Source: Rhizomicrobium sp. (GTDB taxonomy: Bacteria > Pseudomonadota > Alphaproteobacteria > Micropepsales > Micropepsaceae). Taken from it: 64,000 bases of DNA. Positions within the stretch are counted from its first letter, which is position 1, and every line of letters starts with the position of its first letter. Below, one piece after another: positions 1 to 64,000 of the stretch. The notes beneath the pieces are model-generated. The model had not been told where the DNA came from, made no database searches, and was given only the letters and a program-made list of their open reading frames with translations. The stretch is taken from NCBI GenBank assembly GCA_036512455.1, contig DATCAT010000014.1, positions 157,205-221,204 of the forward strand, in the 5' to 3' direction. Made by a program: the position numbers and the translations under genes.

Positions 1-2
1 AT

Positions 3-1055
3 CGCGCGCGGCGGCGGGCGATTGCGGCATTCAACGCGGAGAACACGGTTCTCAAGCGTGGTCTCGCGCTGACGCCGGTCAAGTTCGGCATCTCCTTCAC
101 GACAACGCATCTCAACCAGGCCGGCGCGCTGGTGCATGTCTATGCCGACGGTAGCGTGCATCTGAACCATGGCGGCACCGAGATGGGGCAGGGCCTGATG
201 ACCAAGGTCGCGCAGGTCGTCGCCGAGGAATTCCAGATCGATCTTGAGCATGTGAAGATCACCGCGACCACGACCGGCAAGGTGCCCAACACCTCGGCCA
301 CCGCCGCATCGGCTGGCGCGGACCTCAACGGCATGGCGGCGCAGGCCGCGGCACGCACGATCAAGGACCGGTTGATCGCCTTTGCCGCCGCCGAGTTCAA
401 ATGCGCCGCCGCGGATGTTTCTTTTCGCGACAATTATGTCGTCGCCGGCGCACATAGCGTGCGCTTTGCCGAGCTGGCGCGGGCCGCCCATCTCGGCCGC
501 GTCTCGCTGTCTTCGACCGGTTTCTACAAGACGCCGAAGATCCACTACGATCGCTCCCGGCATCGTGGCCGGCCGTTCTTCTATTTCGCCTACGGCGCGG
601 CGGTGTCCGAGGTCGCGATCGACACGCTGACCGGCGAGAACCGCGTGCTGCGCGTCGATCTGATCCACGACGTCGGCCGCTCGCTCAATCCGGCGCTCGA
701 TTTCGGTCAGATCGAAGGCGGCTTCGTCCAGGGCATGGGCTGGCTGACGACGGAAGAACTGGTGTTCGACGACAAGGGCCACCTGAAGACGCGCGCGCCT
801 TCGACCTACAAGATCCCGGCTTGCAGCGATCGTCCGCCGATCTTCAACATGGAATTGTGGCGGGGCGAGAACCGCGAGGACACGGTGCATCGCTCCAAGG
901 CGGTGGGCGAGCCGCCGCTGATGCTGGCGATTTCGGTGTTCTCGGCGCTGATCGACGCGGTTGCCAGCGTGGCGGATCATCGCGTCGAACCCGAACTGGA
1001 CGCACCGGCGACGCCGGAGCGCATCTTGCTCGCCGTCGAGAAGCTGCGCGCATGA
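3..1055 (+). CDS. xdhB: Xanthine dehydrogenase molybdopterin-binding subunit (5' end outside window)
   Basis: Frame is open from position 3. Moco-binding motifs HGGTEMGQGL, PNTSATAAS, GQIEGGFVQGMG, SKAVGEPP. Overlaps xdhC start (ATGA). Confidence 0.95.
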   Translation, partial: RARRRAIAAFNAENTVLKRGLALTPVKFGISFTTTHLNQAGALVHVYADGSVHLNHGGTEMGQGLMTKVAQVVAEEFQIDLEHVKITATTTGKVPNTSATAASAGADLNGMAAQAAARTIKDRLIAFAAAEFKCAAADVSFRDNYVVAGAHSVRFAELARAAHLGRVSLSSTGFYKTPKIHYDRSRHRGRPFFYFAYGAAVSEVAIDTLTGENRVLRVDLIHDVGRSLNPALDFGQIEGGFVQGMGWLTTEELVFDDKGHLKTRAPSTYKIPACSDRPPIFNMELWRGENREDTVHRSKAVGEPPLMLAISVFSALIDAVASVADHRVEPELDAPATPERILLAVEKLRA

Positions 1056-2068
1056 ACAATTGGTGGCAACAGGCAGCGGAGTTGGCGCGGCGGGGCGAGG
1101 CTTCGGTGCTCGTCACCATCTGTTCGGTCGCGGGCTCGGCGCCGCGCGAGACCGGCACCAAGATGCTCGTCTGGAACGACGGGCAAGACGGCACGGTCGG
1201 CGGCGGCAATCTGGAATTCACCATCGCCGACCAGGCGCGCAAGATGCTGGAGAATGGCGGCGCGCATCGTTTCCAATCCTATCCCCTTGGGCCTCTGCTC
1301 GGCCAATGCTGTGGCGGCCGTGTCGGCGTCCTGCTCGAACGCATCGATGGCGGCAGTGCCGCCTGGCTGGACGCGGTCCATGCCGCGGAAGAGGCCGGCC
1401 ATCCCTATGCGATCCATTCGTCTCTTGCGGAGGGTCGCATCGACAAACGCGTCGTTGATCTCGCCGGCATAGCCGAATTTCCCTGCGACGCCGCGCCGGT
1501 ACGTCTCACAGGCGGCGGCGGCAGACCGGTCGATCCCGGCAAAGCGTTCGACGCGAAAAGCCTGTCGATTGTCGAGCACGTCGATCCTCGGCCGCTGCTT
1601 GTCATGTTCGGCGCGGGCCATGTCGGCAAGGCGCTGGCGCCCATTGTCGCCACGCTGCCGTTCCGTCTCGCCTGGTTCGACAACCGCGTGGAGCTGGCGG
1701 GTTTCGACGTCACCATCGCCGCCGACCTCGTGGCCCAGGTGGACGCCACGCCGCGGGACGCGCTCTATCTCGTCTTCACGCAGAGCCACGCCGTCGATTA
1801 CGAGCTGACGCGGGCCATTCTTAAGCGCGCCGACTTCCGCTATTGCGGCCTGATCGGCTCGCGCACCAAGCGCGCACGGTTCGAAAAGCGCCTTCTGGAC
1901 GACGGCATTGCGCGCGCCATGCTCTCGCGCCTGGTTTGTCCCATCGGCAGCATCGGCCTGACCTCCAAGGCGCCGCAGGTTCTGGCCATCGCCATCGCGG
2001 CCGAGCTATTGTTGACCGTGCAATCCCGCGCCGCCGCGCGCGCGCCCAAGGCCGTTCATGGACGTTGA
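1052..2068 (+). CDS. xdhC: Xanthine dehydrogenase accessory protein XdhC
   Basis: ATG at 1052 overlaps the xdhB stop. GSAPRETGTKM, GTVGGGNLE, LGQCCGG and Rossmann FGAGHVG motifs. Confidence 0.93.
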   Translation: MNNWWQQAAELARRGEASVLVTICSVAGSAPRETGTKMLVWNDGQDGTVGGGNLEFTIADQARKMLENGGAHRFQSYPLGPLLGQCCGGRVGVLLERIDGGSAAWLDAVHAAEEAGHPYAIHSSLAEGRIDKRVVDLAGIAEFPCDAAPVRLTGGGGRPVDPGKAFDAKSLSIVEHVDPRPLLVMFGAGHVGKALAPIVATLPFRLAWFDNRVELAGFDVTIAADLVAQVDATPRDALYLVFTQSHAVDYELTRAILKRADFRYCGLIGSRTKRARFEKRLLDDGIARAMLSRLVCPIGSIGLTSKAPQVLAIAIAAELLLTVQSRAAARAPKAVHGR

Positions 2069-3242
2069 TATCGTACCCTGGCTGGAGCTTGCCCTGCGCT
2101 GGCTGCACGTCATCACCGGCATCGCCTGGATCGGCGCCTCGTTCTATTTCGTCTGGCTGGACGGCAACATCCGCAAGGTGGAGGGCGGCAATCCGCTCGT
2201 CGCCGGCGAGCTTTGGGCCGTGCATGGCGGCGGCTTCTATCACAATCAGAAATACCTGGTGGCGCCGGAACAGTTGCCGCCGCATCTGCACTGGTTCAAA
2301 TACGAGGCCTATTTCACCTGGATCAGCGGCTTCCTGCTGCTGGCGGTCATCTATTACTACGGCGCCAACGTTTTCCTGATCGACAAGGCGAAGCTGGCGC
2401 TTAACCCACCTGAGGCGATCGCCATCTCGCTCGCCTTCCTGGCCGGCGGCTGGTTCGTCTATGACGGGCTCTGCCGCTCGCCGCTGGGCAGGGACGGGCC
2501 GGTGTTCGGCGCGGCCTGGTTCCTGATCCTCACCGCCGCGGGCTTTGCCCTGACGCAAATCTTCAGCGACCGCGCCGCCTTCATCCATGTCGGCGCCATC
2601 GTCGGCACCGCGATGGTCGCCAACGTCTTCTTCGTCATCATTCCCAACCAGAAGAAAGTCGTCGCCGCGATGCTGGCCGGCCAGACGCCGGAGGCGCGGC
2701 TAGGCCTGCAGGCCAAGCAGCGCTCGCTGCACAACAACTACATGACCTTGCCGGTCCTGCTGATCATGATCAGCAATCACTATCCGATGCTCACCGGCAG
2801 CAAGATCAACTGGCTGGTGCTCGCGGCGCTGTCGCTCAGCGGCATCATGATCCGGCATGTCTTCAACCTGCGGCACAAGGGTGAACTGAACTGGCTCCTG
2901 GCGTTCGGCGCGGTGCTGGTGTTCGTCGCGACGATGGCGATTACGATCAGCGTGCAGCACGGTGCGCAGACGGCGCCGTCCGCGCCCGTTCCCTATGCCA
3001 CCGCGCGCGCGATCGTGGATCGCCATTGCGTCATGTGCCACAGCGCCCACCCGACGCATGCGGGCATCGCCACGGCGCCGGCCGGCCTCGACTTCACGCG
3101 CGACGACGTCGTCAAGAACAACGCCTCGCGCGTCCTGCTGCAGGCGGTGACCACCAAGGCCATGCCGCTCGGCAACGAGACCGGCATGACGGACGCGGAG
3201 CGCGCCCAGCTCGGCGCCTGGCTGCGCCAAGGTCCGCCATGA
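2058..3242 (+). CDS. puuD: Urate hydroxylase PuuD (DUF989 membrane domain plus C-terminal cytochrome c)
   Basis: RWLHVITGIAWIGASFYF, WAVHGGGFY, HWFKYEAYFTWISG, RSLHNNY; heme motif CVMCH; purine operon context. Confidence 0.9.
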   Translation: MDVDIVPWLELALRWLHVITGIAWIGASFYFVWLDGNIRKVEGGNPLVAGELWAVHGGGFYHNQKYLVAPEQLPPHLHWFKYEAYFTWISGFLLLAVIYYYGANVFLIDKAKLALNPPEAIAISLAFLAGGWFVYDGLCRSPLGRDGPVFGAAWFLILTAAGFALTQIFSDRAAFIHVGAIVGTAMVANVFFVIIPNQKKVVAAMLAGQTPEARLGLQAKQRSLHNNYMTLPVLLIMISNHYPMLTGSKINWLVLAALSLSGIMIRHVFNLRHKGELNWLLAFGAVLVFVATMAITISVQHGAQTAPSAPVPYATARAIVDRHCVMCHSAHPTHAGIATAPAGLDFTRDDVVKNNASRVLLQAVTTKAMPLGNETGMTDAERAQLGAWLRQGPP

Positions 3243-3739
3243 GCCGCATCCTGCGCCCCCAGACGCTGACGGCAGAGGCCTTCGCGCCGTTCGGCGATGT
3301 CATCGAAGCGCGCGGCGATCCGCTGGCGATCAACTATGGCGCGTCGCTGCGCTTTCACGACCTGGCGTCCGTCGACACGAGCGGCGAGGCGGGCCGGGCG
3401 ATCGTCAGCATCTTCCGCTCGACGCCGCCGTCCTATCCCTTCCTGCTGACGGTGATGGAAAACCATCCCGTCGCCAGCCAGGCCTTCATGCCGCTGAGCG
3501 GGCAGCCCTATCTCGTGGTCGTGGCGCCGGCAGGCCCGTTCGATCCGCAAGCGCTTCAAGCTTTCTTTGCCGCCCCGCACCAGGGCGTCAACTACCGCAA
3601 GGGCGTCTGGCATCACTACAGCCTCGCGGTCGGCGCGGTCAGCGACTTCCTGGTGATCGACCGCGAGGGTCCGGGCGACAATCTCGAAGAGGTCGCGCTC
3701 GGCGAAGCCGTCTTCGTCTCGCCGTCGGGCCGACTCTGA
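3239..3739 (+). CDS. allA: Ureidoglycolate lyase
   Basis: LTAEAFAPFGDVI, MENHPVASQAFMP, GVNYRKGVWHH. ATG overlaps the puuD stop. Confidence 0.9.
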   Translation: MSRILRPQTLTAEAFAPFGDVIEARGDPLAINYGASLRFHDLASVDTSGEAGRAIVSIFRSTPPSYPFLLTVMENHPVASQAFMPLSGQPYLVVVAPAGPFDPQALQAFFAAPHQGVNYRKGVWHHYSLAVGAVSDFLVIDREGPGDNLEEVALGEAVFVSPSGRL

Positions 3740-5021
3740 TGGCGCGCCAGGCCTATCGCGCAGCGGTCTTTCATCTCCTGCACGATCCCGCGGCCGGCGC
3801 GGCGCCGCTCGACGGCTATTTCGCCGATGGCGCCTTGCTGATCGAGGACGGCTTCGTCGTCCAAGCCGGCGCCTGGGCGGATATCGGGCCGAAACTCGGA
3901 TCCGATGTCGCCGTCACGCATTTTCCACAGGCCCTGATCGTTCCCGGCTTCGTCGACGCCCATGTCCACTATCCGCAGCTCGACGTCATCGCATCGCCGG
4001 CGACGCATCTCCTCGACTGGTTGAACAACCACACCTATCCCTCGGAGACGCGCTTCGCGGACCGCAAAGTCGCCGACGAAGCGGCGGGCTTCTTCCTCGA
4101 CGAATTGCTGCGTCACGGCACCACCTCGGCGCTGGTCTACGCCACCGTGCACAAGGCTTCGGTCGAGGCGCTGTTCGAAGCCGCGCTGGCGCGCAACATG
4201 CGCCTCGCCTCCGGCAAGGTGCTGATGGACCGCCACGCACCGGACGGCCTGCGCGACAACGCAGAAACCGGTTATCGCGACAGCCGCGATCTCATCCGCG
4301 CCTGGCACGGCAAGGGGCGGCTCTCCTACGCCGTCACGCCGCGCTTTGCGGTGACGTCGACGCCGGCGCAACTCGAAAGCGCGGGCCGCCTGCTCAAGGA
4401 AAATCCCGGCGTCCTGCTGCACACCCATCTTGCGGAGAACCACGAAGAGATCGCCGAAGTCCGCCGCCTGTTTCCCGATTGCGCCGATTATCTCGGCGTC
4501 TACGAGAAATTCGGCCTGGCGACGAACCGGTCCGTCTTCGCGCATTGCCTGCACCTCTCCGACAGCGAGTGGCAGCGCATGGGCAAGAACGGCTGCGCCG
4601 CCGCGTTTTGTCCGACATCGAACCTGTTCCTCGGCAGCGGCCTGTTCGATGCCGCGAAGGCGTATCACAACCAGGTCTGCACCGGCCTCGGCAGCGATGT
4701 CGGCGGCGGCACGAGTCTGTCGCTGCTGCAGACGATGAACGAGGCGTTCAAGGTCGGCCAGCTGCGCCGGCACATGCTCGATCCGTTCCAGCTCTTTTAT
4801 CTGGCGACGCTGGGCGGCGCGAAAGCCTTGAAGCTGGACGCCCAGATCGGCAATTTCGCGCCCGGCAAGGAGGCCGATTTCGTCGTGCTCGATCTGGCGG
4901 CGACGCCGCTGCTGGCGCGGCGCATCGCGGTTTCGTCTTCGCCGGCCGAGCAGCTCTTCGCGCTCGCCATGCTGGGCGACGATCGCGCCGTCGCGCATAC
5001 CTACATTGCCGGCGCGTGTGC

Positions 5022-5037
<16 letters not shown>
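3739..5037 (+). CDS. guaD: Guanine deaminase
   Basis: [46 protein letters not shown]. Confidence 0.95.
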
Positions 5038-5647
<610 letters not shown>

Positions 5648-5651
<4 letters not shown>

Positions 5652-6307
5652 GAGCGAAACAGCCTCGTATATTGGGTTTCGTGTTGGATCGACGTCCATT
5701 CGACGACCGGCGCTGCCGAGCCGACATCGCGGGTATCGCGGCGCAGCGCGTCATCCGCCGCCGCGATGACCGCCGGCTGCAACGCCGCGAGCACGCGCTG
5801 TCCCGCTGTCTGTCCGAGCGGAATGGTGCGGATGCCGGCGGAAATCAAATTGCTCACCACCGCGTGGAAGAACGCGATCAGCGCCGGCCTGAGCGGCACG
5901 CCCGATGAAGCGGCGGCAATGCCGACGGCGGAAGGGTAGGGCACCCATCCCTCCGGCAGAGCCACCGCGCCCCACGCGGCGCGGAACGCCGTCATGAAGG
6001 CTTGGCCCTGCGCCTTGTGTTCGAGCTCGAACTCCAGCGTCGGCACGAAGGCACGGGCTTCTTCCAGGGCATCCGCCAGCGCGGCGCGATCCTTTGCTTC
6101 GTAGGCGGCGCGCAGCATCGCGCCGTTTACCGGACCGAACTCATGCGCCAGTCCGCTCGCGATCCAGCCGCGCAGGCTGTCCTCGTCGCGCACCAGTTCC
6201 GCTTCGACGGCGTATTCGATGCCGTGCGAATAGCTGAAGGCGCCGACCGGAAAGGACGGCGACAGCCAGCTCATCAGCCGGTAGAGCGCGTCGCCGTCAG
6301 TGGTCAT
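5648..6307 (-). CDS. ureF: Urease accessory protein UreF
   Basis: [16 protein letters not shown] at the N-terminus, [11 protein letters not shown] at the C-terminus. Start taken at MTTDGD (6307). Confidence 0.95.
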
Positions 6308-6779
6308 GATCGTGTCCGTGATGATGCGCATGGCCGGTCGCTTCGGCGCTGTAAGCACCGCCCTCGGGCGAGAACGGCGCTTGGCGGCGATGCACATGTG
6401 CGCCGAGACCTTCGATCATCTCGACAAGGACATGATCGTCGCGGATGCGCAGGGAGCCATTGTCCAGCACCTGCACCGGAATATGCCGGTTGCCGATGTG
6501 CCAGGCGATGCGTGCGGTTTCGGCGGCCGAATGCGTGTCAATGTCGGCCACCGGCTCGTCGGCGGCGATGACGGCCAAGACGCCGCCGCCCTCCAGCGCC
6601 AGACCTTCGCCGTGCTGCAGGATGCGCGGCTTATCCAGGTCGAGCAGGAAGGCGTTGCCTGCCGAGTCCGTCAGCCGCGTCCTGCGGCGGTAGCGGTCGT
6701 CGAAGGTCAGCAGCACCGAACCCGCGCCGTCCTTCGCGTTCCACGTCCCGGGGGCCAGAACTTTCGTCGCGCGTTTCAT
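6297..6779 (-). CDS. ureE: Urease accessory Ni-chaperone UreE
   Basis: AWHIGNRHIP, PFSPEGGAY and His-rich tail [11 protein letters not shown]. Confidence 0.95.
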   Translation of the reverse strand: MKRATKVLAPGTWNAKDGAGSVLLTFDDRYRRRTRLTDSAGNAFLLDLDKPRILQHGEGLALEGGGVLAVIAADEPVADIDTHSAAETARIAWHIGNRHIPVQVLDNGSLRIRDDHVLVEMIEGLGAHVHRRQAPFSPEGGAYSAEATGHAHHHGHDHDH

Positions 6780-6781
6780 CG

Positions 6782-8491
6782 TCAGAACAGGAAGTAGCGC
6801 TGCGCCAGCGGCAGGACGCTGGCCGGTTCGCAGGTCAGAAGCACGCCGTCGGCGCGCACCTCATAGGTTTCGGGATCGACTTCGATTCGGGGCGTGGCGC
6901 CGTTCAGCACCATGTCCGTCTTGCGCACCGTCCGCGTTCCCGACACCGCGATGGTCTGGCGGTGGAGGCCAAGTTTGCTGCGAATACCGGCATCCTGCGC
7001 CGCTTTCGACACGAAGGTGAAATTGCTTGCCGCGCCGGCGCCGCCGAAAGCGGCGAACATCGGCCGGTAATGCACCGGCTGCGGCGTCGGGATCGAGGCG
7101 TTGGGATCGCCCATGGCGGCTGAGGCGATCATGCCGGCCTTCAGCACCAGGTCCGGCTTCACGCCGAAGAACATCGGCTTCCACAACACCAGATCGGCGA
7201 TCTTGCCGACCGCGATCGAGCCGACATGCGCCGCGATGCCGTGCGTGATCGCCGGATTGATGGTGTATTTGGCGATGTAGCGCCTGACGCGGAGATTGTC
7301 GTTGTCGCCTTTCTCCTCGGGCAGCCGGCCGCGCTGCTTGCGCATCTTGTCGGCGGTCTGCCAGGTGCGGATCAGCACTTCGCCGACCCGGCCCATCGCC
7401 TGGCTGTCGGACGAGATCATCGAGAAGGCGCCGATGTCGTGCAGGATGTCTTCCGCCGCGATGGTTTCCTTGCGGATGCGGCTCTCGGCGAAGGCGACAT
7501 CCTCCGGAATGCGGCGGTCGAGATGGTGGCAGACCATCAGCATGTCGAGATGCTCGTCGATCGTGTTCACGGTGTAGGGCCGCGTCGGATTGGTGCTGGA
7601 CGGCAGCACGTTCATTTCTCCGGCGAGCTTGATCACGTCCGGCGCATGGCCGCCGCCGGCGCCTTCGGTGTGGAAGGCATGGATCGTGCGGCCGGCGATG
7701 GCCGCGATGGTGTCGGCGATGAAGCCGCTCTCGTTCAGCGTGTCGGTGTGGATCGCGACGCCGACATCCATGCGGTCGGCGACGTTCAGGCAATTGTCGA
7801 TGGCGGCGGGCGTGGTGCCCCAATCCTCGTGCAGTTTGAGCGCGCAGACGCCGGCTTCGATTTGTTCGATCAGGCCCTGGGGTTGCGAAGCATTGCCCTT
7901 GCCGAATAGGCCGATATTGACCGGCATGCCGTCCGCCGCCTGCAGCATGCGCGCGATATGCCACGGCCCCGGCGTGCAGGTGGTGGCGCTGGTGCCTTCC
8001 GCCGGCCCGGTGCCGCCGCCGAGCATGGTGGTGACGCCGGAGGCAATGGCGTCGTCGGCCTGCTGCGGGCAGATCCAGTGGATATGCGCGTCGATGGCGC
8101 CGGCGGTGAGAATGCGGCCTTCGCCGGCGATGATCTCCGTGCCCGGCCCGATCACGATGTCGACGCCCGGCTGGACGTCGGGATTGCCCGCCTTGCCGAT
8201 GGCGGCGATGCGTCCGTCTTTCAGCGCGACGTCGGCCTTGACGATGCCCCAGTGGTCGACGATCAGCGCATTGGTGATCACCGTGTCGACGGAGCCCTGC
8301 ACGCGGCTGCGCTGGCTTTGCCCCATGCCGTCGCGGATCACCTTGCCACCGCCGAATTTCACCTCCTCGCCATAGATCGTCCTGTCGGCCTCGACCTCGA
8401 TGATGAGATCGGTGTCGGCGAGGCGCACACGGTCGCCGGTCGTGGGGCCGTAGATGCGGGCATAGGCTGCGCGGTCGATGGTGAAGGCCAT
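6782..8491 (-). CDS. ureC: Urease subunit alpha
   Basis: [58 protein letters not shown] at 8491 overlaps the ureB stop. Confidence 0.99.
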
Positions 8492-8799
8492 CACAGCGCT
8501 CCGTTCACACGGCCCTTAAAGCCGTGAATGGTGCGCGAGCCCGCATAGGGCACCAGCGTCACCTCGCGTTCCTGTCCGGGTTCGAAGCGCACCGCGGTGC
8601 CCGCCGGCACGTCGAGCCGCATGCCTTTGGTCTTGTCGCGGTCGAACACCAACGCGTCGTTCACTTCGAAGAAGTGATAATGCGAGCCGACCTGCACCGG
8701 CCGGTCGCCGCTGTTGGAAACCTTGAGCGTCAGCGTTGGGCGCCCCTCATTGAGGATGAGCGCGCCGGCGGCGGGAAGGATTTCTCCGGGGATCATCAT
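8491..8799 (-). CDS. ureB: Urease subunit beta
   Basis: [37 protein letters not shown]. Confidence 0.98.
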
Positions 8800-8803
8800 C
8801 GCC

Positions 8804-9106
8804 TCAGCGGATGGGGTTGTGAACGGTGACGAGCTTCACGCCGTCCGGGAATGTCGCTTCGACCTGCACTTCGTGGATCATCTCGGCGATGCCGTCCATG
8901 ACCTGGTCGCGGGTGAGAACGCCGGCTCCTTCGGCCATCAGAGCGGCGACGCTCTTGCCGTCGCGCGCGCCTTCGACGACGAAGTCGCAGATCAGCGCGA
9001 TGGCCTCGGGATAGTTCAGCTTGACGCCGCGCTCCAGGCGGCGGCGCGCCACCATCGCGGCCGTGGCGATCAACAGCTTGTCCTTTTCGCGCGGCGTCAG
9101 ATGCAT
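8804..9106 (-). CDS. ureA: Urease subunit gamma
   Basis: [36 protein letters not shown]. Confidence 0.98.
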
Positions 9107-9110
9107 GGCG

Positions 9111-10007
9111 TCAAATGCTCCAAAGGCGCGGCATCACCGGCGGCAGGCCCGCCGCGGCCGCGCGCAGGCCGCACCAGATTTTCGCGAAGGCGTCGCGCAA
9201 TTCGAGCGTGTTGCCGCCAATGAAGCGCACGATCAGCAGGTCGCGGAACGACGTCGCCCCGATGCGCAGGCCTGCGCCGGCGACGTCCGCCGCGATCGCG
9301 CGCGCGAGCCTAAGAAATTGCGCCGCCGTCGCGCCGGCATAGATCAGCGAACCGTACGCCGCCGCGCCATCGAACGTCGCCTTCTGTGTCAGCAATCTGT
9401 CGATGTCGCCTTCCATGTGCAGGGCATCCTTCCAAACCAGTTCGCCGGATGGGCCGCGAAATTCCCAGGCGTCGTGGACAAGGCCGGCGCTCATTTTCTC
9501 GCAGCGCGCGGTTCGCCCGAAGACCACGATCCCGCCGCCGAGGAAGCGGGCGCCGTCGTCCAGACGCACCTGCGTCCGGCGCCGCAGCCGCGCGGCATCG
9601 AACAGGATGGTCTCCTGCGGCAGATATTCCAGCCACGCATCGCGCCCGGCGCGCAACGCCGTCTCGACGAGGCAATCGGGCCCGAGCGAGCGATAGACTT
9701 TCTCCGCCGCCTGTCCGATCACCGTCGCCTGCGCGCCGTCGCCGAGCGCCACGCCGATGTCCAGCCGGTCGCCGCCGACCAAGCCGCCGGAGACGCAGGC
9801 GATCGCCGCCTGAAAAATGTCGCCGCGCGTCTGATACGGAAACAGGACGCGCAACGGTTGCGCCTGATACAGATCGGCCAGGCGCGTGGAACCATCGGGC
9901 GCGCGCCGGAGCGCAAGGCGGACCTCGCCGCCGCGTGGCGCGGCGACAGGCGTCTTCGTCCACGGCCCATAGGCGACATTGCCGACGGTGTTTTCGCTGG
10001 CGCGCAT
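9111..10007 (-). CDS. ureD: Urease accessory protein UreD
   Basis: [30 protein letters not shown]. First gene of the ure operon. Confidence 0.93.
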
Positions 10008-10116
10008 GCGTCAACGGTAGTGGAGGGCGCCTGGCCTGACAACGCCGCGCCGCGCGGGCAGCGTGACCAATTCTTGGGCACTCGACTTTTGCGCTTGCCC
10101 GAAATAACAAATTGGG

Positions 10117-11139
10117 ATGACAGACCACCGCGGCTTCATCGCCGGCCTGCCCAAGGCCGAACTGCACATGCATCTGGAAGGCAGCCTGGAGCCCGAGCTG
10201 ATGTTCGCGCTGGCCCGGCGCAACAAAATCGCCATTCCGTTCAAGAGCGTGGAGGACATCCGCGCCGCTTATAGTTTCACCAACCTGCAGGACTTCCTCG
10301 ACATCTACTACCAGGGCGCCGCCGTGTTGCGCGGCGCGCAAGATTTCTTCGACCTCACCGATGCATACCTCACACGCGTCGCCGCCGACGGCGCGCGGCA
10401 TGTCGAGCTGTTCTTCGATCCGCAAACGCATACCGCGCGCGGCATTCCGTTTTCCGTCGTCGCCGACGGGATGCTCGGCGCGCTGGCAGAGGCGGAAAAG
10501 AAACACGGCGTCACCGCGAAATTGATCCTCTGCTTCCTGCGCCATCTCGACGAGGACGATGCGCTTAAGACGCTGAAATCCGCCGAGCCTTATCTCGACC
10601 GCATCGCCGGCGTCGGATTGGATTCCTCGGAACTGGGTCATCCGCCGTCCAAGTTCAAGAATGTCTACAAGGCGGCGCACGAGCGCGGGCTCAAGCTCGT
10701 CGGCCATGCCGGCGAGGAGGGGCCGCCGGACTATGTCTACGAAGCGCTCGATGTGCTTCGCATCGATCGCCTCGATCACGGCAACCGCTCGCTGGAGGAT
10801 GCGGCGCTGGTCGCGCGCCTGGTACGCGCGCAGATGACGCTCACAGTCTGTCCGCTGTCGAATTTGAAACTCTGCGTCGTCAACGACATGAAGAACCATC
10901 CCTTGAAGCGCATGCTCGATCTGGGCCTGCGCGCCACCATCAATTCCGACGACCCGGCCTATTTCGGCGGCTATCTCAACGACAATTACAACGCGGTGGC
11001 GGACGCGTTGTCGCTGACGCGCGCGGAAGTGGTCACGCTGGCGAAAAACAGTTTCCTTGGATCGTTTCTTGGCGAGCCGGAAAAGGCGCGCCACGTCGCG
11101 GCCGTCGATGCGTATGCGACGGCGAATGGCGGCTTGTGA
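10117..11139 (+). CDS. add: Adenine/adenosine deaminase (ADA family; probably adenine-specific)
   Basis: PKAELHMHLEGSLEP, GLDSSELGHPP, HAGEEGP, TVCPLSN, NSDDPAYFGG. Confidence 0.9.
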   Translation: MTDHRGFIAGLPKAELHMHLEGSLEPELMFALARRNKIAIPFKSVEDIRAAYSFTNLQDFLDIYYQGAAVLRGAQDFFDLTDAYLTRVAADGARHVELFFDPQTHTARGIPFSVVADGMLGALAEAEKKHGVTAKLILCFLRHLDEDDALKTLKSAEPYLDRIAGVGLDSSELGHPPSKFKNVYKAAHERGLKLVGHAGEEGPPDYVYEALDVLRIDRLDHGNRSLEDAALVARLVRAQMTLTVCPLSNLKLCVVNDMKNHPLKRMLDLGLRATINSDDPAYFGGYLNDNYNAVADALSLTRAEVVTLAKNSFLGSFLGEPEKARHVAAVDAYATANGGL

Positions 11140-11265
11140 TTGTTTGTGCTGCGCATGGCTGACTCCGTTTTTCGCGTGTTGAAGCGCACGCCGGAAAAAT
11201 CGGCGGGGCGCTTCGAACAGACCTGTGGGGATTTACGGGAGATGGGGTTTGGACCGACTCGGTTC

Positions 11266-11284
11266 AAGGGGTCGGTGCTGGCCG
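11266..11284. repeat. Left target-site duplication (AAGGGGTC) plus left terminal inverted repeat
   Basis: Read directly from sequence; matches the right end. Confidence 0.88.
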
Positions 11285-11341
11285 AATTAGGCCACTCTGC
11301 ATTCAAATTGAGCCACTCGTAGCGAAACGATTCGTACCACG

Positions 11342-11839
11342 CTACCGCGTCTGACCTGTATCAGGGCTAGGCGCGCCCGGTGCTTCATCTGCCGATGGTA
11401 CCGACGTGTCTGGCAAATCGAGTCTCTTGAAAAAATCGTTGTTACAGATTTGACCAACGTATGGGACAAAGCCGTCTCTCGCACCGGGTGCGCCGTTGAC
11501 AACACCTTCGAGCTTGGCATCAACGATCATCGAATTGCCGTTGTGCAGCGTTATCGTGAGATAGCAAATTGCAGTCACGTAGCAGTTGGGTTGGGTGAGA
11601 CAATCAACTGATTCGTAACGGACGAACTGGGAGCCGCCCACAGTCGTTGTTTGTGGCATTCCGAGCGTTGCTGTAATCGTGTCTATACTTTTCCCAACTA
11701 GAAGCGGCCCGACAACGGGATAAGACTCGATTGGACGTTCCTGTGTAAGGCGAGCTTGCACGATAGATGCGCAGGCTGACAGAAACGAAAGAGCGACCAA
11801 AGATGAAAGCATAATCTGTATGAGAGGGTTTCTTATCAT
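11342..11839 (-). CDS. Hypothetical lipoprotein (IS passenger)
   Basis: Hydrophobic signal ending in lipobox-like LSAC. Three further Cys. ATG directly abuts the upstream TGA (TGAATG). Confidence 0.65.
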   Translation of the reverse strand: MIRNPLIQIMLSSLVALSFLSACASIVQARLTQERPIESYPVVGPLLVGKSIDTITATLGMPQTTTVGGSQFVRYESVDCLTQPNCYVTAICYLTITLHNGNSMIVDAKLEGVVNGAPGARDGFVPYVGQICNNDFFKRLDLPDTSVPSADEAPGAPSPDTGQTR

Positions 11840-12307
11840 TCACAAATCCTCCGAAAACCCCACGTTCACGATCAATCCGCTCTGAATCGCCGTCTGATAC
11901 CGGGCACCTACGCGCAAGCGAAACTCATGGCTGAAACCATATTCCAGCCCCGCGCCCGCCCTCACGCCGAACGAGGACACGTCACCCGGAATGCTCACGT
12001 ATTCCGCCCCTATTGTTCCGAAGAGCGAAACACGATTCCATTCACGGAATCGCCAGTTGGCGTAGGCATCCACATAGCCACCGTTGAATCGCACCGGAAG
12101 AAATTGAGAGCCCACATACCCGGCTTCCAAATCCAGATACCGATTCAGGTGGAATCCAGCGCCGCCATCATAAGCCTGAAAAGTAATTCCGCCCGCTGAG
12201 ACGAAATCGTAGTCGGCTGCAAGATATGGCCCAAAGTCGTCGGCGGATGCGCGTAAGGGCCATAGGCAAACGAGGCCAAGTACCGCCACCAATTTCAAAA
12301 TTCTCAT
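11840..12307 (-). CDS. Small outer-membrane beta-barrel protein (porin/OmpA-like; IS passenger)
   Basis: Signal peptide MRILKLVAVLGLVCLWPLRASA. Alternating aromatic strands (GAGFHLNRYLDLEAGY, GAGLEYGF, RLRVGARYQ). Purine-rich RBS before ATG 12307. Confidence 0.7.
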   Translation of the reverse strand: MRILKLVAVLGLVCLWPLRASADDFGPYLAADYDFVSAGGITFQAYDGGAGFHLNRYLDLEAGYVGSQFLPVRFNGGYVDAYANWRFREWNRVSLFGTIGAEYVSIPGDVSSFGVRAGAGLEYGFSHEFRLRVGARYQTAIQSGLIVNVGFSEDL

Positions 12308-12337
12308 ATCCCCATCCCCTCTGGTGATCGGGGAGTT

Positions 12338-12496
12338 AGAAAACCTAGCTAGGCAAGGTCGCACACGGCTTTAGGCTCCTAAGCCCTGAACATACCCGTA
12401 TGCCTCCTCGACCATAAAGGTTGAGGAGTGCTGGTGACGGCGGCACTTACGCCGCCTAGCTAGGGGTTTCTACGCCCCGGACCGGTGTGTGCACCG
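12338..12496 (-). ncRNA. Putative structured RNA leader (chain of hairpins); possibly related to phage C4/a1b1-type regulatory RNAs
   Basis: Hairpins at 12404-12428, 12439-12456, 12463-12478 and 12483-12496. CCTAGCTAGG occurs twice (12344, 12455). Family link and strand are inference. Confidence 0.35.
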
Positions 12497-12767
12497 ATCT
12501 AGGAGAAATATGTCACAGAACTGTAAGTTGCGAAATCCTATTTCCAACTTTTCTACGTTGCGTAGTAACATCAAACTATGTCCACACGACTACCCGGCAG
12601 CGAAGCCATACCGATTCCATTTCCAGAACCCGGCTGCTGGATGAAGGAAAATCAGTCCAAAAATTTCGGCGAGTTTCAATGTGGGCTTTGTAGGGGCAAT
12701 TTCTACAAAACGGCGGATAACAGGCTCTACGTCTATTTGGAGATTATGACGTGGAAGGACGTGTGTA

Positions 12768-13019
12768 TTAAGACTTACATGCCACTTCGCCTGCCGCATG
12801 AGGCAGAAAGCATTTTGTACATACGTTGGGAGGAAACAGGGGTGCGCCTGCGGCAAGACGATCATCCCGCCATTGATGCAACTTGGCAGCCGCGAGATTG
12901 AGTTCCTCATCGGTCATTTTCTCCGCTCCGCCGATGTAAGCCACACCCAATTCCTCGAAGCGCCGTTTTAGGCGCTCACTCACAAATTCGATAGCCATGA
13001 TGATATCTGTTTCGTCCAA
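12768..13019 (-). CDS. Hypothetical protein (IS passenger)
   Basis: 83-aa ORF with TTG start just downstream of a sigma70-like promoter. No family recognised; overlapping alternative ORFs exist. Confidence 0.35.
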   Translation of the reverse strand: MDETDIIMAIEFVSERLKRRFEELGVAYIGGAEKMTDEELNLAAAKLHQWRDDRLAAGAPLFPPNVCTKCFLPHAAGEVACKS

Positions 13020-13037
13020 TTAATCCGTACACAGACT

Positions 13038-13065
13038 ATTATCTCACGATGCAGATAAAAGTCAA
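13038..13065 (-). promoter_or_regulatory. Sigma70-like promoter TTGACT-N16-GATAAT with internal palindrome TTATCT-N8-AGATAA
   Basis: Read on the minus strand just after the transposase stop. Confidence 0.55.
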
Positions 13066-13074
13066 GAAATCCAT

Positions 13075-13965
13075 CTAGCCAACCCCGCCATCAATTACCC
13101 GGAACCGTCCCACCATCCGCCCTTGCGGCGCAGGCGTCACCACGCCATCCAGCGCCGCCTCGACAAGCTCGCTGATCGTCCAGACATGATCGACAACGCC
13201 CAACTGCATCGCAGGCGTGATTCGTAGAGCCTCATGGACGCGACAAAGATTGTAGTGCGCCACATACAGCGCCACCGCTGCGCAGTGATTCAAATAGGTC
13301 TTGCTGAAGCCGTTTGTCAGCCGCGTGAAGCGGCGCTGGCTCATGCGCAGTGTGAGGTTCTGACGCTCGACATAAGAGGTGCTGATATGCGTCGGCACGC
13401 CATGTACGGCGTTGCGGGTTACCTTTACTACCTGACCCGGCGAATAGCGTCGCGCAGCTTCCGGGCTACCGTTTACCGCGTAATGTTTTTCCACAACGCC
13501 GTGCGCGCAGTTCTCGCCAAAGGCGTGAGCAATGGCCCACGGGTAGGCGTTGAAGCCGTCCGTTGAAATCTCAGGCGAGCCGATGACGCGGGCGCGCAGA
13601 TCGTCCGCGAAGTCCTGCGTATTGATCGCGGTACGCTTGCCGGTCTTGTACGTGATGATCGCTTTCGCGGAGTCGGCCAGTGCAATGAAGGTGTATTGAT
13701 CCCCGACCATGTCGCTGTCATCGGGCTTCACAAGGCGCTGCTTCTTGCCGACGAACGCCCAGATTTCGTCGAGTTCGATCCGGTTGACGTGAAGGCCGCG
13801 CATCATGGCGCTGTGCAGCTTCAAGCAGCCTTCGCCGACGCGGACGCCTAGCGACATAACCGTCCCGCGATTGACACCAGTGAGTCGTTCGGTTGCGCGG
13901 ATGCTGACACCGTCGCAAAGGGCGGAGATCGCTGCCACCTGTCGCTCGCGAGGAAGAACGTTCAT
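13075..13965 (-). CDS. IS1-family DDE transposase (single ORF, N-terminal HTH, no zinc finger)
   Basis: HTH VSIRATERLTGVNRGTV; catalytic ELDEIWAFVGKK, ISTDGFNAY and STSYVERQNLTLR; C-terminal YNLCRVHEALRITPAM. Start taken at MNVLPRE (13965). Confidence 0.9.
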   Translation of the reverse strand: MNVLPRERQVAAISALCDGVSIRATERLTGVNRGTVMSLGVRVGEGCLKLHSAMMRGLHVNRIELDEIWAFVGKKQRLVKPDDSDMVGDQYTFIALADSAKAIITYKTGKRTAINTQDFADDLRARVIGSPEISTDGFNAYPWAIAHAFGENCAHGVVEKHYAVNGSPEAARRYSPGQVVKVTRNAVHGVPTHISTSYVERQNLTLRMSQRRFTRLTNGFSKTYLNHCAAVALYVAHYNLCRVHEALRITPAMQLGVVDHVWTISELVEAALDGVVTPAPQGRMVGRFRVIDGGVG

Positions 13966-13982
13966 TCTGTCACTCTCAAAGT

Positions 13983-14056
13983 TGGCTCCCCGGCTGGGTG
14001 TCGATCCCAAGTCTTCCGGCTGTAAGTCGTCTGTCCTACCGTTAGACGACCGGGGA
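13983..14056 (-). ncRNA. tRNA-like RNA (pseudo-tRNA; Gln-type acceptor and D arms, nominal UAC anticodon, collapsed anticodon stem)
   Basis: 74 nt: TCCCCGG TC GTCT AACGGTA GGAC A GACGA CTTACAG CCGGA AGAC TTGGG ATCGACA CCCAG CCGGGGA G CCA. Perfect 7-bp acceptor stem, encoded CCA, D and T stems intact, anticodon stem has only 2 Watson-Crick pairs. Confidence 0.8.
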
Positions 14057-14072
14057 GAATTCGCATCCTATA

Positions 14073-14144
14073 GCTATCATATATGATAGCTCGCTGATCT
14101 TGTCAACTGAAAAGTATCAGATATGATAGCTTTCATATCTGATA
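14073..14144. promoter_or_regulatory. Divergent promoter/operator region with palindromes
   Basis: GCTATCATATATGATAGC (14073-14090). TATCAGATATGA-N6-TCATATCTGATA (14115-14144). Minus-strand TTGACA (14106-14101)-N17-TATATG pointing at the tRNA-like RNA. Confidence 0.7.
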
Positions 14145-14155
14145 GTGGAGGATCA

Positions 14156-14395
14156 ATGGGTTACCCGAAAACGCAGCCGGACTGGGAGACGCGGGCGGCG
14201 GCTTTCATCAAGGCCGAGATACTGAAGGCTGAGATCACCTACGAAGAGCTAGCCAAGCGAATGAAACGGCACGGATTCGCCGAAACGAAGGCGTCTGTGA
14301 CCAACAAGCTATCCCGGGGTACTTTCCCCGCCTCGTTCTTTCTCGCGGCTATAGCAGCCTTGGAATTGCCCGGGGTAAGCTTGGAGGATGTCTGA
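14156..14395 (+). CDS. Small HTH DNA-binding protein (DUF6471-like)
   Basis: GGAGG RBS at 14147-14151. ITYEELAKRMKRHGFAETKASVTNKLSRGTFPASFFL resembles DUF6471/XRE-like HTH proteins found next to IS transposases. Confidence 0.8.
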   Translation: MGYPKTQPDWETRAAAFIKAEILKAEITYEELAKRMKRHGFAETKASVTNKLSRGTFPASFFLAAIAALELPGVSLEDV

Positions 14396-14441
14396 GAGGC
14401 GTGAGTTTGTCGCCTGAGTCTCAAATCGTCAGAGATGCAGC

Positions 14442-15257
14442 ATGAGCGACAAGCCCGACCCCACCACAGGCAAGACCCAAGGCAGAGAGCCCCCAAATCC
14501 ACCGCTCCCGACGAGCCATTCGAGTCCCGATAGCCATCAGCATCACCAGTTGAGCGCACACAAGGGCTATGAAACCGCAAAACACCTCGCCAAGCGCCTG
14601 CGTCAGGTTGCTTTGGAGTTGTCCGTTTCGGATTGGCTCATGGTTTTCTTCACTGCCGTCATTGCTGCGGCCACTGTATGGAGCGCCGTAGTGGTTCGTG
14701 GGCAACAGGTCATCATGCAAGGTCAACTGGACGAAATGAGAAATGAGCAGCGAGCTTGGGTCTACGCTGACATTGATCCCAATGCGTCTCTCGTCATTAA
14801 CGGCTGGGATGGCGTAGTCCCGCTGCAAATTGTTCTCCACAACGTAGGAAAATCGCCCGCCACTCAGATTCTTACGTTCGCGCATCTCTATCCGATCAGC
14901 GGTAGCGGGCCAAACGTTTCTGTCCGCGATTACCCGAGTCTGTGCTACGCGAAAACCTATTCCGAGATGGGTTCCCACATCTTCCCCGGCCAAAGTATTC
15001 CGGCAACGCGGTCCCTTAGTCAGGCCGAAACCGGTTCGTGGGATGTGACGCCGGTTTATCCCGGCACGGTCACTTTCCAAATCCGAGGATGTATTCTGTA
15101 CAAGAGCGGAGCCGATCCAACGCCCCACCACACATGGATCAACGCTAGCATTATCAATGCCAATGGATGGCCGATGTTCGCTATCGCTAAGGGTGATCGA
15201 ACGAACACCCCCATCCGATTGGAATTCACTTTGGTGAAAGCCGAAGTTGATGACTAA
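14442..15257 (+). CDS. Hypothetical single-pass membrane protein (IS passenger)
   Basis: Disordered N-terminus, one TM helix (WLMVFFTAVIAAATVWSAVVV), coiled segment QLDEMRNEQRAWV, then a beta-rich domain. Confidence 0.65.
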   Translation: MSDKPDPTTGKTQGREPPNPPLPTSHSSPDSHQHHQLSAHKGYETAKHLAKRLRQVALELSVSDWLMVFFTAVIAAATVWSAVVVRGQQVIMQGQLDEMRNEQRAWVYADIDPNASLVINGWDGVVPLQIVLHNVGKSPATQILTFAHLYPISGSGPNVSVRDYPSLCYAKTYSEMGSHIFPGQSIPATRSLSQAETGSWDVTPVYPGTVTFQIRGCILYKSGADPTPHHTWINASIINANGWPMFAIAKGDRTNTPIRLEFTLVKAEVDD

Positions 15258-15356
15258 TGCGACTGCTGTCGCCAACGCGCGCATCCCGATCATCTAGGAA
15301 TGCCCGCCGCTGGTTGCGATGCCAAAAGAACAAAACCAGCCACTGAGGGGCAAAAC

Positions 15357-15375
15357 CGGCCAGCACCAAGGGGTC
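15357..15375. repeat. Right terminal inverted repeat plus target-site duplication (AAGGGGTC)
   Basis: Read directly from sequence; matches the left end. Confidence 0.88.
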
Positions 15376-15541
15376 GGAAAAAATAAATTTTGCGATTTCT
15401 TATCCCATGAAAATTTCGCGCGGAACCGCGGAGTGCGCGGAGATTTTCTCGGGCTGATGTGGATAGACCTTTGGGTGCAGCGCGGCGAACGATATTTTCT
15501 TTCAACGCAAATAAAGTTTGGAAGGGGAGGGGAAGAGGGAT

Positions 15542-17005
15542 TTACCGAAACGCCGGCTCGGTGAAGCTGCGCAGCTTGCGCGAATGCAGGGTGCCGGCGC
15601 GGGCCTCCTCGCGCATGAATTCCAGCGCCTTGATGCCGATCTGCAGATGCTGGCCGACACGCTCTTCGTAGAAGGCGTCCGCCATGCCGGGCAGCTTGAT
15701 CTCGCCGTGCAGCGGGCGGTCCGAGACGCAGAGCAGCGTTCCGTAGGGCACGCGGAAGCGATAGCCGTTGGCGGCGATGGTCGCCGATTCCATGTCGATG
15801 GCGATGGCGCGGCTCTGATTGAAGCGCACCGCGAGCTCGTCGAAGCGCAGCTCCCAATTGCGGTCGTCGGTGGTCACGACCGTGCCGGTGCGCAGGCGCT
15901 CCTTCTGCACCTTGCCCTTGAGGCCGGTCACCGACTCCACGGCTTTGGCCAGTGCGAGCTGCACTTCGGCGATGGTCGGAACCGGGATCGCGAGCGGCAA
16001 GACGGAGTCGAGCACGTGATCGTCGCGCAGATAAGCGTTCGCCAGCACGTAGTCGCCGAGCCGCTGGCTTTGGCGCAAGCCGCCGCAGTGGCCGACCATC
16101 AGCCAGACATGCGGCCGCAGCACGGCGAGGTGATCGGTCGCGGTCTTGGCGTTCGACGGCCCGACGCCGATGTTGACTAGCGTGATGCCTTCGCCATCCG
16201 GCTGGACAAGATGATAGGCCGGCATTTGCGGCATCTTGGCCAGTGGCGGCGCGCTCGGCTCCTTGCCTTTCTCGGTGACGCGCATGCCGGGCTCGATGAA
16301 TTTCACGGCGCGGCCGTCTTCGAGTTCCTTGAGGCCATAGCCGATGAACTCGTCGATGTAGCGCTGGTAGTTGGTGAACAGCACGAAGCTCTGGAAACTT
16401 TCCGGCGTGGTGCCGGTGTAGTGGCGCAGCCGGTGCAGCGAATAATCGACGCGCTCGGCGGTGAACAGCGACAGCGGCCCGCTTTCGTCGCCGATCCAGC
16501 GCCGTCCGTCGACCACGGTGTCGTCGGCGGCGTCGAGGCGGGGCAGGGGGAAGTGTTGCGCCAATTCCAGCCGCTGCTCCGCCGACATCGCCGACGCCGC
16601 GCGCTCCACCGCGAAGGTCAGTGGAATGGGGGTGTGGCTCCTGCCGACATAGATGTCGGCCTTGTTGTTCTGGGTCAGCAGGCTCAGCTGCTCGATCAGG
16701 TAATTGCGGAACAGGCGCGGCGCGGTGATCGTCGTGCCGTAGAAGCCCGGACGCGGCACCTTGCCGAAGGCGAGCGTCGTCGAGCGCGGCACCGATTCCA
16801 CCTCGATGCCGAGATAGGGATAGACCGGGTCCTTGGTCGCCTTGCGTTTGCCTTTGGAGAACGCCTCGAAATTCTTCTCGATTTGCGAAATGGCGGCGTC
16901 GTAGAGCTCGATCAGGCGGTCGACGACGTCGTCGACCGTGTCGCAGCGCACGAGATTGGTCGCCGGGACTTTTCCGAATTTGGGACCGTGCGCGGGGCTA
17001 GCCAT
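15542..17005 (-). CDS. amn: AMP nucleosidase
   Basis: ERVDYSLHRLRHYTGT, FVLFTNYQRY, QMPAYHL, NIGVGPSNAKT, AIDMESATIAANG, TEPAFR. Start taken at MASPAHG. Confidence 0.95.
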   Translation of the reverse strand: MASPAHGPKFGKVPATNLVRCDTVDDVVDRLIELYDAAISQIEKNFEAFSKGKRKATKDPVYPYLGIEVESVPRSTTLAFGKVPRPGFYGTTITAPRLFRNYLIEQLSLLTQNNKADIYVGRSHTPIPLTFAVERAASAMSAEQRLELAQHFPLPRLDAADDTVVDGRRWIGDESGPLSLFTAERVDYSLHRLRHYTGTTPESFQSFVLFTNYQRYIDEFIGYGLKELEDGRAVKFIEPGMRVTEKGKEPSAPPLAKMPQMPAYHLVQPDGEGITLVNIGVGPSNAKTATDHLAVLRPHVWLMVGHCGGLRQSQRLGDYVLANAYLRDDHVLDSVLPLAIPVPTIAEVQLALAKAVESVTGLKGKVQKERLRTGTVVTTDDRNWELRFDELAVRFNQSRAIAIDMESATIAANGYRFRVPYGTLLCVSDRPLHGEIKLPGMADAFYEERVGQHLQIGIKALEFMREEARAGTLHSRKLRSFTEPAFR

Positions 17006-17013
17006 TCGGCCTT

Positions 17014-18222
17014 CTAAAGAAAGGATGTCCCGACGGGAAGGGGTGGCAAGCCAAGGTGAGTCGCCACCGACTGGCCGATATCGGCGAAGGTGCTGCGCTC
17101 GCCGATGGAGCCCGGCGCGACGCCAGGGCCGAAGGCGAGCACCGGCACATATTCGCGCGTGTGGTCGGTGCCCGGCCAGGTCGGGTCGCAGCCATGGTCG
17201 GCGGAAAAGATCGCCAGGTCTCCGGGGCGCAGGCCGGCCTGCAATTCCGGGATGCGCCGGTCGAAGGCCTCGAGCGCCGCGGCATAGCCCGCAATGTCGC
17301 GGCGATGACCGTACAGCGTGTCGAAGTCGACGAAATTGGCGAAGATGATCGCATCGTCCGGCCCCGTCTTCACACACTCCATCATGCGGTCGAAGACTTC
17401 CTCGTTGCCGAAGGCCTTGACGTATTTGGTGATGCCGCGGGCGGCGAAGATGTCGGAGATTTTCCCGATGCCGACGACTTCATGTCCGGCCTGGGCATAG
17501 CGGTCCAGCAGCGTCGGCGCGTGCGGCGGCATGGCGTAGTCGTGGCGGTTGCCGGTGCGCAAGAACTCGCCGGGCTTCTCGCCGACGAAGGGCCGCGCGA
17601 TGACGCGGCCGATGTTGTAGCCGTCCACCAGTTCACGCGCGATATGGCAGATCTTGTAGAGCCGCTCCAAGCCGAAATGGCTCTCATGCGCCGCGATCTG
17701 GAAAACCGAATCGGCGGAGGTGTAGACGATCGGCTTGCCGCTTTTGATATGCTCTTCGCCGAGGGCATCGAGGATCTCGGTTCCCGACGCGTGGCAGTCG
17801 CCCAGGATGCCGGGGATTTCGGCGCGTTCGATGAAGGCCTTGGTCAGCGCGGCGGGAAAGGACGGCACGGTGCGCGGGAAGAAGCCCCACTCATAGTCGA
17901 CCGGCAGGCCCATCATTTCCCAGTGGCCGCTCGGCGTGTCCTTGCCGAGACCGAGCTCGGCCGCATAGCCGTATTTTCCCACGATGCGGTCCGGCGCGGC
18001 GATCTCGACCGCCCGGTCGGCGCCCTTGGCCGCCTGGCCCAGGCCCAGCGACAACAGGTTGGGAATGTTCAGCGCGCCCTTGTGCCCGTTCGCCCGCTTC
18101 AGCCCTGCGGCACAGGCCTTGGCGATGTGTCCGAAGGTGTTGGCGCCGGCGTCGCCGAAGCGCTCCGCGTCGGGCGCCGAGCCAAGCCCGAAAGAGTCGA
18201 GAACGCCGATGATCGCGCGCAA
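17014..18222 (-). CDS. deoB: Phosphopentomutase
   Basis: [58 protein letters not shown]. Probable TTG start at 18222. Confidence 0.95.
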
Positions 18223-18316
18223 GTTCGAGAGGTCCGGAAAAGGTGACGGCGCAGCGTACAGATTTGTCGCGCCGGACGGAAATATATAGTTCAGTTCCCT
18301 TAAGAGGACGGTTCGC

Positions 18317-19150
18317 ATGGCAAAAGCGCAAGCAGACGAAGTGGAACGCGGCATTGCCGCGCTGAAGACCGCCGTCGGCGGAGCGTTTCCCCGGACCGCG
18401 CTCATCCTGGGCAGCGGCCTTGGTCCCCTGGCGGACAGAATCGCGGACGCCACCGATGTCTCCTACGCCGACATACCGGGCTTCCCGGTGCCCTCGGTGG
18501 ACGGCCATCACGGGCGCCTGCGCGTGGGCTCCATTTCGGGCCATGGCATCGCCTGCATGCAGGGGCGCCTGCACGCCTATGAAGGCCATGCCGCGCAGGC
18601 GCTGGCGGTGCCGATTCGCATCCTTCGCGGCCTGGGCGTGGAGAGGCTGTTCCTCACCAATGCGGCCGGCGGCCTGACGCGCGACAAGCCGGCCGGCACG
18701 CTGATGATCGTCGACGATCACATCAATTTTTCCGGCCAGAATCCGCTGATCGGGCCGAACGATCCGAAAATCGGCGTGCGCTTTCCGGACATGTCGCACG
18801 CCTACGATCCCGCGCTCAGGGCGCAGTTGCGCCAGGCGGCCGAACAGTCCGGCGTCGCGGTCACCAGCGGCATCTACCTCTACACGTTGGGTCCCAATTT
18901 CGAGACCCCGGCCGAAGTGCGCATGTTCGCGGCTCTCGGCGCCGACGCGGTCGGGATGTCGACGGTTCCCGAATGCCTCGCGGCCGTTCACTGCGGCATG
19001 AAAGTCGTGGCGCTGTCGCTGATCACCAATCTAGCGGCCGGCTTGGCCGCCGACCCGTTGACCCATCACGAAACCTTGCACGAGGCGAGCAAGGCCTATG
19101 ACCGGGTCGAGCGTCTGCTCATGCGGTTCTTTGCCTTGGCGGCGGCATAA
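18317..19150 (+). CDS. punA: Purine-nucleoside phosphorylase (trimeric PNP I family)
   Basis: [51 protein letters not shown]. Confidence 0.92.
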
Positions 19151-19495
19151 CCTTTCATTCCGGTGGATCAAACCGGTCGAATGTTTTGTCGCCCCAAATT
19201 GGTGACGGACGACTGCCGCGCGACCGCGCGGATTGCGCGCAAAAGGCCTGCAAATGGCCGTTTCCTGAACAGCGTGACATATTCCACACGCCATCAGTCG
19301 CAAATCTGCAAACGTCCGCTCTTAGATTGACTACGCGGTAAGGTGGATGACAAATTGTTGCGAGCGCGAACGACTGGTTGTCAATAAACCCAGGCGTTAT
19401 GCAGGTTTTTGGGAATTTACGTCATCTCGGAATCGCTAGAGAGCGCAATTGATCCGCGAGCCGTCTCGCGGGTCGCAGTTTTTGAGGGGAATTCA

Positions 19496-22294
19496 ATGAC
19501 AAATCGGACGCTGAAATCACTCCTGTTGGGCGCAAGCGGTCTGCTTTTGACGCCGATGCTTGCCGGGCCTGCCTTCGCGCAATCCACCGGTACGCAAGAG
19601 ATCGAGACCGTTGTCGTCTCGGGAGCGATCATCTCCACCACGGGCCTGATGACCCCGCTGGAGATTCCCAAGGAACGTTCGATCGTCACCAAGGAATTCA
19701 TCGACACGCAGGGCGCGGGTCAGACGGTGTTCGACACGCTGAACACAATCCCCGGCTTCAACTTCACGAACTCCGATCCGTACGGCAACAGCGGCGGCAA
19801 CATCCGCCTGCACGGCATGGACGGCAGCCGCATCTCGCTGACTTGGGACGGCATGCCGCTCAACGACACCGGCAACTACTCCACCTTCACCAACCAGATC
19901 GTCGATACCGAAATAATCGACCGCGTCTCCGTCAACCAGGGCACGACGGACGTTGACAGCCCGACGGCTTCTTCGACCGGCGGCGTCATCAACATCCTGA
20001 CGACCAGGCCGTCCGATACGTTCGCCGTGTTGAGCGATCTGTCCTATGGCAGCTTTGATTATCGCCGCGGCTTCTTCCGCGTGGACTCGGGCGAATTCGG
20101 CCCGTGGGGCACCAAGGCGTTCGCGACCTACTCCTACACCATGTACGACAAGTTCAAGGGCCCGGGTAACGAGCAGAAGCGGCAGATCAACGCCGACATC
20201 TATCAGGACATGGGAACGCTCGGCTGGATCAACGTCGCGGCGCATTTCAACAACAACCGCAACGATTTCTACAACGCCCAGTCCTACCTGCCGATTCCGG
20301 CGTCGCGAGCCTATCTGGCGACCATTCCGGCCGGCACCACGCCCAATCCCAGCACGGAGGCCGGCGTCCTGGTCGGCACCGGATCGAATTTCAGCTCGAC
20401 CTTCAGCTCGACCGGCTCGCCCAATATCGCGGTCGACGCCAACGGCAACTACACGGGCGTGATCCCGCCGGGCAACCTCGTCCCGATCGGCGGTTTCGGC
20501 CTGGGCTTCGACGAAGATCCGATCTGCACGCGGCCGGCGCCGCTTGCGGCACCGGGCGCGGCCGGCGTGCAAAGCGACAGCGCCATCAACTTCGCGGCCG
20601 GCGTGCCGACGAGCTGCACGGGCTTCTACAAGCTGCGCATCAATCCGTCCGACACGGGCAACATTCGCGCCTCCTCGCTGTGGCACGTCACCCAGGACCT
20701 GACGTTCACCCTGGACGCCAACTTCCAATACGTCCTGGCCAATGGTGGCGGCTTCACGGCGATTTCGGAAACCGATGCCAAGCTGCGCGGCGCGACGACC
20801 GGCCCGACGCTTACGGCCGCGCAGATCGCTGCTGCAGCCGTCGCACCGTTCGGCTGCGTCGCCGGCAATGGCTGCGACCTGAACGGCGACGGCGACATTC
20901 GCGACACGGTCGCCGAATACACGCCGAACAACACCAACACCCGCCGCTACGGCGTCAACGCACAGGCCATCTATGCGCTGAACGACTCCAACACGTTCCA
21001 GTTCGCCTATGTGCTGGATTGGGGTCTGCACCGCCAGACGGGTCAGTGGTCGACCTTCGACAACGTCAACGGTCCGAACGACGTGTTCGGCGGCCTGCGC
21101 GATCCGGCCCATCAGGTGAAGGCGGCGGACGGCTATGCGCTGCGTCAGCGCGACCGCAAATCCTACGCCATCCTGAACCAGTTCTCGTTCGACTATGAAG
21201 GCCGGTTCTTTGACGACAAGCTGCGCGTCAGCGCCGGTGTCCGTCTGCCGTACTTCAGCCGCGACCTGAACAACCTCTGTTACAACCAGACCTCGAACGG
21301 TTTTGCCTATTGCACGACCGAACTGCCGACCAGCGCGACGCCGGCGGCGAACGGGACGTTCACCTTCGCCGGCCAGTCCGGTGCTTTCACGGCGCCCGGC
21401 AAAGAATCCGTGCAGTACACGCGGACGCTTCCGAACGCCGGTCTCGCCTACCTGCCCTGGGGCGCCGAGCACCAGTTCTTCGTCGCCTTTGCGGAGGGCA
21501 TTTCCGTTCCGCGCACGGACAACCTGTACAATGAAGGCACCAACTCGGATCCGGTTTGCAAGACCGCAAACCCGGCTCCGGCGCCGTGCCAGTACTTCAC
21601 GTTTGCCCAGGTGGCTCCGGAAACGACGGCCACCTACGATCTGGGCTATCGTTATCAGGGCGACTGGCTGAGCGGCTCGGTGACGTTGTGGAACACCCAG
21701 TATCGCAATCGAATCATCACGACGTTCGATTTCGATCAGGGCATCAGCATCGACCACAATATCGGCACCGTGAACATGGACGGCGTCGACGTCGAAAGCA
21801 CCATCAGCCCGATGGAAGATCTGGACATCTACACGTCCATTTCCTACCTCCATTCGCGCGTTGCGCCCGGTCCGTTCTCGACGATCTTCCTGAGCGCCGC
21901 CTCGTCGGTGTCGATCGCCGGCAAGGAAGTTCTCGAAACGCCGAACTGGACCGCCTCGTCGCGCATTCAGTACAAGATCGCCGGCTTCCGGCTCGGTCTC
22001 GGCGGCAAGTTTGTCGGCCGCCGCTTCGCGACCGACAACAACGACTATCGCCTCGACAGCTATGTCACGGCGAATGCCGACGTGACCTACGATCTGGGCA
22101 AGATCGGCTGGGACGGTTCCTACCTGAAGTTCAACGTCAACAACCTGTTCGACAGCACCTATTTCGGCAGCGTCGCGACGTCGAGAAACTGCTTCACCTA
22201 CAAGGCGCCGATCATCGCGGGCTGCACCAGCTACCCGTTCCTGGGGATCGGCGCGCCGCGCACGTTGCAGATCGAACTGCGCAGCGTGTTCTAG
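19496..22294 (+). CDS. TonB-dependent outer-membrane receptor
   Basis: Signal peptide, TonB-box-like ETVVVSG, plug region (IRLHGMDGSRISLTWDGMPLND), NVNNLFD motif, C-terminal Phe. Confidence 0.92.
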   Translation: MTNRTLKSLLLGASGLLLTPMLAGPAFAQSTGTQEIETVVVSGAIISTTGLMTPLEIPKERSIVTKEFIDTQGAGQTVFDTLNTIPGFNFTNSDPYGNSGGNIRLHGMDGSRISLTWDGMPLNDTGNYSTFTNQIVDTEIIDRVSVNQGTTDVDSPTASSTGGVINILTTRPSDTFAVLSDLSYGSFDYRRGFFRVDSGEFGPWGTKAFATYSYTMYDKFKGPGNEQKRQINADIYQDMGTLGWINVAAHFNNNRNDFYNAQSYLPIPASRAYLATIPAGTTPNPSTEAGVLVGTGSNFSSTFSSTGSPNIAVDANGNYTGVIPPGNLVPIGGFGLGFDEDPICTRPAPLAAPGAAGVQSDSAINFAAGVPTSCTGFYKLRINPSDTGNIRASSLWHVTQDLTFTLDANFQYVLANGGGFTAISETDAKLRGATTGPTLTAAQIAAAAVAPFGCVAGNGCDLNGDGDIRDTVAEYTPNNTNTRRYGVNAQAIYALNDSNTFQFAYVLDWGLHRQTGQWSTFDNVNGPNDVFGGLRDPAHQVKAADGYALRQRDRKSYAILNQFSFDYEGRFFDDKLRVSAGVRLPYFSRDLNNLCYNQTSNGFAYCTTELPTSATPAANGTFTFAGQSGAFTAPGKESVQYTRTLPNAGLAYLPWGAEHQFFVAFAEGISVPRTDNLYNEGTNSDPVCKTANPAPAPCQYFTFAQVAPETTATYDLGYRYQGDWLSGSVTLWNTQYRNRIITTFDFDQGISIDHNIGTVNMDGVDVESTISPMEDLDIYTSISYLHSRVAPGPFSTIFLSAASSVSIAGKEVLETPNWTASSRIQYKIAGFRLGLGGKFVGRRFATDNNDYRLDSYVTANADVTYDLGKIGWDGSYLKFNVNNLFDSTYFGSVATSRNCFTYKAPIIAGCTSYPFLGIGAPRTLQIELRSVF

Positions 22295-22318
22295 GCCGTA
22301 CGCCCGACGCATCCAAAG

Positions 22319-22354
22319 GGCCGGCCCGGGAAACCGGGCCGGCCTTTTCTTTTG
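22319..22354 (+). terminator. Rho-independent terminator
   Basis: GGCCGGCCCGG-GAAA-CCGGGCCGGCC followed by TTTTCTTTTT. Confidence 0.9.
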
Positions 22355-22427
22355 GCTTGCGGCGCGCTTGGATCGGCCGTGGCGTGGTGTCAGCTCCGAC
22401 GCCGCCTACCCATCCGCAGGAGTTCCC

Positions 22428-23447
22428 ATGGCCAGAAATGCCGCCGCTGCCTTTGTCGCCGCCCTGGCGCTGGGCAGCCTCGTACCCGCGCAGGCGTTCG
22501 CCTGGGGCTCAACCGGGCACCGGATGATCGGCGAGCTGGCGGCGCAAAACCTGCCGGACGAGATGCCGGCCTTCCTGCGCACGCCGGATGCCGTGGCGCA
22601 GATCGGCGAACTGGCGCGAGAGCCGGATCGCTCACGCGGCTCGGGAACGGTGCACGACGCCGAGCGCGATCCCGGGCACTTCGTGGACGCCTCGGACGAT
22701 CTGACCGTCCTGGGCGGCCCCTCGCTCAAGGCGCTGCCGCCGACGCGCTCGGACTACGACACCGCCCTGCGCGCCGCCGGCGCGACGCAATACAAGGCCG
22801 GCTATCTGCCTTATTCGATCATCGACGGCTGGCAACAGCTGCGCACCGATCTGGCCTATTGGCGCATCGACACGGCGGGCGAGAAATTCGCCAAGACGGA
22901 TGCGGCCCGCGACTGGTTCGCCGCCGACCGGCGCCTGCGCGAAATGCTGACGATCCGCGATTTCGGCGTCTGGGCGCACTATGTCGGCGACGCCAGCCAG
23001 CCGCTGCATGTCTCGGTCCATTACGACGTCTGGGGCGACTTCCCCAATCCGGAAGGCTTCTCGACGGTGAAGGGCCTGCACGCGCGGTTCGAAGGCCATT
23101 TCGTCAACGCCAACATCGCCGAAAGCGATCTGTCGCCGCTGCTCGCGCCGACCCGCGACTGCGCCTGCGCCATCGAGGTGCGCACCGCCGACTATCTCGT
23201 CGCCTCGCAAGCCTTCGTCGTGCCGCTGTTCCGGCTGGAGAAGGCGCACGCCTTCGACGGCAACAGCCCGGACGGCAAGGCCTTCGTCGCGGCGCGTCTC
23301 GCCGCCGGTGCGTCGGAGTTGCGCGACATGGCGCTCGATGCCTGGCATGCCAGTGCCGACGTCCGCCTGGGCTATCCGCCGCTCAGCGTCAAGGATATCG
23401 AGGCGGGAACGGTCGACGCCCTCGCCATGATGCAGGGCGCCGAATAG
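22428..23447 (+). CDS. Secreted S1/P1 nuclease
   Basis: AGGAG RBS and signal peptide ending AFA-W. Zn motifs WGSTGH, HFVD, HYVGDASQPLH, LHARFE. Confidence 0.85.
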   Translation: MARNAAAAFVAALALGSLVPAQAFAWGSTGHRMIGELAAQNLPDEMPAFLRTPDAVAQIGELAREPDRSRGSGTVHDAERDPGHFVDASDDLTVLGGPSLKALPPTRSDYDTALRAAGATQYKAGYLPYSIIDGWQQLRTDLAYWRIDTAGEKFAKTDAARDWFAADRRLREMLTIRDFGVWAHYVGDASQPLHVSVHYDVWGDFPNPEGFSTVKGLHARFEGHFVNANIAESDLSPLLAPTRDCACAIEVRTADYLVASQAFVVPLFRLEKAHAFDGNSPDGKAFVAARLAAGASELRDMALDAWHASADVRLGYPPLSVKDIEAGTVDALAMMQGAE

Positions 23448-23461
23448 AGCCCGTTCGGCCT

Positions 23462-24064
23462 CTAGCGGCCGGCGGACACCGGCACGGCGTCGGCGTTCGC
23501 CCGCGCCAGCAGGTCCCGCAGCCAGTCATTGACGACGGCGTCGATCACCAGATGCACGCGATCCGTCGTGCCCTTGTTGGCGACGCGATGCGGATCGGTC
23601 AGGCGCAGATACCAGGCGCTGCCGGGTTCCATGACGACGCGCCTGCGGTTCAACTCGAACTCCACGCCGGGATTGGTCGCGACCGGAATGTGGATGCGCA
23701 CGGTTCCGTCCTCGGCGCTGAGATCGGGATCGCTGTGTTCCTTTATGATCGAGCCGGGGGTGAGGCGCATCAGCCGAACGCTGCGCAGCTCGCAGGAAAA
23801 GCGCGCCAGGAGGTCGCGGATATTCGGGCAGAGGCCGAGCAGCGGGGTATCTTCGAAAGCCGTCGCGGCCGGATCGGAATAGATCATCATGACCGGATGG
23901 CGCGCCCCGGCCGGCGCGCGCAGCGGCAGCACGCTCCAATCGCCTTCGTAGTTCTGCTTGACGAAATGCTCTATCCAGTCCTGCGACGACAGGCGCTCCA
24001 AATCGCGCGACAGCGCCGCGGGCTCGAAGGCGAGCGGCAGACGCAGACGGTCGGGAAAAGTCAT
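23462..24064 (-). CDS. Aspartyl/asparaginyl beta-hydroxylase family (2OG-Fe(II))
   Basis: VRLMRLTPGSIIKEHSD, RIHIPVATN, HRVANKG, RVHLVID. Confidence 0.88.
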   Translation of the reverse strand: MTFPDRLRLPLAFEPAALSRDLERLSSQDWIEHFVKQNYEGDWSVLPLRAPAGARHPVMMIYSDPAATAFEDTPLLGLCPNIRDLLARFSCELRSVRLMRLTPGSIIKEHSDPDLSAEDGTVRIHIPVATNPGVEFELNRRRVVMEPGSAWYLRLTDPHRVANKGTTDRVHLVIDAVVNDWLRDLLARANADAVPVSAGR

Positions 24065-24222
24065 CTCGCCACTTTATGGCGCCGATCCCCTTGCGGCAAG
24101 AATACCGGGAGCGCGCCCATTTCCCATTCCGCGACTTTTTGGTTGCGCAGGATTGCCTTCTATAATGCGATGACGAGGAGCCGGCGCAACGCGATGCGAT
24201 TCGGACATTCAAAGAGGCTGGC

Positions 24223-25146
24223 GTGCTGAATTCCTATTGCGTGTCGGGCTTGTCGGTCGCCAGCGAGGTCGACCTGCCGGGGCTCATCGGCAAGCCGGCC
24301 GGTCCGCCGGATGTGTCCATCCGCCGGCGTCGTGTACCGCTGGCGCTGGAGAATGCCAGTTCCAAGGGCCCGACCTGGGAAATCGCCGGCGAGCGATTTT
24401 TGCTGCGCATCCCGGGCATCGCGCGCTTTCTGCTCAGCGGCGGGCGCGAGATCGACTTCGAACTCGAAGACGGGGCGACGCTGGGCGACGCCGCGATCTT
24501 CCTCGTCGGCTCGGTCTTCGGCATCCTGCTGCATCAGCGCCGGCGAGTGGTTCTCCACGCCAGTGCTGTCTGCGTGAACGGCAAGGCAGTGCTGTTCTGT
24601 GGACCTTCGGGCGCGGGCAAATCGACGCTCGCGGCGGCGCTCGGGCAACGCGGCTACCCCCTTCTGACCGACGATGTCTGCGCCGTCACCGTGGAGGACG
24701 CCGCGGCGCCATTGGTGCATCCCGATGGGCGCCAGTTGAAGCTATGGCTGCAATCGATCGAGCGGCTCGATCTGGCGGCGCGGCGCGGCGAACGGGTCCG
24801 GACCTGCCTGGAAAAATTCTACGTCGAGTCGGAAAAGTCGGTCGGCGAGCCGCTGGCGCTCGGCGCCGTCTACGCGCTGCGCGAAGCCCGTCCGCCGCAC
24901 GCGCCGGGCATCGACACGCCCAACGTGGTCGACTCTGCGCTTCTTTTGCGGCGCAACGCCTACCGTCCCCTGCTCGTGGGCCGCATGGGGCAGAAGGCGA
25001 TTTACTTTCATGCCGCGACGACGATCGCCAATGTCGCGGGAATTTTTCATCTTTCGCGAGTCTTGGATTTCGCGGCGTTGCCGGATGTCGCCGCGTCGCT
25101 GGAGCGGCATTGGCGGACGCTCGGCCTGCTCGGCAAGGCTGTGTGA
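24223..25146 (+). CDS. HPr-kinase-like kinase (lasso tailoring kinase type)
   Basis: LHASAV, Walker A GPSGAGKSTL, LLTDD. GTG start; translationally coupled to the sulfotransferase. Confidence 0.85.
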   Translation: MLNSYCVSGLSVASEVDLPGLIGKPAGPPDVSIRRRRVPLALENASSKGPTWEIAGERFLLRIPGIARFLLSGGREIDFELEDGATLGDAAIFLVGSVFGILLHQRRRVVLHASAVCVNGKAVLFCGPSGAGKSTLAAALGQRGYPLLTDDVCAVTVEDAAAPLVHPDGRQLKLWLQSIERLDLAARRGERVRTCLEKFYVESEKSVGEPLALGAVYALREARPPHAPGIDTPNVVDSALLLRRNAYRPLLVGRMGQKAIYFHAATTIANVAGIFHLSRVLDFAALPDVAASLERHWRTLGLLGKAV

Positions 25147-26069
25147 TGCGCAGCGTCTGGCTCGCCTCCTATCCGAAGTCCGGCAACACCTGGCTGCGGA
25201 TGCTGATCGCGAACCTGTCGGCGACGGACGGCGCGCCGGTCGACATCAACGACTTGCCGGAGCGCGGCGGCATCGCCAGCGCGCGCGGGCCGTTCGACCA
25301 TCTGCTGCTGATCGATTCCGGCCTGCTGAGCCATGACGAGGCCGATGCTTTGCGTCCGCTGGTTTATGAGGAGCTGGCGCGCGGCGCCGAGGACGACGCG
25401 TACGACAACCCCGAGGCCGCGCCGCCGGTCCGCTTCATCAAGGTGCACGACGCCTATACGCTGACGCCGAACGGCGAGCCGCTTCTGGCGGGCAAAAAAG
25501 GAGCGGACGGCGCCATCGTCATCGTGCGCGATCCGCGCGACGTGGCACCGTCGCTCGCCAACCACAATGGCAGCAGCATCGACGACGCGATCACCTTCAT
25601 GAACGACAAGGCGGCGGCCTTCTGCGCCAGAAGGAACCGGCAGCCCAGTCAACTGCGCCAGCAGCTCCCCGGCTGGAGCGGACACATCGCGACCTGGCTC
25701 GATCAAACCGACATTCCGGTTCACCTTGTCCGCTACGAGGACTTGAAGGCCGATCCGGTTGCCGTGTTGCGCCGGGCGCTTCAGTTCGCGGACCGCGCGG
25801 CCACGGACGAAGAGATACGGCGCGCGGCGGCGTTCGCGGATTTCGGGCAGTTGCGCGCGCAGGAACTGGCGAAGGGGTTTCGCGAAGGGCCGCGCCCGCT
25901 GCAGGGCGGGAATTTTTTCCGCCGCGGCGAGGCGGGCGGCTGGCGCAGCGAATTGACGGCCGAACAGGTTCAGCGCATTGAATCCGAACACGCCGCGATG
26001 ATGCTGCGCCTTGGCTACGCGCCGGCGTCCGCGGAAAACCCGGCCCGCGCCATGGGGGAGACGAGATGA
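25146..26069 (+). CDS. PAPS-dependent sulfotransferase (SULT-like)
   Basis: 5'-PSB YPKSGNTWLR, 3'-PB VRDPRDV, RYEDL, FFRRGEAGGW. Confidence 0.9.
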   Translation: MRSVWLASYPKSGNTWLRMLIANLSATDGAPVDINDLPERGGIASARGPFDHLLLIDSGLLSHDEADALRPLVYEELARGAEDDAYDNPEAAPPVRFIKVHDAYTLTPNGEPLLAGKKGADGAIVIVRDPRDVAPSLANHNGSSIDDAITFMNDKAAAFCARRNRQPSQLRQQLPGWSGHIATWLDQTDIPVHLVRYEDLKADPVAVLRRALQFADRAATDEEIRRAAAFADFGQLRAQELAKGFREGPRPLQGGNFFRRGEAGGWRSELTAEQVQRIESEHAAMMLRLGYAPASAENPARAMGETR

Positions 26070-26341
26070 GAGTGCAAAAGAAGGGCGACTGGCTGGCCGC
26101 GAAAGTCGGCGACGAACTGGTCATGATGAGTGCCGAGAAGGGCAACTATATCGGACTGAGCGAGGTCGGTGCGCGCATCTGGGAACTGATCGAAACACCG
26201 CAGGATGTCGAGGCGGTCTGCAGCCAATTGCAGGCGGAGTACGACGTCACACCCGAGGCCTGCCGCCTCGAAGTCGAGTCTTTTCTCAACGAGCTGGTGA
26301 AACATGGCGCGATTGCGCTCGATCCGCCGCCTGCTGCGTAG
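26066..26341 (+). CDS. PqqD-family RiPP recognition element (lasso B1)
   Basis: 91 aa; YIGLSEVGARIWELIE, LQAEYDVTPEAC..EVESFLNEL; adjacent to B2. Confidence 0.9.
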   Translation: MRVQKKGDWLAAKVGDELVMMSAEKGNYIGLSEVGARIWELIETPQDVEAVCSQLQAEYDVTPEACRLEVESFLNELVKHGAIALDPPPAA

Positions 26342-26780
26342 GTTCGCGCGGATCGGCAATCGCCGCCGCGCCCTGGTGGTCGAGGCGGTGGCGTGGCTGC
26401 TGACGGCGCGGCTCTGCCTGATCTTCATTCCGTTTCCGCGGCTGGCGCGCCGTCTGGGCACATTCGCGCCGCCGACCGATCGGCGCGCCCTGCTGGCGAA
26501 GGCGCCGGGCCCGGACGAACATGCGCGGCTGGCGGGCGAGGTTAGTTGGGCCGTCACCCGCTCGGCGCGCTATGCTCCGTTCAAGGCTGTCTGCTTGCCG
26601 CAGGCGATGGCCGCCCGCATGATGCTCAAGCGGCGCGGCGTTTCCAGCGTGCTGCACTTCGGCGCCGCCAAGGGACAGGACAAACCGCTCGACGCGCATG
26701 CCTGGCTGGATGCCGCGGGTGTCGAGGTCACCGGCTATCCGGTGGCGAAGGGGTTCGCGGAGATCGCGTGCTTCGTGTGA
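26304..26780 (+). CDS. Lasso peptide leader peptidase B2 (transglutaminase-like)
   Basis: Catalytic Cys and His in AVCLPQAMA and DAHAWL; VLHFG strand. Confidence 0.9.
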   Translation: MARLRSIRRLLRRFARIGNRRRALVVEAVAWLLTARLCLIFIPFPRLARRLGTFAPPTDRRALLAKAPGPDEHARLAGEVSWAVTRSARYAPFKAVCLPQAMAARMMLKRRGVSSVLHFGAAKGQDKPLDAHAWLDAAGVEVTGYPVAKGFAEIACFV

Positions 26781-26797
26781 GCAATCGATAACAATGG

Positions 26798-27493
26798 TTG
26801 GGGCGACGGCCCATGTCGATGATCGAACCCGGACAGGACGATAAAGCCGCGATGCCGGCAGCCAAGGCCATGATGCCGCCCTATCTCGTGCTGCGGGATT
26901 TTCTCGACGAAGAGACGGTGGAGGGACTGCTCGCGCACGCCCGGGTCCACCAATCCGATTTCGCGCCGACGAAAGTCGGTTCGAAGGCGGTCAACAACTC
27001 GGTTCGCGTCTCGCTGGGTCTGCGCGGCCTCGGCGACTACCGGCGGGTGCTGAAGAGCAGGCTGTTCGACCTGGTCCCGAGGCTCATCGCTGAGTTGCAG
27101 GTAACGCCCTTTGCAGAGCCCAAACTCGAGACCGAATTGGTGGCGCATGGCGATGGGGCGTTTTACAGACGCCATATCGACACCCAAACGGCGCGCTACG
27201 ACGACGTGCGGCAGATACGCGTCCTGAGCGGCGTCTATTATTTCCATGCCGAGCCCAAGGCGTTCAGCGGCGGCGCCTTGCGGCTTTTCGCCATCGGGCC
27301 CGAGCCCGCGCCGCATGTCGATATCGAGCCGCTGCGCAACAGCCTGCTGGTCTTCCCCTCCTGGGCGCCGCATGAGGTCAGGCCGGTGCAGTGTCCGTCG
27401 AACAATTTCATGGACTCGCGTTTCGCGATCAATTGCTGGCTTCTGCGCGCCAAACCCGCCGCGGCGGCCGATCCCGTAGAGCCCGCCGGCTAG
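26798..27493 (+). CDS. 2OG-Fe(II) oxygenase (prolyl-hydroxylase-like); start codon uncertain
   Basis: YRRHIDT (HxD), LSGVYYF, FSGGALRL, PHEVRPV, SRFAINCW. Confidence 0.85.
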   Translation: MGRRPMSMIEPGQDDKAAMPAAKAMMPPYLVLRDFLDEETVEGLLAHARVHQSDFAPTKVGSKAVNNSVRVSLGLRGLGDYRRVLKSRLFDLVPRLIAELQVTPFAEPKLETELVAHGDGAFYRRHIDTQTARYDDVRQIRVLSGVYYFHAEPKAFSGGALRLFAIGPEPAPHVDIEPLRNSLLVFPSWAPHEVRPVQCPSNNFMDSRFAINCWLLRAKPAAAADPVEPAG

Positions 27494-27513
27494 CGATTAT
27501 CGCGCGGCGAACC

Positions 27514-28707
27514 TCAGTACTCTTCGTCATCGCGCGGTCTGATCAGGTTGAGGTCGAAGGCGATGGCGATGCGCGGCTCGGTTCCGCGCGTCGGCACGAC
27601 GGAATGGAAGAAATGCGACGGGAAAATCGTCGCCACGCCCGCGACCGGCTTGATGTAGCGTTTCCCCCAGCACGGCTTCCGGCCTTCGGCGTCATCACGC
27701 CACGGGCCCACCAGGAGCGCGCCGGCCCTGTCGTCTGCGCCTTCATTCGGGGGTATCGAGACGTGATAGACGCCCGAGACATAGGCATATTTGTGCAGAT
27801 GCGCCGGATGGCTATCGCCTGCGTGAACGACATTGGCGCCGGTGACGAGAATTCCCTCCGCCGGCGCGCCCGGCATGATCTCGTCGAGTCCGCGATTTGG
27901 AAAATCCGCGAGATATCGTTCGATCGCGGCGCGCATGAAGACGGTGATCGCCGCATAGGCACGTTCGTGCGCCAGACCCAGATGCTCGGTGCGCAGGAAA
28001 TCGTAGGTCCGCCGGCGCGCCAGGCCGGGACTGTCCAATATCTCCCCAGCCAGCATGGCATTGAAGTTCTCGATGCCGCCGAATTCCGGCGTCGGTTCGA
28101 ACGGCACCTGCCAAACGTGACGATCCAGATCGACCAGCTTTCGCGCTTCGTCGACGCGGCCCGCGCGGTCGAGCCCGATGGCGCGAAAGCCGCGCGCGAC
28201 GGTGCAATTGGCATAGCCGGGCGCAAGCGTGTCGCAAAATGCCAGCAGGGCGTTGTCGTCGGGATCGCGCGCCAGGCCTTGCAGCAGAGCAGCGGCCGAT
28301 TCGTAGGCTGCCGGGCTGGTTCGCATCGCCGCGTAGAACGCGTCGCGCGAATCGTCCCGCCGGCGAAGGTCTCTAAGCGCAGCCCCGCGCAGGTGATGGA
28401 AACTGGCGATGTTCGGATGGGACCCGGCTGCCAGCGCGCGATCGCAGACCTGCAAGGCGTCTTGCGCCCTGCCCAGCATGAAATAACATCGCGCCAGCGC
28501 AAACTCGCGCAGGGATACGCCGTCCGGCGCCCGGGCGCGCGTGAACGCCTCCGCGGCTTCATCGAATTGCCCCAGACGGAAGAGGACATCGCCGAGCCGC
28601 GCCAGTTTTTCGGAATCGCGCGGCCATCGCGCTACGAGTTCGCGGTGCAACGCAAGCTGTACGTCCAGAGGGACGGGTCGCGGCGCATCGGCGTCGATCC
28701 AGCGCAT
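27514..28707 (-). CDS. TPR repeats plus putative 2OG-Fe(II) oxygenase domain
   Basis: N-terminal TPR helices (LGDVLFRLGQFDEAAEAF); C-terminal HPAHLH..YVSGVYHV, FPSHFFHSVVP, RIAIAFD. Confidence 0.75.
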   Translation of the reverse strand: MRWIDADAPRPVPLDVQLALHRELVARWPRDSEKLARLGDVLFRLGQFDEAAEAFTRARAPDGVSLREFALARCYFMLGRAQDALQVCDRALAAGSHPNIASFHHLRGAALRDLRRRDDSRDAFYAAMRTSPAAYESAAALLQGLARDPDDNALLAFCDTLAPGYANCTVARGFRAIGLDRAGRVDEARKLVDLDRHVWQVPFEPTPEFGGIENFNAMLAGEILDSPGLARRRTYDFLRTEHLGLAHERAYAAITVFMRAAIERYLADFPNRGLDEIMPGAPAEGILVTGANVVHAGDSHPAHLHKYAYVSGVYHVSIPPNEGADDRAGALLVGPWRDDAEGRKPCWGKRYIKPVAGVATIFPSHFFHSVVPTRGTEPRIAIAFDLNLIRPRDDEEY

Positions 28708-28927
28708 CGGTCAAATTCCAACGGCTCGACAAGGGGCGGCCAGGCGCGAACGTTCACGGGAATCGGCCAAGTGAATTTCGTCCCGATGGTTGGGGCAATC
28801 CAACCATTAGTCGGTGTTAATATCAAATGTCGGCGTTCTGTTGCGTGAGGCCGGCGCGTCCCGCCGCATTGGCACCCTGCGCGGCTTGTAGGTTAAGCTC
28901 TCGTGGGGCAATTGCGGATCGAGACTT

Positions 28928-29788
28928 GTGACGCGGGACGCAGCGACGGCAGAGAGTCCGAGGCGGCGGTACGACCTGACGTCCGCAGCCGCCGACTATG
29001 CGCCCTGGCAGGGCGCGCCGCTGCGAACGCTCGTGATCTGCACACAGCAGAGGTCCGGCAGCACGCTGCTGGGCGAGGCGATGTATTTCGCCGGCGGCAT
29101 GGGATGTCCGTTGGAGTATTTCCATTCCGGCTTCCGCCCGGACTTCGAAGCGCGCTTTCAGCCGGCGGACATTCACGCCTACGCCGCCACGCTGCACGAA
29201 CTTCGAACCGACACGAGCGGCGTGTTTTCCGTCAAACTGTTTTGGCAGGACGCCATCGACCTGGTTCGCGAAATCGCGCCGTCCGAATTTCATTGGCGGC
29301 GCAACGGCCATGCCATGCAACTCGATCCCGATGCCCATCGCCGCATCTTCGCGATCCTTGCGAATCTGGTGCCGAACCCCACGCTCGTTTTCCTCCGCCG
29401 CCGCGACACGATTCGTCAGGCTGTTTCCTTGTTCATGGCCGGAAGGAGCCGCCAATGGCGTCAGCTTTCGCCAGGCAAAGGCTCCGGCGCCAGGGCGACG
29501 GTGGCCTATGACTTCCATCGAATATTCCGCTTTCTTTCCACGATACAAAGAACCAACACGCATTGGACGAACTTCTTCGGCGCCAATGGCCTGGCGCATT
29601 ACGAGATGGTCTACGAAGATCTCGAAAGCGACTATCAAGGCACGCTGCGGCGGTTCTTCGATGCCCTCGGCCGGCAGGATGCCGCGATCGCGGCGCCGCG
29701 ATTGCACAAGCAGTCCGATATCCACTCCGAGGAGCAGTTGCAGCGCTTCCTGTCCGAATTCCGCCACAGGTCGGGTCGGGAAGCCTGA
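28928..29788 (+). CDS. Stf0-family sulfotransferase
   Basis: ICTQQRSGSTLL, PLEYFH, VFSVKLFW, LRRRDTIRQAVS, MVYEDL. Confidence 0.85.
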   Translation: MTRDAATAESPRRRYDLTSAAADYAPWQGAPLRTLVICTQQRSGSTLLGEAMYFAGGMGCPLEYFHSGFRPDFEARFQPADIHAYAATLHELRTDTSGVFSVKLFWQDAIDLVREIAPSEFHWRRNGHAMQLDPDAHRRIFAILANLVPNPTLVFLRRRDTIRQAVSLFMAGRSRQWRQLSPGKGSGARATVAYDFHRIFRFLSTIQRTNTHWTNFFGANGLAHYEMVYEDLESDYQGTLRRFFDALGRQDAAIAAPRLHKQSDIHSEEQLQRFLSEFRHRSGREA

Positions 29789-29808
29789 GCGGATCCTGAA
29801 CGCCCTGC

Positions 29809-31719
29809 TCAGCGATTGCCCCGCCGGAACCATTCGATGTAGCGGGCCTGGATGAAATACACGACGGCCTGACGCGTGTCGTATTCGGAGCCGGAATTGT
29901 GGTCGTCGGCCCGCCGCCGCGTCAGCATCTTGCGCATGCGCGGAAAATCGAAGCGGTGCGAGAGTTTGCCGTCGCCTTCCATGCGATCGATCTCGGCCAG
30001 AATTTGCGGCTCGATGCTCTTGGCCATGGCCAGAAAATCGGGCTTGAGATCGTCATTGCCCCGGCCGCGCGTTTGATATTCGGGCGGATACAGGTCTTTG
30101 AGCGCCTGGCGCGCGAGGTAACGTTCGCGGCCGCCCTTGACCCAGAGATCCTCCGGAATAGCGAGCGCCAGTTCGATCACCCGCTTGTCGTGAAAGGGCT
30201 GGGTGAATTCGAGGCCGCAGGCGGCCGGAATGCGCGAGCCGGCAAGGGCGCGGCCGTTCTGGTGGCTTTCCAGCGCCCTTGTCATGCGCGCGCGTCTTTG
30301 CGCGCCGCTGACGGGCTTTGACGCGCGGGCCTCGATGCCGGCGGAGGCCTGCACCTTCACCAGCGGCCAGGTCGAACCGAACAGCGCCAGGCCGTGGCGG
30401 TGACGCATTCTCACGCGATTGATTTGCTGCGGCAGCAGGTTCGCCACCACTTCGGCCCAGGCAATTCGCCAGACGCCCGCGCCGCTGTGGCGCCGATAAG
30501 CGCGGAACTCGGAAACGAATTCGCGCAGGCGGCCCTGGCGCAGCAGACTGTAGAGCCACGGATGGTTTCTCGGATTGAGCGTGTAGTCGCCGCCATGACC
30601 GTCCATGATGACCTTGGCGCCCGCGGCCGCCGCCGTCGCATGGATGTCGTCGGTGATATAGCCGCCCGCGCTCGTGGGACCCTCGCCGCCGAAGAACGAT
30701 TTCTCCATCGCCGTGAAAATGCTGCGTCCGGCGCCTGTGACATAGCGAACGTCGAGATGCGGCATGAACCTGGAGCAGATCTCGGCCCAGCGCCGGGCGT
30801 GGCGGATCGTGCCGCGATAGTCTTGCGGCATCGCCGAGCAGATGCAGATGAGTTTGCGGTTCTGCGCCGCAACAATGGGGCCGGCGAGGGCGGCGATGGC
30901 GGTGGAATCGAAACCGCCGCCGAAGAACAGCGCTCCGGGCTGGGTGGTGCGCCGCAAGCGGCAGGCCACCGCTTCGCCCAGCACGCGGCGATAGGCGGCG
31001 ACATAATAGGCTTCGTCCTGGCCTTGGTGACGCGGATCCGCCCTCGGTTGCCAATAGCGCCGCACGCTTGTGGCGCCGTCGGCGGCGACCGTCATCACGG
31101 TGCCGCCGGAAATCGCCGATATGCCGTCGAACGGTGTCACTGCAATTTCCACATTGCGGTTGAGCAGTTTAGCCGAGCCGAGCATGTCGTCCAGCAGCAC
31201 ACGCGGAACGTCGCCGAGCGCCCACAATCCCTTGATCTCCGTCGCGAAAGCGAAAAAGCCTTCGGCGCGATGAAAGGCGATGCGACGCTGGCCCATGTGA
31301 TCGCGTGCCAGGACAAGTTTTCCGGCGCGCGCGTCCCAGATGGCGAACGCGAAATCGCCAAGCAGGCGATCGACGCAGTCCTCGCCCCATCGCGCGTAGG
31401 CGCGCAGCAGGAGCGCACTGTCGGCCATGTCGCGCAGCGTCTCGGTGTCGATGCCGAGCGCCTTCGCAAGCTCCTCGCGGTTGTCGAGCCGAAGATCGGC
31501 GACCAGCGTCAGGGCGCCGGCCTCGTCGCGCAGCGGCTGGGCATCGAAGCGATCCTCCTGTGTGACGCGCATGAGCAGGTGGGCGAGGCCGACGGGGCCG
31601 TCATGCCAGGCGCGGCGGCGATCGGGGCCGAGATGACCCATCGCGTTCATCTGCCGTTCGAGATCGCGCGCGGCGACGGCCGCGCCATCGAAGCGCAGGA
31701 TTCCGCAGATGCCGCTCAC
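29809..31719 (-). CDS. Asparagine-synthase-like lasso cyclase (C protein)
   Basis: Starts MSGICG (Ser replaces the catalytic Cys), ARDHMGQR, PP-loop variant GGGFDS, MDGHGGD, QPFHDKRVIE. Lies downstream of the precursor on the same strand. Confidence 0.85.
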   Translation of the reverse strand: MSGICGILRFDGAAVAARDLERQMNAMGHLGPDRRRAWHDGPVGLAHLLMRVTQEDRFDAQPLRDEAGALTLVADLRLDNREELAKALGIDTETLRDMADSALLLRAYARWGEDCVDRLLGDFAFAIWDARAGKLVLARDHMGQRRIAFHRAEGFFAFATEIKGLWALGDVPRVLLDDMLGSAKLLNRNVEIAVTPFDGISAISGGTVMTVAADGATSVRRYWQPRADPRHQGQDEAYYVAAYRRVLGEAVACRLRRTTQPGALFFGGGFDSTAIAALAGPIVAAQNRKLICICSAMPQDYRGTIRHARRWAEICSRFMPHLDVRYVTGAGRSIFTAMEKSFFGGEGPTSAGGYITDDIHATAAAAGAKVIMDGHGGDYTLNPRNHPWLYSLLRQGRLREFVSEFRAYRRHSGAGVWRIAWAEVVANLLPQQINRVRMRHRHGLALFGSTWPLVKVQASAGIEARASKPVSGAQRRARMTRALESHQNGRALAGSRIPAACGLEFTQPFHDKRVIELALAIPEDLWVKGGRERYLARQALKDLYPPEYQTRGRGNDDLKPDFLAMAKSIEPQILAEIDRMEGDGKLSHRFDFPRMRKMLTRRRADDHNSGSEYDTRQAVVYFIQARYIEWFRRGNR

Positions 31720-31885
31720 GGCGCCGCTTCGCGCAACGGGCCGGCGACACGGTCGCGTTCTAACAGCGTCGAAAGTCCGTGATGTGCGGATAAGGGCCGG
31801 CGCATCGTTTCGCTACCGGTTTCACCCTGCCAATGTCGTCCTGCGCGGCAAGCACATTTCCGCTGCGGGGGTCTGCAAACCGCCG

Positions 31886-32050
31886 CTAGCTTCCTGACTG
31901 GGCGGTATTGGGAGATGAGTTATGGTTTTCTGTAATGTCGGGGATGTCCTTGTTCGTCCCACTGGCTTCCGCCGTCACGATCACTTTCGGCGTTGACCAC
32001 GGCTTGCGCGCTGCAGCGCAACCCGATTCGGTGGACACTTTCTCAGACAT
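31886..32050 (-). CDS. Putative lasso/RiPP precursor, 54 aa: MSEKVSTESGCAAARKPWSTPKVIVTAEASGTN-KDIPDITENHNSSPNTAQSGS
   Basis: WxxPxV leader motif, Thr at -2, Glu at core position 8, C-terminal Ser. Located 166 bp upstream of the cyclase. Confidence 0.8.
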   Translation of the reverse strand: MSEKVSTESGCAAARKPWSTPKVIVTAEASGTNKDIPDITENHNSSPNTAQSGS

Positions 32051-32259
32051 GGCCGTCTTCCCCGCAGCACGACAACGCACATAAGTTGACACAAAGTAAT
32101 GGCGCAAATCAATCGCCTTCGGCGAACGCCGTCTTTATTGCGTGGAAATGGTTCAAAAACTATTGCCTGAGGCAGAGTTCCTTGGTAAATAAGATTAAGA
32201 CTAGCCACCTCGCTGCGGTGGTGGGCTCCTGACGCGGCGACTAATCCATGGGGTGATTG

Positions 32260-32778
32260 ATGACCAGTCCGTATCTCGGCGAAATCAAGCTTATGCCCTG
32301 GAGCTTCGCACCGCGAGGTTGGGCGTTTTGTGCTGGGCAAATACTGTCAATTCAGCAGAACACAGCGTTGTTCTCCCTGCTCGGTACAATCTACGGCGGT
32401 AACGGTCAGACGACGTTCGGTTTGCCGGATCTGCGCGGCCGCGTGCCGATCCATCGCGACCAGCAGGGTCAATATCCGCAAGGCGACATGGAAGGCGAGG
32501 AGCAGGAAACGCTCTCGCTGAGCGAGATGCCGGCGCACAATCATTCCTTCGTGGGTACGTCGGCGGCCGGCGGCGCGGGCTCGCCGACCGGTCTGACAAT
32601 TCTGGCCGCCCCGAATCTGCCGGCGAATGCTTACTACGGCCCCGACACGACGCCGACACCGATCGCGCCGACGAGCGTCAGTCCCGTCGGCGGCAATCAG
32701 CCTCACCAAAATATGCAGCCCTTCCTCACGATGAATTATTGCATCGCGCTGAACGGCATATTCCCGGCGCGCAACTAG
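32260..32778 (+). CDS. Phage tail-collar domain protein 1
   Basis: YLGEIKL..FAPRGWAFCAGQ, LFSLLGTIYGGNGQTTFGLPDLRGR; C-terminal HQNMQPFLTMNYCIALNGIFP. Confidence 0.92.
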   Translation: MTSPYLGEIKLMPWSFAPRGWAFCAGQILSIQQNTALFSLLGTIYGGNGQTTFGLPDLRGRVPIHRDQQGQYPQGDMEGEEQETLSLSEMPAHNHSFVGTSAAGGAGSPTGLTILAAPNLPANAYYGPDTTPTPIAPTSVSPVGGNQPHQNMQPFLTMNYCIALNGIFPARN

Positions 32779-32821
32779 ACGACGGCGGGACGCACAAACC
32801 AATTTACGGAGGACGGGCGGT

Positions 32822-33361
32822 ATGGTTACACCTTTTATCGGAGAGCTTCGGCCGTTTGCGGGCAACTTCGCGCCGAGAAACTGGGCGATGGCGAATGGGC
32901 AGCTTTTGAGCATCGCGCAGAACGCGGCGCTGTTCTCGCTGCTCGGCACCACCTATGGCGGCAACGGGGTCAACACGTTCGCCTTGCCAAATCTGCAAGG
33001 CACGCTGGCGATCAATCAAGGCCAGGGACCGGGGCTGACGTCGCGCACGTTGGGCGAGATCGGCGGAACCGAGAACGTGACGCTGCTGCAGGCGAACTTG
33101 CCAATCCACAACCATACGATGAACGCGACAACCCAGCCCGCGGTGGCGAATGCGCCGCCGGGAAACACTGTTCTGGGCGGCACGATCACGGCACCCGGCT
33201 CGCTCTATATCACGCCGGGTAGTCCGACGCCCGTTCCGGAAGTATTTCCGGCCAATGCCTGCGGCATCGCGGGCAGTAGCTTGCCGCATCCCAACATGAT
33301 GCCGGCGCTGGTGATCACCTACATCATCGCCTTGTCGGGCATTTTCCCCAGCCGCAATTGA
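32822..33361 (+). CDS. Phage tail-collar domain protein 2
   Basis: FIGELRPFAGNFAPRNW, YGGNGVNTFALPNLQG; C-terminal HPNMMP..YIIALSGIFPSRN. Confidence 0.92.
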   Translation: MVTPFIGELRPFAGNFAPRNWAMANGQLLSIAQNAALFSLLGTTYGGNGVNTFALPNLQGTLAINQGQGPGLTSRTLGEIGGTENVTLLQANLPIHNHTMNATTQPAVANAPPGNTVLGGTITAPGSLYITPGSPTPVPEVFPANACGIAGSSLPHPNMMPALVITYIIALSGIFPSRN

Positions 33362-33380
33362 AACACGAGGAAGACCGAAC

Positions 33381-33926
33381 ATGAGCAATATGTACATCGG
33401 AGAAATCCGGCCGTTTGGCTTCACCTTCGCACCCCAGAACTGGGCGTTTTGCGATGGCCAGCTGATGTCCATCGCCCAGAACTCGACGCTGTACGCGGTG
33501 ATCGGCACGACCTATGGCGGCGACGGACAGACCACCTTCGGGCTTCCCGATCTGCGCGGCCGCGCGACGATGCACCAGGGCACGGGTCCGGGGCTGACCC
33601 AGCGCGTGATCGGCCAATCCTTTGGAACGCCGAATGTGACGCTGATAGCCTCGCAAATGCCGGCCCATGTGCACACTTTGAACGCCGCCCAGCCCGCGCT
33701 GCACGGCGAAGGCTTGTTCACGGGCACGCCGGGTCCGACCGTGCTTTATTCCAACAGCGCGCCCGGCAAGGCTTGGCATGGCGAGGCGAGTCCGCCGCCC
33801 TATGTCAATTTCTCGAACAAAGCGATCTCGATCAATGGCGGGTCGCTGCCGCACGACAATCTGCAGCCGCTCCTGTCGGTCAATTTCTGCATTGCGCTCT
33901 TCGGGATTTTCCCGTCGCAGAACTAG
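33381..33926 (+). CDS. Phage tail-collar domain protein 3
   Basis: YIGEIRPFGFTFAPQNWAFCDGQ, YGGDGQTTFGLPDLRGR; C-terminal HDNLQP..NFCIALFGIFPSQN. Confidence 0.92.
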   Translation: MSNMYIGEIRPFGFTFAPQNWAFCDGQLMSIAQNSTLYAVIGTTYGGDGQTTFGLPDLRGRATMHQGTGPGLTQRVIGQSFGTPNVTLIASQMPAHVHTLNAAQPALHGEGLFTGTPGPTVLYSNSAPGKAWHGEASPPPYVNFSNKAISINGGSLPHDNLQPLLSVNFCIALFGIFPSQN

Positions 33927-33963
33927 CCGTTCGGGGAGGCGCTGACGAAACGGGGCGGCGGCC

Positions 33964-34482
33964 ATGTTCGCGTTGCCGTCCTCGCTTGTCTCTGAAGGCT
34001 TCTCGCTGCGGCCGGAGACTGAAGCGGATATTCCGTTCCTCGCCGGGCTCTTCGCCTCGACGCGCGCCGAGGAGATGGAGCGCATCGTTGAATGGACCGC
34101 CGAACAGAAGCAGGCGTTTCTGTTCGATCAGTTCCGGCTGCAGCGCCACCACTACTACACCCATTTCCCGAACTGCGAGTTCCTCGTCCTGGAACGCGGC
34201 GGCGTGGCCGGCGGGCGAATTTATCTCGACAGCACGCCCAATTCGCTCGATCTCATCGACATCTCGCTCCTTCCCCCATGGCGCGGCCGGGGCACGGGCA
34301 CGACGCTGCTGGACGCCGTCATCGCCGCCGCCCGCGCCGGCGGCCGGCGTGTCACGATTTTCGTCGAAAAGTTCAATCCGGCGCTGAACCTCTACCGCCG
34401 CTTGGGATTCCGCGAGATCGCCGATACCGGGCTCTATCTCGAAATGGAATGGCGCGCGGACGCCGCCGGGAACGTCAGTTGA
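33964..34482 (+). CDS. GNAT acetyltransferase
   Basis: DISLLPPWRGRGTGTTLL, NPALNLYRRLGF. Confidence 0.9.
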   Translation: MFALPSSLVSEGFSLRPETEADIPFLAGLFASTRAEEMERIVEWTAEQKQAFLFDQFRLQRHHYYTHFPNCEFLVLERGGVAGGRIYLDSTPNSLDLIDISLLPPWRGRGTGTTLLDAVIAAARAGGRRVTIFVEKFNPALNLYRRLGFREIADTGLYLEMEWRADAAGNVS

Positions 34483-34777
34483 ACGTGCAATCGTAGAATA
34501 CGCCGCGTTCGTCCTTGCCCGTCGGGACCAGGAACAGCGTCAGGCTGCCCAATGCCGCGTTCTGCAGGCGCCACAGACGCTGCTCGAGGATGCGCGGATC
34601 CTGGGCCAGGAACGTCAACGAAAAGGGCGGCCGGAGCGCCGGCCGCTGACCGCGGACCGCCAGCGCGTCGGCCGCCTTCAGGGTCAGCGAGATCGGCGGG
34701 ACATCGGTTTCGTCGACCATGAAGATCTGTCCGATCAGGCCGGTGAAGTCCTCCAGAACAAATTGCCGTTCCGTCAT
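34475..34777 (-). CDS. DUF6916-like protein
   Basis: 100 aa; RPPFSLTF, LEQRLWRL, LFLVP, YDCTFN. This family typically accompanies tail-collar triplets. Confidence 0.75.
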   Translation of the reverse strand: MTERQFVLEDFTGLIGQIFMVDETDVPPISLTLKAADALAVRGQRPALRPPFSLTFLAQDPRILEQRLWRLQNAALGSLTLFLVPTGKDERGVFYDCTFN

Positions 34778-34933
34778 GTGCGTCCCGATTTTCTTGGCGC
34801 CGTATTTTAGGTGGCAGAGGCGCCCATCTGCAAGACGGCCGCCTTGTCCTGCGGTCTAGCGCCTCAAGTTCGCCAAGACCGGCGGCTTTGTGCAACAGTT
34901 CGCCTTCCAGATTAGGCAAATGAGGAACGCGGA

Positions 34934-35086
34934 ATGTTTACTCTCATCGGGCTCGGCATCAACGTCATCGTCGCCGCCATGGTCATCGGGATCTACGCCA
35001 AACTCGACGATCTGTCGCGCGCGGTGAGCCGCTTGACGGCTCAGGGCGTCGCGCCGCCACAAGCGTCTTCGCCGCCGCAGGCGTAG
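34934..35086 (+). CDS. Small membrane protein, 50 aa (not in ORF track)
   Basis: GAGGA RBS at 34922; MFTLIGLGINVIVAAMVIGIYAKLDDLSRAVSRLTAQGVAPPQASSPPQA; one TM helix plus a short coiled segment. Confidence 0.55.
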   Translation: MFTLIGLGINVIVAAMVIGIYAKLDDLSRAVSRLTAQGVAPPQASSPPQA

Positions 35087-35103
35087 CGGGCGCCGATGCG
35101 CCT

Positions 35104-36324
35104 TCAGGTTTTTCCGGCGGTCTGCCCAAGCCGCAGGGCTTCCAGTCGGCGGTAGCTCTCGGCCAGATGACGGTCCACCGCGGTCCGCATCGCAGCCGTC
35201 GTCGCCCGCTGCTTGGAGATTGAATCGGGGGCGAATGTCTCGCTGGGGGATTTCGCGTTGTAGCGCGCTTTTTCCGCCATGACGTCGTGCTCGGATGCGC
35301 TGTAGGCGACGCCGAAATGCGGCAATATGGCCGTCGCCAGCGCCTCCGGCAGCTGGCGGTAATTGACCAGCAGCCCGTTGCCCTTGGGAAACGCCTCCAG
35401 CACGGCATCGCAGATCTTTGCCAGCACGCGCGCGCAATAGTCTTCGTCCGGCACGCCGCCCGGCAATTGCAGATCGTAAAACGGCGGCGGGAAAAATTCC
35501 GGGACCATCTGCGTGCCGCGTTGCCATGCCTGCGAGACCAGCACTTCGAGCGGGTCGCGATAGAGAAACACCCAGGGCACGGACGGGAAGGCTCGCCGGA
35601 ACCAGGGCAGCGCCAGCGTGTGCCAGCTGTCCAGCTTGACGAAATAGTGTCTCTCGCCGCCGCCGCGCATTTGGCCGAAGGCCGCGATCATCGCCGTCAG
35701 GAGCGCGGTATTCCTCTCATCGTTTCGGACGCGGCAGAGTTGCACAACGGCGTCGATCGGGCTTGCCTCGGAGACGACGATGTTCTGCGGCAGGGCGCCG
35801 AGCATCTGGGCAGCCAGCGTCGAGCCGCAGCGCGACATGTGAAAAATGAAGCCGCTCGGCTGCAACACCGGCAACTCATGCGACCATCGCGCGAGATCCG
35901 GCAGCGGCGTGCGGAAGCGAAACAGCCGGTTGAATGGCCGGCGCAAGATCTGCCGGATCGAGTCTTCATAGAACGGTTCGCTCAGGCGCCGGTCGCCGAA
36001 ATACGCCCAATCGACGGCAAGCCGATCGCCTTGCCCGAACATCTGGATCGGAAGCCAGCCCTTTTGCAGCGGTGAGGGGGCGGCCAGGGGTGCCGCCACG
36101 AGGCGCTCCAGGCCCAAGGGATCGGGGCGCAAGAACGGCGTCAAATCGTCCGCTGCCAGGGCGATGGCGCGGGCCCGCGCCGCAGCGACCGTCCGTTCGA
36201 CGAATTGCGCAATGTCGTCAATCGTCCCCAGGGCGGCTTGCAGTGCGCCGTCGTTCAGGACGAGGACGCGAAAGCGATCCAGCTCGTGTCTTGCGCCGTT
36301 CGCCCCGTCCGCCACCATTTGCAT
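35104..36324 (-). CDS. Sulfotransferase-like P-loop protein
   Basis: FIFHMSRCGSTLA, FVKLDSW, FLYRDPLEVLVS. Confidence 0.75.
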   Translation of the reverse strand: MQMVADGANGARHELDRFRVLVLNDGALQAALGTIDDIAQFVERTVAAARARAIALAADDLTPFLRPDPLGLERLVAAPLAAPSPLQKGWLPIQMFGQGDRLAVDWAYFGDRRLSEPFYEDSIRQILRRPFNRLFRFRTPLPDLARWSHELPVLQPSGFIFHMSRCGSTLAAQMLGALPQNIVVSEASPIDAVVQLCRVRNDERNTALLTAMIAAFGQMRGGGERHYFVKLDSWHTLALPWFRRAFPSVPWVFLYRDPLEVLVSQAWQRGTQMVPEFFPPPFYDLQLPGGVPDEDYCARVLAKICDAVLEAFPKGNGLLVNYRQLPEALATAILPHFGVAYSASEHDVMAEKARYNAKSPSETFAPDSISKQRATTAAMRTAVDRHLAESYRRLEALRLGQTAGKT

Positions 36325-36409
36325 CGTTCTCAGGGCCGCCTGCCGCGCAGCCTAAGGGCGAAGCAAAGCGCAGATCAATGGCGTGGCCGGGCCGATCCGG
36401 CCCCGGCCA

Positions 36410-37741
36410 TTACGGCCGGTAGGTCAGCTGCAAGCCGGCGACGTTGACATAGGACTGGGTCGTGCCGGTCAGCGTGCCGCGCAGCGCCGCGCCCGGGATG
36501 GCCGGATTGAGCGCGACGTCCGTCTTCAGGTTGAACAGCCGCGAGGCCGTGACGTTCAGGTCCATGCTGCTGCTCAGGCGGCAGCGTACGCCCGCCGACA
36601 GCCAGATGCGGTCGGCGTCGGGAATGCGCGGCTCGCGCGTCGCGTCGGGCACGGGGCTTTGGTCGTAGGCGGCGCCGGCGCGAAACGCGAGGGATTGGCT
36701 GGCGCGATATTCCAGGCCGACTGAACCGAACAGCGTGTTGCGCCAGTGCGTCGTCGTCACGTCGTTGGGCTGCAACGGATTTGCCGCGATGACGGTGAGC
36801 TGGCGAAAGCGGCTCCAATGGGTCCAGTCCAGTTCCACCATGCCCGACCAGTTGCTGGAGAACTCGTTGCGCGCGCCGAACTCGACCATATCCGGCATGG
36901 TCAGCGGCGTCGTCTGGCGCGTGTCGGTGAACAGGCCCGTCACGGCGCGGATGGTGGCGCCGACGCCGGTGGCGTCCAGCGTGAAGGTCAGCGGCCCCTT
37001 CAGGTCGTGCTGCAGCGACGAGCGATAGGAGAGGCCCAAGGTCAGGCTGTCGCTGGGCCTGGCCATCACGCCGGCGGTGTAGCCGAACGTCCAGCTCTTG
37101 CCGCCGAGACGCGCGAAGCTGTCCTGCCCGCCGGGCACGGAGCCGGGGATGCCGTTCAGCGCCCCCAACGTGCCGGTGTCGATGGCGCTGGTCAGCGTGC
37201 CTTGCGCGTACTCGACCTGCAGGCCGGCACCGAAGGTGAGGCTTGGGCTCAGCTGATAGGAAATCGTCGGCGTGGCGTTGATCGTCAGGAGTTCGGTCTT
37301 CTGCGCGTCGTACCGTCCGGCCCAGGTCGCGGGATAGTCGGTTCGCAGGCCCCAGGGCGCGGAGATCTCCAGCCCGACGGCGATGCGGTCGGACAACCGA
37401 TGGCGAAAACCGAAGGCCGGAACCAGCGCGTCGCTGATGAAGCCGCTCGGCGTCAAACTTCCGCCGGTCGGATTGCCGGCCGAGGTCGTCGCCGATGCAT
37501 AGGTGCCCTTCGAGCCGGGCAGGATCGCGACCATGCTGATCGAAAAGTCCGTGTCCATGACGCCGGCCAGCGAGGCGGGATTGTAGGCCAGATAGCTCGC
37601 GTCGCTGCTGGTCGCGGCGGCGCCGGCATAGGCCGCGGCCATCGCGTCGGCACTGTGCTCCTTGAGGCCGTAACCGGCGCCGAGAGCGGGCGATGCCCCC
37701 AGGGCGAACAGGCCCAGGAAAACGAACGCGGTCCGGCGCAT
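36410..37741 (-). CDS. fadL: OmpP1/FadL/TodX outer-membrane hydrophobic-molecule channel
   Basis: Signal peptide, GYGLKEHSA hatch region, AYNPASL, YDQSPV..RIPDADRIWLSAG. Confidence 0.85.
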   Translation of the reverse strand: MRRTAFVFLGLFALGASPALGAGYGLKEHSADAMAAAYAGAAATSSDASYLAYNPASLAGVMDTDFSISMVAILPGSKGTYASATTSAGNPTGGSLTPSGFISDALVPAFGFRHRLSDRIAVGLEISAPWGLRTDYPATWAGRYDAQKTELLTINATPTISYQLSPSLTFGAGLQVEYAQGTLTSAIDTGTLGALNGIPGSVPGGQDSFARLGGKSWTFGYTAGVMARPSDSLTLGLSYRSSLQHDLKGPLTFTLDATGVGATIRAVTGLFTDTRQTTPLTMPDMVEFGARNEFSSNWSGMVELDWTHWSRFRQLTVIAANPLQPNDVTTTHWRNTLFGSVGLEYRASQSLAFRAGAAYDQSPVPDATREPRIPDADRIWLSAGVRCRLSSSMDLNVTASRLFNLKTDVALNPAIPGAALRGTLTGTTQSYVNVAGLQLTYRP

Positions 37742-37818
37742 GGTGAAATTCCTTTTCGGTATCGCAGAGCAGATCATATCGCTTGATCGTCCAACTCATT
37801 GAAATTGCGTGAAACTGC

Positions 37819-37834
37819 GTAAATTCCCGTTAAC
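37819..37834 (+). promoter_or_regulatory. CtrA-like box GTAA-N7-TTAAC (one mismatch)
   Basis: Lies 78 bp upstream of the kinase ATG; consensus is TTAA-N7-TTAAC. Confidence 0.45.
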
Positions 37835-37912
37835 CTTCGCCGCTATGCAATTATTTACTCGGGTAAGGCGATGATGCGGCGGGGAAATTGTTAGGGTTCT
37901 CTGGCCATCCAG

Positions 37913-39346
<1,434 letters not shown>

Positions 39347-39354
39347 GGCCCGCA

Positions 39355-40800
39355 TCAGTTCTTGCGCACGAACAGCATTCTGACGCGGCCCGTCCGTTCG
39401 GTTTCGGTCCACGCCCTGGCGGCGTTCAGGCCCTCGGCCCATCCGATCATGTCCGCGTCGTTGCGATATTGCAGCGTCCAGTCGGCGATGTATTCCATCG
39501 GCCAATAGTTGCTGAGCGGGCATTCGTTCATGTTGCCGATGATGAGCAAGCCGCCCGGCATCAACAGGTCGAACAGCCGCTTCACCAGCGCCTTGGCGCG
39601 ATGATCGGTGAGGTAGTCGAGCAGGCCGACCGAATAGACCAGATCTTGCGGTGGCAGGCCGGCGAGGCCCTCTGTGCCGCGCAGGATGTCGGTGAAGGAC
39701 AGGTTCAGCCCCTGCACCTTGATGCGGCCGTCCGAGTTCAGGACATAGGGATAGGTCGTCTCATGCGCGTAGAGCAGGGCGACTTCTTCCTGGTCGATCA
39801 GCGAGAACTCGACGCGGTGGCCCGACGTGCTGTGGCTGCTGAGATAGGCCTGCACCTCGCGCGCCGGGCCGCTGCCCAGGCTGGCGATGCGCGCCGGACG
39901 GTCATGACCGCGCTCGCGCACGACGTCGCCGATATGGGTGCGGACCACTTCCATGCGCGTGCGAATGCATTCGGCCACTTCCAGGCCGACCCGATGCATC
40001 AGCATCTCGTAGGCGTCGCCGCCCAGCCGCTCCCAGTCATAGACCTGGTTCATGATCTCGAAGTCGCCGGGATAGCCCAGCGGCTTGGCGTAGGAGCGGT
40101 CCCAGATCGCGCCCTTGCGCAGTTCGGGCGTCAGGACGAGCTCGGTATACTCCTTGGCGGCTTCGCGCACGTCGCGGTCGCCGGTGAACGCCAGGGTCAG
40201 ATCGTTGCCGGTCCGCCACAGCGAGCGCCATTGCTGGATCAGGCGCGGCTCGCAGGTCTCGAACGCCTCGACCTGGTCGAGGCCGTGGTGGAATTCGTTC
40301 GCGACCGCCGAATTGGACTCCAGCACCACGCGGTAGGAGCGTAGCAGCTTGAGGACATCGGCGCAGAAGGCGCGATATTCGATCGGCACTAGCTGGGCGA
40401 ATTCCTGCGTGAAGGCCGGCGAGCGCGCCGCGATCTGTGCCTGGGTGTTGCGCGTCAAGAGCTTGTCGAACTCGACGAAGCGGTCGACGAAGTTGAAAGC
40501 GATCTTGGATCCGAACACCGTGCTTTCGGCCCGGCAGACGCGCGCCGAACTTTCGAAGATCGGCAATCCCGATTGCTGGATGCTAAGCGGCACCGTCTCG
40601 CCGACTTCCGGAAGATCGTCATGCGACGTCTTCGACAGCGCCGACAAGCCGCCCAGACTGATGTCATGCAAACGGTACGCTGTGGCACGCACGCGAACGC
40701 GCGGCGCCAGACTCGGAAACATTCTGCGGGCGTCGTAGCGCGGCGGGCGAAAACGGATTTGACGGCCGGTCGAGCCTTTTAACTCTTCATACGCAAGCAT
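39355..40800 (-). CDS. Class I SAM methyltransferase with N-terminal PilZ-like domain (PhcB-like)
   Basis: DISLGG (DxSxxG); KPLGYPGDFEIMN; SLGSGPARE; DLVYSVGLLDYL; GGLLIIGN. Start taken at MLAYEELKG. Confidence 0.75.
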   Translation of the reverse strand: MLAYEELKGSTGRQIRFRPPRYDARRMFPSLAPRVRVRATAYRLHDISLGGLSALSKTSHDDLPEVGETVPLSIQQSGLPIFESSARVCRAESTVFGSKIAFNFVDRFVEFDKLLTRNTQAQIAARSPAFTQEFAQLVPIEYRAFCADVLKLLRSYRVVLESNSAVANEFHHGLDQVEAFETCEPRLIQQWRSLWRTGNDLTLAFTGDRDVREAAKEYTELVLTPELRKGAIWDRSYAKPLGYPGDFEIMNQVYDWERLGGDAYEMLMHRVGLEVAECIRTRMEVVRTHIGDVVRERGHDRPARIASLGSGPAREVQAYLSSHSTSGHRVEFSLIDQEEVALLYAHETTYPYVLNSDGRIKVQGLNLSFTDILRGTEGLAGLPPQDLVYSVGLLDYLTDHRAKALVKRLFDLLMPGGLLIIGNMNECPLSNYWPMEYIADWTLQYRNDADMIGWAEGLNAARAWTETERTGRVRMLFVRKN

Positions 40801-40927
40801 GACGGTACCCCATGGAGAACAACCAAAAACATTCCCTCCTGAAGGCACCCCAGGGACGCCCGTTGGAGGACGCCATCACCCAAACCCCTGCGCCGATCGT
40901 TGAGTCGTCCGGTCGCAGCGAAACAAA

Positions 40928-40943
40928 GTTAACAAACCATTAA
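40928..40943 (-). promoter_or_regulatory. CtrA box TTAA-N7-TTAAC (perfect match)
   Basis: Minus strand reads TTAATGGTTTGTTAAC, upstream of the methyltransferase. A near-match lies at 41115-41130. Confidence 0.65.
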
Positions 40944-41266
40944 TAGCTGAAAGAGTCAGACGAATCAATTGGATGCGGCCCCCCTGTTTGAGGGGTGGGG
41001 TAGGGTTAATCGTTAATGCTGCCCAAAAACACGCCAAGCGATTCAAATCCTTCTGCAATTTGAATCCCTTAACGCCGCCGCCGCGAAGTTCCCGGGCGGC
41101 CAAACGGCCTATCGTTAAGAGAACGTAAACATCATGGAGCGGTGCGTATTCGATAAGAGCGAGCGTGCCTATTCGATAAAATACCTACGATTTTCACCGA
41201 TCAGCGTTAGCGATTTTGGCGCAGCATCGACGCGTCCGAGAACGGACGCCGAAAAAAGGGCTGGCC

Positions 41267-41563
41267 ATGTTTCTGTATCGCGTCAAAGTCGAGGAACTCG
41301 ACTCCCTGCGTCTGCTGACCTTGAAAAACGATCTGACGCGCAGCGAGGAAAGTCTGCGCGCGCAGTGCCCCATTCGCGAGATGAGCCTGGTGAGCGACGG
41401 CAGCAATCGCCGCGAGCTCGACATCTATCTGGCGCTCGACGATTTCATCGACAGCGATCAGTTGCAGCGGCTGGTGGGCGAACTGAATTCGCTGCTCGAC
41501 AGCGACGCGAAGTCGAACCGCGCGCACCCGGCGCGCGTCAGCTCGGAACTGATTCACATCTGA
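41267..41563 (+). CDS. Hypothetical protein
   Basis: 98-aa ORF with host-like codon usage; no family recognised. Confidence 0.55.
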   Translation: MFLYRVKVEELDSLRLLTLKNDLTRSEESLRAQCPIREMSLVSDGSNRRELDIYLALDDFIDSDQLQRLVGELNSLLDSDAKSNRAHPARVSSELIHI

Positions 41564-41571
41564 CCGGGTAG

Positions 41572-42390
41572 TCAGCCATCGTAGAAGAACGGCTGGTGCA
41601 ATCCGATCAGCGTGCGCTCGCGGTCGGTCTGTGCCCGCTCAATCGCTTCGGGCGACAGGTGATTGATCTCTTCGGTGGTGAAGATGCGCTGCGCCAGGTC
41701 GCGGCGGCCATAGTGACACTGCAGGAAAAAGCGCCCGCGCCCCGGTTGCGCCGGCGTGCCGCGATGCCAGGCATCCGACACGAACAGGATCGCATCGCCC
41801 GCCTTGGCCGGCAGGTAGACCGGCTTCTTGTTCTCGAAGGTGAGGTCGCTATCGCCCAGGCGTTCCTTCGGCGGCAGGCGTCCGGAGCGATGCGAACCGG
41901 GCAGCACGGCCGTCGGTCCGGCTTCCATCGGGCAGTCCCAGATGAAGATGTGAACCCCGATGGCGAATATCGGATAGGGGATCGCGTCCGGCCACGGCAC
42001 GTTCTCGGGCCGCGGCACGTGCGGTCCGGCATCGACATGCCACATGCCGCCCTGATGACCGGGCGCATTGCGCCAGGCGGTGTTGGCGATGACGTGGCAG
42101 TCCTCGCCCAGCAGCGGCTCGATGACGTCCAGCAGGGCGCGCGACGCGATCGCCTTCTGCGCCAGGGCCGAGCGGTTGAGCATGCCGTAGCGAAATTCAT
42201 TGCGTGCGTCGCGCTCGCGGTCGGTGCCGGAGGTTTCGAAGATGGCGGCGATCTCCGCGCCCAGCGCCGCGGTGCTTTGCGCATCCAGCACGCCGCGGAT
42301 CAGCGCGTAGCCTTCGCGCTCGAGCTGCTCGGAGGCGGCCGGTGCGGCGCCCCGCAACACTCTCAGATTGCCGTGTCTGCGCGTCAGCAT
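41572..42390 (-). CDS. Phytanoyl-CoA dioxygenase (PhyH) family 2OG oxygenase
   Basis: WHVDAG (HxD), GPTAVLPGSH, AGDAILF..DAWHRG. Confidence 0.88.
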   Translation of the reverse strand: MLTRRHGNLRVLRGAAPAASEQLEREGYALIRGVLDAQSTAALGAEIAAIFETSGTDRERDARNEFRYGMLNRSALAQKAIASRALLDVIEPLLGEDCHVIANTAWRNAPGHQGGMWHVDAGPHVPRPENVPWPDAIPYPIFAIGVHIFIWDCPMEAGPTAVLPGSHRSGRLPPKERLGDSDLTFENKKPVYLPAKAGDAILFVSDAWHRGTPAQPGRGRFFLQCHYGRRDLAQRIFTTEEINHLSPEAIERAQTDRERTLIGLHQPFFYDG

Positions 42391-42484
42391 ACGCGCATGC
42401 TAAGCGTCCGCAGCGGTACGGAGCAATGACTTCGCGGCTGCAGCAAACGAAAAAAGACAATCGAGACGGAGGGCCCGGGGCGCT

Positions 42485-42510
42485 GTAACCTTTACCGAGG
42501 ATCACGCGAA
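42485..42510 (+). promoter_or_regulatory. ECF16/SigF-type promoter GTAACC-N16-CGAA (autoregulatory)
   Basis: Directly upstream of the sigma gene; the same motif recurs at 43724 and 49861. Confidence 0.75.
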
Positions 42511-42525
42511 CTTGATGGCGAAGGC

Positions 42526-43071
42526 TTGGTCGAAGCGGAAGCAGAACTGAAGGCGCTGATGGTCCGCGCGCTGGGCGGCGACGGCGCCGCCTATGCCGCG
42601 CTGCTGCGCCGGCTGGGCGGCTATCTGCGGGCCTATTACCGCCGCCGCCTCGGCAACGCCGCCGATGCGGAGGACATGCTGCAGGAGACGCTGATCGCCA
42701 TGCATACGCGCCGCGCCACCTACGATCCCTCTCGGCCTTTCACGGCCTGGGTGCATGCGATCGCGCGCTACAAGCTGATCGATCATTTCCGCCGCAGCAA
42801 GCGCCGGGCCGAAGATCCGCTCGACGATCCCGATCTGTTGTTTTCGTCGGCTGACGCCAATGCCGCCGAAGCCCAGCTCGATGTCGACCGGCTGCTCGGC
42901 CGCCTGGCGCCGAAGACGCAAGCGCTGATCCGCGACGTGAAGATCGAAGGCCTGTCGACCGCCGAAGCCGCGGCGCGGCACAACATGTCGGAATCGGCGG
43001 TGAAGGTCGGCGTCCATCGCGGCTTGAAAAGTCTCGGCGCCAAGCTTGGGGAGGGGGAAGGCGAGCGATGA
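42526..43071 (+). CDS. ECF sigma factor (ECF16, SigF/EcfF-like)
   Basis: DAEDMLQETLIAMH, FTAWVHAIARYKLIDH, SESAVKVGVHRGLK; paired with NrsF. Confidence 0.9.
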   Translation: MVEAEAELKALMVRALGGDGAAYAALLRRLGGYLRAYYRRRLGNAADAEDMLQETLIAMHTRRATYDPSRPFTAWVHAIARYKLIDHFRRSKRRAEDPLDDPDLLFSSADANAAEAQLDVDRLLGRLAPKTQALIRDVKIEGLSTAEAAARHNMSESAVKVGVHRGLKSLGAKLGEGEGER

Positions 43072-43709
43072 AGACCGACGATCTCATCGCGGCTCTGTCC
43101 GCCGGGCTCGATCCCGTTCCCAGGCGCGCGGCCGCGGGCCGCCTGGCGCTGGGCCTGGCGCTCGGCGCGGCCGTCTCGGCGACGCTTATGTTGCTGTGGC
43201 TCGGCGTTCGCGCCGATCTGATGCCCGCCATGATGACCGGCCCGTTCTGGATGAAGTTCGCCTACGCCTTCAGTGTCGCCGTGCTCGGCTTCGGCCTGAT
43301 CGACCGGTTGGCGCGGCCCGACGGGGAGGGCGGCGTGTTGGGGCCCATGATCCTGGCACCGCTCGGCGTGATGATCGCACTCGCCGTCTGGCAGCTGATC
43401 GGCCTGTCGCATGCCGAGCGCATGGTGCTGATGATGGGCAGTTCCGCTCAGGTCTGCGCCCGCAACATCGCGGTTCTGTCGCTTCCGATCTTCATCGGCC
43501 TGTTGTGGAGCCTGCGGGCGCTCGCGCCCACCCGCCTGACGCTCGCCGGCGCGGTCGCCGGCGGCCTCGCGGGCGCCGCCGGAACTTTCATCTACGCCTT
43601 TCACTGCACCGAGAACGCGGCGCCGTTCGTGGCGATCTGGTATACGCTCGGCATCGCCGCGATGGGCCTGCTCGGCGCCTTGCTGGGCCGGCTGATGCTG
43701 CGCTGGTGA
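43068..43709 (+). CDS. nrsF: NrsF/DUF1109 membrane anti-sigma factor
   Basis: MKTDDLIAAL start, about 6 TM helices, two Cys (QVCARNI, AFHCTE), FVAIWY. Confidence 0.88.
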   Translation: MKTDDLIAALSAGLDPVPRRAAAGRLALGLALGAAVSATLMLLWLGVRADLMPAMMTGPFWMKFAYAFSVAVLGFGLIDRLARPDGEGGVLGPMILAPLGVMIALAVWQLIGLSHAERMVLMMGSSAQVCARNIAVLSLPIFIGLLWSLRALAPTRLTLAGAVAGGLAGAAGTFIYAFHCTENAAPFVAIWYTLGIAAMGLLGALLGRLMLRW

Positions 43710-43723
43710 TCTTCACATTGCTT

Positions 43724-43749
43724 GTAACCGTATAGTCTCGGCCATCGAA
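43724..43749 (+). promoter_or_regulatory. ECF16-type promoter GTAACC-N16-CGAA upstream of msrA
   Basis: Exact motif match. Confidence 0.75.
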
Positions 43750-43776
43750 TAACGGTCGAGGAACTGGAGACGTCCC

Positions 43777-44475
43777 ATGCTTCGCAGCCTTCGCAATGTG
43801 GTTCTGGCGGCCGGCATCGCCGCCGCCTGCAGCCTGTCCACCGCCTGCGCCGACGCCATCGACAAGGCGGTTCCGGCGGCCACGGTCGACGCGCCCAAGG
43901 CACAGGCCCCGGCCAGCGAGACCGCCGTCCTCGCCGGCGGCTGTTTCTGGGGCATGCAGGGCGTGTTCGAGCATGTCCGCGGCGTGACCAAGGTCGTGGC
44001 CGGCTATTCGGGCGGCGCCAAGGCGACGGCGATCTATGAGCTGGTCGGCACCGAGACCACCGGCCATGCCGAGTCGGTGCAAATCACCTTCGATCCGCGT
44101 GTGGTTTCCTATGGCGAGATTCTGCGGGTCTATTTTTCGGTGGCGCATGACCCCACCGAGCTGGATCGCCAGGGCCCCGACAGCGGCAACAGCTACCGCT
44201 CGGAAATCTTCTTCGCCTCGCCGATGCAGGAGAAGATCGCGCGCGCCTATGTCGCCCAGCTGACCGCGGCGCACACCTTTGCCGCACCGATCGTGACCCG
44301 GATCGAGAAGGTGACGGGCTTCTACGCCGCCGAGGGCTATCACCAGGACTACCTGTTCCATAACCCGACCGCGGGCTACATCGTCTACAACGATCTGCCC
44401 AAAATCGATGCACTCAAGCGCGTCCTGCCGGTCCTGTATCGCGACAAGCCGGTGCTGTTGACCGACCATAGCTGA
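43777..44475 (+). CDS. msrA: Exported peptide methionine-S-sulfoxide reductase
   Basis: Signal peptide; AGGCFWG, GHAESV, AEGYHQDY. Confidence 0.95.
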   Translation: MLRSLRNVVLAAGIAAACSLSTACADAIDKAVPAATVDAPKAQAPASETAVLAGGCFWGMQGVFEHVRGVTKVVAGYSGGAKATAIYELVGTETTGHAESVQITFDPRVVSYGEILRVYFSVAHDPTELDRQGPDSGNSYRSEIFFASPMQEKIARAYVAQLTAAHTFAAPIVTRIEKVTGFYAAEGYHQDYLFHNPTAGYIVYNDLPKIDALKRVLPVLYRDKPVLLTDHS

Positions 44476-44484
44476 CACAATCGG

Positions 44485-44510
44485 GGAACTTTCCTGCTAT
44501 TGTCCCCGTT
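44485..44510 (+). promoter_or_regulatory. EcfG/SigT-type general stress promoter GGAAC-N17-CGTT upstream of egtB
   Basis: Matches the alphaproteobacterial general-stress-response consensus. Confidence 0.55.
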
Positions 44511-44541
44511 GACCAACGGCAACGCGGGCGACCCCTAGGAC

Positions 44542-45744
44542 ATGGCCAGAGACGCGACACTCCCCGCCGCAGCGACGGCGGACGCGCCGTCCGCGCTGCT
44601 GGCCGACTATGCGGCCGTGCGCCGGCACAGCGAAGCGCTGGCCGCCCCGCTGAGCGCCGAGGACCAGAACATCCAGTCCATGCCGGACGCCAGTCCCACC
44701 AAATGGCATCTGGCGCATACGACCTGGTTTTTCGAAACCGTGGTGCTGGGGAAATTCGACCCGGGCTACAAGCCGTTCGATCCCGCCTTCGGCTACCTGT
44801 TCAATTCCTATTATGAGGGCCTGGGCCCGCGCCATCCGCGGCCGCAGCGCGGCCTGCTCAGTCGTCCGTCCGTCGCGGAGATCGGCGAATACCGCCTGGC
44901 GGTCGACGAGGCGATGACGCGCCTGATCGAGGAGCGGCCGGCCGAGGTCGCGCCGCTTCTGACGCTTGGCCGGCATCACGAACAGCAGCACCAGGAACTG
45001 ATCCTCACCGACATCCAGCACGCCTTCTTTTGCAATCCGCTATTGCCCGCCTACGCGCCGGCCGCGGCCCGCGCCGCGCGCGCGGCTTCGCCGACGTCAT
45101 GGCTCGACCATGCCGGCGGCGTGGTCGAAATCGGACATGCCGGCGAAGGCTTTTCCTTCGACAATGAAGGCCCGCGTCATGCGGTGTTGCTGCAGCCCTT
45201 CCGCATCGCCGCACGCCCGGTCAGCAATGGCGAGTTTCTGAACTTCATCGCCGATGGCGGCTACCGCCGGCCGGAATTCTGGCTGTCGGACGGCTGGGCC
45301 ATGGTGCAGCGCGACGCGCTCAACGCGCCGCTCTACTGGCTGGGCGAGGCGTCCGGCTGGCGGCAATTCACCTTGCATGGCCCCCATGCGCTTGAAGAAC
45401 AGGCGCCCGTCGCACATTTAAGCTTCTACGAAGCCGCGGCCTATGCCGCCTGGGCGGGAGCGCGCTTGCCGACCGAATTCGAATGGGAAGCCATGGCGCC
45501 GCGCCTCGCGGGGCGGGGCGAGGTCTGGGAGTGGACCCGTTCGTCCTACGATCCCTATCCGGGCTATCGCCCGTTCGACGGCGACGTCGCCGAATACAAC
45601 GGCAAATTCATGAGCGGGCAGATGGTGCTGCGCGGCGGCTCGGCCGCCACGCCGCCTGGCCACATCCGCCCGACCTACCGCAATTTCTTTCCGCCCTCCG
45701 CGCGCTGGCAGTTCAGCGGCCTTCGACTTGCGAGCGACACATGA
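44542..45744 (+). CDS. egtB: Ergothioneine sulfoxide synthase EgtB
   Basis: SPTKWHLAHTTWFFE, HHEQQHQEL iron motif, FGE-sulfatase domain, YNGKFM, YRNFF. Confidence 0.9.
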   Translation: MARDATLPAAATADAPSALLADYAAVRRHSEALAAPLSAEDQNIQSMPDASPTKWHLAHTTWFFETVVLGKFDPGYKPFDPAFGYLFNSYYEGLGPRHPRPQRGLLSRPSVAEIGEYRLAVDEAMTRLIEERPAEVAPLLTLGRHHEQQHQELILTDIQHAFFCNPLLPAYAPAAARAARAASPTSWLDHAGGVVEIGHAGEGFSFDNEGPRHAVLLQPFRIAARPVSNGEFLNFIADGGYRRPEFWLSDGWAMVQRDALNAPLYWLGEASGWRQFTLHGPHALEEQAPVAHLSFYEAAAYAAWAGARLPTEFEWEAMAPRLAGRGEVWEWTRSSYDPYPGYRPFDGDVAEYNGKFMSGQMVLRGGSAATPPGHIRPTYRNFFPPSARWQFSGLRLASDT

Positions 45745-46694
45745 GCCCGTTTGCCATTGCCGCGCAGACCCAGACCAGCGAATTCGGCTACGCCCTGCTG
45801 GAAGGCCTGCACCGGCCCATCAAGCGCATTCCCAGCAAGTTCTTCTACGACGCGGCGGGGTCCGAACTCTTCGAGCGCATCACCGAGCTTCCCGAATATT
45901 ATCCGACCCGCACCGAGCTTGGCATCCTCAAGGCCCACGCCGCCGAGATCGCGCGGCTGATCGGTCCCGACGCCGAGCTGGTCGAATTCGGCGCCGGGGC
46001 GCTGCGCAAGGTGCGCCTCCTGCTGGACGTCCTGAAATCGCCGCGCGCCTATGTGCCGGTGGACATCGCCGGCGACTATCTGATGGACGTCGTGCGTCGG
46101 CTGGAAGGCGACTATCCCGGTTTGCGCCTCCATCCCGTGGTTGCCGATTTCACCCGTCCCCTGGCGCTGGGCGTGTTGGGAAGTGGCGCGTCGCACCGTG
46201 CGGGCTTTTTCCCGGGCTCGACGATCGGCAATTTCACGCGCGCCGATGCCGTTCAGTTCCTGCGCCACACCCGCGCCACGCTGGGCGGCGGCGGCCTTCT
46301 GATCGGCGTCGACCTGGTGAAGGATCCTGCCATCCTGCATGCGGCCTACAATGACGCCGACGGCGTCACCGAAGCCTTCAACAAGAATCTTCTGGTGCGC
46401 GCCAATCGCGAACTGGATGCGGATTTCGATCTCGGCGCCTTCGCCCACTACGCCTGTTACAACCCAGTGGCGCAGCGCATCGAAATGTATCTGGTCAGCC
46501 TGGCCGCCCAGCGTGTGCGCGTCGCCGGCGAGACGATCCGCCTGGCGCAAGGCGAAGCGATCCACACCGAGGACTCGCACAAATATACGCTGGATGGCTT
46601 CCGGGCGCTGGCCGCCGAAGCCGGCTATGCGCCGCGCAAGGTGTGGACGGACCCGGCCCGCTTGTTCAGCCTGCAATGGCTGGAGCCGGCCTAG
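45741..46694 (+). CDS. egtD: L-histidine N-alpha-trimethyltransferase EgtD
   Basis: IPSKFFYD, PEYYPTRTE, EFGAG, FPGSTIGNF, AAYNDADGVTEAFN, IHTEDSHKY. Confidence 0.93.
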   Translation: MSPFAIAAQTQTSEFGYALLEGLHRPIKRIPSKFFYDAAGSELFERITELPEYYPTRTELGILKAHAAEIARLIGPDAELVEFGAGALRKVRLLLDVLKSPRAYVPVDIAGDYLMDVVRRLEGDYPGLRLHPVVADFTRPLALGVLGSGASHRAGFFPGSTIGNFTRADAVQFLRHTRATLGGGGLLIGVDLVKDPAILHAAYNDADGVTEAFNKNLLVRANRELDADFDLGAFAHYACYNPVAQRIEMYLVSLAAQRVRVAGETIRLAQGEAIHTEDSHKYTLDGFRALAAEAGYAPRKVWTDPARLFSLQWLEPA

Positions 46695-46761
46695 AGTCCG
46701 ATCCAATCGGGAACCTCGCGCCTACAGAACGCTTATCTCAGCGGGAAAGCAGGCGGCATTC

Positions 46762-47826
46762 ATGCACTTGGCGCAAGTCGAAGACACGGGCCGGATCACC
46801 GATCCGCAGACCGCTGCCGCGACGGCGGGGCTGCGCTATGTCTCGGCGGACGATGGCGGCATTGCCCGGCGGCGTGCCGGCAGGGGCTTTTCTTATGCCG
46901 ACGGGGACGGCGCCACGATCCGCGACAAGGCGACATTGACGCGCATCGCCAAGCTCGCGATCCCTCCGGCTTGGCGCGATGTCTGGATTTGCGACCGCGC
47001 CAACGGCCATCTCCAGGCCACGGGCCTCGATGCCAGGGGTCGCAAGCAATATCGCTACAACGACGAATTCCGCCAATTGCGCGAGAGCGCGAAATTCGAG
47101 CATATCCTGATCTTCGGCCAGGTATTGCCCACGATCCGCGCAACGGCCGCCACGGACATGGCGCGCCATGGCCTGCCGCGTGAAAAAGTGCTGGCGACGA
47201 TCGTGCATCTGCTGGAGACGACGCTGGTGCGCGTCGGAAACAAGGACTATGCCAAAGCGAACGGCAGTTACGGCCTCACGACGCTACGCGAGCCGCATGT
47301 CGAGATCCATTGCGGCACACTACGCTTTCAATTCAGGGGCAAGAGCGGCAAGACCTGGAAGCTGAAGGTGCAGGACCGCCGCGTCGCGAAAATCGTGCGG
47401 GCCTGCCAGGACCTGCCCGGCCAGCAGCTGTTCCAATATCTCGATGACGACGGCGCGCGGCAGGGTGTCGATTCAACCGACGTGAACGCTTATCTGAAGG
47501 AGATCACCGGCTGCGAGATCACCGCCAAGGATTTCCGCACCTGGTTCGGCACCGTGGCCGCCGCGGTTGCGCTGCACGAACGGGGGCATTGCGAGACGGC
47601 AACCGAAACGAAGAAGACGGAGCGCGAGATCATCGCGGCCGTCGCAGGCCGGCTCGGCAATACGCCGGCCGTTTGCCGCAAATGCTATGTCCACCCGCTT
47701 GTGCTGTCAGCCTACGCCGATGGTGCGTTGGCGCTGCGGGTCTCGCACGGCGATGCCGACGACAAGACCAAGCTCTCGCCGGAGGAGGCGGCGGTGTATC
47801 GGTTTTTGGTGGGGCGGCTCAATTGA
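46762..47826 (+). CDS. Bacterial DNA topoisomerase IB
   Basis: IPPAWRDVWIC, RKQYRY, FRGKSG, TAKDFRTW, LGNTPAVCRKCYVHP (catalytic Tyr). Confidence 0.92.
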   Translation: MHLAQVEDTGRITDPQTAAATAGLRYVSADDGGIARRRAGRGFSYADGDGATIRDKATLTRIAKLAIPPAWRDVWICDRANGHLQATGLDARGRKQYRYNDEFRQLRESAKFEHILIFGQVLPTIRATAATDMARHGLPREKVLATIVHLLETTLVRVGNKDYAKANGSYGLTTLREPHVEIHCGTLRFQFRGKSGKTWKLKVQDRRVAKIVRACQDLPGQQLFQYLDDDGARQGVDSTDVNAYLKEITGCEITAKDFRTWFGTVAAAVALHERGHCETATETKKTEREIIAAVAGRLGNTPAVCRKCYVHPLVLSAYADGALALRVSHGDADDKTKLSPEEAAVYRFLVGRLN

Positions 47827-47856
47827 TCCTCAACTCTCCAAAGGGGAGATGAAAAA

Positions 47857-48627
47857 TCAAATCGTCCCGTCGAGGAAGTCGAACACGCTGGCCTTGAACA
47901 GCGCATGACCGATGATCGAGAAGTGATCGACGCCCGGGACCCGGACGGCGCGGCCGTCGGAAAAGACATCGGCAAGCGGCTGCGGGTCGCCCGCCAGCTC
48001 ATCGCGGGCGCCCGCGATCACCAGCACCGGAACATCCAGCTTCGCCAGTTCTTCTTTGGCGAACGGCTCGTCCTTGGCCCGGGTCAACGCCGCCAGCGCC
48101 AGACGGTCCTCGCCCTGGTCGTCGGCGAATTGGCGAAAGCTCTTCAGCATCGGCTCCTTGATGCTGTCGGGGTTGGCGGCCTCCATGGCATCGGCCATCG
48201 GAGTGCCGGCGATGGTGCGCGGCTCGAACAGTTTCTCGCCGATGCCGCCGATGGTGAGCGTGGCGAAACGTTTGGGCGCGCGTAACGCCGCCGCCAGCGC
48301 CAGCCGCGAACCCATCGAGAAGCCGAGGAGATGGGCGCGCTCGAGATCCAGATGGTCCATCAGCGCCAGGATGTCGCCCGCCATGTTCTCGCGGCCATAC
48401 GCCGCCGGATCGTGCGGCTTGGCGCTCTCACCATGGCCTCGGCAATCCAACGCGATGGTGCGGATGCGCTTGCGCTCCAGCGCGCCGTACCAGCCCAGCC
48501 TGCGCCAGTTCTCGACTCTGTTGGAGGTGAAGCCGTGGACGAGGATCATCGGCCGGCCCTCGCCGGGGCCGGCGATATCGTCATAGGCCAGTGTCAGCCC
48601 GCCGGACTCGAACGTCGCCATCGCCAT
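47857..48627 (-). CDS. Alpha/beta hydrolase
   Basis: LVHGF, GFSMG nucleophile elbow, GARDEL, VDHF. Confidence 0.88.
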   Translation of the reverse strand: MAMATFESGGLTLAYDDIAGPGEGRPMILVHGFTSNRVENWRRLGWYGALERKRIRTIALDCRGHGESAKPHDPAAYGRENMAGDILALMDHLDLERAHLLGFSMGSRLALAAALRAPKRFATLTIGGIGEKLFEPRTIAGTPMADAMEAANPDSIKEPMLKSFRQFADDQGEDRLALAALTRAKDEPFAKEELAKLDVPVLVIAGARDELAGDPQPLADVFSDGRAVRVPGVDHFSIIGHALFKASVFDFLDGTI

Positions 48628-48691
48628 ATTGTCCGGCGAAGGCGGACCGAGTGCAACTGGAGCGTGGCCGCGAGGCCGAGCGACCGTTAAA

Positions 48692-49165
48692 TCAAGCCGG
48701 CTTGAAGCCCAGCGCCACGCCGTCCATGCAGTAACGCAGGCCCGTGGGCTTGGGCCCGTCGTCGAAGACATGGCCGAGGTGTCCGCCGCAGCGGCGGCAA
48801 TGGACCTCGGTCCTGGTCTCGAAGAAGCTGGTGTCGGTCGTGGTCAGCACGGCGTTCGCCAGCGGCTGCCAGAAGCTCGGCCAACCCGTGCCGCTGTCGA
48901 ACTTGGTGGCCGAAGCGAACAGGGGCAGGGCGCAGCCGGCGCAGGTGAACGTGCCCTTGCGATGCTCGTTCAAGAGGGGGCTGGTGTAGGGCTGTTCGGT
49001 GCCTTGCTCGCGCAGGATGTGGAACGCCTCGGGCGACAGCAGGTGGCGCCACTCGGCTTCGCTGTGCGTCACCTCATAGCCCTTGGCCAGGGCCGGCAGC
49101 GCGCCCAGCGCGGCACCGGCGCCGCCCAGCATGAGAAGCTGCAAAAGATTGCGTCTGTTTGTCAT
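48692..49165 (-). CDS. msrB: Tat-exported methionine-R-sulfoxide reductase
   Basis: RRNLL Tat signal; KFDSGTGWPSF, CGGHLGHVFDDGP, RYCMDG. Confidence 0.95.
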   Translation of the reverse strand: MTNRRNLLQLLMLGGAGAALGALPALAKGYEVTHSEAEWRHLLSPEAFHILREQGTEQPYTSPLLNEHRKGTFTCAGCALPLFASATKFDSGTGWPSFWQPLANAVLTTTDTSFFETRTEVHCRRCGGHLGHVFDDGPKPTGLRYCMDGVALGFKPA

Positions 49166-49818
49166 CGCGTGTCTCCGTCCGTCTTCTTGTTCTGATCGAC
49201 CATGGCCATCACGTCGGCCGATGAGCCCGATGGCGCCGCCACTTCGACGATGCGCTCGTCGACATCGTCATATTCCAGGCGCAACGCCTTGGCGATCACC
49301 GCGTGCATGTCGTACATGCCGACGGTGTAGGTGAATTCGAGGATTTCCTCGTCCGAGAGATGTTTCTTGAGCGTCGCGAAGACGCCGTCCGCGACGCGGC
49401 CGCCGTCATAGACCATCGCATCGGTATAGGCGAGCAGGGCGCGCTCGATCTCGCTGTAGCAGGTCGCGACCTGCCAATGCGCGATGCCAGCGATCTTGTC
49501 CTCGGCGAGGCCGACGCTGCGCGCAGCCTTGCAGTGCTGCGAATAGACGAACTGGCTGCCGCGCGCCCAGCCGACGCGGGTCTGACCGATCTCGCGGTAT
49601 TTGGGGTCGAGCTTGCGCTTGCCGCGGTAGAACTGGAATCCCGCCACGGCATGATCGAAGGCGTCCGGTACCAGCGCGAAGACGGTCCACCAGTTTCCGG
49701 ACGTGCCGGTGGCGGTGCCGGGCTCGACAACGGGGTCGCGATCGCCAAACAGCGACTTGTAAACGGCCTTGGCGAACGGATGGGCGTCATCTTTGCCGAC
49801 CTGGCGCAATCTGGGCAT
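49162..49818 (-). CDS. Carboxymuconolactone decarboxylase/AhpD-like protein
   Basis: REIGQTRVG...FVYSQHC; helical CMD-like pattern; overlaps the msrB start by 4 bp. Confidence 0.7.
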   Translation of the reverse strand: MPRLRQVGKDDAHPFAKAVYKSLFGDRDPVVEPGTATGTSGNWWTVFALVPDAFDHAVAGFQFYRGKRKLDPKYREIGQTRVGWARGSQFVYSQHCKAARSVGLAEDKIAGIAHWQVATCYSEIERALLAYTDAMVYDGGRVADGVFATLKKHLSDEEILEFTYTVGMYDMHAVIAKALRLEYDDVDERIVEVAAPSGSSADVMAMVDQNKKTDGDTR

Positions 49819-49822
49819 GGCT

Positions 49823-50704
49823 TCACTCCCCCTTATTCGGTCCCGCCAGCGCTTTGGTTACAGCCAGGAGCTCCGGCAGTTTCATGATCTCGTTGTAATG
49901 GGTGAAGCTTGAACGGCTGGCGTCCAGGCTCTTACGGTTTCCCGCGAGCAGCAGATCATAGATCTCCTCCAGCCGCCTGGTGATCCCCAGCAAGGCGGAG
50001 ATCGGATAAAGGACGATTCTGTAGCCCAGCGCCTCCAGTTCGGTCACGGACAGCAGCGGCGTCTTGCCGTCCTCGACCAGGTTGACGATCAGCGCCACGC
50101 CCTTGAAGGTCTCGGCGACCCGGCGCAATTCCTCTTCGCTGCGCGGCGCCTCGATGAACAGGACATCCGCGCCCGCTTTGAGGAAATCGTCGCCGCGCGC
50201 CAGCGCTTCATCCAGGCCGTGCGTCGCCCGCGCGTCGGTGCGCGCCACGATCTTGAAGGCCTTGCTGGTCCGCGCCTGCGCGGCCGCGCGAATCTTCTGC
50301 GCGGCTTCGGTGCGGCTGACGACCTCCTTGTCTTCCATATGGCCGCAGCGCTTGGGCAGGACCTGGTCTTCCAATTGAATGGCCGCCGCGCCGGCGCGCT
50401 CATAGGCGCGCGTCAGCTGCGCCGCGTTCAGCGGTCCGCCATGACCGTTGTCGCCGTCGGCGATCAACGGCGTACTTTCGCATGCCCCCGCGACCACGCC
50501 GACGCGCGCGATCATGTCGCTCGCGCTGACCAGGCCGATGTCGGGCACGCCGAAGCCGGCGCCCGCGACGCCGAAGCCGGTCATGTAGAGCGCCCGCGCG
50601 CCGGCCCGCGCCGCGATGCGCGCCGACAGCGCGTCATGGACGCCGGGAACTATGGTTGCATGCGAATCCCGCAGGATTGCATCGAGCGATTCTGGTTCCT
50701 CCAT
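49823..50704 (-). CDS. Isocitrate lyase/PEP mutase family protein
   Basis: YMTGFG, DGDNGHG, LEDQVLPKRCGH, ARTDA, ADVLFIEA. Confidence 0.88.
   Translation of the reverse strand: MEEPESLDAILRDSHATIVPGVHDALSARIAARAGARALYMTGFGVAGAGFGVPDIGLVSASDMIARVGVVAGACESTPLIADGDNGHGGPLNAAQLTRAYERAGAAAIQLEDQVLPKRCGHMEDKEVVSRTEAAQKIRAAAQARTSKAFKIVARTDARATHGLDEALARGDDFLKAGADVLFIEAPRSEEELRRVAETFKGVALIVNLVEDGKTPLLSVTELEALGYRIVLYPISALLGITRRLEEIYDLLLAGNRKSLDASRSSFTHYNEIMKLPELLAVTKALAGPNKGE
49836..49861 (-). promoter_or_regulatory. ECF16-type promoter GTAACC-N16-CGAA inside the 3' end of the ICL/PEPM gene, facing CMD-msrB
   Basis: Exact motif on the minus strand, 17 bp upstream of the CMD ATG. Confidence 0.7.
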
Positions 50705-50732
50705 TTGTCGAATTTAATCCTTCTGCAGCGAC

Positions 50733-50757
50733 GGAACGCATTCCGGCGCTTGCCGTT
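50733..50757 (+). promoter_or_regulatory. EcfG/SigT-type promoter GGAAC-N16-CGTT upstream of csbD
   Basis: Consensus match; CsbD-family genes are typical general-stress targets. Confidence 0.7.
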
Positions 50758-50795
50758 TTATAACCGCAATTCGCCCCAAACAATGGAGAGAAAAC

Positions 50796-50984
50796 ATGGA
50801 CAAGGATCGCATCAATGGCGCGGCCAATCAGGCCAAGGGCGCCGTCAAGGAAGAAATCGGCAAGGCCACCGGCGACACCAAGCTGCAGACGGATGGCACG
50901 GCGGACAAGATGAAGGGCAAGGTCCAGAGCGCCGTCGGCGGCGTCAAGGATGCCGTCCGCGACCTGCGCGACGCAGCCGAATAG
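50796..50984 (+). CDS. csbD: CsbD-family general stress protein
   Basis: MDKDRINGAANQAKGAVKEEIGKATGDTKLQTDG..DKMKGKVQSAVG. Confidence 0.9.
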   Translation: MDKDRINGAANQAKGAVKEEIGKATGDTKLQTDGTADKMKGKVQSAVGGVKDAVRDLRDAAE

Positions 50985-51004
50985 GCCCTGCGCGTAACGA
51001 CAGG

Positions 51005-51037
51005 AAGGCCCGGCGAAAGCCGGGTCTTTCGCTTTTT
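51005..51037 (+). terminator. Rho-independent terminator (possibly bidirectional)
   Basis: AAGGCCCGGC-GAAA-GCCGGGTCTT followed by a T-rich tail. Confidence 0.8.
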
Positions 51038-51039
51038 GG

Positions 51040-52932
51040 CTACAGTGCCGCCGCTTCCTGGAACTGCAGATCGTAGAGCGTGTTGTACAATCCGCCCTTG
51101 GCGACCAGTTCCTCATGCGTGCCAATTTCGCGCACGCGGCCTTCGGTCAGCACCACGATGCGGTGCGCGTCCTTGATGGTCTGCAGACGGTGCGCGATGA
51201 TCACCGAGGTGCGCCCCTCGGTCAGTTTCAGCAGCGCGTCCTGGATCACCAACTCGGTCTCGGTGTCGATGCTGGCGGTGGCTTCGTCCAGCACCAGCAC
51301 TTCCGGATTCATCGCCAATACGCGGGCGAAGGCGAGCAGCTGGCGCTGGCCGTGGCTCAAATTTCGTCCGCGCTCGTTCAGCGGCGTGTCGTAGCCTTGC
51401 GGCAGGGCGCGGATGAAGGGATCGGCATGCACCAGCCTGGCGGCATGCTCGGCGACGTCGCGCGTGATGCGCGGATCGTTCAGCGCGATGTTGTCGTACA
51501 CGGTGCCTGAGAAGATGTGGAAATCCTGCAGCACCACGCCGATGCGCTTGCGGATATCCGACGGCCGGATCTGCATGACGTCGATGCCGTCGAGGAAAAT
51601 GCTGTCGTCCGGCACGTCGTAGAAGCGGCAGAGCAGGCGGATCAGGCTGGTCTTGCCCGATCCGGTCGGGCCGACGATGGCGATGCGCTCGCCCGGATGG
51701 ATGGTGAAGCTGACGTCTTTCAGGATCGGATGCTCCGGCATGTAGCCGAAGGTGAGATGCTTGAATTCGACGCTGCCGTGCAGATCGGCGGGCAGGGCAA
51801 TCGGATGCTCCGGCTCCTTCAGGGCTTCATTCCAGTCCAGTGCCTGGAAGATGCGCTCGCCGCTCGCCATGGCGCGGAACAGAACGTTCCACTGCTCGCC
51901 CATCGCCACGATCGGCGCGAACAGCATGTTGAGGAATTGCGTGAACAGGAACAGCACGCCGACCGTCATCTCGTTGTGCAACACCAGATGGCCGCCGAAC
52001 CAGACGATCGCCGCGATGCCGATATAGTTCATGCCGTCTATGAAGGGGCCGTAGAAGCTTTCGATCGTCGTCGCTTTGGTCTCGCTGACGCGGTTCTCGT
52101 TGTTGATCGCCGAATAGCGCTCGAAATTGATCTTCTCGCGGCCATAAAGCTGCACGACTTCGATGCCGGAGAGGTTCTCCTGCAGGTTCTCGTTGAGCCG
52201 CGAGATCGTCATGCGGATGGCGCGGTAGAGCGGCCGCGACATGCGCCGGAACAGCCAGGTGAAGAGCCCCGCCACCGGCATCACCGGCAGCAATTCGAGC
52301 GTCAGCGTCGGCGACAGCGTCAGCATGATCGTGATGGCGACGAAGAACGGCACGAACTGGCCGGCGAGCTGGCCGAAGCCGGCGAACAGCTCGAACAGCG
52401 TTTCGACGTCGTTGGCGACGCGCGTCATCACGCGGCCCACCGCGACGCGGTCGTAGAAGCTCGACGGCAGATGCTCCAGATGCTCAAACAGGTCGCAGCG
52501 CAGATCGCGCAGCGTGTTGAGCGTCGCGCGTCCGAACAGGATGCCGAAGCCGCGGCCGAAGGCGGCGGCCAGCAGCACCCAGACGATGAACTGGAGGCAG
52601 GCGGCATTGATCGGCGTCGTGCCGAGCGTCGCCGACAGCCAATGGTTGAGCGCGACCTGGCCCAGATCGCCGATCCGCTGGCCGGCATGCCCCTGCTGCA
52701 GGATGCCGTCGATCAGGACGCGGTTGACCACCACCGGCCCCATGATCGAGGCCACCGCCGCCAGCAGCACCAGCACCAGCGATGCAATGGCTTGGCCGCG
52801 ATAGGGCCGCATCCAGTGCATCAGGCGCGAAACCTGGTGGACGTCCAGGCTTTTGCCATAGACGTCGTCGTCGAAGGCGCCCCTCATGCGGCGCGGCGCG
52901 GCGGGCCTTTCGTTCAAGGTCGCATCGCTCAT
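51040..52932 (-). CDS. ABC exporter half-transporter (TMD plus NBD), MdlB-like
   Basis: GPTGSGKT, LSHGQRQ, VLDEATASIDTETE. Start taken at MSDATLNER. Confidence 0.92.
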   Translation of the reverse strand: MSDATLNERPAAPRRMRGAFDDDVYGKSLDVHQVSRLMHWMRPYRGQAIASLVLVLLAAVASIMGPVVVNRVLIDGILQQGHAGQRIGDLGQVALNHWLSATLGTTPINAACLQFIVWVLLAAAFGRGFGILFGRATLNTLRDLRCDLFEHLEHLPSSFYDRVAVGRVMTRVANDVETLFELFAGFGQLAGQFVPFFVAITIMLTLSPTLTLELLPVMPVAGLFTWLFRRMSRPLYRAIRMTISRLNENLQENLSGIEVVQLYGREKINFERYSAINNENRVSETKATTIESFYGPFIDGMNYIGIAAIVWFGGHLVLHNEMTVGVLFLFTQFLNMLFAPIVAMGEQWNVLFRAMASGERIFQALDWNEALKEPEHPIALPADLHGSVEFKHLTFGYMPEHPILKDVSFTIHPGERIAIVGPTGSGKTSLIRLLCRFYDVPDDSIFLDGIDVMQIRPSDIRKRIGVVLQDFHIFSGTVYDNIALNDPRITRDVAEHAARLVHADPFIRALPQGYDTPLNERGRNLSHGQRQLLAFARVLAMNPEVLVLDEATASIDTETELVIQDALLKLTEGRTSVIIAHRLQTIKDAHRIVVLTEGRVREIGTHEELVAKGGLYNTLYDLQFQEAAAL

Positions 52933-54785
52933 TTCGCGGCCTCGATCGCATGGCCGACCTCGCGTTCGAGATCCTGCACCAGCTCCTCGCGCCGGCCCTG
53001 GGCGCGCGCGAAATTGGCGTAGATGCCGCCGCGCGCGATCAGCTCGGCATGGCTGCCGAGCTCGGCCACCCGGCCGGCGTCCAGTACCACGATGCGGTCG
53101 GCATGGCGGGCGGTGGAAATGCGGTGCGACACCAGCAGCGTCGTGCGTCCGGCGCGCAGCGATTTCAGCCGCGAGAGAATATGCTCCTCGGTCTCGGTGT
53201 CGACGCTGGAGAAGCAATCGTCGAGCAGCAGCACGGCGGTGTCGCGGATCAGGCCGCGCGCCAGGCTGGTGCGCTGCTTCTGGCCGCCGGACAGCGTCAC
53301 GCCGCGCTCGCCGACCAGCGTGCGCAGGTGGTCGGGAAAGCGTTCGATGGTCTCTTCCAGATCGGCCGCTTCGGCGGCGTCGCGGATTTCGCCTTCCTCG
53401 CGCATCGGATTGTCGTAGGAAATGTTGCGCCCCAGCTCGTCGGCGAACAGGAAGGGATCCTGCGGCACCAGCGCGATCTGGCCGCGCACCTGGGCGATCG
53501 GCAGCAGGCGGATGTCGCGGCCGTCGAGATAGACCGTGCCGGGCGGCGGATCGAGCAGCCTGACGATCGAGCGCAGCAGCGTCGATTTTCCCGAGCCGAC
53601 GCGGCCCAGAATCGCGATCATCTCGCCGGCCTTCACCTCCAGCGAGACATCGTTCAACGCCGCCAGACCGGTCGCCACCGCTTTGGCATCGGTGCCGCGC
53701 GCGTCCTTCGCCGAAGCGCGCCGCGGATAGGTGTAGGACAGATGCTGCAGCTTGATGTCGCCGCCGATCCTGTCCAGCGGCCGCGCCTCGCCGGCGTCGC
53801 GAATCTCCGGCTCGTGGTCGAGGACCTCGAACAGCCGCGCCGCGCCCGACGAACCGCGCTGGAACATCGAGACGATCTGTCCCGATTGCTGGATCGGCTG
53901 CACCGCGATGTTGAGGTAGAGCATGAAGGCGATGAAGGTGCCGACCGACATTTCGTGGCTTAAGACCTGCCAGCCGCCGAAGCCCATGATGATCGTGACG
54001 GCGATGCCGGTGAACACCACCATCCAGGCGTTCAGCGCCGCATTCATCACCATCAGGCGGAAGTAATTGTCGGCATAGGCGCCTGACACCGCCTTGAAGC
54101 GCGCGACCTCGCGGTCTTCCTGGGCATGGGTCTGGATGGTGCGGATGCCGTTGAGGTTCTCCTGCACGGATTCCGACAGCGAGGAGAAGCCTTCCTGCAC
54201 CAGCGTCGACTGCTCATAGATGCGGCGCGACAGGTAGAAGCCCATGCCGGCGATGAACGGCATCACCGGCAGCAGCCACAGCGTCAGCTTCGGCGACAGG
54301 AACAGCATGAAGGCGAAGGCGATGACGCCGGAGAAGCCGAGCACGATCAAGGTGCGCGAACCGATGCTGATCAGCTGCCGCACCAGGTTCAGATCGTTGA
54401 TGGCGCGCGCCATCAGATCGCCGGTGGGAAAGCGTGCGAAGAAGCGCGGCCCCTGCAATTCGAAGTGCCAGTACAGCCGCTCGCGCATGTCATAGGCCAC
54501 GGTCACGCCCGTCAGGCGCACCAGCTGCCGTCCGTACGCCACCGTCACGTAACGCGCTGCCGCCAGACCCAGTATGCCCAGCATGGGTGTGAGCAGATTC
54601 CAGTTGTGGGCGCTGATCCCGTCCACGGTCCGGCGCACCAGCAGCGGCATCCCCGCTTCGAACACGCGCCCCAGGCAGATGTAGAACATCCCGCCCCAGA
54701 ACTTGGCGCGATGCTTGTTGATGAGCGGCAGCACGCGCCAAAGAGGGCTGCGTCGTGTCCGCCGCGGTGTTTCAGAGACGCTCAA
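52929..54785 (-). CDS. ABC exporter half-transporter (TMD plus NBD), MdlA-like; start uncertain (TTG 54785)
   Basis: GRVGSGKS, LSGGQKQR, LLDDCFSSVD (degenerate Walker B); FPTGDLMAR. Confidence 0.9.
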   Translation of the reverse strand: MSVSETPRRTRRSPLWRVLPLINKHRAKFWGGMFYICLGRVFEAGMPLLVRRTVDGISAHNWNLLTPMLGILGLAAARYVTVAYGRQLVRLTGVTVAYDMRERLYWHFELQGPRFFARFPTGDLMARAINDLNLVRQLISIGSRTLIVLGFSGVIAFAFMLFLSPKLTLWLLPVMPFIAGMGFYLSRRIYEQSTLVQEGFSSLSESVQENLNGIRTIQTHAQEDREVARFKAVSGAYADNYFRLMVMNAALNAWMVVFTGIAVTIIMGFGGWQVLSHEMSVGTFIAFMLYLNIAVQPIQQSGQIVSMFQRGSSGAARLFEVLDHEPEIRDAGEARPLDRIGGDIKLQHLSYTYPRRASAKDARGTDAKAVATGLAALNDVSLEVKAGEMIAILGRVGSGKSTLLRSIVRLLDPPPGTVYLDGRDIRLLPIAQVRGQIALVPQDPFLFADELGRNISYDNPMREEGEIRDAAEAADLEETIERFPDHLRTLVGERGVTLSGGQKQRTSLARGLIRDTAVLLLDDCFSSVDTETEEHILSRLKSLRAGRTTLLVSHRISTARHADRIVVLDAGRVAELGSHAELIARGGIYANFARAQGRREELVQDLEREVGHAIEAAK

Positions 54786-54984
54786 TCGATCCGTCGGCGC
54801 GTTGGCGCCGCCTGTCCTGACCGCCGCATGGCGGCGATTTTGTTGTTTGATTCCGGCGAATTGTACGAACGCGGTTTGCCCAGTGCCAGTCCTATTGCTG
54901 CACTGCACCGCACAATTGCCGATTGCGACAATTGCGCCGCGAGGGCGGCCTACCTACCTTGATGTGCTGACGGAGGGGCGCCGG

Positions 54985-56979
54985 ATGAAAACGGTATGTT
55001 GGGCCGCGTTTGCCTTGGGGCTGTCGCTCGCGCCGGCGCTGGCGCAGGACGACTTTGCCCCGCCGACACCGGCCGAGGCCGCCGAGCTGGTCGCCAAGCC
55101 GATCCCTTCGGGTCCGACCAATGACGGCGCCGGGCTCACGGCGAGCGATGTCGCGGCGTTTTCGGACGGTCTGGTGCCGGCGAGCCTGGCGGAGGGCGAT
55201 ATCGCCGGCGCCGTGGTCGTGGTGGTCAAGGACGGCCGGGTGCTCTTCCAGAAGGGCTACGGCGTCTCCGACGTCGCCACCCAGGCGCCGGTCGATCCGG
55301 AGCGGACGCTGTTTCGGCCGGGTTCGGTCTCCAAGCTCTTTGTCTGGACGTCGATCATGCAGCTTGTGGGAGAGGGCAAGCTCGACCTCGACCGCGACAT
55401 CAACGCCTATCTCGATTTCCCCGTGCCGCCCGCCTTCGGCAAGCCGGTCACCTTGCGCAATTTGATGACCCATACGGCGGGCTTCGAGGAGGCGCTGCGT
55501 CCGCTGGTCATCGGCGGCCCCGGACCGCTCGAAGCGCTCGACAAACTGCTCAAGGATTCGATGCCGGCGCGCGTCTATCCGCCCGGCGAGGTGCCTGCTT
55601 ATTCAAATTACGGCGCAACGCTGGCCGGCTACATCGTGCAGCGCGTCTCGGGCGAGAACTTCAACGACTATGTCCAGCGCCACATCTTCGCGCCCCTGGG
55701 CATGAAGCACGCCACATTCGTCCAGCCGCTGCCGCCGGCGCTCAACCGCGACATGTCGAAGGGCTATGAAAACGCGGCCGGGGCGGCGGTACCGTTCGAG
55801 ATGATCTCGATGGCGCCGGCCGGCGGCTTGTCGGCCAGCGGCGGCGACATCGCGCGCTTCATGCTCGCCCATCTGGGCGATGGGGCTTACGGCGATGCCC
55901 GCATCCTGCCGGCGCAGCTGGCGGTGCGCATGCACGGCATGGCGTTTCGCCCCTTTGCCGATCTGCCGCCGATGGCCTACGGCTTCTATCATGAGGATAT
56001 GAACGGCCACGTGCTGATCCAGCATGACGGAGACACCGGCGTCTTTTGCTCGATGCTCACATTGGTGCTCGACGCCGATACCGGCATCTTCATTTCCATC
56101 AACAGCAGCGGCAAGGACTTCGCCTCGAGCAAGCTGCGCGCCGCCTATCTGCTCGGATTCATGGCCCGTTATTTCCCGCCGCCGCACCAGGCTGCGATGC
56201 CGACGCTGCCGTCGGCGCATGTCGATGGGCTGAAAATCGCCGGCACCTATCAGATCAGCCGTCGCGGCGAGACCAATTTCATGCGTTTCGTTTTCTTGTT
56301 TCAGCCGGTCTCCATCGCTCTCAATCCGGACGACACGATCACCGTTTCCGATCTCGTCAATTTCGCCGGTCGTCCCAAGACGTGGCGCGAGGTCAAACCG
56401 TTTCTCTGGCGTGAGGTCAATGGCGACCGCTATGTGCAGGCCAGGCTCCAGGGTGGCCGGATCGAGCAGGTCGGGTCCGACCAGTTCGGCCCGGTGGGCG
56501 TCTTGCAGCCGGCGCCGCTGCTGACGAGTTCGGCGTGGAACACCCCGCTGCTGTTCGCGACGCTGGGCATGCTGGCGCTGACCGTCCTGTTCTGGCCGCT
56601 CAAGGCGGTGCTGCGCTGGCGTTACGAGCGGCCGTTGCCGCTGGCCGGCCGCGCGCGGCTGCTGTACCGCTTGACGCGGCTCGTCGCGCTGCTCGATTTC
56701 ATCTTCTTGGCCGGCTGGCCGATCTTCCTGTTGACCGTTACCGCGAGGCTGGAGAGCCACGGCGCCGGCAGCGATCTGGTGCTGCGCACGATTCAAGTGC
56801 TGGGCGTGATCGGCATTCTCGGCACGCCGGCGCCAGTCCTCAATTTTGCCTTCGGTCTGAAGGATCCTTCGCGGCCCTGGTGGACGAAGGCGAGCGATCT
56901 GCTCATCGTCCTGGCCGCCCTGGCCACCGTCTGGTTCGCTTTCAGCGAGAACCTTCTGACCTGGAGCCTGAAATATTGA
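54985..56979 (+). CDS. Serine hydrolase (beta-lactamase/PBP family) with C-terminal membrane anchor
   Basis: Signal peptide; SVSK (SxxK), YSNYG (YxN), LMTHTAG; about 4 C-terminal TM helices. Confidence 0.88.
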   Translation: MKTVCWAAFALGLSLAPALAQDDFAPPTPAEAAELVAKPIPSGPTNDGAGLTASDVAAFSDGLVPASLAEGDIAGAVVVVVKDGRVLFQKGYGVSDVATQAPVDPERTLFRPGSVSKLFVWTSIMQLVGEGKLDLDRDINAYLDFPVPPAFGKPVTLRNLMTHTAGFEEALRPLVIGGPGPLEALDKLLKDSMPARVYPPGEVPAYSNYGATLAGYIVQRVSGENFNDYVQRHIFAPLGMKHATFVQPLPPALNRDMSKGYENAAGAAVPFEMISMAPAGGLSASGGDIARFMLAHLGDGAYGDARILPAQLAVRMHGMAFRPFADLPPMAYGFYHEDMNGHVLIQHDGDTGVFCSMLTLVLDADTGIFISINSSGKDFASSKLRAAYLLGFMARYFPPPHQAAMPTLPSAHVDGLKIAGTYQISRRGETNFMRFVFLFQPVSIALNPDDTITVSDLVNFAGRPKTWREVKPFLWREVNGDRYVQARLQGGRIEQVGSDQFGPVGVLQPAPLLTSSAWNTPLLFATLGMLALTVLFWPLKAVLRWRYERPLPLAGRARLLYRLTRLVALLDFIFLAGWPIFLLTVTARLESHGAGSDLVLRTIQVLGVIGILGTPAPVLNFAFGLKDPSRPWWTKASDLLIVLAALATVWFAFSENLLTWSLKY

Positions 56980-57122
56980 CGGATGGAATATCCATATAAT
57001 TCAACTAGTTAGAATGACATTTGGGAGCGACGGCACGGCACTGTCACGCATCCGGCGCTGGGTTTTCTTAAGTTCGATCCCCATATAGTGAGTTCAACCG
57101 GCACCAAAGGGACGTCTCAACG

Positions 57123-58901
57123 ATGATCGCATTTCTCCGCTGGCTGAAATCCATCGGCCTGGGCGTCCTCAACGGCATCGCCAAGACCGCCGCCTTTCTA
57201 ATCCTGGTTTTCATCGTCATCGTCGCGATCGGGGTCGTGCAGGGTGATGGGCTGCCGTCGAACATGGTGCTGGCGCTCGACCTGCGGGCTCCACTGCTGG
57301 ATTCGTCCAACGTCGATTTCAGTTTCGGGTCGTCACCCGTCACGGTGATGGACATCGTGCTGGCGCTCGACGCCGCCGAACGCGACCCGCGCGTCAAGGG
57401 CGCCGTGCTGCGCGTCGGCAGCGCCAATCTCTCCATCGCCCAGGCCGAGGAGATCGGGGCCGCGCTCAAGAAATTCGAAAAGTCCGGCAAGTTCGTTATC
57501 GCGCACAGCCAGGGCTTTCTCGCCGCCGGTCTGGGGGATTATCTGACGGTCGCGGACGCCAACGAGATCTGGATGCAGCCCAAGGCGCCGTTCACCGCGG
57601 CCGGCGAAGGCGGCGGCCAGATCTTCCTGCGCGGGCTGCTGGATAAGCTCCAGGCCGTTCCGCAGATCGTCAAGCGCGCCGACTACAAGAGCGCCGCCGA
57701 TCAGGTCATGGAAAAGAACATGACGCCGGCCGACCGCGAACAGCTGACGCGGCTTATGCAGTCCTGGTACGACGCGGCGACGACTAGCGCCGCCGCTTCG
57801 CGGCACCTGGCGCAGAGCAGCGTCGTGGCGGCGTTCGAAGCCAGCCCGCAACTCACCGAGAATGCGCGCGCCGCCGGCCTGATCGACAGAATCGGCTACG
57901 ACGACGACGCGCAAAATGCGGCCCTCGCCCGCGCCGGCGACGGCGCGAAGATGGTCGCTCTGGCTGAGTTCGCGCGCGTCCGCAAGCAGACGGGCGAATA
58001 TGGCGGCGGCACGCGCATCGCTCTGATCCAGGCGTCCGGCGAAATCCAGGACGGCGCCGCCGGCGGCGGCGGGCTGTTCGGCGGCGACAACGTCATCGGC
58101 GGCGATACGCTCTCCAAGGCCATCCGCGCCGCGGCGGCCGACAAGGATGTGAGGGCGATCATCCTTCGGGTCGACTCGCCCGGCGGCTCGGTGACCGCCT
58201 CCGACCAGATCCTCGACGCGGTGAAGAAGGCGCAAAGCGCCGGCAAGCCGGTGATCGTCAGCATGGGCGGCGTGGCGGCAAGCGGCGGCTATTACATCTC
58301 GCTTTCAGCCAACCGCATCGTCGCCGAACCGGGCACCATCACCGGCTCGATCGGCGTCTTGACCGGCAAGGTCTCGATCGACCGCAGCCTGGCGCTCGCC
58401 GGCGTCGGCACCGATACGGTGGGCGTGGGGCGCAATGCGCTCTACAATTCGGAATTCCAACCCTACACGCCGGACCAACTGGCGGCGCTCAACCGCGAGG
58501 CCGACGCGATCTATGCCGACTTCACGCAAAAGGTCGCCGGCGGCCGCAAGCTGCCGCTCGCCAAGGTGCAGGACATCGCCAAGGGCCGCGTCTGGTCCGG
58601 CGCCGACGCCCGCGGCAACGGCCTGGTCGACGAGCTCGGCGGCTTCTGGACCGCGGCGGACGTGGCGAAGAAACTCGCGGGCATCGCGCCGGACGAACGC
58701 GTCAGCTTCCGCCTCTATCCCCGGCAGAAGGGGCTGTTCGAGGCGCTGGGCGATCTCTTCGGCAACTCGTCGGCCGGCGTGCGCGCCGCGCAAGGTATCG
58801 TCACGCTGATGAACGCGCCGGCGGTTCGCGCCGTGGTCGGCGCCGTGAACGAATTGCCGCGCGGTGGCGTCGAACTGCGGGCCACGCAACTGCCGCGGTA
58901 G
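57123..58901 (+). CDS. sppA: Signal peptide peptidase SppA (long form)
   Basis: DYKSA, RVDSPGG, SMGGVAASGGYYIS, TITGSIGV, KGRVWSG. Confidence 0.93.
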   Translation: MIAFLRWLKSIGLGVLNGIAKTAAFLILVFIVIVAIGVVQGDGLPSNMVLALDLRAPLLDSSNVDFSFGSSPVTVMDIVLALDAAERDPRVKGAVLRVGSANLSIAQAEEIGAALKKFEKSGKFVIAHSQGFLAAGLGDYLTVADANEIWMQPKAPFTAAGEGGGQIFLRGLLDKLQAVPQIVKRADYKSAADQVMEKNMTPADREQLTRLMQSWYDAATTSAAASRHLAQSSVVAAFEASPQLTENARAAGLIDRIGYDDDAQNAALARAGDGAKMVALAEFARVRKQTGEYGGGTRIALIQASGEIQDGAAGGGGLFGGDNVIGGDTLSKAIRAAAADKDVRAIILRVDSPGGSVTASDQILDAVKKAQSAGKPVIVSMGGVAASGGYYISLSANRIVAEPGTITGSIGVLTGKVSIDRSLALAGVGTDTVGVGRNALYNSEFQPYTPDQLAALNREADAIYADFTQKVAGGRKLPLAKVQDIAKGRVWSGADARGNGLVDELGGFWTAADVAKKLAGIAPDERVSFRLYPRQKGLFEALGDLFGNSSAGVRAAQGIVTLMNAPAVRAVVGAVNELPRGGVELRATQLPR

Positions 58902-59094
58902 GGTGAGGGGCGGCATCGCGAATGGAACTCGCCGCCGAGTCGCGCGGACTCTCGGACGCGACAGGTGCATAATTGCCACACTGACCGGCTTGTCGATCTT
59001 TTTTTGCCGACAGGCGGGGATAAGAAAGCCTCTTGCACCGCAATAGGACGTACATCAAAATATGAATGAACTCTCAAACAGGGCTGATTGCGAC

Positions 59095-59406
59095 ATGCGT
59101 AACGTCAACTGGATGGTGGTGGCCGCTACGGCCTTATTCTTGTCAGCCGGATCGGCCTCGGCCGGGGATTCTTCGACCCTCACATCCACCGCGCCCGCCG
59201 CCACGGCGCCTGCGGCTACCAGCAACACGTCCGATCCCGCGGACGAGATCGTCTGCAAATCCATGGCGCCGCCGACCGGTTCGCGCCTCGGCAGCCGCCG
59301 CATCTGCCAGACGGGGCGGCAGTGGCAGGCTCAGGAACAGGCCGCGCGCGACGCCGTCCAGCATGAGCAGAACCGCGGCGCGCTGTTCTCGACGCCGGCC
59401 GGTTAA
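59095..59406 (+). CDS. Small secreted hypothetical protein with two Cys
   Basis: Signal peptide; DEIVCK...TGSRL...RIC pattern. Confidence 0.7.
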   Translation: MRNVNWMVVAATALFLSAGSASAGDSSTLTSTAPAATAPAATSNTSDPADEIVCKSMAPPTGSRLGSRRICQTGRQWQAQEQAARDAVQHEQNRGALFSTPAG

Positions 59407-59498
59407 CCCAGCCGCCGTTTGTATCGGAATTGCGCCGTATAGCCGCCCGTGGGCCGTCCTACGGCGTGCGATGCGGTTGCCGCTCTCGAACGGCGGTA

Positions 59499-60062
59499 TC
59501 AGGTCCCTTTGGTGTCGATGACGACCCGAAAGCGCCTCAGCTGATTGGACGCGGCGGCGAAACGCGGCTCAAGCCGCAGTGCCGTCTTGTAGTCCTCGAA
59601 CGCCGCGCCGACATTGCCCAGTTCCTCATTGGCGACGGCGCGATTGTAATAGGCGATTTCCATGCGGCCGGCGCCGAGCGTTATTGCCCGGTCGGCATCC
59701 TTCAACGCGTCGTCATAGCGTTTCAGGGTGATGAACACCGCGCTGCGGTTGAGATAGACTTCGCCGTCATTGCCGCCGAGCGCCAGCGCCGCGGCGTAGT
59801 CTTCGAGCGCGCCGTCCGTGTTCCGCGCCCGCGCCAGCAATATCGCCCGGTTGATCAGCGTCGAAGCCCGGTCGACATTGGTCAGCACTTCGTTGGTCAA
59901 CGCTTCGGTGCAGGCCACGATGCCCGCCTTGGCATTGCCGTCGAACCCGGCCGAGACATAACAGGAATGGGCGCCGCTGCTGCCCAGCACGGACACCGCC
60001 GACTGCGCCGGGAGGGCGGCCAGCACAGCAACCGCCATCGCCAAAATCGGAACGATTTTCAT
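59499..60062 (-). CDS. Secreted TPR protein
   Basis: Signal peptide MKIVPILAM; TPR helices (YLNRSAVF, YYNRAVANEELG..AFEDY). Confidence 0.8.
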   Translation of the reverse strand: MKIVPILAMAVAVLAALPAQSAVSVLGSSGAHSCYVSAGFDGNAKAGIVACTEALTNEVLTNVDRASTLINRAILLARARNTDGALEDYAAALALGGNDGEVYLNRSAVFITLKRYDDALKDADRAITLGAGRMEIAYYNRAVANEELGNVGAAFEDYKTALRLEPRFAAASNQLRRFRVVIDTKGT

Positions 60063-60212
60063 CGCCGGCCTCCCGCCTGTCTGGTCGCGATCATCGTTCC
60101 ACCACCTCTTGCCGGGGTCAATTTTGGCGCGCAGCGAAGCGGCCCCCGCGATTTGTTTCAAGGCCACCCTTTTGCTAGCCTCGCGCCGCAATTCGCTGGC
60201 GCGAACACCTTT

Positions 60213-60887
60213 ATGATATTGGAATTAAAGGATTTTCTTAACCCAACCGAAGTCACGCGGCTGACCGCGCTGAGTCGCGAGCTAAACTTCGTCAACGGCC
60301 GCATCTCCAATCCGGCCAACCTGTCCAAGGACAATCTGCAGGCCGACGCCGCCGATCCGCGCTCGGCCGAGTCGTCGAAAATCGTGGCCGACGCCTTCGT
60401 CCGCTGCCAACCGTTCCAGGAATTTGCCTTTCCCAACCGCGTCGCGCCGCCGCTGCTGTGCCGCTACGAGACGGGAATGAAATACGGCGCGCATGCCGAC
60501 GCGGCTCATCTCACGGTTGAGGGCAAGCTGATGCAGTCGGATCTGTCCGCCACCGTCTTCATCGCCGATCCCAATTCGTATCAGGGCGGCGAACTGGTCA
60601 TTCATCTGGGCACGCGCCCGGTGGTCCTGAAGGGCTATCCGGGAGAGATCGTGGTCTATCCCTCCACCATGTTGCACGAGGTCCGTCCGGTGCGCTCCGG
60701 AACGCGGCTTGTCTCCATCACCTTCATCGAGAGCCTCATTCCCGACGAATACCAGCGCACGCAGCTTTATGAACTCAACGAAATCGGCGTGCTCGAAGGC
60801 ATGAAAATGCAATGGCTCAACCGCGTGCGCCTCGAAACCGTGCGCCAGAATCTGACGCGCATGTGGTCGCGGCCGCGCAACGGTTGA
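60213..60887 (+). CDS. PKHD-type Fe(II)/2OG hydroxylase (PiuC-like)
   Basis: YGAHADAA (HxD), DLSATVF, YQGGEL, YPSTMLHEVRPV, TRLVSITF. Confidence 0.88.
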   Translation: MILELKDFLNPTEVTRLTALSRELNFVNGRISNPANLSKDNLQADAADPRSAESSKIVADAFVRCQPFQEFAFPNRVAPPLLCRYETGMKYGAHADAAHLTVEGKLMQSDLSATVFIADPNSYQGGELVIHLGTRPVVLKGYPGEIVVYPSTMLHEVRPVRSGTRLVSITFIESLIPDEYQRTQLYELNEIGVLEGMKMQWLNRVRLETVRQNLTRMWSRPRNG

Positions 60888-60919
60888 TGGCGGCGCAAGC
60901 GATCTGCGGCCCGAACGGG

Positions 60920-61939
60920 TTATAGAAGCGCGGCGACGCGCGCGTCTTTCGCGGCGATCCGCTCCAGGAACTTCAAGCCCTTGGCGATCTCACCGCCCTG
61001 TTCGGCGCGCGCCTGCGCCAGCAATTGCGCGCGCATCGCAGGGGAATAGGAATATTGCAGCGGTGCCTTCGAATAGCGCGTGAGCACCGCGCTGGCGCCG
61101 ATCGCCTCGGCGAAGCCGGGCGCTGCGCCGATTTCGAAATGCGCCAGAACCTGCGCCAGCGTGGCCGCCAAATTCGCCAGCAGCTGCTCGAAGTCGAGCG
61201 GCAGGACGCGCGGTCCGAAAGTCTCCAATGTGTGCGCTCGCATCAGGCTCTCGGCGAGCCAGCTCACGGCCGAAAGCTCGCCGATCGAGGCAGGGGCGGG
61301 AACGACGTCGCCCAGCATGCCGCGCAGTCGCCGTCTGCGTTCCAGCTCGAAGCCTCTGAGATCCATCGCAGCGTTGGCGCCGGCCAGCAACGTCGCAAGA
61401 TAAGGCTCGGGGCGCAGGTTGAGATAGACCGCCCGGGAAGAGGGGCTGGCCGCCAACAGACGCGGCGCCAGGCGGCCGGCGCTGCTCGTGGCCTTGAGCA
61501 CGATCGTCTCGGTTTGCGCAAAGCCGCGCTGCCACAAATTCACGAACGTCGCGAGCCGCGCCTCGAGCGGCTCGCTGCCGCCTGCGCCCAGCTGGTCCTG
61601 CATTTCGGCCAGCGTGCGCAGCGGCAGCGGTTCGCGCAATCCAAGCACGCCGCCGGCCTCGTCGATCAGGCGTGACAGCAGCGTGGAACCGACATGCCCG
61701 CTGTGAAAGATGAAGTGCAGCGGCTTGCCCGCGCCGGCGCCGCGCAGCGCCTGCTCGACGGCGGGGTAGGGCAGCCAGCTGCCCTGCAGGCCCGGCGCCA
61801 GCACCCGATCGTCCAGAAAGCTCGCGGCGCGATAGGCGGCTTCGTCCAGGCCGACAAAATAAACCGTATCGCGAACAGGGTCGAATTTCTGCGGGTAGAG
61901 GGTTGGCGCCGGCAGCAACTCGGCGAGAAGGTCGCGCAT
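60920..61939 (-). CDS. Sulfotransferase-like P-loop protein
   Basis: FIFHSGHVGSTLLSRL, LREPLPL, VLKATS; same motif layout as 35104-36324. Confidence 0.65.
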   Translation of the reverse strand: MRDLLAELLPAPTLYPQKFDPVRDTVYFVGLDEAAYRAASFLDDRVLAPGLQGSWLPYPAVEQALRGAGAGKPLHFIFHSGHVGSTLLSRLIDEAGGVLGLREPLPLRTLAEMQDQLGAGGSEPLEARLATFVNLWQRGFAQTETIVLKATSSAGRLAPRLLAASPSSRAVYLNLRPEPYLATLLAGANAAMDLRGFELERRRRLRGMLGDVVPAPASIGELSAVSWLAESLMRAHTLETFGPRVLPLDFEQLLANLAATLAQVLAHFEIGAAPGFAEAIGASAVLTRYSKAPLQYSYSPAMRAQLLAQARAEQGGEIAKGLKFLERIAAKDARVAALL

Positions 61940-62091
61940 GCGGGCAAAGTATCAGCGCGCCCCGGTCAAATAAAGCAGCCCGAACCGCCCGGCGGCGCGC
62001 GGGGAACGACCCTTGCCTTTCCGGAATCGGTACTGCTAGACGAGCGTGTCTCTTGAACGCCGTCAGCCTTGTTGGAGCGCCGGGACTACAC

Positions 62092-63663
62092 ATGAAAAAC
62101 TTGGAGACGTCCGTCGCCGAAGAACTCCGCAGCCTCGATGAAGCGTTGCGTGCCAACTCGACCGCCACGGTGGCAATGTCCGAGAGCTTCGTGCGGCGGC
62201 ACCCGGACAACATCGACGGCCTAATATTCCTCGGCCGCGCCTACCAGATGCGCGGCCAGTTCGGCCCGCTGATGGACGCCGCCAAGCAGATCGAGGCGCT
62301 CGATCCCAAGCATGGGCTTGGCCGGACCTTGATGATCGACGCGCTGTATCGCTCGGGCCAGATGGAGGCCGCGTTCCAGGCGGCCAGGACGCTGGAAAAC
62401 GAGAAAAAACTCGATGCGGATATCCTCTCGGAGGTCGCCGGGTTCTACCGCCAGACCAGTCGCTATGTGGATGCCGCGCGCTGTCTCGAACGGGTGCGGA
62501 TCCTGCAGCCGACGAATTTGCACGCGCTGCACGCGTTGGCGGCGTGCTACGCCGCGCTGGGCGATCTGGACAAGACCGAAAGCATGTTCAACGCCCTGTT
62601 GCGCCGGGCGCCGCACGAATACGAGGCCTATTACAATCGCTCCGCGCTGAGAAAGCAGAAACCCGAGAGCAACCACGTCGTGGACATCGAAGCGATCCTC
62701 AAGACGCCGCTCCAGACTTTTGGCGCCGAGTCCGTACTGTGCTACGCGCTCGCCAAGGAGCTGGAGGATCTCAAGGAATGGAGCCGCTCGTTTAGCTATC
62801 TGAAACGCGGTGCCGATTCGCAGCGCCGCGGCATCACCTACGACGTGCAGCTCGATCTAGACTATCTGCGGCTACACGAGCAGACCTTCGACGAAGCCTT
62901 CTTCCGCCAGCCGCGCCCCGGCTACCGCGCGCGGCGGCCGGTCTTCGTGCTCGGCATGCCGCGCAGCGGCACCACGCTGGTCGACCGCATTCTGTCCTCG
63001 CACAGCAAGGTCGGAAGCGTCGGCGAGTCGAGCGAATTCACGGTCGCGGTGTTGCGCCAGAGCAGCCGCACCGATCGCGGCGAGGTCTCGCTTGATCGCG
63101 CCCGCGATCTCGACTACGCGCATCTCGGCCGGGATTACTGCGCCGCGGTGGATGGGCTCCTGCCCGGAATCGAGCATGTGCTCGACAAGACGCCGCCGAA
63201 TTTCTACCACCTCGGCCAGATCGCCGTGGCACTGCCGGAGGCGCGGATCGTCCATCTGCGCCGCAATCCGGTGGCGAACTGCTATGCCATCTACAAGACG
63301 CTGTTTCGCGGCGGCTACGCCTATTCCTACAACCTCATCGAGCTGGGCCGGTTCTATCTGGGTTATCTCGAGCTGATGGCGCATTGGCGCCGCGTCCTGC
63401 CGGGCCGTTTCCTGGACGTCGACTACGAGGAATTGGTCAAGAACCAGGAAGAGATGACGCGGCGGATGATCGGATTTAGCGGCCTCGACTGGGAGGACGC
63501 CTGCCTGTCGTTCGAGAAGAACGACAGCCCGACCATGACGGCGAGCGTTTCGCAGGTGCGCCAGCCGATCTACGACAGTTCAGTCGACCAGTGGCGGAAC
63601 TATGAGAAGGAACTGGCCCCGCTGATCCGCCTGTTCGAGGACGCCGGCGTCAAGGTGGATTGA
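62092..63663 (+). CDS. TPR-repeat sulfotransferase
   Basis: N-terminal TPRs; VLGMPRSGTTLVDRIL, DKTPPNF, RRNPVANC, VDYEELV, TASVSQVRQPIY. Confidence 0.9.
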   Translation: MKNLETSVAEELRSLDEALRANSTATVAMSESFVRRHPDNIDGLIFLGRAYQMRGQFGPLMDAAKQIEALDPKHGLGRTLMIDALYRSGQMEAAFQAARTLENEKKLDADILSEVAGFYRQTSRYVDAARCLERVRILQPTNLHALHALAACYAALGDLDKTESMFNALLRRAPHEYEAYYNRSALRKQKPESNHVVDIEAILKTPLQTFGAESVLCYALAKELEDLKEWSRSFSYLKRGADSQRRGITYDVQLDLDYLRLHEQTFDEAFFRQPRPGYRARRPVFVLGMPRSGTTLVDRILSSHSKVGSVGESSEFTVAVLRQSSRTDRGEVSLDRARDLDYAHLGRDYCAAVDGLLPGIEHVLDKTPPNFYHLGQIAVALPEARIVHLRRNPVANCYAIYKTLFRGGYAYSYNLIELGRFYLGYLELMAHWRRVLPGRFLDVDYEELVKNQEEMTRRMIGFSGLDWEDACLSFEKNDSPTMTASVSQVRQPIYDSSVDQWRNYEKELAPLIRLFEDAGVKVD

Positions 63664-63756
63664 GCGCAATCGGATGAACCGTACTTCAGGTTCACCCGAT
63701 TGCACGGCAATCAAAGAATCCAGAGCATAAAAAGATCATGCTCTGAGCCTGTCGCA

Positions 63757-63999
63757 TCATTCGCCGTAGCCGAATTCGCGGATCCATGGCTCCAGGATGG
63801 GGAGGATCGCGGCCAGCTTGTTGGCATAGCTCCGCCAGCGGCCGTCGCCTTCGGCATAGAGCCCGCGGCGCACCTGGGACGCGCTTTGCGACGTGATCTC
63901 GCGGCTTGCGGCATGCGCCGCGAAGTCCCGCAATTGCTCGTTCCACTCGACGCCGATGAAGTCGCAAGCGCCCCGGACCTGGCCCTCGAAATCGGCGAC
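63757..63999 (-). CDS. C-terminus of another TPR-type sulfotransferase (5' part outside window; not in ORF track)
   Basis: Minus-strand translation VADFEGQVRGACDFIGVEW...ITSQSASQVRRGLY...GRWRSY...LEPWIREFGYGE*. Confidence 0.8.
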   Translation of the reverse strand, partial: VADFEGQVRGACDFIGVEWNEQLRDFAAHAASREITSQSASQVRRGLYAEGDGRWRSYANKLAAILPILEPWIREFGYGE

Positions 64000-64000
64000 C

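Follow-up and report, generated by a model that had tools for sequence, protein, structure and literature searches.

In a Rhizomicrobium genome, the gap between the convergent genes add and amn is filled by about 4.1 kb of DNA with genes of its own, raising the question of what this segment is, where exactly it begins and ends, and why it lies at this position. An initial annotation of the 64,000-nucleotide stretch in which it is found (here, the window) read it as an intact IS1-family transposon with five passenger ORFs. Our analysis makes it very probable that it is one intact, passenger-carrying unit, i.e., a "transporter IS", of a single-ORF branch of the IS1 family that lacks the zinc finger, and that the 8-bp site that it occupies within a repeat is a preferred target.

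Boundaries of the element and the repeat that it interrupts

Direct reading of the sequence places the intact element at positions 11274 to 15367 (4,094 bp; Table 1), with five ORFs beside the transposase gene. It is flanked by an exact 8-bp duplication, AAGGGGTC, at 11266 to 11273 and 15368 to 15375, and its termini read GGTGCTGGCCG (11274 to 11284) and CGGCCAGCACC (15357 to 15367), as part of an inverted repeat that reaches 20 nt (80%; repeat search, pair I6). Its GC content is 54.6%, versus 64.3% for the window. The terminal 11-mer occurs in dozens of copies in this GC-rich genome, and the ends alone are therefore no proof of the boundaries. The proof comes from the flanks: BLAST against the same genome and alignment revealed that the element interrupts a genomic repeat of about 215 bp, and the segments 11182 to 11273 and 15376 to 15519 join into one copy of it.

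At least 13 uninterrupted copies of the repeat are present in the same genome, each with the 8-mer once; those on contigs C25 and C62 read ...GGTTCAAGGGGTCGGAAAAAATAAA.... Given the single 8-mer, these copies can be used as paralogous empty sites. The empty site that the initial annotation had proposed to look for was thus found, in paralogous repeat copies rather than at orthologous positions. We relied on paralogs because the sampled relatives in the genus are too distant: no orthologous empty site was found among them, with add and amn abutting without the repeat in one (G016) and lying 10 kb apart in another (G018). Together with the duplication, these empty sites place all of the ORFs in one unit, as befits a transporter IS.

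The ends and the 8-bp duplication proposed earlier were accordingly borne out by the sequence reading, the repeat flanks, and the empty sites, and Pfam matches confirmed both of the convergent neighbors, add and amn. As had also been proposed, the longer shared 11-mer, CAAGGGGTCGG, is the 8-bp duplication running into IS termini that happen to match; where the flanks of a relative leave no ambiguity, as in L037, exactly 8 bp are duplicated and the ends are GG...CC. Two coordinates in the earlier ORF list, the starts of the barrel and DUF6471 genes, were corrected. The perfect duplication and the intact ends, the two features that bear on the age of the event, may point to a recent insertion; BLAST detected a single copy of the element in its own genome.

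The interrupted repeat is modular, with 16 left and 23 right modules, some of which occur alone, and the 8-mer AAGGGGTC abuts a near-palindrome, GGACCGACTCGGTTC. It has no Rfam match that would make it a known RNA, its predicted fold is no better than that of shuffled sequence (z = -1.5), and a terminator scan did not flag it as a simple terminator.

Table 1. Features of the element and its surroundings (positions in the window)
Feature	Positions	Strand	Basis or remarks
add, adenosine deaminase; flanking gene outside the element	10117..11139	+	Pfam A_deaminase, E 1e-90
Left half of interrupted repeat	11182..11273	+	Last 8 bp (11266-11273) are the left duplication copy
Terminal inverted repeat, downstream of transposase gene	11274..11293	+	GGTGCTGGCCGAATTAGGCC; end type also in L019, L025, L026, L028
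Predicted lipoprotein, 165 aa, signal peptide, lipobox LSAC	11342..11839	-	Translation
Small outer-membrane beta-barrel protein, 155 aa from ATG 12307	11840..12307	-	Pfam OMP_b-brl, 32.1 bits (cutoff 28.7)
Structured leader upstream of barrel gene	12321..12481	-	Long-range arms 12329-12354 and 12454-12479 (pair I1)
Conserved small protein, 76 aa	12768..12998	-	Ten homologs, 67-83% identity
Single-ORF IS1-family DDE transposase, 296 aa, ATG start	13075..13965	-	Pfam DDE_Tnp_IS1, hhalign
tRNA-shaped leader derived from tRNA-Val(UAC)	13983..14056	-	Rfam tRNA, 33.7 bits
Divergent promoter and operator region	14072..14144	.	Repeat pairs I8 and I13; promoter scan; comparison of relatives
DUF6471 HTH protein, 79 aa from ATG 14156	14156..14395	+	Pfam DUF6471, 72.5 bits
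271-aa protein, one predicted membrane helix	14442..15257	+	Two distant homologs, 32-35% identity
Terminal inverted repeat, upstream of transposase gene	15348..15367	+	Reverse complement is GGTGCTGGCCGGTTTTGCCC; end type also in L019, L024, L026, L028
Right duplication copy (15368-15375), then right half of interrupted repeat	15368..15519	+	Own-genome BLAST and alignment
amn, AMP nucleosidase; flanking gene outside the element	15542..17377	-	Pfam AMNp_N, PNP_UDP_1

A single-ORF branch of the IS1 family

The transposase gene, which is located roughly at the center of the element, codes for an N-terminal HTH (residues 10 to 45) followed by a DDE core with the catalytic residues D66, D136, and E200; alignment revealed that the ORF is full length and retains every invariant residue of the family. 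The Pfam domain DDE_Tnp_IS1 matches all 22 of the 22 aligned relatives (best E value, 8e-11), and the match of the window's own transposase is marginal (26.7 versus a cutoff of 24.1). In hhalign comparisons with Escherichia coli IS1A, the transposase matched InsB at 97.9% (E value, 4e-13), with D66, D136, and E200 falling opposite the IS1 triad, and the InsA HTH at 66%, with its own HTH from residue 10 onward aligned to InsA residues 54 to 89. No counterpart of InsA residues 1 to 53, which hold the zinc finger, was found, nor any conserved Cys pairs in the alignment of relatives. The insA/insB layout of two ORFs with a -1 frameshift is absent, the HTH and the DDE core being encoded together in one uninterrupted ORF. 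The ends of IS1A (GGTAATG and GGTGATG) and those of the present element (GGTGCTG at both termini) have GGnnnTG in common, and the 8-bp duplication falls in the 8- to 9-bp range of the family. Homologs with 38 to 40% identity in isolates are labeled "IS1 family transposase" by PGAP. Hence, the domain match, the InsB and InsA alignments, and the ends uphold the earlier assignment to a single-ORF, zinc-finger-less type of IS1 transposase.

It would be most improbable for the element to belong to IS1595, the sister family of IS1, in which passenger-carrying members and 8-bp duplications are likewise found and in which elements with cargo are common. The transposase does match the NCBIfam IS1595 model weakly (19.7 bits; cutoff, 75), but it lacks the IS1595 zinc ribbon and has no match to Pfam DDE_Tnp_IS1595, whereas a true IS1595 element nested in another locus (L018) reaches 131 bits. 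Its score against the NCBIfam IS1 model (NF033558), which was trained on canonical IS1, is also under the cutoff (55.5 versus 100 bits); against this stand the DDE_Tnp_IS1 matches throughout the relatives, the alignment to InsB, and the GGnnnTG ends held in common with IS1A.

The assignment to IS1 is extended by a blind scan of the relatives' loci for GGnnnTG...CAnnnCC plus an exact repeat, which succeeded in nearly all loci that had both ends on the contig. About 40 elements of 2.0 to 6.3 kb were resolved in this way, with GG(T/C)nnTG ends and a duplication of 8 bp in nearly all cases and 9 bp in a few. The termini identified in the window are thus also those used by homologous transposases, a point on which the initial annotation had been prepared to be contradicted. 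The family spans Alphaproteobacteria, Myxococcota, Acidobacteriota, Nitrospirota, and Bacteroidota, and its cargo differs between relatives within the same ends. Close relatives (84 to 89% identity) are found in several species at different loci.

Recurrent insertion at one position of the repeat

The 8 bp that are occupied in the window are also occupied at loci L024, L026, L027, and L069 and, by a remnant, at contig C9:22286. A search for the junction pattern retrieved 14 occurrences in 10 of 201 genomes of the genus, versus none for a reversed control pattern; to these can be added one remnant in the genome of the window and one case at a further locus. The outer flanks differ among the 14 junctions, and several subtypes of ends are represented. 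From these comparisons of sequence, the 8-bp position in the repeat is a preferred target of the relatives across Rhizomicrobium genomes, which is unusual for the IS1 family. About half of the resolved elements in the genus lie outside the repeat (L018, L019, L028, and L030), indicating that the site is a hotspot and not an obligate target. The window, L026, and L027 hinted at orientation-specific insertion, a notion that was discarded on account of the inverted elements at L024 and in the C9 remnant.

Could the recurrence of junctions reflect something other than target choice, with the repeat or half of it traveling with the element or with occupied copies spreading by recombination or gene conversion? 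The modular nature of the repeat, with modules that occur alone, and the C9 locus, in which a rearranged remnant lies beside an intact repeat copy, lend themselves to such a scenario. However, the elements at this one site comprise at least four end subtypes, range from 2.2 to 4.1 kb, carry different cargo, and lie in both orientations. Further, the 8-mer that is duplicated at each insertion is the variant present locally (GACCCCTT, GCCCCCTT, CCCCCCTT, CACCCCTT, and CGCCCCTT), the 8-mer is single in uninterrupted copies, and many family members reside in sequence that is unrelated to the repeat and devoid of it. We therefore regard cotransfer and gene conversion as highly unlikely and favor targeting of the repeat by the elements. 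A literature search found no report of repeat targeting in the IS1 family, for which it is apparently new.

Regulatory region, DUF6471 protein, and tRNA-shaped leader

Two predicted promoters diverge from the region upstream of the transposase gene. The minus-strand promoter, TTGACA-N17-TATATG, faces the leader and the transposase gene, and the plus-strand promoter, TTGTCA-N16-TATGAT, faces the DUF6471 gene; three palindromes of the TATC-N6-GATA type are located at 14075 to 14088, 14115 to 14128, and 14131 to 14144. An equivalent operator layout, with lineage-specific palindromes, was observed in L021, L025, L026, L028, and L034. The DUF6471 gene is counted from the ATG at 14156, behind a GGAGGA ribosome-binding site (listed ORF start, 14123), and it is found in five resolved elements and in the contig-end locus L021, always divergent from the transposase gene. 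On the basis of this divergence in six elements, with palindromic operators over a shared promoter region, we propose that the DUF6471 protein is probably the regulator of the element, an element-encoded repressor more likely than cargo. Of the earlier claim of five passenger ORFs, what stands is that all five look real; the amount of cargo was overstated, one of them probably being the element's own regulator.

The conserved leader between promoter and transposase gene has a decayed anticodon stem and an encoded CCA and stops some 17 nt short of the transposase ATG; ARAGORN made no tRNA call on it in the window. Of the 18 pairs in its cloverleaf, 14 show compensatory changes, and a model that we built of it (R1) matched in 18 loci, where it lies ahead of the transposase gene and on the strand of that gene. 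With low confidence, we suggest that it is probably a processing signal. A role as a target guide, comparable to that of the IS110 bridge RNAs, was considered and rejected: L026 uses the same site without an R1 match and leaves too little room for a leader between promoter and transposase gene. A literature search found no report of tRNA-like leaders in IS.

Cargo genes

The barrel protein has a signal peptide (MRILKLVAVLGLVCLWPLRASA) and is counted from its corrected start; the listed ORF runs to a GTG at 12364. The lipoprotein gene starts directly after the barrel stop, and its product is an orphan, with no match in Pfam, NCBIfam, PADLOC, or PHROG and no homolog in a search of 5.8 billion proteins. 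The structured leader of the barrel gene has no Rfam match. An 80% copy with compensatory changes in its arms is found at C47:140165-140320, upstream of another lipoprotein gene, and further copies are present in six relatives in the genus. Homologs of the 76-aa protein adjoin IS1595-type transposases and also occur among small ORFs in a phage-like arrangement; a promoter scan marked a promoter-like site at 13038 to 13065 (minus strand). The 271-aa protein has no family match in Pfam, NCBIfam, PADLOC, or PHROG. A defense or phage module was considered and set aside, the window ORFs having no PADLOC or PHROG match. Elsewhere in the family, one relative carries a PD-T4-5/AbiD-like defense gene.

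Proposed mechanism and significance

These features can be combined in a model in which the transposase, an InsA-like HTH joined to an InsB-like DDE core, would bind the terminal repeats beginning with GGTGCTGGCCG... and insert the whole 4.1-kb unit through a staggered cut of 8 bp; the element has entered one copy of the approximately 215-bp repeat between add and amn at AAGGGGTC. Expression of the transposase would start at the TTGACA-N17-TATATG promoter, whose overlapping palindromic operators are probably bound by the DUF6471 protein in an InsA-like mode of repression, and the transcript would run through the tRNA-shaped leader, probably a processing signal, though we hold this last step with low confidence. 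The true cargo comprises the 271-aa membrane protein on one side of the transposase gene and, on the other, the small protein with its mobile-element associations and then an operon of leader, beta-barrel, and lipoprotein.

The element might still be a structurally intact but immobile fossil, kept because the intergenic repeat tolerates it. Its single copy in the genome and the decayed anticodon arm of the leader would fit such a fate, which we consider unlikely but deserving of some weight, for the full-length transposase with all of its invariant residues, the perfect duplication with both ends present, and the close relatives dispersed over several species and loci speak for an element that may be currently active. 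We are evenly balanced on the wider proposal of an IS1-family passenger clade that combines near-site-specific insertion at an 8-bp position of an intergenic repeat found throughout the genus, as a safe haven, with a tRNA-shaped leader and a DUF6471 repressor coupled to transposase expression. To our knowledge, none of these three traits has been described for the IS1 family.

Taken singly, the element adds a well-formed new transporter IS to the IS1 family, which is useful for annotation but expected; what is gained beyond this is the picture of a family of about 40 elements with shared ends, an 8-bp duplication, and varied cargo. With a classical DDE enzyme, a natural target that is defined, and cargo that can be swapped, the system is tractable for studies of the evolution of target choice in IS1-type enzymes, and the family provides a handle on the spread of small cargo genes in soil bacteria.

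Comparison with known systems

E. coli IS1 (IS1A, with InsA, InsB, and the InsAB' fusion) resembles the present element in its DDE core, HTH, GGTnnTG ends, and duplication of 8 to 9 bp. IS1, however, is 768 bp long and without cargo, with a -1 frameshift between two ORFs and a zinc finger before the HTH, whereas the present element has 4,094 bp, a single ORF without a zinc finger, and a spacing from the second D to the E that is longer by about 45 residues. In IS1, the HTH protein InsA is the repressor at the transposase promoter, a role that would fall here to the DUF6471 protein, coded for by a separate divergent gene and accompanied by the tRNA-shaped leader. IS1 prefers AT-rich DNA and not one defined site. 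Alike in architecture is the ISMhu11 subgroup of IS1 (ISfinder/TnPedia), whose members have a single ORF, no zinc finger, often passenger genes that bring the length to as much as about 4.6 kb, and duplications of about 8 bp. We know of no fixed repeat target, tRNA-shaped leader, or DUF6471 partner in that subgroup.

Transporter IS (tIS; Siguier et al. 2009, through PMC3129680 and PMC7986276) are exemplified by members of the IS1595 family. Like the present element, a tIS has a single transposase and a single set of terminal repeats around unrelated passenger genes and stands at the border between IS and transposon; those of the IS1595 family have a transposase of a different family, marked by a zinc ribbon and by another Pfam domain. 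With respect to the target, IS1397 and ISKpn1 (IS3 family) and ISPpu9 and ISPpu10 (IS110 family) insert into repetitive extragenic sequences (PMC12288879) and share with the present element a fixed position in a short multicopy intergenic repeat, a "safe haven". Insertion of IS110 elements relies on a serine-like DEDD recombinase together with a guide RNA, and IS1397 and ISKpn1 belong to yet another family (IS3). The present element and its relatives differ from all four in combining a classical DDE enzyme with an 8-bp duplication, insertion in both orientations, and about half of the resolved elements in the repeat.

Exact boundaries within an interrupted host repeat

By direct reading, the passenger-carrying element between add and amn is 4094 bp long, with a left terminus GGTGCTGGCCG, a right terminus CGGCCAGCACC, and an 8-bp direct duplication, AAGGGGTC, on its two sides; a repeat search aligned its ends as a 20-nt terminal inverted repeat of 80% identity. 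The ends alone could be a chance occurrence, because the terminal 11-mer is frequent across the GC-rich genome that carries the window. BLAST of the element region against that genome (4.74 Mb, 64 contigs) revealed a single copy of the element, flanked by two halves of one ~215-bp repeat, and the flanks, joined by script and then aligned, are collinear with 13 uninterrupted copies of this repeat in the same genome. The copies from contigs C25 and C62 have the sequence GGTTCAAGGGGTCGGAAAAAATAAA, in which the target 8-mer occurs once only. The uninterrupted copies are paralogous empty sites, and the element boundaries and the 8-bp duplication are therefore real. This bears out the exact ends proposed in the initial annotation, and the single 8-mer that it expected of an empty site is found at these paralogous positions. 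Its placement of the insertion in the gap between the convergent add and amn genes also holds, both genes being supported by Pfam, as does its account of an apparent 11-bp repeat as 8 bp running into the termini: at the related locus L037, the flanks are unlike the IS termini and establish a duplication of exactly 8 bp and GG...CC ends. The GC content of the element is 54.6%, versus 64.3% for the window, and is lowest in the cargo (50 to 55%).

The repeat is modular and intergenic. Its conserved left module (CTGTGGGGATTTACGG..GGACCGACTCGGTTCAAGGGG) occurs 16 times and its conserved right module (..GCGAACGATATTTTCTT..CGCAAATAAA) 23 times in the window's genome; the sequence between them varies, and some modules stand alone. 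It had no Rfam match, its RNA fold was not significant, and a terminator scan did not flag it. The add-amn neighborhood is variable within the genus: in one relative (G016), they are directly adjacent and lack the repeat between them, and in another (G018), ~10.7 kb separates them.

Coordinates of features in the window, on other contigs of its genome (C numbers), and at related loci (L numbers) or in relatives' genomes (G numbers)
Feature	Position	Strand	Remarks
Element	11274-15367		
Duplication copies	11266-11273; 15368-15375		
Repeat halves	11182-11273; 15376-15519		
add	10117-11139	+	
amn	15542-17377	-	
Beta-barrel gene start	12307		ATG
Structured leader	12321-12481	-	Second copy, C47:140165-140320
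Small ORF	12768-12998	-	76 aa
Transposase ORF	13075-13965	-	ATG start, 296 aa; Pfam DDE_Tnp_IS1 match marginal
tRNA-like match	13986-14056	Transposase strand	33.7 bits (Rfam)
Promoter-like site	14100-14127		
Likely DUF6471 gene start	14156		ATG, after GGAGGA site
Repeat copies	C25:168761-168961; C62:75919-76111; C15:56998-57207		Examples
Paralogous element	C15:8913-11385 (L002 339-2811)		2473 bp
Paralogous element	C38:57312-60948 (reverse strand of L108)		3637 bp
Remnant	C9 22146-22678 (L106 1147-1679)		
add-amn, G016	C6:20456-21936 (L023)		
add-amn, G018	C16:579500-591603		
Split transposase gene	L020 (G029) 7629-12465		~3-kb insertion
PD-T4-5/AbiD-like gene	L027 3926-4618	-	Cargo
Proteasome-subunit-like gene	L019 5804-6589	-	Cargo
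Nested IS1595-family transposase	L018 8632-9576	+	
Shared 260-300-aa protein	L018 6028-6942	-	Representative
76-aa homologues	L124 1993-4249; L127 365-2621		With HTH_3 gene

Repeated insertion at one 8-bp site

Comparison of the flanks of all resolved elements revealed that those at L026 and L027, from two other Rhizomicrobium species and with differing ends and cargo, are inserted at the same position in the homologous repeat. The duplications at these two loci read GCCCCCTT and CCCCCCTT, and GAACCGAGTCGGTC follows; on that strand, the window duplication reads GACCCCTT. In the window's own genome, contig C9 holds a remnant of a second, different IS1-like element, comprising a C-terminal transposase fragment (~260 bp) and the end GGTAGTGTCCTAATTTGCCC; this end meets a partial copy of the repeat at the same site (ACGGGGTC), and an intact copy lies immediately next to it. 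Two more insertions use this site (L024 and L069), and both L024 and the C9 remnant lie in the opposite orientation. A search of 201 genomes of the genus for the junction pattern (IS end, NNCCCCTT, and GAACCGAGTC) gave 14 matches, in 10 of the genomes, versus none for its reversed control; the outer flanks differ among these junctions, and four or more end subtypes are represented. Given ~16 copies of the repeat in 4.7 Mb, this many independent insertions cannot have reached the same 8 bp by chance. Immediately next to the site is a 15-bp near-palindrome, GGACCGACTCGGTTC. Other elements of the genus lie outside the repeat (L018, L019, L028, and L030), making the 8-mer a strong hotspot and not an obligate site.

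Among more distant relatives, several (L032, L034, L060, L077, and L079) immediately adjoin the end of another family member, a further sign that the same targets are used repeatedly. Three of these, each in a different MAG of an uncultured alphaproteobacterium (L034, L077, and L079), form tandem insertions at a shared site within one conserved sequence, TGTACA..TGTTCT..GTTCGCAATATGTTCTTTTG|GGGGGTGG, which includes a GTTC-N7-GTTC motif similar to the SOS box of alphaproteobacteria.

Conserved ends and variable cargo in relatives

In a blind scan of related loci, we required GGnnnTG on the upstream side of the transposase gene, CAnnnCC on the downstream side, and, after the latter, a perfect repeat of the 8 or 9 bases that come before the left end. 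A single solution was obtained in five loci spanning relatives from the genus and class and a 35%-identical paralogue in the window's genome, in ~35 of 76 loci from public genomes, and in a third paralogue on contig C38. Homologous transposases thus share the GGnnnTG ends and 8/9-bp duplication; different termini would have contradicted the initial annotation. Hosts include Alphaproteobacteria, Myxococcota, Acidobacteriota, Nitrospira, and Bacteroidota, among others. Resolved elements with a near-full-length transposase span 2.0 to 6.3 kb around a 0.9-kb transposase gene, and elements of this clade therefore carry extra DNA as a rule; a few scan matches are shorter (0.8 to 1.25 kb). Both paralogues in the window's genome are intact and passenger carrying, with transposases 35 to 36% identical to that of the window: the C15 element has ends GGTAGTGGGTCC, duplication AAACGGCG, and a tRNA-like leader of its own, which differs in sequence, and the C38 element has ends GGCACTGTTACAG and duplication ATGTGTTG. 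At L020, an insertion interrupts the IS1-like transposase gene.

Clustering of ORFs across 37 elements found the transposase to be the only universal one, and the cargo of relatives differs from that of the window element, including, for example, a PD-T4-5/AbiD-like defense protein and a proteasome-subunit-like protein (table). A 260- to 300-aa protein without a known family is common to nine elements. In the window element, a beta-barrel protein (Pfam OMP_b-brl) is directly followed by a lipoprotein with an LSAC lipobox, for which a search of 5.8 billion proteins retrieved no homologue, and a 271-aa protein has two distant homologues. The 76-aa protein, the genuine small ORF of the element, has ten homologues (67 to 83% identity), which adjoin IS1595-type transposases, in two cases ~1 kb downstream of them, or sit in a phage-like run of small genes; it thus seems to be carried by mobile elements of more than one kind. 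PADLOC and PHROGs gave no match for these four ORFs or the DUF6471 gene. A ~160-nt structured leader, matching no Rfam family, lies 5' of small exported-protein genes in the window and in genus relatives G006, G009, G010, G011, G019, and G020; its copies in the window's genome show compensatory changes in long-range arms (CCTAGCTAGG/CCTAGCTAGG versus CCTCAACTAG/CTAGTTGAGG).

A predicted control module and a tRNA-shaped leader

The small HTH protein (DUF6471; 72.5 bits, Pfam) is encoded in the window element and at L025, L026, L028, L034, and L021, divergently from the transposase in every case, and the intergenic region always has TTGACA between two palindromes. These palindromes are lineage specific: TATCATATATGATA in the window, TATCATATACGATA in L034, and TCTCATATA(C/T)GAGA in L021. 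A promoter-like motif whose flanking palindromes change by lineage is the pattern expected of a repressor and its cognate operators, and on this basis we count the gene in the predicted control module of the element. The five ORFs earlier described as passengers are all present, but this one is better placed with the transposase. Its likely start lies downstream of a promoter-like site.

A tRNA-like match precedes the transposase gene, though ARAGORN called no tRNA there; equivalent matches lie 120 to 260 nt upstream of the gene in relatives. Ten sequences share a cloverleaf fold with compensatory changes at 14 of 18 pairs, and a model built from them located the structure upstream of the transposase gene in 18 loci, with no match in L025, L026, L028, L034, or the myxobacterial branch. 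CCA is encoded in seven of the ten leaders; anticodon loops are often irregular, and the anticodon stem is decayed in the window. Our best guess is that the leader is a processing signal that determines where the transposase mRNA begins. L026, which uses the same repeat site with no match to the leader model, rules out a role in target choice.

Relationship to IS1 and transporter IS

The closest transposases (84 to 89% identity) come from Rhizomicrobium MAGs, which makes Rhizomicrobium the most likely source of the window. "IS1 family transposase" is the name that PGAP gives to 38 to 40% identical homologues from Hoeflea, Acidiphilium, and Mesorhizobium plasmids. The NCBIfam IS1 model scored the window transposase at 55.5 bits, below its cutoff of 100, and the IS1595 model far more weakly (19.7 bits). 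In an alignment with 21 relatives, D66, D136, and E200 are invariant, and all 22 sequences match DDE_Tnp_IS1. Profile comparison with InsB of Escherichia coli IS1A (97.9% probability; E = 4e-13) aligned the three acidic residues, in support of the single-ORF IS1-family DDE transposase noted earlier. Residues 10 to 45 align with the HTH of InsA (residues 54 to 89), and the comparison with InsA found no counterpart of its zinc finger, in keeping with the absence first proposed. The transposase is therefore a one-frame fusion of InsA-type HTH and InsB-type DDE domains, without frameshift or zinc finger.

In the searchable literature, there was no description of a repeat hotspot, DUF6471 operator module, or tRNA-shaped leader for the IS1 family. 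The initial interpretation of the element is supported, and it is a transporter IS of the IS1 family, an already known kind of object, the concept being cited in PMC3129680 and PMC7986276. The ends of IS1A, GGTAATG and GGTGATG, have the same GGnnnTG pattern as those of the window element. Within the family, the element presumably fits the ISMhu11 subgroup of ISfinder.

Follow-up and report, generated by a model that had tools for sequence, protein, structure and literature searches.

A 74-nt RNA with the shape of a tRNA and the anticodon UAC lies inside an IS1-family transposon of a Rhizomicrobium species, directly upstream of the transposase gene. It is conserved in related elements with covarying stems, and its anticodon is conserved together with a cluster of GUA codons in the transposase gene. 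Because UAC matches this cluster of rare codons, the element probably controls its transposase output with a private tRNA. We suggest that the RNA is probably an irregular, transposon-borne tRNA of the valine type, tRNA(UAC), which would gate translation of its own transposase in a way that resembles control by bldA; this proposal is drawn from comparative sequence analysis. The window, the whole stretch of DNA that was analysed, has a length of 64,000 nt, and all positions refer to it.

Organization of the transposon

The RNA is part of a complete 4,094-bp transposon of the IS1 family (11274-15367) with an 8-bp target duplication. The sequence GGTGCTGGCC forms an exact inverted end at 11274 and at 15367, and the ends of related elements are alike, with the pattern GG(T)RCTG(G/T)CC. 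Inverted repeats that start with GGT and a target duplication of 8-9 bp are likewise found in the relatives L009, L025 and L029. The target duplications of other elements differ in sequence (CTCCGGCG, ATTTCGTT). A guide function of the RNA was considered and rejected: flanks such as CAAGGGG recur, yet no complementarity to the RNA was seen.

The transposase matches Pfam DDE_Tnp_IS1 (PF03400) with 26.9 bits (cut-off 24.1). The best NCBIfam match is the IS1 family with 54.9 bits, which is below the equivalog cut-off of 100, and plasmid-borne relatives are named 'IS1 family transposase' by PGAP. The programmed -1 frameshift between insA and insB of classical IS1 is absent. Since the 296-aa ORF is uninterrupted, the enzyme belongs to a single-ORF subgroup and not to classical IS1, and within the IS1 family its position is distant. 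Three further small ORFs are present beyond the transposase gene, and the DUF6471 gene and an ORF of 271 aa are found on the other side.

The order in the element is promoter/operator, tRNA-like RNA, Shine-Dalgarno sequence and transposase. An initial reading of the window, the first-pass annotation, had placed the RNA between a TTGACA-N17-TATATG promoter and the start codon of an IS1-family transposase, and this arrangement was confirmed. The promoter-like sequence lies on the minus strand about 20 nt before the RNA, with an equivalent at the same position in other short-leader copies, and it can be read one base shifted as GTTGAC-N17-ATATAT. A strict consensus scanner omits it because the second hexamer is without the final T. 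Between the CCA end at 13983 and the ATG that starts at 13965 there is a spacer of 17 nt, which reads AUUUAGGGA or GUUUUGAGGGG in other short-leader copies. U-rich tracts follow the CCA. One of the TATC-N6-GATA palindromes overlaps the -10 sequence of the tRNA-like RNA/transposase promoter. Judged from sequence, these palindromes are likely operators and the product of the DUF6471 gene is likely a repressor. The RNA sits between this regulator gene and the transposase gene and within the element ends, and is therefore internal to the transposon. The idea that it is a leftover tRNA half at an island junction was rejected because of this mid-transposon position.

Table 1. Features of the transposon, its tRNA-like RNA and its transposase gene, in order of window position
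Feature	Position	Strand	Basis or remark
Target-site duplication, left copy, AAGGGGTC	11266..11273	.	same 8-mer at 15368-15375; the copies abut the two inverted repeats on the outside
Left terminal inverted repeat, GGTGCTGGCCGAATTAGGCCACTC	11274..11297	+	exact 12-nt match GGTGCTGGCCG(A/G) to the other end
Single-ORF IS1-family DDE transposase, 296 aa	13075..13965	-	Pfam, NCBIfam, annotation of relatives
GTA codon 290, near the C-terminus (VIDGG)	13096..13098	-	GTA in 17/18 carriers
GUA patch, codons 179, 180, 182 and 187 = GTA (GTA GTA AAG GTA ACC CGC AAC GCC GTA)	13405..13431	-
GTA codon 164	13474..13476	-	GTA in 11/12 carriers having Val here
17-nt spacer ACUUUGAGAGUGACAGA, U-rich start, Shine-Dalgarno-like GAGAG	13966..13982	-
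tRNA-like RNA, anticodon UAC (14024-14022), G73, encoded CCA	13983..14056	-	Rfam, own covariance model, covariation
Three TATC-N6-GATA palindromes (likely operators)	14075-14088, 14115-14128, 14131-14144	.	between divergent genes; inverted repeats
Promoter-like TTGACA-N17-TATATG (TTGACA 14106-14101, TATATG 14083-14078)	14078..14106	-	read from sequence; ~20 nt upstream of the tRNA-like RNA
DUF6471 helix-turn-helix-type gene	14156..14395	+	divergent from tRNA-like RNA/transposase; Pfam DUF6471 73 bits
Right terminal inverted repeat, GGTGCTGGCCGGTTTTGCCCCTCA	15344..15367	-
Target-site duplication, right copy, AAGGGGTC	15368..15375	.

Structure of the tRNA-like RNA

On the minus strand, from 14056 to 13983, the RNA reads UCCCCGGUCGUCUAACGGUAGGACAGACGACUUACAGCCGGAAGACUUGGGAUCGACACCCAGCCGGGGAGCCA (74 nt). 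The first-pass annotation had described a 74-nt cloverleaf that ends in CCA 17 nt before the ATG, and the features it listed (U1-A72, G73, D stem, G18/G19, T stem, a T loop AUCGACA and a weak anticodon stem) can all be read in this sequence. The acceptor stem has 7/7 Watson-Crick pairs, the first being U1-A72, and is followed by G73 and CCA. The D stem consists of 4 bp (GUCU/GGAC), with both G18 and G19 present, and the T stem of 5 bp (UUGGG/CCCAG). In the anticodon arm the loop CUUACAG is carried by a stem with 2/5 Watson-Crick pairs (C-G and G-C), flanked by G.A, A.G and A.C. U8, A14, U33, R37, G53-C61, C56 and A58 complete the set of cloverleaf positions that the RNA shares with tRNAs. The stem lengths of the acceptor, D and T arms (7/4/5 bp) are those of the canonical elongator tRNA-Val(UAC); unlike this tRNA, the window RNA has neither a regular 5-bp anticodon stem nor a T54-Psi55 T loop. 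A canonical anticodon stem and T loop are found in several relatives (L046, L051 and L118). Of the identity positions for valyl-tRNA synthetase (ValRS), A35, C36 and A73, the first two occur in every copy. The third is found in the long-leader copies and in L117, and is replaced by G73 in the window RNA.

In a 2-kb search, the RNA scored 33.7 bits against the Rfam tRNA model RF00005 (gathering score 29; E = 9.3e-5). Its score against our own covariance model, built from an alignment of the RNA copies, was 80.5 bits, and no other Rfam families were found in the leader. From ARAGORN a pseudo or low-scoring tRNA had been expected, and the program called no tRNA in the window. The minimum-free-energy structure (z = -2.2) is not a cloverleaf: the acceptor and T arms are retained, and the D/anticodon part folds differently. 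With its weak anticodon stem, A54, and G73 instead of A73, the window copy is the least tRNA-like member of its family.

The sequence of the RNA occurs once in the genome of 4.74 Mb. Its D arm is identical to that of the host tRNA-Gln(CUG), which agrees with the first-pass description of U1-A72/G73 together with this arm as tRNA-Gln-like. An origin from a host tRNA was rejected, since only the D arm matches tRNA-Gln(CUG) and no host tRNA is close overall. The host also encodes its own tRNA-Val(UAC), so a private tRNA is not strictly needed for reading GUA.

Conservation among related elements

Homologous transposases were found in 47/301 genomes of the order, and each public collection contained more than 590 relatives. 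Homologues are widespread among soil and peat bacteria, including Alphaproteobacteria, Acidobacteriota, Myxococcota and Verrucomicrobiota, and the related genomes stem from samples of the SPRUCE and palsa/fen type. Their upstream regions have four layouts. Type A, to which the window element belongs, has the DUF6471 gene, the likely operators and a tRNA-like RNA located 17-22 nt before the ATG. Type B has a structured leader of about 330 nt in which the tRNA lies about 130 nt before the ATG. Type C has the DUF6471 gene without a tRNA, and type D has a different leader. The same divergent DUF6471 gene is present in all relatives of type A and of the tRNA-less type C.

In 26 related elements, which come from Rhizomicrobium, other Alphaproteobacteria and soil metagenomes, the slot is filled by a tRNA or tRNA-like RNA with UAC; the RNA of the window is not a one-off remnant. 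The refuting outcome named in the first-pass annotation, homologous elements without the structure, thus did not arise. All RNAs of types A and B score above the Rfam tRNA threshold (31.7-46.4 bits), and several of them are called as tRNA-Val(tac) by ARAGORN. With our covariance model, the RNA was also detected before the transposase gene in additional genomes of Rhizomicrobium, Aestuariivirga, Beijerinckiaceae and Xanthobacteraceae and on seven contigs from metagenomes, and no match was obtained in elements of type C or D.

Pairing of the cloverleaf reaches 92.8% across 14 aligned copies, as compared to 37-64% in slid controls. Both sides have changed in seven pairs of this alignment: the acceptor stem has four of these pairs, the T stem two and the anticodon stem one. 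The acceptor/T split is 7/5 in all aligned copies. The window RNA is identical in 74/74 positions to the RNAs of L007 and L034, of which the transposase DNA is 76-83% identical to that of the window. This identity despite the divergence of the transposase indicates strong purifying selection on the exact form of the RNA, including its weak anticodon stem. The A31.C39 mismatch is kept across the type A copies and is swapped to C31.A39 in L015, and most Rhizomicrobium long-leader copies have C55 for U55. The conservation across elements and the covariation of the acceptor and T stems support the first-pass view of a maintained tRNA-shaped RNA and not of random decay.

The acceptor stems vary among the carriers (UCCCCGG, UGCCCCU, UGGGGAU, GCGGGGA and CCCCGGA). 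The T loops may be canonical or not, and CCA may be encoded or not (unencoded in L041 and L046-L048). UAC is present in 26/26 carriers, including L039, L051, L118 and L124 with their different acceptor, D and T arms, and a YUUACAR-type loop with UAC is the most conserved feature across the differing tRNA bodies. The anticodon arm had been regarded as the freely varying part of an RNA that has lost decoding. Instead its loop varies least, and the loss of decoding is contradicted by the persistence of UAC while the tRNA body changes and by the matching GUA patch.

A GUA codon patch in the transposase gene

The window transposase has six GTA codons (164, 179, 180, 182, 187 and 290), all at positions where relatives have GTA as well. 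The patch formed by the codons from 179 to 187 sits between the second Asp and the Glu of the DDE triad. In the carriers GTA encodes Val179 in 19/19, Val180 in 19/19, Val182 in 18/19 and Val187 in 15/19 cases. Codon 290 is less diagnostic, with GTA also in several tRNA-less relatives. Taken over a 13-codon patch in 19 carriers, GTA accounts for 84/89 Val codons (94%), compared to 47/428 (11%) in the rest of the same 19 genes, with 4-7 GUA codons clustered in the 13 codons. In seven further metagenomic carriers the patch count is 27/32. In the host (64% G+C) GTA makes up 3-7% of the Val codons, and in 30 distant tRNA-less relatives it makes up 7% of the patch valines.

Several observations bear on whether the patch reflects codon choice or a nucleotide motif. 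GTA triplets in the patch of the 19 carriers occur 84 times in frame versus 3 times out of frame. The synonymous codons of the invariant neighbouring residues (R, R, Y, S, P and G) are fully scrambled. By our count, about 10 new Val residues have arisen independently in the patch, and about 9 of them are encoded by GTA. That the matching rare codon is chosen in frame, and independently of position, argues for an encounter of the RNA with these codons on the ribosome. The first-pass annotation had named a processing switch or a decoy as possible roles; the anticodon-matched in-frame patch points to a codon-anticodon function. Tests of quadruplet (GUAA) decoding by the 8-nt loops of the long-leader copies led to its rejection, because GUAA is not consistent in the patch. 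At the patch positions tRNA-less relatives have V, I or L, so that recoding need not be assumed.

Losses and exchanges of the tRNA

In a maximum-likelihood tree of the transposases all carriers fall in one well-supported clade, in which the RNA was lost at least four times. Old losses are accompanied by decay of the patch, with no GTA in the type D/E clade and 0, 0 and 2 in L020-L022. Following the recent losses in L009 and L038 the GTA patch is still there. The ends of L009 are intact and flanked by a target duplication in spite of the missing RNA, and L119 has the patch with no tRNA within 3.8 kb. Since L009 has transposed without the RNA and L119 keeps the patch without a tRNA, the RNA is dispensable for transposition. 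Together with the presence of a host tRNA-Val(UAC), transposition without the RNA suggests that it is a modulator, not a requirement.

L121, a member of the carrier clade, shares the leader, and its slot holds a different, near-canonical tRNA (73 bits) with the anticodon UCC. The transposase of this element uses GGA for 8/20 Gly codons, compared to a clade mean of 11%; among the GGA sites are G156, G177 and G189, three conserved glycines that surround the patch. The patch itself has no GTA, its valines being encoded by GTT and GTC. Four more distant elements (L061, L074, L082 and L152) have tRNAs with the anticodon UAU. Their patch Ile codons are ATA in 2/2, 2/3, 3/3 and 3/4 cases, and their transposase genes have 5-8 ATA codons in total versus 0-2 typically. 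As a single case, L064 has a neighbouring tRNA with the anticodon UUA on the opposite strand and a single in-frame TAA at codon 164. It is the only such case among the elements with ochre-type tRNAs: no in-frame stop was found in the transposases of L052 and L078 (anticodon UUA), nor in that of L070 (CUA). In the paralog L003 from the same genome as the window, a Gly-like tRNA-like RNA is located upstream of a 35%-identical transposase that has no enrichment of GGA/GGG. For odd tRNAs on contig C27 of this genome, beside an IS1595-like gene, no matching codons were found.

The relatives are not independent samples: loss with decay concerns two old losses and the swap one lineage. The strongest independent signals for a match between tRNA and codons are the two loss-and-decay events, the UCC/GGA swap in its single lineage, and the UAU/AUA lineages.

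Possible mechanisms

The tRNA shape, the conservation and the codon match suggest how a transposon-borne tRNA could act. A repressible promoter of the element, probably repressed by the DUF6471 protein, would give one transcript with both the tRNA and the transposase message. Host tRNA-processing enzymes could then free the tRNA; plausible candidates are RNase P for the 5' end and, for the U-rich tract that follows the CCA, RNase E together with exonucleases. A35 and C36 are the main determinants for ValRS, which tolerates foreign tRNA bodies with UAC. By reading A35 and C36 it would charge the released tRNA. In view of this tolerance, and of the V, I or L at the patch positions of tRNA-less relatives, charging with valine is the simplest assumption. 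The stable tRNA would build up, and only then would ribosomes pass the 4-7 clustered GUA codons to give full-length transposase. If the tRNA decodes such a dense patch of rare codons, the amount of full-length transposase would be a steep function of the abundance of the stable tRNA that the element itself encodes. The effect would be that of a feed-forward filter which needs sustained transcription from the de-repressed promoter. Processing, valine charging, decoding and the direction of the effect are steps that we infer from the arrangement and the codon data.

In view of the above, other roles of the RNA should be considered. It could be a cis-acting tRNA mimic that is neither charged nor decoding and provides an RNase P/3'-processing or stability signal for the transposase mRNA. 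The features that RNase P reads (the acceptor stem, the T arm, the G18/G19-C56 elbow and RCCA) are indeed the best kept, and the anticodon stem is weak. A U-rich tract follows the CCA with the Shine-Dalgarno sequence directly thereafter, and long-leader relatives embed the tRNA in a structured leader of about 330 nt that is able to sequester the Shine-Dalgarno sequence. However, a pure mimic leaves unexplained why the UAC loop is invariant across different bodies, why in-frame GUA tracks the presence of the RNA and why a UCC tRNA goes together with GGA codons, and the CCA is unencoded in four carriers; we consider it unlikely. The anticodon loop could also pair directly with the GUA repeats of the same mRNA, with no decoding by the RNA on the ribosome. 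Loop and patch are complementary and located on one transcript, but the complementarity is only 3-4 nt and the 84 versus 3 distribution of GTA, in frame wherever Val is encoded, indicates codon choice and not a nucleotide motif. Such a contact is very improbable. A captured tRNA that is decaying without a present function would be consistent with the silence of ARAGORN in the window and with relatives that lost the RNA and still transposed. It can hardly be reconciled with an RNA that is identical in elements with about 20% DNA divergence, with compensatory changes in two stems and with a matched codon patch, and is hardly credible.

Two further explanations retain a role in translation. One is that the irregular tRNA acts as a brake: it would reach the GUA codons or ValRS, perform poorly and slow ribosomes at the patch in proportion to the copy number of the element, which would give the negative feedback that is typical of insertion sequences. 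This predicts the same co-conservation of anticodon and codons, would account for the conserved irregularities (A54 or C55, non-Watson-Crick pairs in the anticodon stem, A31.C39), and is in agreement with a host that already has a normal tRNA-Val(UAC). Yet the slot tRNAs of some members are near-canonical (L121 and the L051 cloverleaf), and a poor tRNA would also slow the decoding of GUA in host genes. A brake has, in our view, a small chance of being correct. The other is private recoding, in which the RNA would be charged with an amino acid other than valine and insert it at the GUA codons of the transposase. The body is tRNA-Gln-like in U1-A72, G73 and the D arm shared with host tRNA-Gln(CUG). 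Glutaminyl-tRNA synthetase (GlnRS) depends on U35 and on G2-C71/G3-C70, whereas ValRS charges diverse bodies that bear UAC. These GlnRS determinants are absent from the window RNA, and the patch positions of tRNA-less relatives are occupied by V, I or L, which makes recoding highly unlikely. A gate formed by a private tRNA and its codons fits the data better than do the tRNA mimic, recoding and direct RNA-RNA pairing.

Comparison with known systems and implications

In Streptomyces, the bldA tRNA-Leu(UAA) gates a few genes that keep TTA, a codon that is very rare in the high-G+C genome, at conserved positions. The transposon resembles this system in having a tRNA for a host-rare codon and a target gene that keeps this codon at conserved positions while the neighbouring codons are synonymously scrambled, and a dedicated tRNA with the matching anticodon tracks the presence of the codon. 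It differs from bldA in that tRNA and target are on one transcript in a mobile element, the codons are clustered and the tRNA is irregular. Related elements moreover use other anticodon/codon pairs (UCC/GGA and UAU/AUA). Turnip yellow mosaic virus has a 3'-terminal tRNA-like structure with a pseudoknotted acceptor that can be valylated and is used while attached. In both cases a selfish element carries a tRNA mimic on its mRNA, with a valine anticodon that is, or in the transposon would be, offered to ValRS. The window RNA is located in a 5' leader, has a normal acceptor stem and would have to be cut free to expose its CCA, unlike the viral structure. Phage-encoded tRNAs include suppressor tRNAs that recode stop codons in late genes. 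The parallel is that a mobile element brings a tRNA matched to the codons of its own genes. Here, in contrast to phages, the carrier is a small transposon with a single target gene and a localised codon patch.

The element shares IS1-type DDE motifs, GGT ends and an 8-9-bp target duplication with enterobacterial IS1 and the IS1 family (ISfinder; NCBIfam NF033558). Unlike classical IS1, it has a single ORF without the insA/insB -1 frameshift, a size of 4.1 kb and passenger genes on both sides. The DUF6471 regulator and the tRNA-like leader also distinguish it from classical IS1. Among irregular tRNAs, the closest comparison is with the allo-tRNAs described by Mukai et al. 2017 (Nucleic Acids Res 45:2776, PMC5389517), who reported 'polycistrons of irregular tRNAs' in soil and peat bacteria. 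The 12-bp acceptor branch of the allo-tRNAs has an 8/4 or 9/3 split, unlike the 7/5 split of the window RNA. Neither a position in an IS1-family leader nor matching transposase codons is described by Mukai et al. 2017 (PMC5389517). A full-text literature search found no described tRNA-like leader or tRNA-codon pairing in insertion sequences.

A wider generalization can be considered. IS1-family transposons of many soil phyla may each run a private tRNA-codon gate, in which the tRNA would be co-transcribed with the transposase, any anticodon could serve, the codon set would follow an exchange of the tRNA, and the matched rare codons (in L064 possibly a stop codon) would lie at fixed places in the transposase. 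The comparative data leave this generalization at roughly even odds. Insertion sequences are known to be controlled by promoters hidden in their ends, by repressors and antisense RNAs, by frameshifting and by cis-preference. Transposase synthesis that hinges on a tRNA from the same element would be a new control principle. If the generalization holds, transposition would be controlled at a level so far undescribed, and there would be a natural collection of tRNA/codon pairs, each specific to its element. It would also explain the unexplained 'irregular tRNAs' that Mukai et al. 2017 (PMC5389517) reported from soil metagenomes. The pairs themselves would be naturally evolved and portable, and could be of interest for the gating of gene expression and for genetic-code engineering.

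Possible alternative pairing and leader structure

In every copy of the type A elements, which share with the window's element a short leader and a divergent DUF6471 gene, the base preceding U1 of the tRNA-like RNA is C. Judged from the sequence, this C could pair with G73, giving an acceptor stem of 8 bp. The D-stem strand GUCU of the window RNA has its complement in the variable region, AGAC, and pairing of the two is the alternative fold that appears in the minimum-free-energy structure.

In the type B relatives (L008, L010-L013, L016-L019, L023, L037 and L040) the tRNA is enclosed in a conserved structured leader of about 330 nt that precedes the transposase ATG. The leader starts with a short ORF, M-x-R-R-V, which is followed by two covarying hairpins, one with the loop GCGCUGGCCGAGC and the other with GGGCCGUUCC/GGAACGGCCC. 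Next come AAUCGGC, the tRNA and a further hairpin. Predicted pairing of AGGGAU with AUCCCU can either free or sequester the Shine-Dalgarno sequence. Comparison of the leader with Rfam gave no family match.

Other transposase-linked tRNAs

tRNAs with other anticodons were also found near transposase genes. The near-canonical tRNA of L121, a metagenomic element, combines a UCC anticodon and A73 with a body unlike that of tRNA-Gly, and GGA is enriched at conserved glycines of the element's transposase. In L064, a Chthoniobacter element with a UUA tRNA, the transposase has one in-frame TAA, at codon 164; this could be self-suppression, or the gene could simply be a pseudogene. In four acidobacterial elements (L061, L074, L082 and L152) a tRNA(UAU) adjoins the transposase, and 2-3 ATA codons lie in the same 13-codon patch that is rich in GUA where the UAC tRNA-like RNA is present. 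Several relatives in which no tRNA was detected retain a single ATA whose place in the patch is constant (GAG GTT ATA TCC).

The window's own genome contains an IS1-family paralog, L003 (35% identical), with a Gly-like tRNA-like RNA that has C33 in its loop; matching codon enrichment was looked for in its transposase and none was seen. On contig C27 of this genome two tRNAs and an ORF adjoin an IS1595-like zinc-ribbon transposase gene, which contains zero in-frame TAA and zero AGT codons.

Coordinates of tRNAs, tRNA-like RNAs and associated features
Locus	Feature	Coordinates	Strand	Bits	Position
Window (L002)	tRNA-like RNA with preceding C	13983-14057	minus
L121 (Ga0187875_10028520)	tRNA(UCC)	1251-1326		73	same leader slot
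L064	tRNA(UUA)	5822-5896	minus		176 nt upstream of transposase
L003 (contig C15)	Gly-like tRNA-like RNA	1306-1376		32	~120 nt upstream of ATG
Contig C27	class-II tRNA(UUA), 137-aa ORF, tRNA(ACU)	97430-99302
L012	genuine host tRNA, 87 nt	2808-2894		61.5	~100 nt from right end of a related element

Insertion sites and probable module exchange

Flanks were compared for the window's element, L007, L025, L010, L008 and L034, and also for L015, L016, L020 and L022. Either (T)CAAGGGG or TTGATCAA was repeatedly found beside the element ends. Because these flanks recur, they suggest either that the elements favour a particular target sequence or that they insert into a motif that is repeated in the host.

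When the transposase tree is set against the tRNA-like sequences, type A elements are dispersed across the tree, whereas their DUF6471-promoter-tRNA modules are nearly identical. In view of this contrast, the left module seems to have been swapped among elements through recombination.

Follow-up and report, generated by a model that had tools for sequence, protein, structure and literature searches.

Lasso-peptide clusters are known in which split B1/B2 proteins and the cyclase are accompanied by a kinase homologous to HprK and the precursor ends in Ser: those of paeninodin (PadeK), ThcoK and Sphingobium yanoikuyae SyanK (Zhu et al. 2016, via PMC8498205, PMC9266682). Kinases of this type, including the proteobacterial SyanK, act on linear lasso precursors, whose C-terminal Ser they (poly)phosphorylate (PMC8498205, PMC9266682). 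In pseudomycoidin (kinase PsmK, nucleotidyltransferase PsmN; Zyubko et al. 2019, via PMC9266682), the phospho-Ser made by the kinase is extended by a second enzyme. Tail-collar domains are known from the T4 gp12/gp37 fibre tips (PDB 1ocy, 1pdi, 5iv5, 8kec) and from the DSLV2 virophage, where three collar-type proteins in succession assemble into a heterotrimer that binds LPS (PMC12724248). Outside phages, alphaproteobacterial collar-domain proteins include RhiB of the Rhizobium rhiABC(D) genes and the Ruegeria exoprotein YP_165745, both tied to cell-cell or host interaction (PMC13133039, PMC4949626).

The region described here belongs to a 64-kb window (the whole stretch of Rhizomicrobium DNA analysed) and contains two conserved modules. 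The first is a kinase-type lasso-peptide pathway, made of a precursor ending in Ser, an RRE, B2, a cyclase, an HprK-like kinase and a PAPS sulfotransferase; the second is a phage tail-fibre-tip cassette, in which three collar paralogs in fixed order are joined by a GNAT and a DUF6916 protein. Gene calls in the window were based on third-position GC and on Pfam and NCBIfam matches, and every gene named in the first-pass annotation was found where it had been placed, between 23462 and 36324 (Table 1). All three 2OG oxygenases that it listed are present; however, the third, in which the oxygenase domain is combined with TPR repeats, had to be corrected to the minus strand. A plus-strand ORF of 485 aa antisense to this gene (27391-28848) had no matches and no homologues and was set aside as a decoy. 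Both flanks, the S1/P1 nuclease on one side and FadL with the histidine kinase on the other, are kept in Rhizomicrobium relatives, thus the proposed boundaries of the cluster are correct.

Table 1. Features of the lasso/collar region and its flanks.
Feature	Coordinates	Strand	Support or remark
S1/P1 nuclease	22368-23447		left flank
Asp/Asn beta-hydroxylase-family 2OG oxygenase (OH)	23462-24064	-	PF05118 6.8e-15
HprK-like lasso-peptide kinase (K)	24223-25146	+	PF07475 6.4e-7; TIGR04352 1.4e-13
PAPS-type sulfotransferase, Sulfotransfer_1 (S1)	~25143-26069	+	PF00685 1.7e-21; start uncertain, open frame extends upstream
PqqD-type RRE (lasso B1)	26066-26341	+	PF05402 6.3e-21; NF033536 (lasso_PqqD_Bac) 6.6e-21
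Lasso leader peptidase B2	26304-26780	+	NF033537 86.9 bits (cut-off 33 bits); PF13471 1e-24
2OG-Fe(II) oxygenase (Oxy_3)	26798-27493	+	PF13640 5.1e-17
TPR + 2OG-Fe(II) oxygenase (Oxy_5)	27514-28707	-	PF13759 4.8e-17; TPR repeats
Stf0-type sulfotransferase	28928-29788	+	PF09037 3.7e-26
Lasso macrolactam cyclase (C)	29809-31719	-	NF033535 5e-99
Lasso precursor	31886-32050	-	ORF; WxxPxV-leader family
Divergent intergenic region, precursor/Col1	32051-32256		206 bp
Tail-collar paralog 1 (Col1)	32257-32778	+	PF07484 9.5e-28
Tail-collar paralog 2	32822-33361	+	PF07484 2.1e-25; positional orthologue group p2
Tail-collar paralog 3	33381-33926	+	PF07484 7.5e-29; positional orthologue group p3
GNAT acetyltransferase	33964-34482	+	PF00583 1.2e-11
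DUF6916 small beta-barrel protein	34475-34777	-	PF21880 3e-20
Sulfotransfer_3 protein (S3)	35104-36324	-	PF13469 1.4e-6, residues 159-341
FadL and histidine kinase	from 36410		right flank

A lasso-type RiPP cluster, of the kind in which a kinase acts on a C-terminal Ser, had been proposed, and the gene identities together with the Ser-ending precursor support this assignment. Cys97 and His132 of B2 are invariant in the homologue alignment, as is the PP-loop GGGFDS of the cyclase among its relatives. For the latter, the lasso cyclase family NF033535 (5e-99) was matched far better than asparagine synthase (TIGR01536, 1.2e-53). The cyclase has no N-terminal Cys, and relatives carry W, H or F at position 5, which is Cys in this protein, hence there is no glutaminase nucleophile. 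The precursor leader ends ...RKPWSTPKVIVTAEASGTN and the predicted core is KDIPDITENHNSSPNTAQSGS, from which a Lys1-Glu8 ring and a C-terminal Ser are predicted. The WxxPxV leader is shared by 76 distinct precursors, of which 75 have Ser as their last residue and 73 carry Asp or Glu at predicted core positions 7-9; leaders are conserved and cores hypervariable in this family.

The constant partners of the lasso genes are only the kinase and Sulfotransfer_1, a pair present in nearly all lasso loci. Their motifs are invariant: the P-loop GxxGxGKST and a DD motif in the kinase (68 homologues), and the 5'-PSB PKSGNTW, the catalytic His and the 3'-PB RDPR..S in the sulfotransferase (60 homologues). 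The Oxy_3, TPR-2OG and Stf0 genes are sporadic, lineage-specific accessories, with Oxy_3 found in just a few related loci and Stf0 adjoining the cyclase in four (L001, L011, L100 and L120). NTP_transf_5 genes homologous to the pseudomycoidin nucleotidyltransferase occur at 10/43 loci with both modules (joint loci) and at 5/27 with lasso genes only.

The three collar proteins, 172-181 aa long and without a shaft, are matched by PHROG tail proteins along their whole length; Col1, for instance, matches the phrog_9116 tail protein over residues 7-165 (7.3e-26). Their profile aligned with the phage long tail fibre 8kec (6e-9, HxH motifs in register) and with T4 gp12 (~1e-3), and the motifs P-x-H-x-H and QPHxN are invariant in Col1, of which the monomer model was unreliable (pLDDT 44). 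No signal peptide was found on the collar proteins and no virion genes in this region. The three positions correspond to orthologous groups (13 label changes, compared with 84 in shuffles). The DUF6916 protein was modelled by AF2 as a six-stranded barrel (pLDDT 92.7), which had no significant structural match in PDB and BFVD.

We then asked how the two modules are distributed. In the family sample of 151 genomes, collars were found in 11/14 genomes with lasso B2 and in 9/137 others, an odds ratio of 52 at the genome level, although related genomes are non-independent; both modules lay within ~10 kb of each other in 9 genomes. In an unbiased class sample of 401 Alphaproteobacteria genomes, 9 of the 21 collar triads, in nine genomes, lay at most ~10 kb from full lasso gene sets, and two further triads had a precursor and PqqD only. 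Independence of the collar, GNAT and DUF6916 genes from the RiPP genes had been named in the first-pass annotation as an argument against its proposal. Such independence exists in part, about half of the alphaproteobacterial triads having no lasso genes nearby; still, the linkage is far above chance. Conversely, collars are missing from ~40% of the kinase-type lasso loci, and since each module is thus found singly, each can work alone.

We compared 43 joint, 27 lasso-only and 25 collar-only loci; many joint loci come from related Sphingomonadales, so that these counts overstate independence. Among the cyclase relatives, the pairing was seen in Rhizomicrobium, Sphingomonas, Novosphingobium, Xanthobacteraceae/Pseudolabrys, Hyphomicrobiales and a Gemmatimonadaceae MAG. 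Joint loci span no fewer than four orders plus a second phylum and vary in the order and orientation of their genes, but the precursor directly adjoins the collar block in 33/38 loci: in 27 it is divergent from Col1, in 3 it lies immediately upstream in the same orientation and in 3 it follows the GNAT gene directly. In the collar tree, the lasso-linked triads form a clade of 34/34 with 4 state changes overall, whereas collar linkage switches at least 10 times in the cyclase tree, across two deep clades. Lasso-linked triads are also ~5 charges less acidic than others, a weak difference confounded by clade. All together, the linkage of the modules is non-random and resists rearrangement; the junction between RiPP and collar genes, to which the earlier annotation had drawn attention, is meaningful, and a functional coupling of the two modules is very probable. 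Both cassettes could instead hitch-hike on one variable island with no functional link. In Rhizomicrobium, indeed, the entire block occupies a single variable site, with the S1/P1 nuclease gene on one side and the FadL and histidine kinase genes on the other, and the collar genes are slightly lower in GC (0.61). Such passive transport would not account for a pairing that outlasts many rearrangements in varied genomic settings, for the strength of the genome-level association or for a collar clade specific to lasso clusters, and we regard it as the least likely of the explanations considered.

GNAT and DUF6916 are members of the collar cassette and not of the lasso gene set: GNAT was found at 39/43 joint, 11/25 collar-only and 1/27 lasso-only loci, and DUF6916 at 37/43, 12/25 and 1/27, respectively. 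They accompany collars with or without lasso genes, so acetylation of the peptide is not supported. With the accessory enzymes occurring only sporadically as well, the earlier suggestion of a single peptide decorated by all enzymes of the cluster (phospho, sulfo, hydroxy, acetyl) is not supported either. OH and S3 behave differently, being kept almost only where both modules co-occur (OH at 24/43 joint and 1/27 lasso-only loci, S3 at 28/43 and 1/27, neither at any of the 25 collar-only loci). The His/Asp metal ligands of OH (27 homologues) and the RCGST motif of S3 are invariant in alignments; the N-terminal 150 aa of S3 had no Pfam match. Both the peptide and the collars are candidate substrates. 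It could be argued that hydroxylase, Sulfotransfer_3 and GNAT all modify the collars or a collar-bound surface glycan, the lasso cluster being adjacent merely through use of the same PAPS and enzyme pool. The association of GNAT and DUF6916 with collars fits this idea, and sulfation of sugars is a known activity of Stf0-type enzymes (named trehalose 2-sulfotransferase in NCBIfam). Against it, OH and S3 are absent from all 25 loci with collars but no lasso genes, and in Sphingomonas loci S3 heads a one-strand run S3-K-S1-D-cyclase; we therefore consider it very unlikely.

The explanation that we favour overall, though we hold it at slightly below even, is that the two modules work together and that the lasso peptide links them. 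The RRE would bind the WxxPxV leader, the HprK-like kinase would phosphorylate the C-terminal Ser on the linear precursor and the adjoining PAPS sulfotransferase would attach sulfate; B2 would then cleave after Thr-Asn and the cyclase form the Lys1-Glu8 ring, an order of steps that we infer from published homologues. The three fixed-order collar paralogs would most likely assemble into a 1:1:1 heterotrimer clamped by metal at the HxH motifs, a hypothesis in which GNAT and the DUF6916 barrel would be helpers of the trimer itself. The precursor and the first collar gene may be controlled from their common divergent region, which spans 206 bp between the starts at 32050 and 32257, in agreement with the "about 210 bp" estimated earlier. 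The mature, strongly anionic peptide might then serve the fibre-tip trimer as a small partner, be it ligand, cofactor or cargo, the two forming a two-part recognition or delivery device. That the coupling consists of such a physical partnership is a tentative hypothesis. It is weakened by the occurrence of each module alone, by the lack of a motif common to the divergent regions of different genera, and by the collars having no signal peptide and this cluster no exporter gene, which leaves peptide and trimer with no evident place to meet.

Peptide and trimer might also be independent outward-facing tools, the former an antimicrobial or scavenger and the latter a lectin-like adhesin or bacteriocin, co-regulated and deployed together with no physical interaction. 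The occurrence of each module alone in many genomes would fit, as would one triad (L105) that immediately follows a PKS operon and the similar frequency of McjD-like ABC exporters at joint (9/43) and lasso-only (7/27) loci. Yet the precursor keeps its place at the collar block while other lasso genes shift, a dedicated collar clade follows the lasso clusters and OH and S3 are nearly confined to joint loci, all of which makes separate action unlikely. Alternatively, the secreted peptide could be an autoinducer-like cue that controls the collar operon through the divergent promoter region. This would agree with the divergent arrangement kept in 27 loci and with the quorum-sensing regulation of the operon encoding the collar-domain protein RhiB (PMC13133039). 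However, the pair is not accompanied by any conserved sensor or regulator gene: FadL and the histidine kinase merely flank it in Rhizomicrobium and are absent from the Sphingomonas loci. Neither a sigma-70-like promoter nor a regulatory motif or operator common to different genera was found in the divergent precursor/Col1 regions, and hypervariable cores behind conserved leaders are more easily reconciled with recognition or antagonism than with signalling by a conserved peptide. We consider a signalling role distinctly unlikely, and the peptide-trimer partnership remains our preferred reading.

The recurrent pairing points to an undescribed partnership. Our literature search found no paper describing it, in line with the earlier statement that no characterised product of this combination is known, and the reviews consulted do not mention a collar triad, GNAT or DUF6916 at kinase lasso clusters. 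Compared with the paeninodin, ThcoK and SyanK clusters, the kinase is here nearly always paired with a PAPS sulfotransferase, core residue 1 is a predicted Lys, the cluster lacks an exporter and is joined to the collar triad, GNAT and DUF6916, and the system is known from its genes alone. Where pseudomycoidin uses a nucleotidyltransferase, which this window lacks, the constant second enzyme is here a sulfotransferase. Actinobacterial lasso clusters likewise encode a 2OG hydroxylase (canucin A/CanE) or an acetyltransferase (albusnodin/AlbT) (PMC8498205), but the hydroxylase here is of the PF05118 family and the GNAT is part of the collar cassette. In rhiABC(D), the Pfam collar domain is restricted to RhiB and absent from RhiA and RhiC, and no RiPP genes are reported next to RhiB or YP_165745, unlike here. 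A close parallel to the triad is the tripartite tail of DSLV2, likewise made of three collar-type paralogs in succession; DSLV2, the T4 tips and our proteins have the collar domain and the HxH metal motif in common. Unlike these, the collars described here are chromosomal, short and shaftless, stand apart from virion genes, and are accompanied by GNAT and DUF6916 and linked to a RiPP cluster. In several bacterial orders, a cluster predicted to make a phosphorylated, sulfated knotted peptide adjoins such a fibre-tip-like trio.

Genes in the window were called by third-position GC, since its GC content is high (about 65%), and then by family matches. The first-pass annotation had described a lasso-like RiPP cluster joined to a triplet of tail-collar genes, and every item of its gene list was borne out by family matches in the window. 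The precursor gene and the first collar gene diverge across a gap of 206 bp; a sigma-70 scan for a promoter in the window found no promoter-like site. A plus-strand ORF of 485 aa (27391-28848) was rejected as a gene, since neither Pfam nor NCBIfam matched it and none of 20 loci contained a homologue. The true gene is its antisense partner, which encodes TPR and 2OG oxygenase domains; both ORFs use the same codon phase, and only the minus-strand member is a gene. Shadow ORFs are common at 65% GC. A PADLOC scan of ten proteins of the region gave no match to any defence protein model, and a defence-system reading was dropped on that count.

Genes of the window cluster in order, with the number of loci of each class that carry a homologue (joint: lasso module and collars together)
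Feature	Position	Strand	Joint	Lasso-only	Collar-only	Remark
S1/P1 nuclease	22368-23447					left boundary gene
PF05118 Asp/Asn beta-hydroxylase family (OH)		-	24/43	1/27	0/25	
HprK-like kinase		+	40/43	22/27		
Sulfotransfer_1 PAPS sulfotransferase		+	39/43	18/27		
PqqD/RRE (B1)		+	41/43	26/27		
Lasso leader peptidase (B2)		+	27/43	13/27		
2OG-FeII_Oxy_3		+				
TPR-2OG-FeII_Oxy_5	27514-28707	-				
Stf0 sulfotransferase		+				
Lasso cyclase		-	41/43	26/27		
Precursor	31886-32050	-				
Collar protein 1 (Col1)	from 32257	+				
Collar protein 2 (Col2)		+				
Collar protein 3 (Col3)		+				
GNAT		+	39/43	1/27	11/25	
DUF6916		-	37/43	1/27	12/25	
Sulfotransfer_3 protein (S3)		-	28/43	1/27	0/25	
FadL	36410-37777					right boundary gene

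In Rhizomicrobium the joint cluster always occupies the same chromosomal position, flanked by the S1/P1 nuclease gene and the FadL/histidine kinase genes (36410-39346), as seen in the window and in loci L003, L004, L011-L013, L021 and L074. Its internal gene order varies by species, so that the site is variable while its address is fixed.

We examined whole genomes for the two sets of genes. Among 151 genomes of the family, 14 carried the lasso B2 gene and 20 carried collars; collars were present in 11 of the 14 B2 genomes versus 9 of the 137 others, an odds ratio of 52 that comes from related, non-independent genomes. Twenty loci were fetched from this sample and the window proteins mapped onto them. 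In nine genomes the collar triad lay within about 10 kb of lasso genes, in one of them at two separate loci; the sample also held lasso clusters without collars (L017-L020) and triads without lasso genes (L006-L009, L014). A search of the genomes of 185,579 species with a four-sequence cyclase alignment then gave the nearest 80 cyclase loci, of which two contigs were loci already in the genus sample. Their hosts were Rhizomicrobium, Sphingomonas, Novosphingobium, Xanthobacteraceae/Pseudolabrys, Caulobacteraceae, Beijerinckiaceae and Telmatospirillum, and one locus came from a Gemmatimonadaceae MAG. The three collar genes with GNAT and DUF6916 stood beside the cyclase in about 30 of the 80. These loci (L021-L100) were picked by cyclase similarity and are biased towards lasso genes; the unbiased samples are the 151 genomes and a class-wide set of 401 Alphaproteobacteria anchored on collars.

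The class-wide set yielded 21 triads from 15 genomes. Full lasso gene sets were present at a distance of at most about 10 kb from nine of them, which came from nine genomes of different families; another two (L107 and L117) were accompanied only by a PqqD gene and a lasso-type precursor, and ten had no lasso genes. A locus drawn at random would have a triad within 10 kb with a frequency well below 1%; the counts observed do take in related genomes and are not independent events. Moreover, gene order and orientation vary widely among the joint loci, indicating that the linkage has outlived many rearrangements. The linkage is non-random and centred on the precursor. Two reviews of lasso tailoring (PMC8498205, PMC9266682) do not mention a union with a tail-fibre-tip cassette, and we found no description of this conserved union in the searchable literature.

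To which module each gene belongs was determined with HMMs built from the collected homologues and scanned over 126 loci which, after removal of duplicates, comprised 43 joint, 27 lasso-only and 25 collar-only loci (see the table). The lasso module consists of the kinase, Sulfotransfer_1, RRE, B2, cyclase and precursor genes, and the collars form a separate cassette with GNAT and DUF6916. An acetylated peptide had been suggested at the outset; GNAT follows the collars and not the lasso genes (1/27 lasso-only versus 11/25 collar-only loci), and that picture is therefore unsupported. OH (the PF05118 hydroxylase) and S3 are all but confined to loci in which the two modules occur together, and the hydroxylase may act on the peptide. 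One alternative is that tailoring enzymes of the cluster act on the collars themselves. The 2OG, TPR-2OG and Stf0 genes of the window are sporadic accessories that sit beside the cyclase in a few lineages, with collars or without.

Two further readings of individual genes were discarded. By eye, the first 158 aa of the Sulfotransfer_3 protein resembled Nif11; Pfam gave no match to them even at E values up to 10. Collars as a substitute for a missing ABC exporter fared no better, McjD-like exporters being found in 9/43 joint and 7/27 lasso-only loci. Several joint loci of Sphingomonas and Novosphingobium (L071, L084, L089, L092, L096, L099 and L115) also have an NTP_transf_5 gene, absent from the window, after DUF6916 or ahead of the cluster. 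In pseudomycoidin, phospho-Ser is glycosylated by an enzyme of this family (PMC9266682).

The lasso enzymes could be assigned with different margins. B2 scored 86.9 bits against NF033537 (cut-off 33), with Cys97 and His132 invariant across the collected homologues. The RRE scored 74.9 bits against PF05402 (cut-off 23.4) and 74.3 bits against NF033536, slightly below the cut-off of 80. The top NCBIfam match of the cyclase was the lasso cyclase model NF033535 (5e-99; 332.7 bits, short of the curated cut-off of 525), compared with only 1e-53 for the asparagine synthase model; the PP-loop GGGFDS is kept and the N-terminal Cys nucleophile is absent. The kinase matched TIGR04352 (1.4e-13) and PF07475 (6.4e-7), and its P-loop Lys and Asp-Asp pair, invariant across the collected homologues, are the residues that map onto the published lasso-kinase motif H-K-D-D (PMC9266682). 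Both PAPS-binding motifs of Sulfotransfer_1 are likewise invariant across the collected homologues. By gene content the window thus has the B2, RRE, cyclase and precursor of a lasso cluster, with a predicted threaded macrolactam product. In the paeninodin/ThcoK/SyanK group the signature is a terminal Ser together with an HprK homologue, and the kinase (poly)phosphorylates this Ser on the linear precursor (PMC8498205, PMC9266682). The window encodes an HprK homologue and a Ser-ending precursor, whose phosphorylation is predicted; its lasso genes add a new member to the kinase-type family.

The precursor (MSEKVSTESGCAAARKPWSTPKVIVTAEASGTN / KDIPDITENHNSSPNTAQSGS) has a leader ...WSTPKVIV...GTN with Thr at -2, a predicted core KDIPDITE... 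with Glu at position 8, and the C-terminus ...QSGS. Small ORFs with the same leader (R/K-x-W-x-x-P-x-V/I...) adjoin the cyclase in relatives. Among 76 distinct members of this precursor family, 75 end in Ser and 73 have Asp or Glu 7-9 residues past the leader/core junction, where Thr or Ser at -2 is usual. Lys is the most frequent predicted first core residue (27/73, and more with a one-residue shift of the AK, SK and NK junctions), which is atypical for lasso peptides yet the commonest choice in this family. In many members the acid lies exactly seven residues from Lys, so that Lys must open the core and cannot be the residue that ends the leader. A Lys1 lasso would offer both an alpha-amine and an epsilon-amine for ring closure. 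A His two residues past the ring acid (E/D-x-H) is also frequent in the predicted cores of the window and L001-L120 precursors.

The precursor is where the two modules join. Of the 38 loci in which collars occur and a precursor can be recognised, 33 have it directly beside the collar block: it diverges from Col1 in 27, as in the window, and lies on the same strand directly upstream of Col1 in three, and directly downstream of GNAT in three. The remaining lasso genes lie on either side of this pair and in either orientation; for example, precursor and cyclase converge in Sphingomonas, and in the window the cyclase lies downstream of the precursor, with the precursor/Col1 arrangement the same in both. 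A shared motif was sought in 25 divergent precursor/collar regions, and none rose above shuffled controls except between close relatives.

Trees of the two sides differed in the number of changes in linkage. On the cyclase tree (104 rows), collar linkage was scattered over both deep clades and required at least 10 changes, or 12-14 when unscored rows were included. On the tree of concatenated triads (59 rows), the lasso-linked triads formed one clade (34/34, including the window) plus a mixed clade, with 4 changes, which indicates that a specialised collar lineage has stayed with lasso clusters. A collar clade is dedicated to lasso clusters; on the cyclase side gains or losses were numerous, and satellite precursor-cyclase pairs that lack every other lasso gene were among them.

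The satellite loci, from Xanthobacteraceae and other MAGs (L022-L047, L050-L052, L057, L059-L062, L067), contain only a precursor and a cyclase 55-60% identical to that of the window, and kinase, RRE and B2 genes are absent within 10 kb; MAG MFD02416.bin.1.330 alone has at least nine cyclase loci. Such pairs suggest that one enzyme set serves many precursor-cyclase pairs. Minimal cassettes of PqqD, GNAT, DUF6916, a lasso-type precursor and three collars were seen among housekeeping genes in L107 (7250-11053) and L117 (8969-12781), with no cyclase or kinase within 10 kb; their PqqD stretches are identical and their core peptides quite different. In L033 (about 9036-10000), GNAT and DUF6916 adjoin a lasso cyclase and the 10 kb upstream lack collar genes; the two may be the remnant of a lost triad. 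A collar triad in L105 (9061-19925) lies directly downstream, on the same strand, of a type I PKS operon (KS, ACP, thioesterase and a PKS of more than 2273 aa), so collars may also stand beside natural-product clusters other than lasso ones. Genome G000 has a second lasso locus (contig C2, L128) with two kinases, two cyclases, RRE, B2 and a McjD-like ABC exporter and no collars, and on its contig C32 (L127, 13 kb) a second, shortened pair of collar-domain ORFs (138 and 155 aa) without lasso genes.

All three collar proteins carry the Collar domain PF07484 (1e-25 to 1e-29), match phage tail proteins (phrog_9116) over their full length, and have invariant P-x-H-x-H and QPHxN motifs. A PDB search with a single collar sequence gave no match; the collar profile matched a phage long tail fibre (8kec, 6e-9, with P-x-H-x-H aligned) and T4 gp12 (about 1e-3). 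Between 20 and 40 kb of the window, as in related loci, there were no capsid, sheath, baseplate or integrase genes, and with no virion or tailocin genes nearby the triad is not a phage tail fibre, though it is derived from one. The three positions are orthologous groups in a kept order (13 label changes versus 84 in shuffles), which fits what an obligate 1:1:1 heterotrimer would predict, the trimer being putative. A monomer model of Col1 reached a pLDDT of 44; a poor model might be expected of an intertwined trimer, but is not evidence for one. The DUF6916 model (pLDDT 92.7) is a six-stranded barrel whose best fold matches, phage neck proteins in the PDB (E 0.09) and uncharacterised phage proteins of about 115 aa in BFVD (E 0.01), are not significant and at most suggestive of a phage origin.

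How might the two modules work together? By analogy to published homologues, the RRE would bind the leader, the kinase would phosphorylate the Ser that ends the linear precursor, B2 and the cyclase would build a Lys1-Glu8 lasso, and Sulfotransfer_1, always beside the kinase, would add sulfate. The resulting anionic peptide could then pair with a Col1-Col2-Col3 heterotrimer as its small component (ligand, plug or cargo), with OH and S3 adapting one partner to the other. A tentative proposal, which we consider rather doubtful, is that the heterotrimer physically binds the modified lasso peptide, a RiPP thereby serving as ligand, plug or cargo of a domesticated phage receptor-binding tip, with the fit tuned by OH and S3. 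Lasso-linked triads are about 5 charges less acidic than other triads, a difference that is confounded by clade and lends weak support to this partnership. Against it count the occurrence of the lasso module and the collar cassette each alone, collars without signal peptides and a window cluster without an exporter, and a shared operator not found in the 25 divergent regions. Peptide and collars might instead be deployed together without contact, the lasso peptide might act as a signal, or, least probably, the two modules might be neighbours by chance.

For lasso peptides, and for the non-phage collar triads of many bacteria, the link supplies a candidate partner that can be tested in the search for their native roles. 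The reading of such clusters is corrected as well: genome-mining tools would score GNAT and DUF6916 as peptide tailoring, possibly along with the hydroxylase and the second sulfotransferase, when at least GNAT and DUF6916 belong to the collar cassette. Should peptide and trimer bind, this would be a new bacterial reuse of a phage receptor-binding module and a new kind of two-part device, and would assign a native role to a whole branch of lasso peptides as well as to the widespread collar triads of bacteria.

Among known systems, the Rhizobium protein RhiB is, like the triad, a non-phage collar protein; RhiA and RhiC are not, and identity of the triad with rhiABC was ruled out because only RhiB has the collar domain. 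The nearest published analogue is the tripartite tail set of virophage DSLV2, in which three consecutive tail proteins form an LPS-binding heterotrimer (PMC12724248).

Follow-up and report, generated by a model that had tools for sequence, protein, structure and literature searches.

The 64,000-nucleotide stretch of DNA analysed here (the window) carries a lasso peptide gene cluster whose precursor probably gives rise to an alpha-linked Lys1-Glu8 lasso peptide, as predicted from the precursor and its relatives. In every lasso peptide, the ring is closed through the amine of core residue 1. The initial annotation of this DNA had proposed a core with Lys as residue 1 and Glu8 as acceptor; this is still the best reading, and the comparative data now behind it are far stronger than the single sequence. 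The precursor gene and its parts are as follows.

31886..32050, minus strand: precursor gene A, 54 aa plus stop (ATG at 32050, TAG at 31888-31886), identified by its translation and by the homologues P0006, P0007 and L027
31952..32050, minus strand: leader, residues 1-33, with the motif RKPWSTPKVIV (WxxPxV) and Thr(-2)-Asn(-1)
31889..31951, minus strand: predicted core, residues 34-54, KDIPDITENHNSSPNTAQSGS, with the Lys1 codon at 31951-31949, the Glu8 codon at 31930-31928 and a C-terminal Ser

The translation, MSEKVSTESGCAAARKPWSTPKVIVTAEASGTNKDIPDITENHNSSPNTAQSGS, is identical to the peptide quoted in the initial annotation and, when divided at the predicted cut (marked by a slash here and below), reads MSEKVSTESGCAAARKPWSTPKVIVTAEASGTN/KDIPDITENHNSSPNTAQSGS. 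The gene lies upstream of the gene for cyclase C, in the same direction and at a spacing of 166 bp. A single-sequence search of 5.8 billion proteins returned P0006 (80% identical, E 8.5e-19) and P0007 (47% identical, E 6e-2), each of which adjoins a cyclase orthologue in a syntenic cluster. When these two and the window precursor were combined into a three-sequence profile, an orthologue was found in another genome of the genus (E 6.4e-25), likewise adjoining a cyclase orthologue. The gene is conserved in Rhizomicrobium-like genomes and in metagenomes, and several of the homologue genomes are labelled 'Rhizomicrobium sp.'. Codon comparison with the closest homologue gave 12 synonymous and 11 non-synonymous differences, and the RKPWSTPKVIV motif has undergone synonymous changes only, both relative to this homologue and relative to a 41%-identical orthologue. 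A purine-rich, Shine-Dalgarno-like stretch (GGGGAAG / GAGGGGAG) is present 6-8 nt 5' of the ATG in all four loci compared.

A short open reading frame in DNA of 65% G+C, where spurious frames are plentiful, could be a chance frame that is never translated. The homologue profile E-values (1e-19 to 1e-25), the retention of the position beside the cyclase, the purely synonymous drift of the motif and the preserved ribosome-binding-like site all argue against this, and chance is effectively refuted because the frame is conserved. Sequence comparison thus confirms precursor A as a genuine conserved gene, in keeping with the earlier assignment of a lasso precursor to 31886-32050 and, for conservation, with the finding that the homologues in other genomes all lie beside cyclase orthologues. 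A longer form with a TTG start (73 aa, from 32107) was ruled out, since the homologues share the start MSEKVS/MAEKVS. A stem-loop at 31858-31890 on the minus strand, GCUAGCGGCGGUUUGCAGACCCCCGCAGC, starts at the precursor stop codon. The fold of the intergenic region between A and C was no more stable than that of shuffled sequence (z = +1.0), and no promoter-like site was found when one was sought.

The genes surrounding the precursor are listed below in the order of their coordinates.

23462..24064, minus strand: Asp/Asn beta-hydroxylase-like protein (PF05118, 6.8e-15)
24223..25146, plus strand: HPr-kinase-related kinase, the candidate C-terminal Ser kinase (TIGR04352, 1.4e-13, 50.6 bits, cut-off 200; PF07475, 6.4e-07, 29.5 bits, cut-off 33.3)
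25146..26069, plus strand: sulfotransferase, Sulfotransfer_1 (PF00685, 1.1e-21)
26066..26341, plus strand: B1, a PqqD-type RiPP recognition element, RRE (PF05402, 6.3e-21; NF033536, lasso PqqD, 6.6e-21)
26304..26780, plus strand: B2 leader peptidase, transglutaminase-like (NF033537, 86.9 bits, above the 33-bit cut-off; PF13471)
26798..27493, plus strand: 2OG-Fe(II) oxygenase (PF13640, 5.1e-17)
27514..28707, minus strand: TPR protein and putative 2OG-Fe(II) oxygenase (PF13759, 4.8e-17, plus TPR matches)
28928..29788, plus strand: Stf0-type sulfotransferase (PF09037, 3.7e-26)
29809..31719, minus strand: lasso cyclase C, Asn-synthetase-like, 636 aa (NF033535, E 5e-99, 332.7 bits, cut-off 525; Pfam Asn_synthase, GATase_6 and GATase_7)
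32257..33926, plus strand: three tandem phage-tail-collar-domain genes, divergent from the precursor (PF07484, 1e-25 to 1e-29), found beside precursors in many related clusters
33964..34482, plus strand: GNAT acetyltransferase, tied to the collar genes (PF00583, 1.2e-11)
34475..34777, minus strand: DUF6916 protein (PF21880, 3e-20)
35104..36324, minus strand: third sulfotransferase-fold protein, Sulfotransfer_3 (PF13469, 1.4e-06)

The cyclase, the B2 cysteine protease and the PqqD-type RRE occur together here, with the cyclase match falling below its cut-off. In B2, the Cys of AVCLPQA and the His of AHAWL are taken here to correspond to the usual lasso B2 catalytic motifs. By these family assignments, the locus is a lasso cluster with a split B protein (B1 and B2) and a cyclase, in a Rhizomicrobium-like alphaproteobacterium. 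It also holds genes for the HPr-kinase-like enzyme, three sulfotransferases and three oxygenases, and the collar/GNAT/DUF6916 genes. The cluster is flanked by a gene for a FadL/TodX-type outer-membrane channel (36410-37777), which is more strongly conserved beside related clusters (65-75% identity) than the cluster genes are; it may take part in transport or may simply be a chromosomal neighbour that has been conserved.

In the leader, the WxxPxV motif spans W18 to V23, and R15, W18, P21 and I24 are invariant in an alignment of nine sequences. WSTPKV is a variant of the YxxPxL-type lasso leader motif and is invariant in the relatives. Thr32 occupies position -2 of the window precursor.

About 80 related precursors served as the comparison set for the core start. 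A survey that used the cyclase rather than the precursor as its query recovered some 20 orthologues from the genus with identities of 45% or more, and the precursors beside the surveyed cyclases were of three kinds: 'x-x/K' precursors with Lys 6-8 residues before a conserved [D/E]-x-H acid (11 loci); 'T-x-[A/S/V]-K' precursors (6 loci); and cores of a classical or other kind that lack this Lys (7 loci). When 1.84 billion representatives were searched exhaustively with an HMM, a further 26 Lys-type precursors came up, along with three classical ones and two that fit neither description. The 46 Lys-type precursors counted below are related and not independent, and the counts of Lys are biased by the search profile, which contained a Lys column and supplied 26 of them, as well as by our having anchored each of the 46 on the Lys that gives an admissible ring.

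Among these 46 related precursors, the residue at -2 is Thr in 16, Ser in 9, Ala in 8, Val in 3 and Ile in 2, so that Thr or an accepted substitute is found in 38; the same set of residues occurs in 17 of the 46 at -1 and in 7 of the 46 at -4. Thr(-2), which the initial annotation had singled out, is present in the window precursor but is not kept even in its closest relatives, where the residue is Ala, Ser and Ser. The same applies to the proposed T-x-K-x6-E signature: the Lys and the acid (Glu or Asp) at position 8 are retained on alignment of the homologues, while the Thr varies. The pattern that is conserved across the relatives is [T/S/A]-x-K-x-x-P-x-x-x-[D/E]. B1 retains a Tyr (in GNYIGLS) that aligns with Tyr33 of FusE, the residue proposed to contact Thr(-2). 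A correlation between this Tyr and Thr(-2) was sought and not found; this Tyr is retained in nearly every case, whatever stands at -2, and is therefore uninformative about it.

When the window precursor is considered alone, six core starts are compatible with a ring of 7-9 residues. The relatives are more telling. Residues kept after the leader motif in P0006, P0007, L027, P0011, L028 and P0025 include Lys34, Pro37, the position-8 acid (Glu or Asp), His43 and a C-terminal Gly-Ser; if the cut falls as TN/K, the core starts with Lys34 as residue 1, has Glu41 as residue 8 and ends in Ser54. The core of the relatives shares K-x-x-P-x-x-x-[DE], and Glu/Asp8 is the sole acid conserved across them. 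The spacing from Lys to acid stays fixed at 7 even where the linker between motif and Lys gains 3-5 residues (L028, P0025, P0040, P0042 and P0049), and therefore the ring appears to be measured from the Lys and not from the leader motif. With Lys as residue 1, all 46 Lys-type relatives, anchored as they were on an admissible ring, have Asp or Glu at core position 7, 8 or 9, as does the window precursor with Glu8; the ring would have 8 residues in 28 of them, 9 in 9, 7 in 8, and 8 or 9 in the remaining one. Pro is found at core position 4 in 21 of the 46. Counted from the motif Trp, the Lys is at index 17 in 25 of the 46, and Gly1, Ala1 or Ser1 of classical relatives with the same leader is at index 16-17. 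The classical relatives used for this index comparison were the following.

P0027: TD/GGGVNVPE
P0028: TQ/AHVYTYTD
P0029: TE/SGASNVPE
L035: TQ/ASGTAYGCD

We favour the TN/K cut with a Lys1-Glu8 ring for the window peptide because Thr(-2), the distance from the motif, the conserved Lys and the sole conserved acid at position 8 all agree.

Several relatives do not fit a Lys1 core or can also be read in another way. The T-x-[A/S/V]-K subgroup (the P0009 group, L067, L083, L077 and L029) obeys the Thr(-2) rule with Lys at position 2; read in this way, rings would have 8-9 residues in L029, L067, L083 and L077, and 10 in the P0009 group and in P0044. The P0009 group is large and has the invariant core AKTSSGFGFETHSPGSLNGS. 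With Lys as residue 1, the ring of this group and of P0044 would have 9 residues, but Thr would then be at -3. Ahead of the core, L071 and L076 (P0009 group; genomes G209 and G169) and P0044 have an invariant T-x-[A/S]-K, as in VTQ-AKTSSGFGFETHSPGSLNGS. In L082 (TK/GINPSYTFE) and L081 (SK/AHVTQYTD), a Lys is located at -1 of classical Gly1 and Ala1 cores. L049 and L052, like L082, do not fit Lys1 either, and P0061 and P0062 fit no simple rule.

Some further precursor-like frames were noticed in these loci. In L086 (5076-5402; G192:C348), the precursor, …GATEKVSSTSQHFSAGYFYS, has no Asp or Glu after the Lys and hence no visible ring acceptor, in a cluster that otherwise looks complete; degeneration of the copy, faulty assembly or another cause could lie behind this. 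In L069 (8237-8554; G209), a second precursor-like frame with a Cys-Cys pair in its core, …TVIAKSSSCCVVGDAHLASTVQITRES, is found just upstream of the Lys1 precursor, and its Lys-to-Asp distance would mean a 10-residue ring. The genome from which the window comes has a second lasso-type cluster on contig C2 (L131 1-11300), where two cyclase paralogues and two HPr-kinase-like genes accompany B1, B2 and an ABC transporter; its candidate precursor (2331..2164, minus strand), …KQPWHAPQARTRAVPSVTKNQVGGGGDHGICQS, likewise ends in Ser and has a Lys close to the predicted cut.

If A is a true lasso precursor with a different core start, the ring could run from Gly31 to Asp38 (G1-D8), from Ser30 or Thr32 to Asp38, from Asn33 to Glu41 (a 9-residue ring) or from Asp35 to Glu41 (a 7-residue ring, in which case the leader would end in Lys). 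None of the six starts is sterically excluded in the window precursor, Gly or Ser at position 1 is the textbook choice, and L081 and L082 do place a Lys just before a classical core. However, close relatives that retain the rest of the core have Arg or Asn in place of Gly31 and Thr or Asn (Tyr in L029) in place of Asp38, and the rings G1-D8, S1-D9 and T1-D7 to Asp38 were ruled out on this ground. Lys as the last leader residue was ruled out as well, since it would leave 6-residue rings in four relatives (L043, L044, L046 and L072b). The residue that follows Lys is highly variable among the Lys-type precursors (T/V/S/L/I/N/Y/F/D), too much so for a conserved ring nucleophile position, and only the Lys1 start puts Thr at -2. 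More generally, a one-residue shift of the start would turn the rings of the 7- and 9-ring Lys-type members into rings of 6 or 10 residues, and Lys as residue 2 would require a 10-residue ring in the 9-ring members. A start other than Lys1 is therefore unlikely. As for the ring bond, the Lys is conserved whether counting from Thr(-2) puts it at position 1 or at position 2, as one would expect if Glu8 were joined to the Lys epsilon-amine, leaving a free alpha-amine or, in the T-x-A-K relatives, a one-residue stub; alternatively, some relatives may have 10-residue rings, which the P0009 group and P0044 need under the Thr(-2) rule unless Lys is the nucleophile or cleavage is shifted. We regard such a non-canonical ring as very improbable: there is no precedent for it in the literature searched; the same cyclase family serves Gly1, Ala1, Ser1 and Thr1 cores, which offer an alpha-amine only; and a relaxed -2 residue is a simpler explanation that covers all cases with rings of 7-9. 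Closure through the alpha-amine is proposed because of this pairing and because it is the sole chemistry established for the cyclase family. The epsilon-linked isopeptide suggested in the initial annotation finds nothing in our data to support it, given that close cyclases of the same family pair with Gly1, Ala1 and Ser1 cores.

The peptide might also be made and decorated (with phosphate, sulfate or hydroxyl groups) without being threaded or even cyclised, ending as a branched-cyclic or linear product, or the cluster might be silent. The tail lacks Phe, Tyr, Trp and Arg, and none of the cluster genes examined was recognised as coding for an exporter. Yet B1, B2 and C are intact and are conserved with the precursor in many genomes, which argues for a working cyclisation pathway. 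Benenodin-1 has an 8-residue ring that is flanked and held by Glu14 and Gln15 (PMC13352647), and His10, Gln19 and a phosphorylated Ser could do likewise here. The earlier argument that a tail with few plug residues points to a branched-cyclic product is accordingly weak: the benenodin-1 lock consists of Glu and Gln, and the tail of the window peptide has His10, several Asn residues, Gln19 and a probably phosphorylated Ser. The sequence by itself does not show whether the tail is threaded, but an unthreaded, uncyclised or unexpressed product seems to us rather unlikely.

On the cyclase tree, whose backbone is unresolved, the Lys1-type enzymes fall into three well-supported clades, which may still have a single origin. 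Residues 558, 571, 613 and 615 of the cyclase (gene at 29809-31719) fall in alignment columns that are acidic only in the Lys1-type cyclases. At position 571, Glu is found in 9 of 11 Lys1-type cyclases (Glu571 here), Lys or Arg in 5 of 6 cyclases of the T-x-[A/S/V]-K type and Arg in 4 of 7 of the non-Lys type. This charge pattern may reflect complementarity to Lys1, a comparison that is confounded by phylogeny. A search of the PDB by sequence returned no lasso cyclase, and hence no structure on which to map the acidic columns.

A C-terminal Ser is present in the window precursor, as had been pointed out in the initial annotation, and in all related precursors but one (P0034). The kinase sequence shows LHAS, GAGKS and TDD, that is, a His / GKS / DD motif, with family matches below the curated cut-offs, and the kinase co-occurs with the cyclase in most related loci. 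Phosphorylation or polyphosphorylation of the C-terminal Ser by SyanK is established in a proteobacterium, and kinases of the PadeK/SyanK type act on the linear precursor (PMC8498205, PMC9266682). We propose, by analogy with PadeK and SyanK, that the HPr-kinase-like enzyme probably acts on the C-terminal Ser, because the kept Ser and the co-conserved candidate kinase match that precedent.

Most likely, the pathway would proceed as follows: B1 would bind the leader motif RKPWSTPKVIV; B2 would cut between Asn33 and Lys34, with Thr at -2, a site that we infer from the comparisons above; and the cyclase would adenylate the side chain of Glu41 (core Glu8) and join it to the alpha-amine of Lys34 (core Lys1). 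The predicted product is a class II-type lasso peptide with an 8-residue macrolactam and a 13-residue tail, in which the free epsilon-amine of Lys1 would remain on the ring as a conserved positive charge. The sulfotransferases and oxygenases, whose roles are read from family names, probably add further decorations.

The three collar genes and the GNAT gene, with or without the DUF6916 gene, recur as a fixed module (32257-34777 in the window; also L071, L074, L077, L080, L082, L085, L086 and L119-L130). Of 229 genomes of the genus, 27 have a GNAT homologue, and 21 of these have a cyclase match as well. The GNAT gene is beside tail-collar genes in 27 of the 28 GNAT loci checked, and of the 13 larger regions examined, 12 have the module within a lasso-type cluster, so that it is truly associated with the lasso-type clusters of the genus. 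Where the precursor was identified, its gene is divergent from the collar genes. The module sits in lasso-type clusters even where the cyclase is only 26-30% identical to that of the window. The initial annotation had suggested that the GNAT enzyme might acetylate the spare amine of Lys1. No dependency between GNAT and core Lys was found when tested by co-occurrence: the module accompanies lysine-free cores in L124 (TA/TNQNIVIHD...), L126 (SA/NSYQLHQD...) and L129 (AQ/GALNGAND...), and Lys1 cores occur with no GNAT gene within 10 kb in L069, L070, L072 and L073. Acetylation of Lys1 by the GNAT enzyme is thus not supported by this test.

The conservation of Lys1 in 46 distinct precursors and across at least three cyclase clades provides a natural system in which it would be interesting to investigate: how a lasso cyclase tells an alpha-amine from an epsilon-amine; how it accommodates a charged first residue; and which -2 residue the peptidase really needs. 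The predicted peptide, with a free amine on the ring beside a probable phosphate and sulfate, would be charged in a way that is unusual for a lasso scaffold. Should the simple alpha-linked Lys1-Glu8 reading be correct, the gain is modest: the first Lys1 example from nature, with a tailoring set that is new. An epsilon link or a 10-residue ring, if true, would be a ring chemistry or a ring size not yet seen in lasso peptides, and the work of a cyclase clade in which residue 571 may be charge-swapped (Glu571 here, Lys or Arg in non-Lys1 relatives).

The Lys1 precursor is best regarded as a variant of a known lasso type, because surveys have seen every residue but Pro at position 1 and because kinase-containing clusters of proteobacteria are known. 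Proteobacterial lasso clusters with a kinase and Ser-ending precursors have already been described (PMC8498205, PMC9266682). The window cluster shares with the paeninodin (PadeK) system and with SyanA/SyanK of Sphingobium yanoikuyae (Zhu et al. 2016, as summarised in PMC8498205 and PMC9266682) the split B1/B2 and C proteins and a precursor with a C-terminal Ser, and it has a candidate HPr-kinase homologue; the Syan system, like ours, is from an alphaproteobacterium, a likeness that holds by description. The window differs from both in its conserved Lys at the core start, its three sulfotransferase-fold proteins and three oxygenases, its three collar genes with GNAT and DUF6916, and its RKPWxxPxVIV leader.

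Phosphorylated precursors of Sphingomonadales and Bradymonadales (BsfA; PMC10368454) resemble ours in having a WxxPxL-type leader and in tolerating a non-Thr residue at -2, and the Sphingomonadales set also has a C-terminal Ser. They have Ile or Val at -2, in line with the occurrence of non-Thr residues there in kinase-type lasso precursors, and the first core residues in the supplementary alignment are A, G, S, Q, N, F and T (PMC10368454). The BsfA set is nevertheless another family, with the leader …LEELTVDLAAIA and no Lys1, and BsfK phosphorylates Ser3 and not the C-terminus (PMC10368454).

GNAT-containing lasso clusters of the albusnodin type (AlbT/IatT; bioRxiv 10.1101/2024.12.31.630886) have in common with the window a GNAT gene in the cluster and a conserved core Lys. 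Compared by description, the 112 known clusters of that type are all from actinomycetes, have Lys4 or Lys10 and carry the GNAT gene directly in the A-B-C operon, whereas the window GNAT gene is linked to three tail-collar genes, and the presence of such a GNAT gene does not follow that of core lysines.

The first core residue is small in almost all characterised natural products, and a 2026 paper, which notes this predominance, described Phe1 and Glu1 as unprecedented in characterised peptides; it also states that every residue but Pro was seen at this position in a large-scale analysis (PMC13632552). The palassoptides of that study share with our predicted peptide an 8-residue ring and a first residue that is not small (Phe1 and Glu1 there), and their cyclase, PalC, accepts all position-1 variants except Pro, Lys included (PMC13632552). 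Our search of the literature, which was incomplete, returned no characterised natural Lys1 lasso peptide. What is new here, as judged from the sequences compared, is most likely a clade with Lys as the conserved first residue, shared by a group of related clusters of soil bacteria, together with an unusually richly tailored cluster. The palassoptides are actinobacterial and have Lys1 only as an engineered variant, whereas in the clade of the window Lys1 is the conserved natural state.
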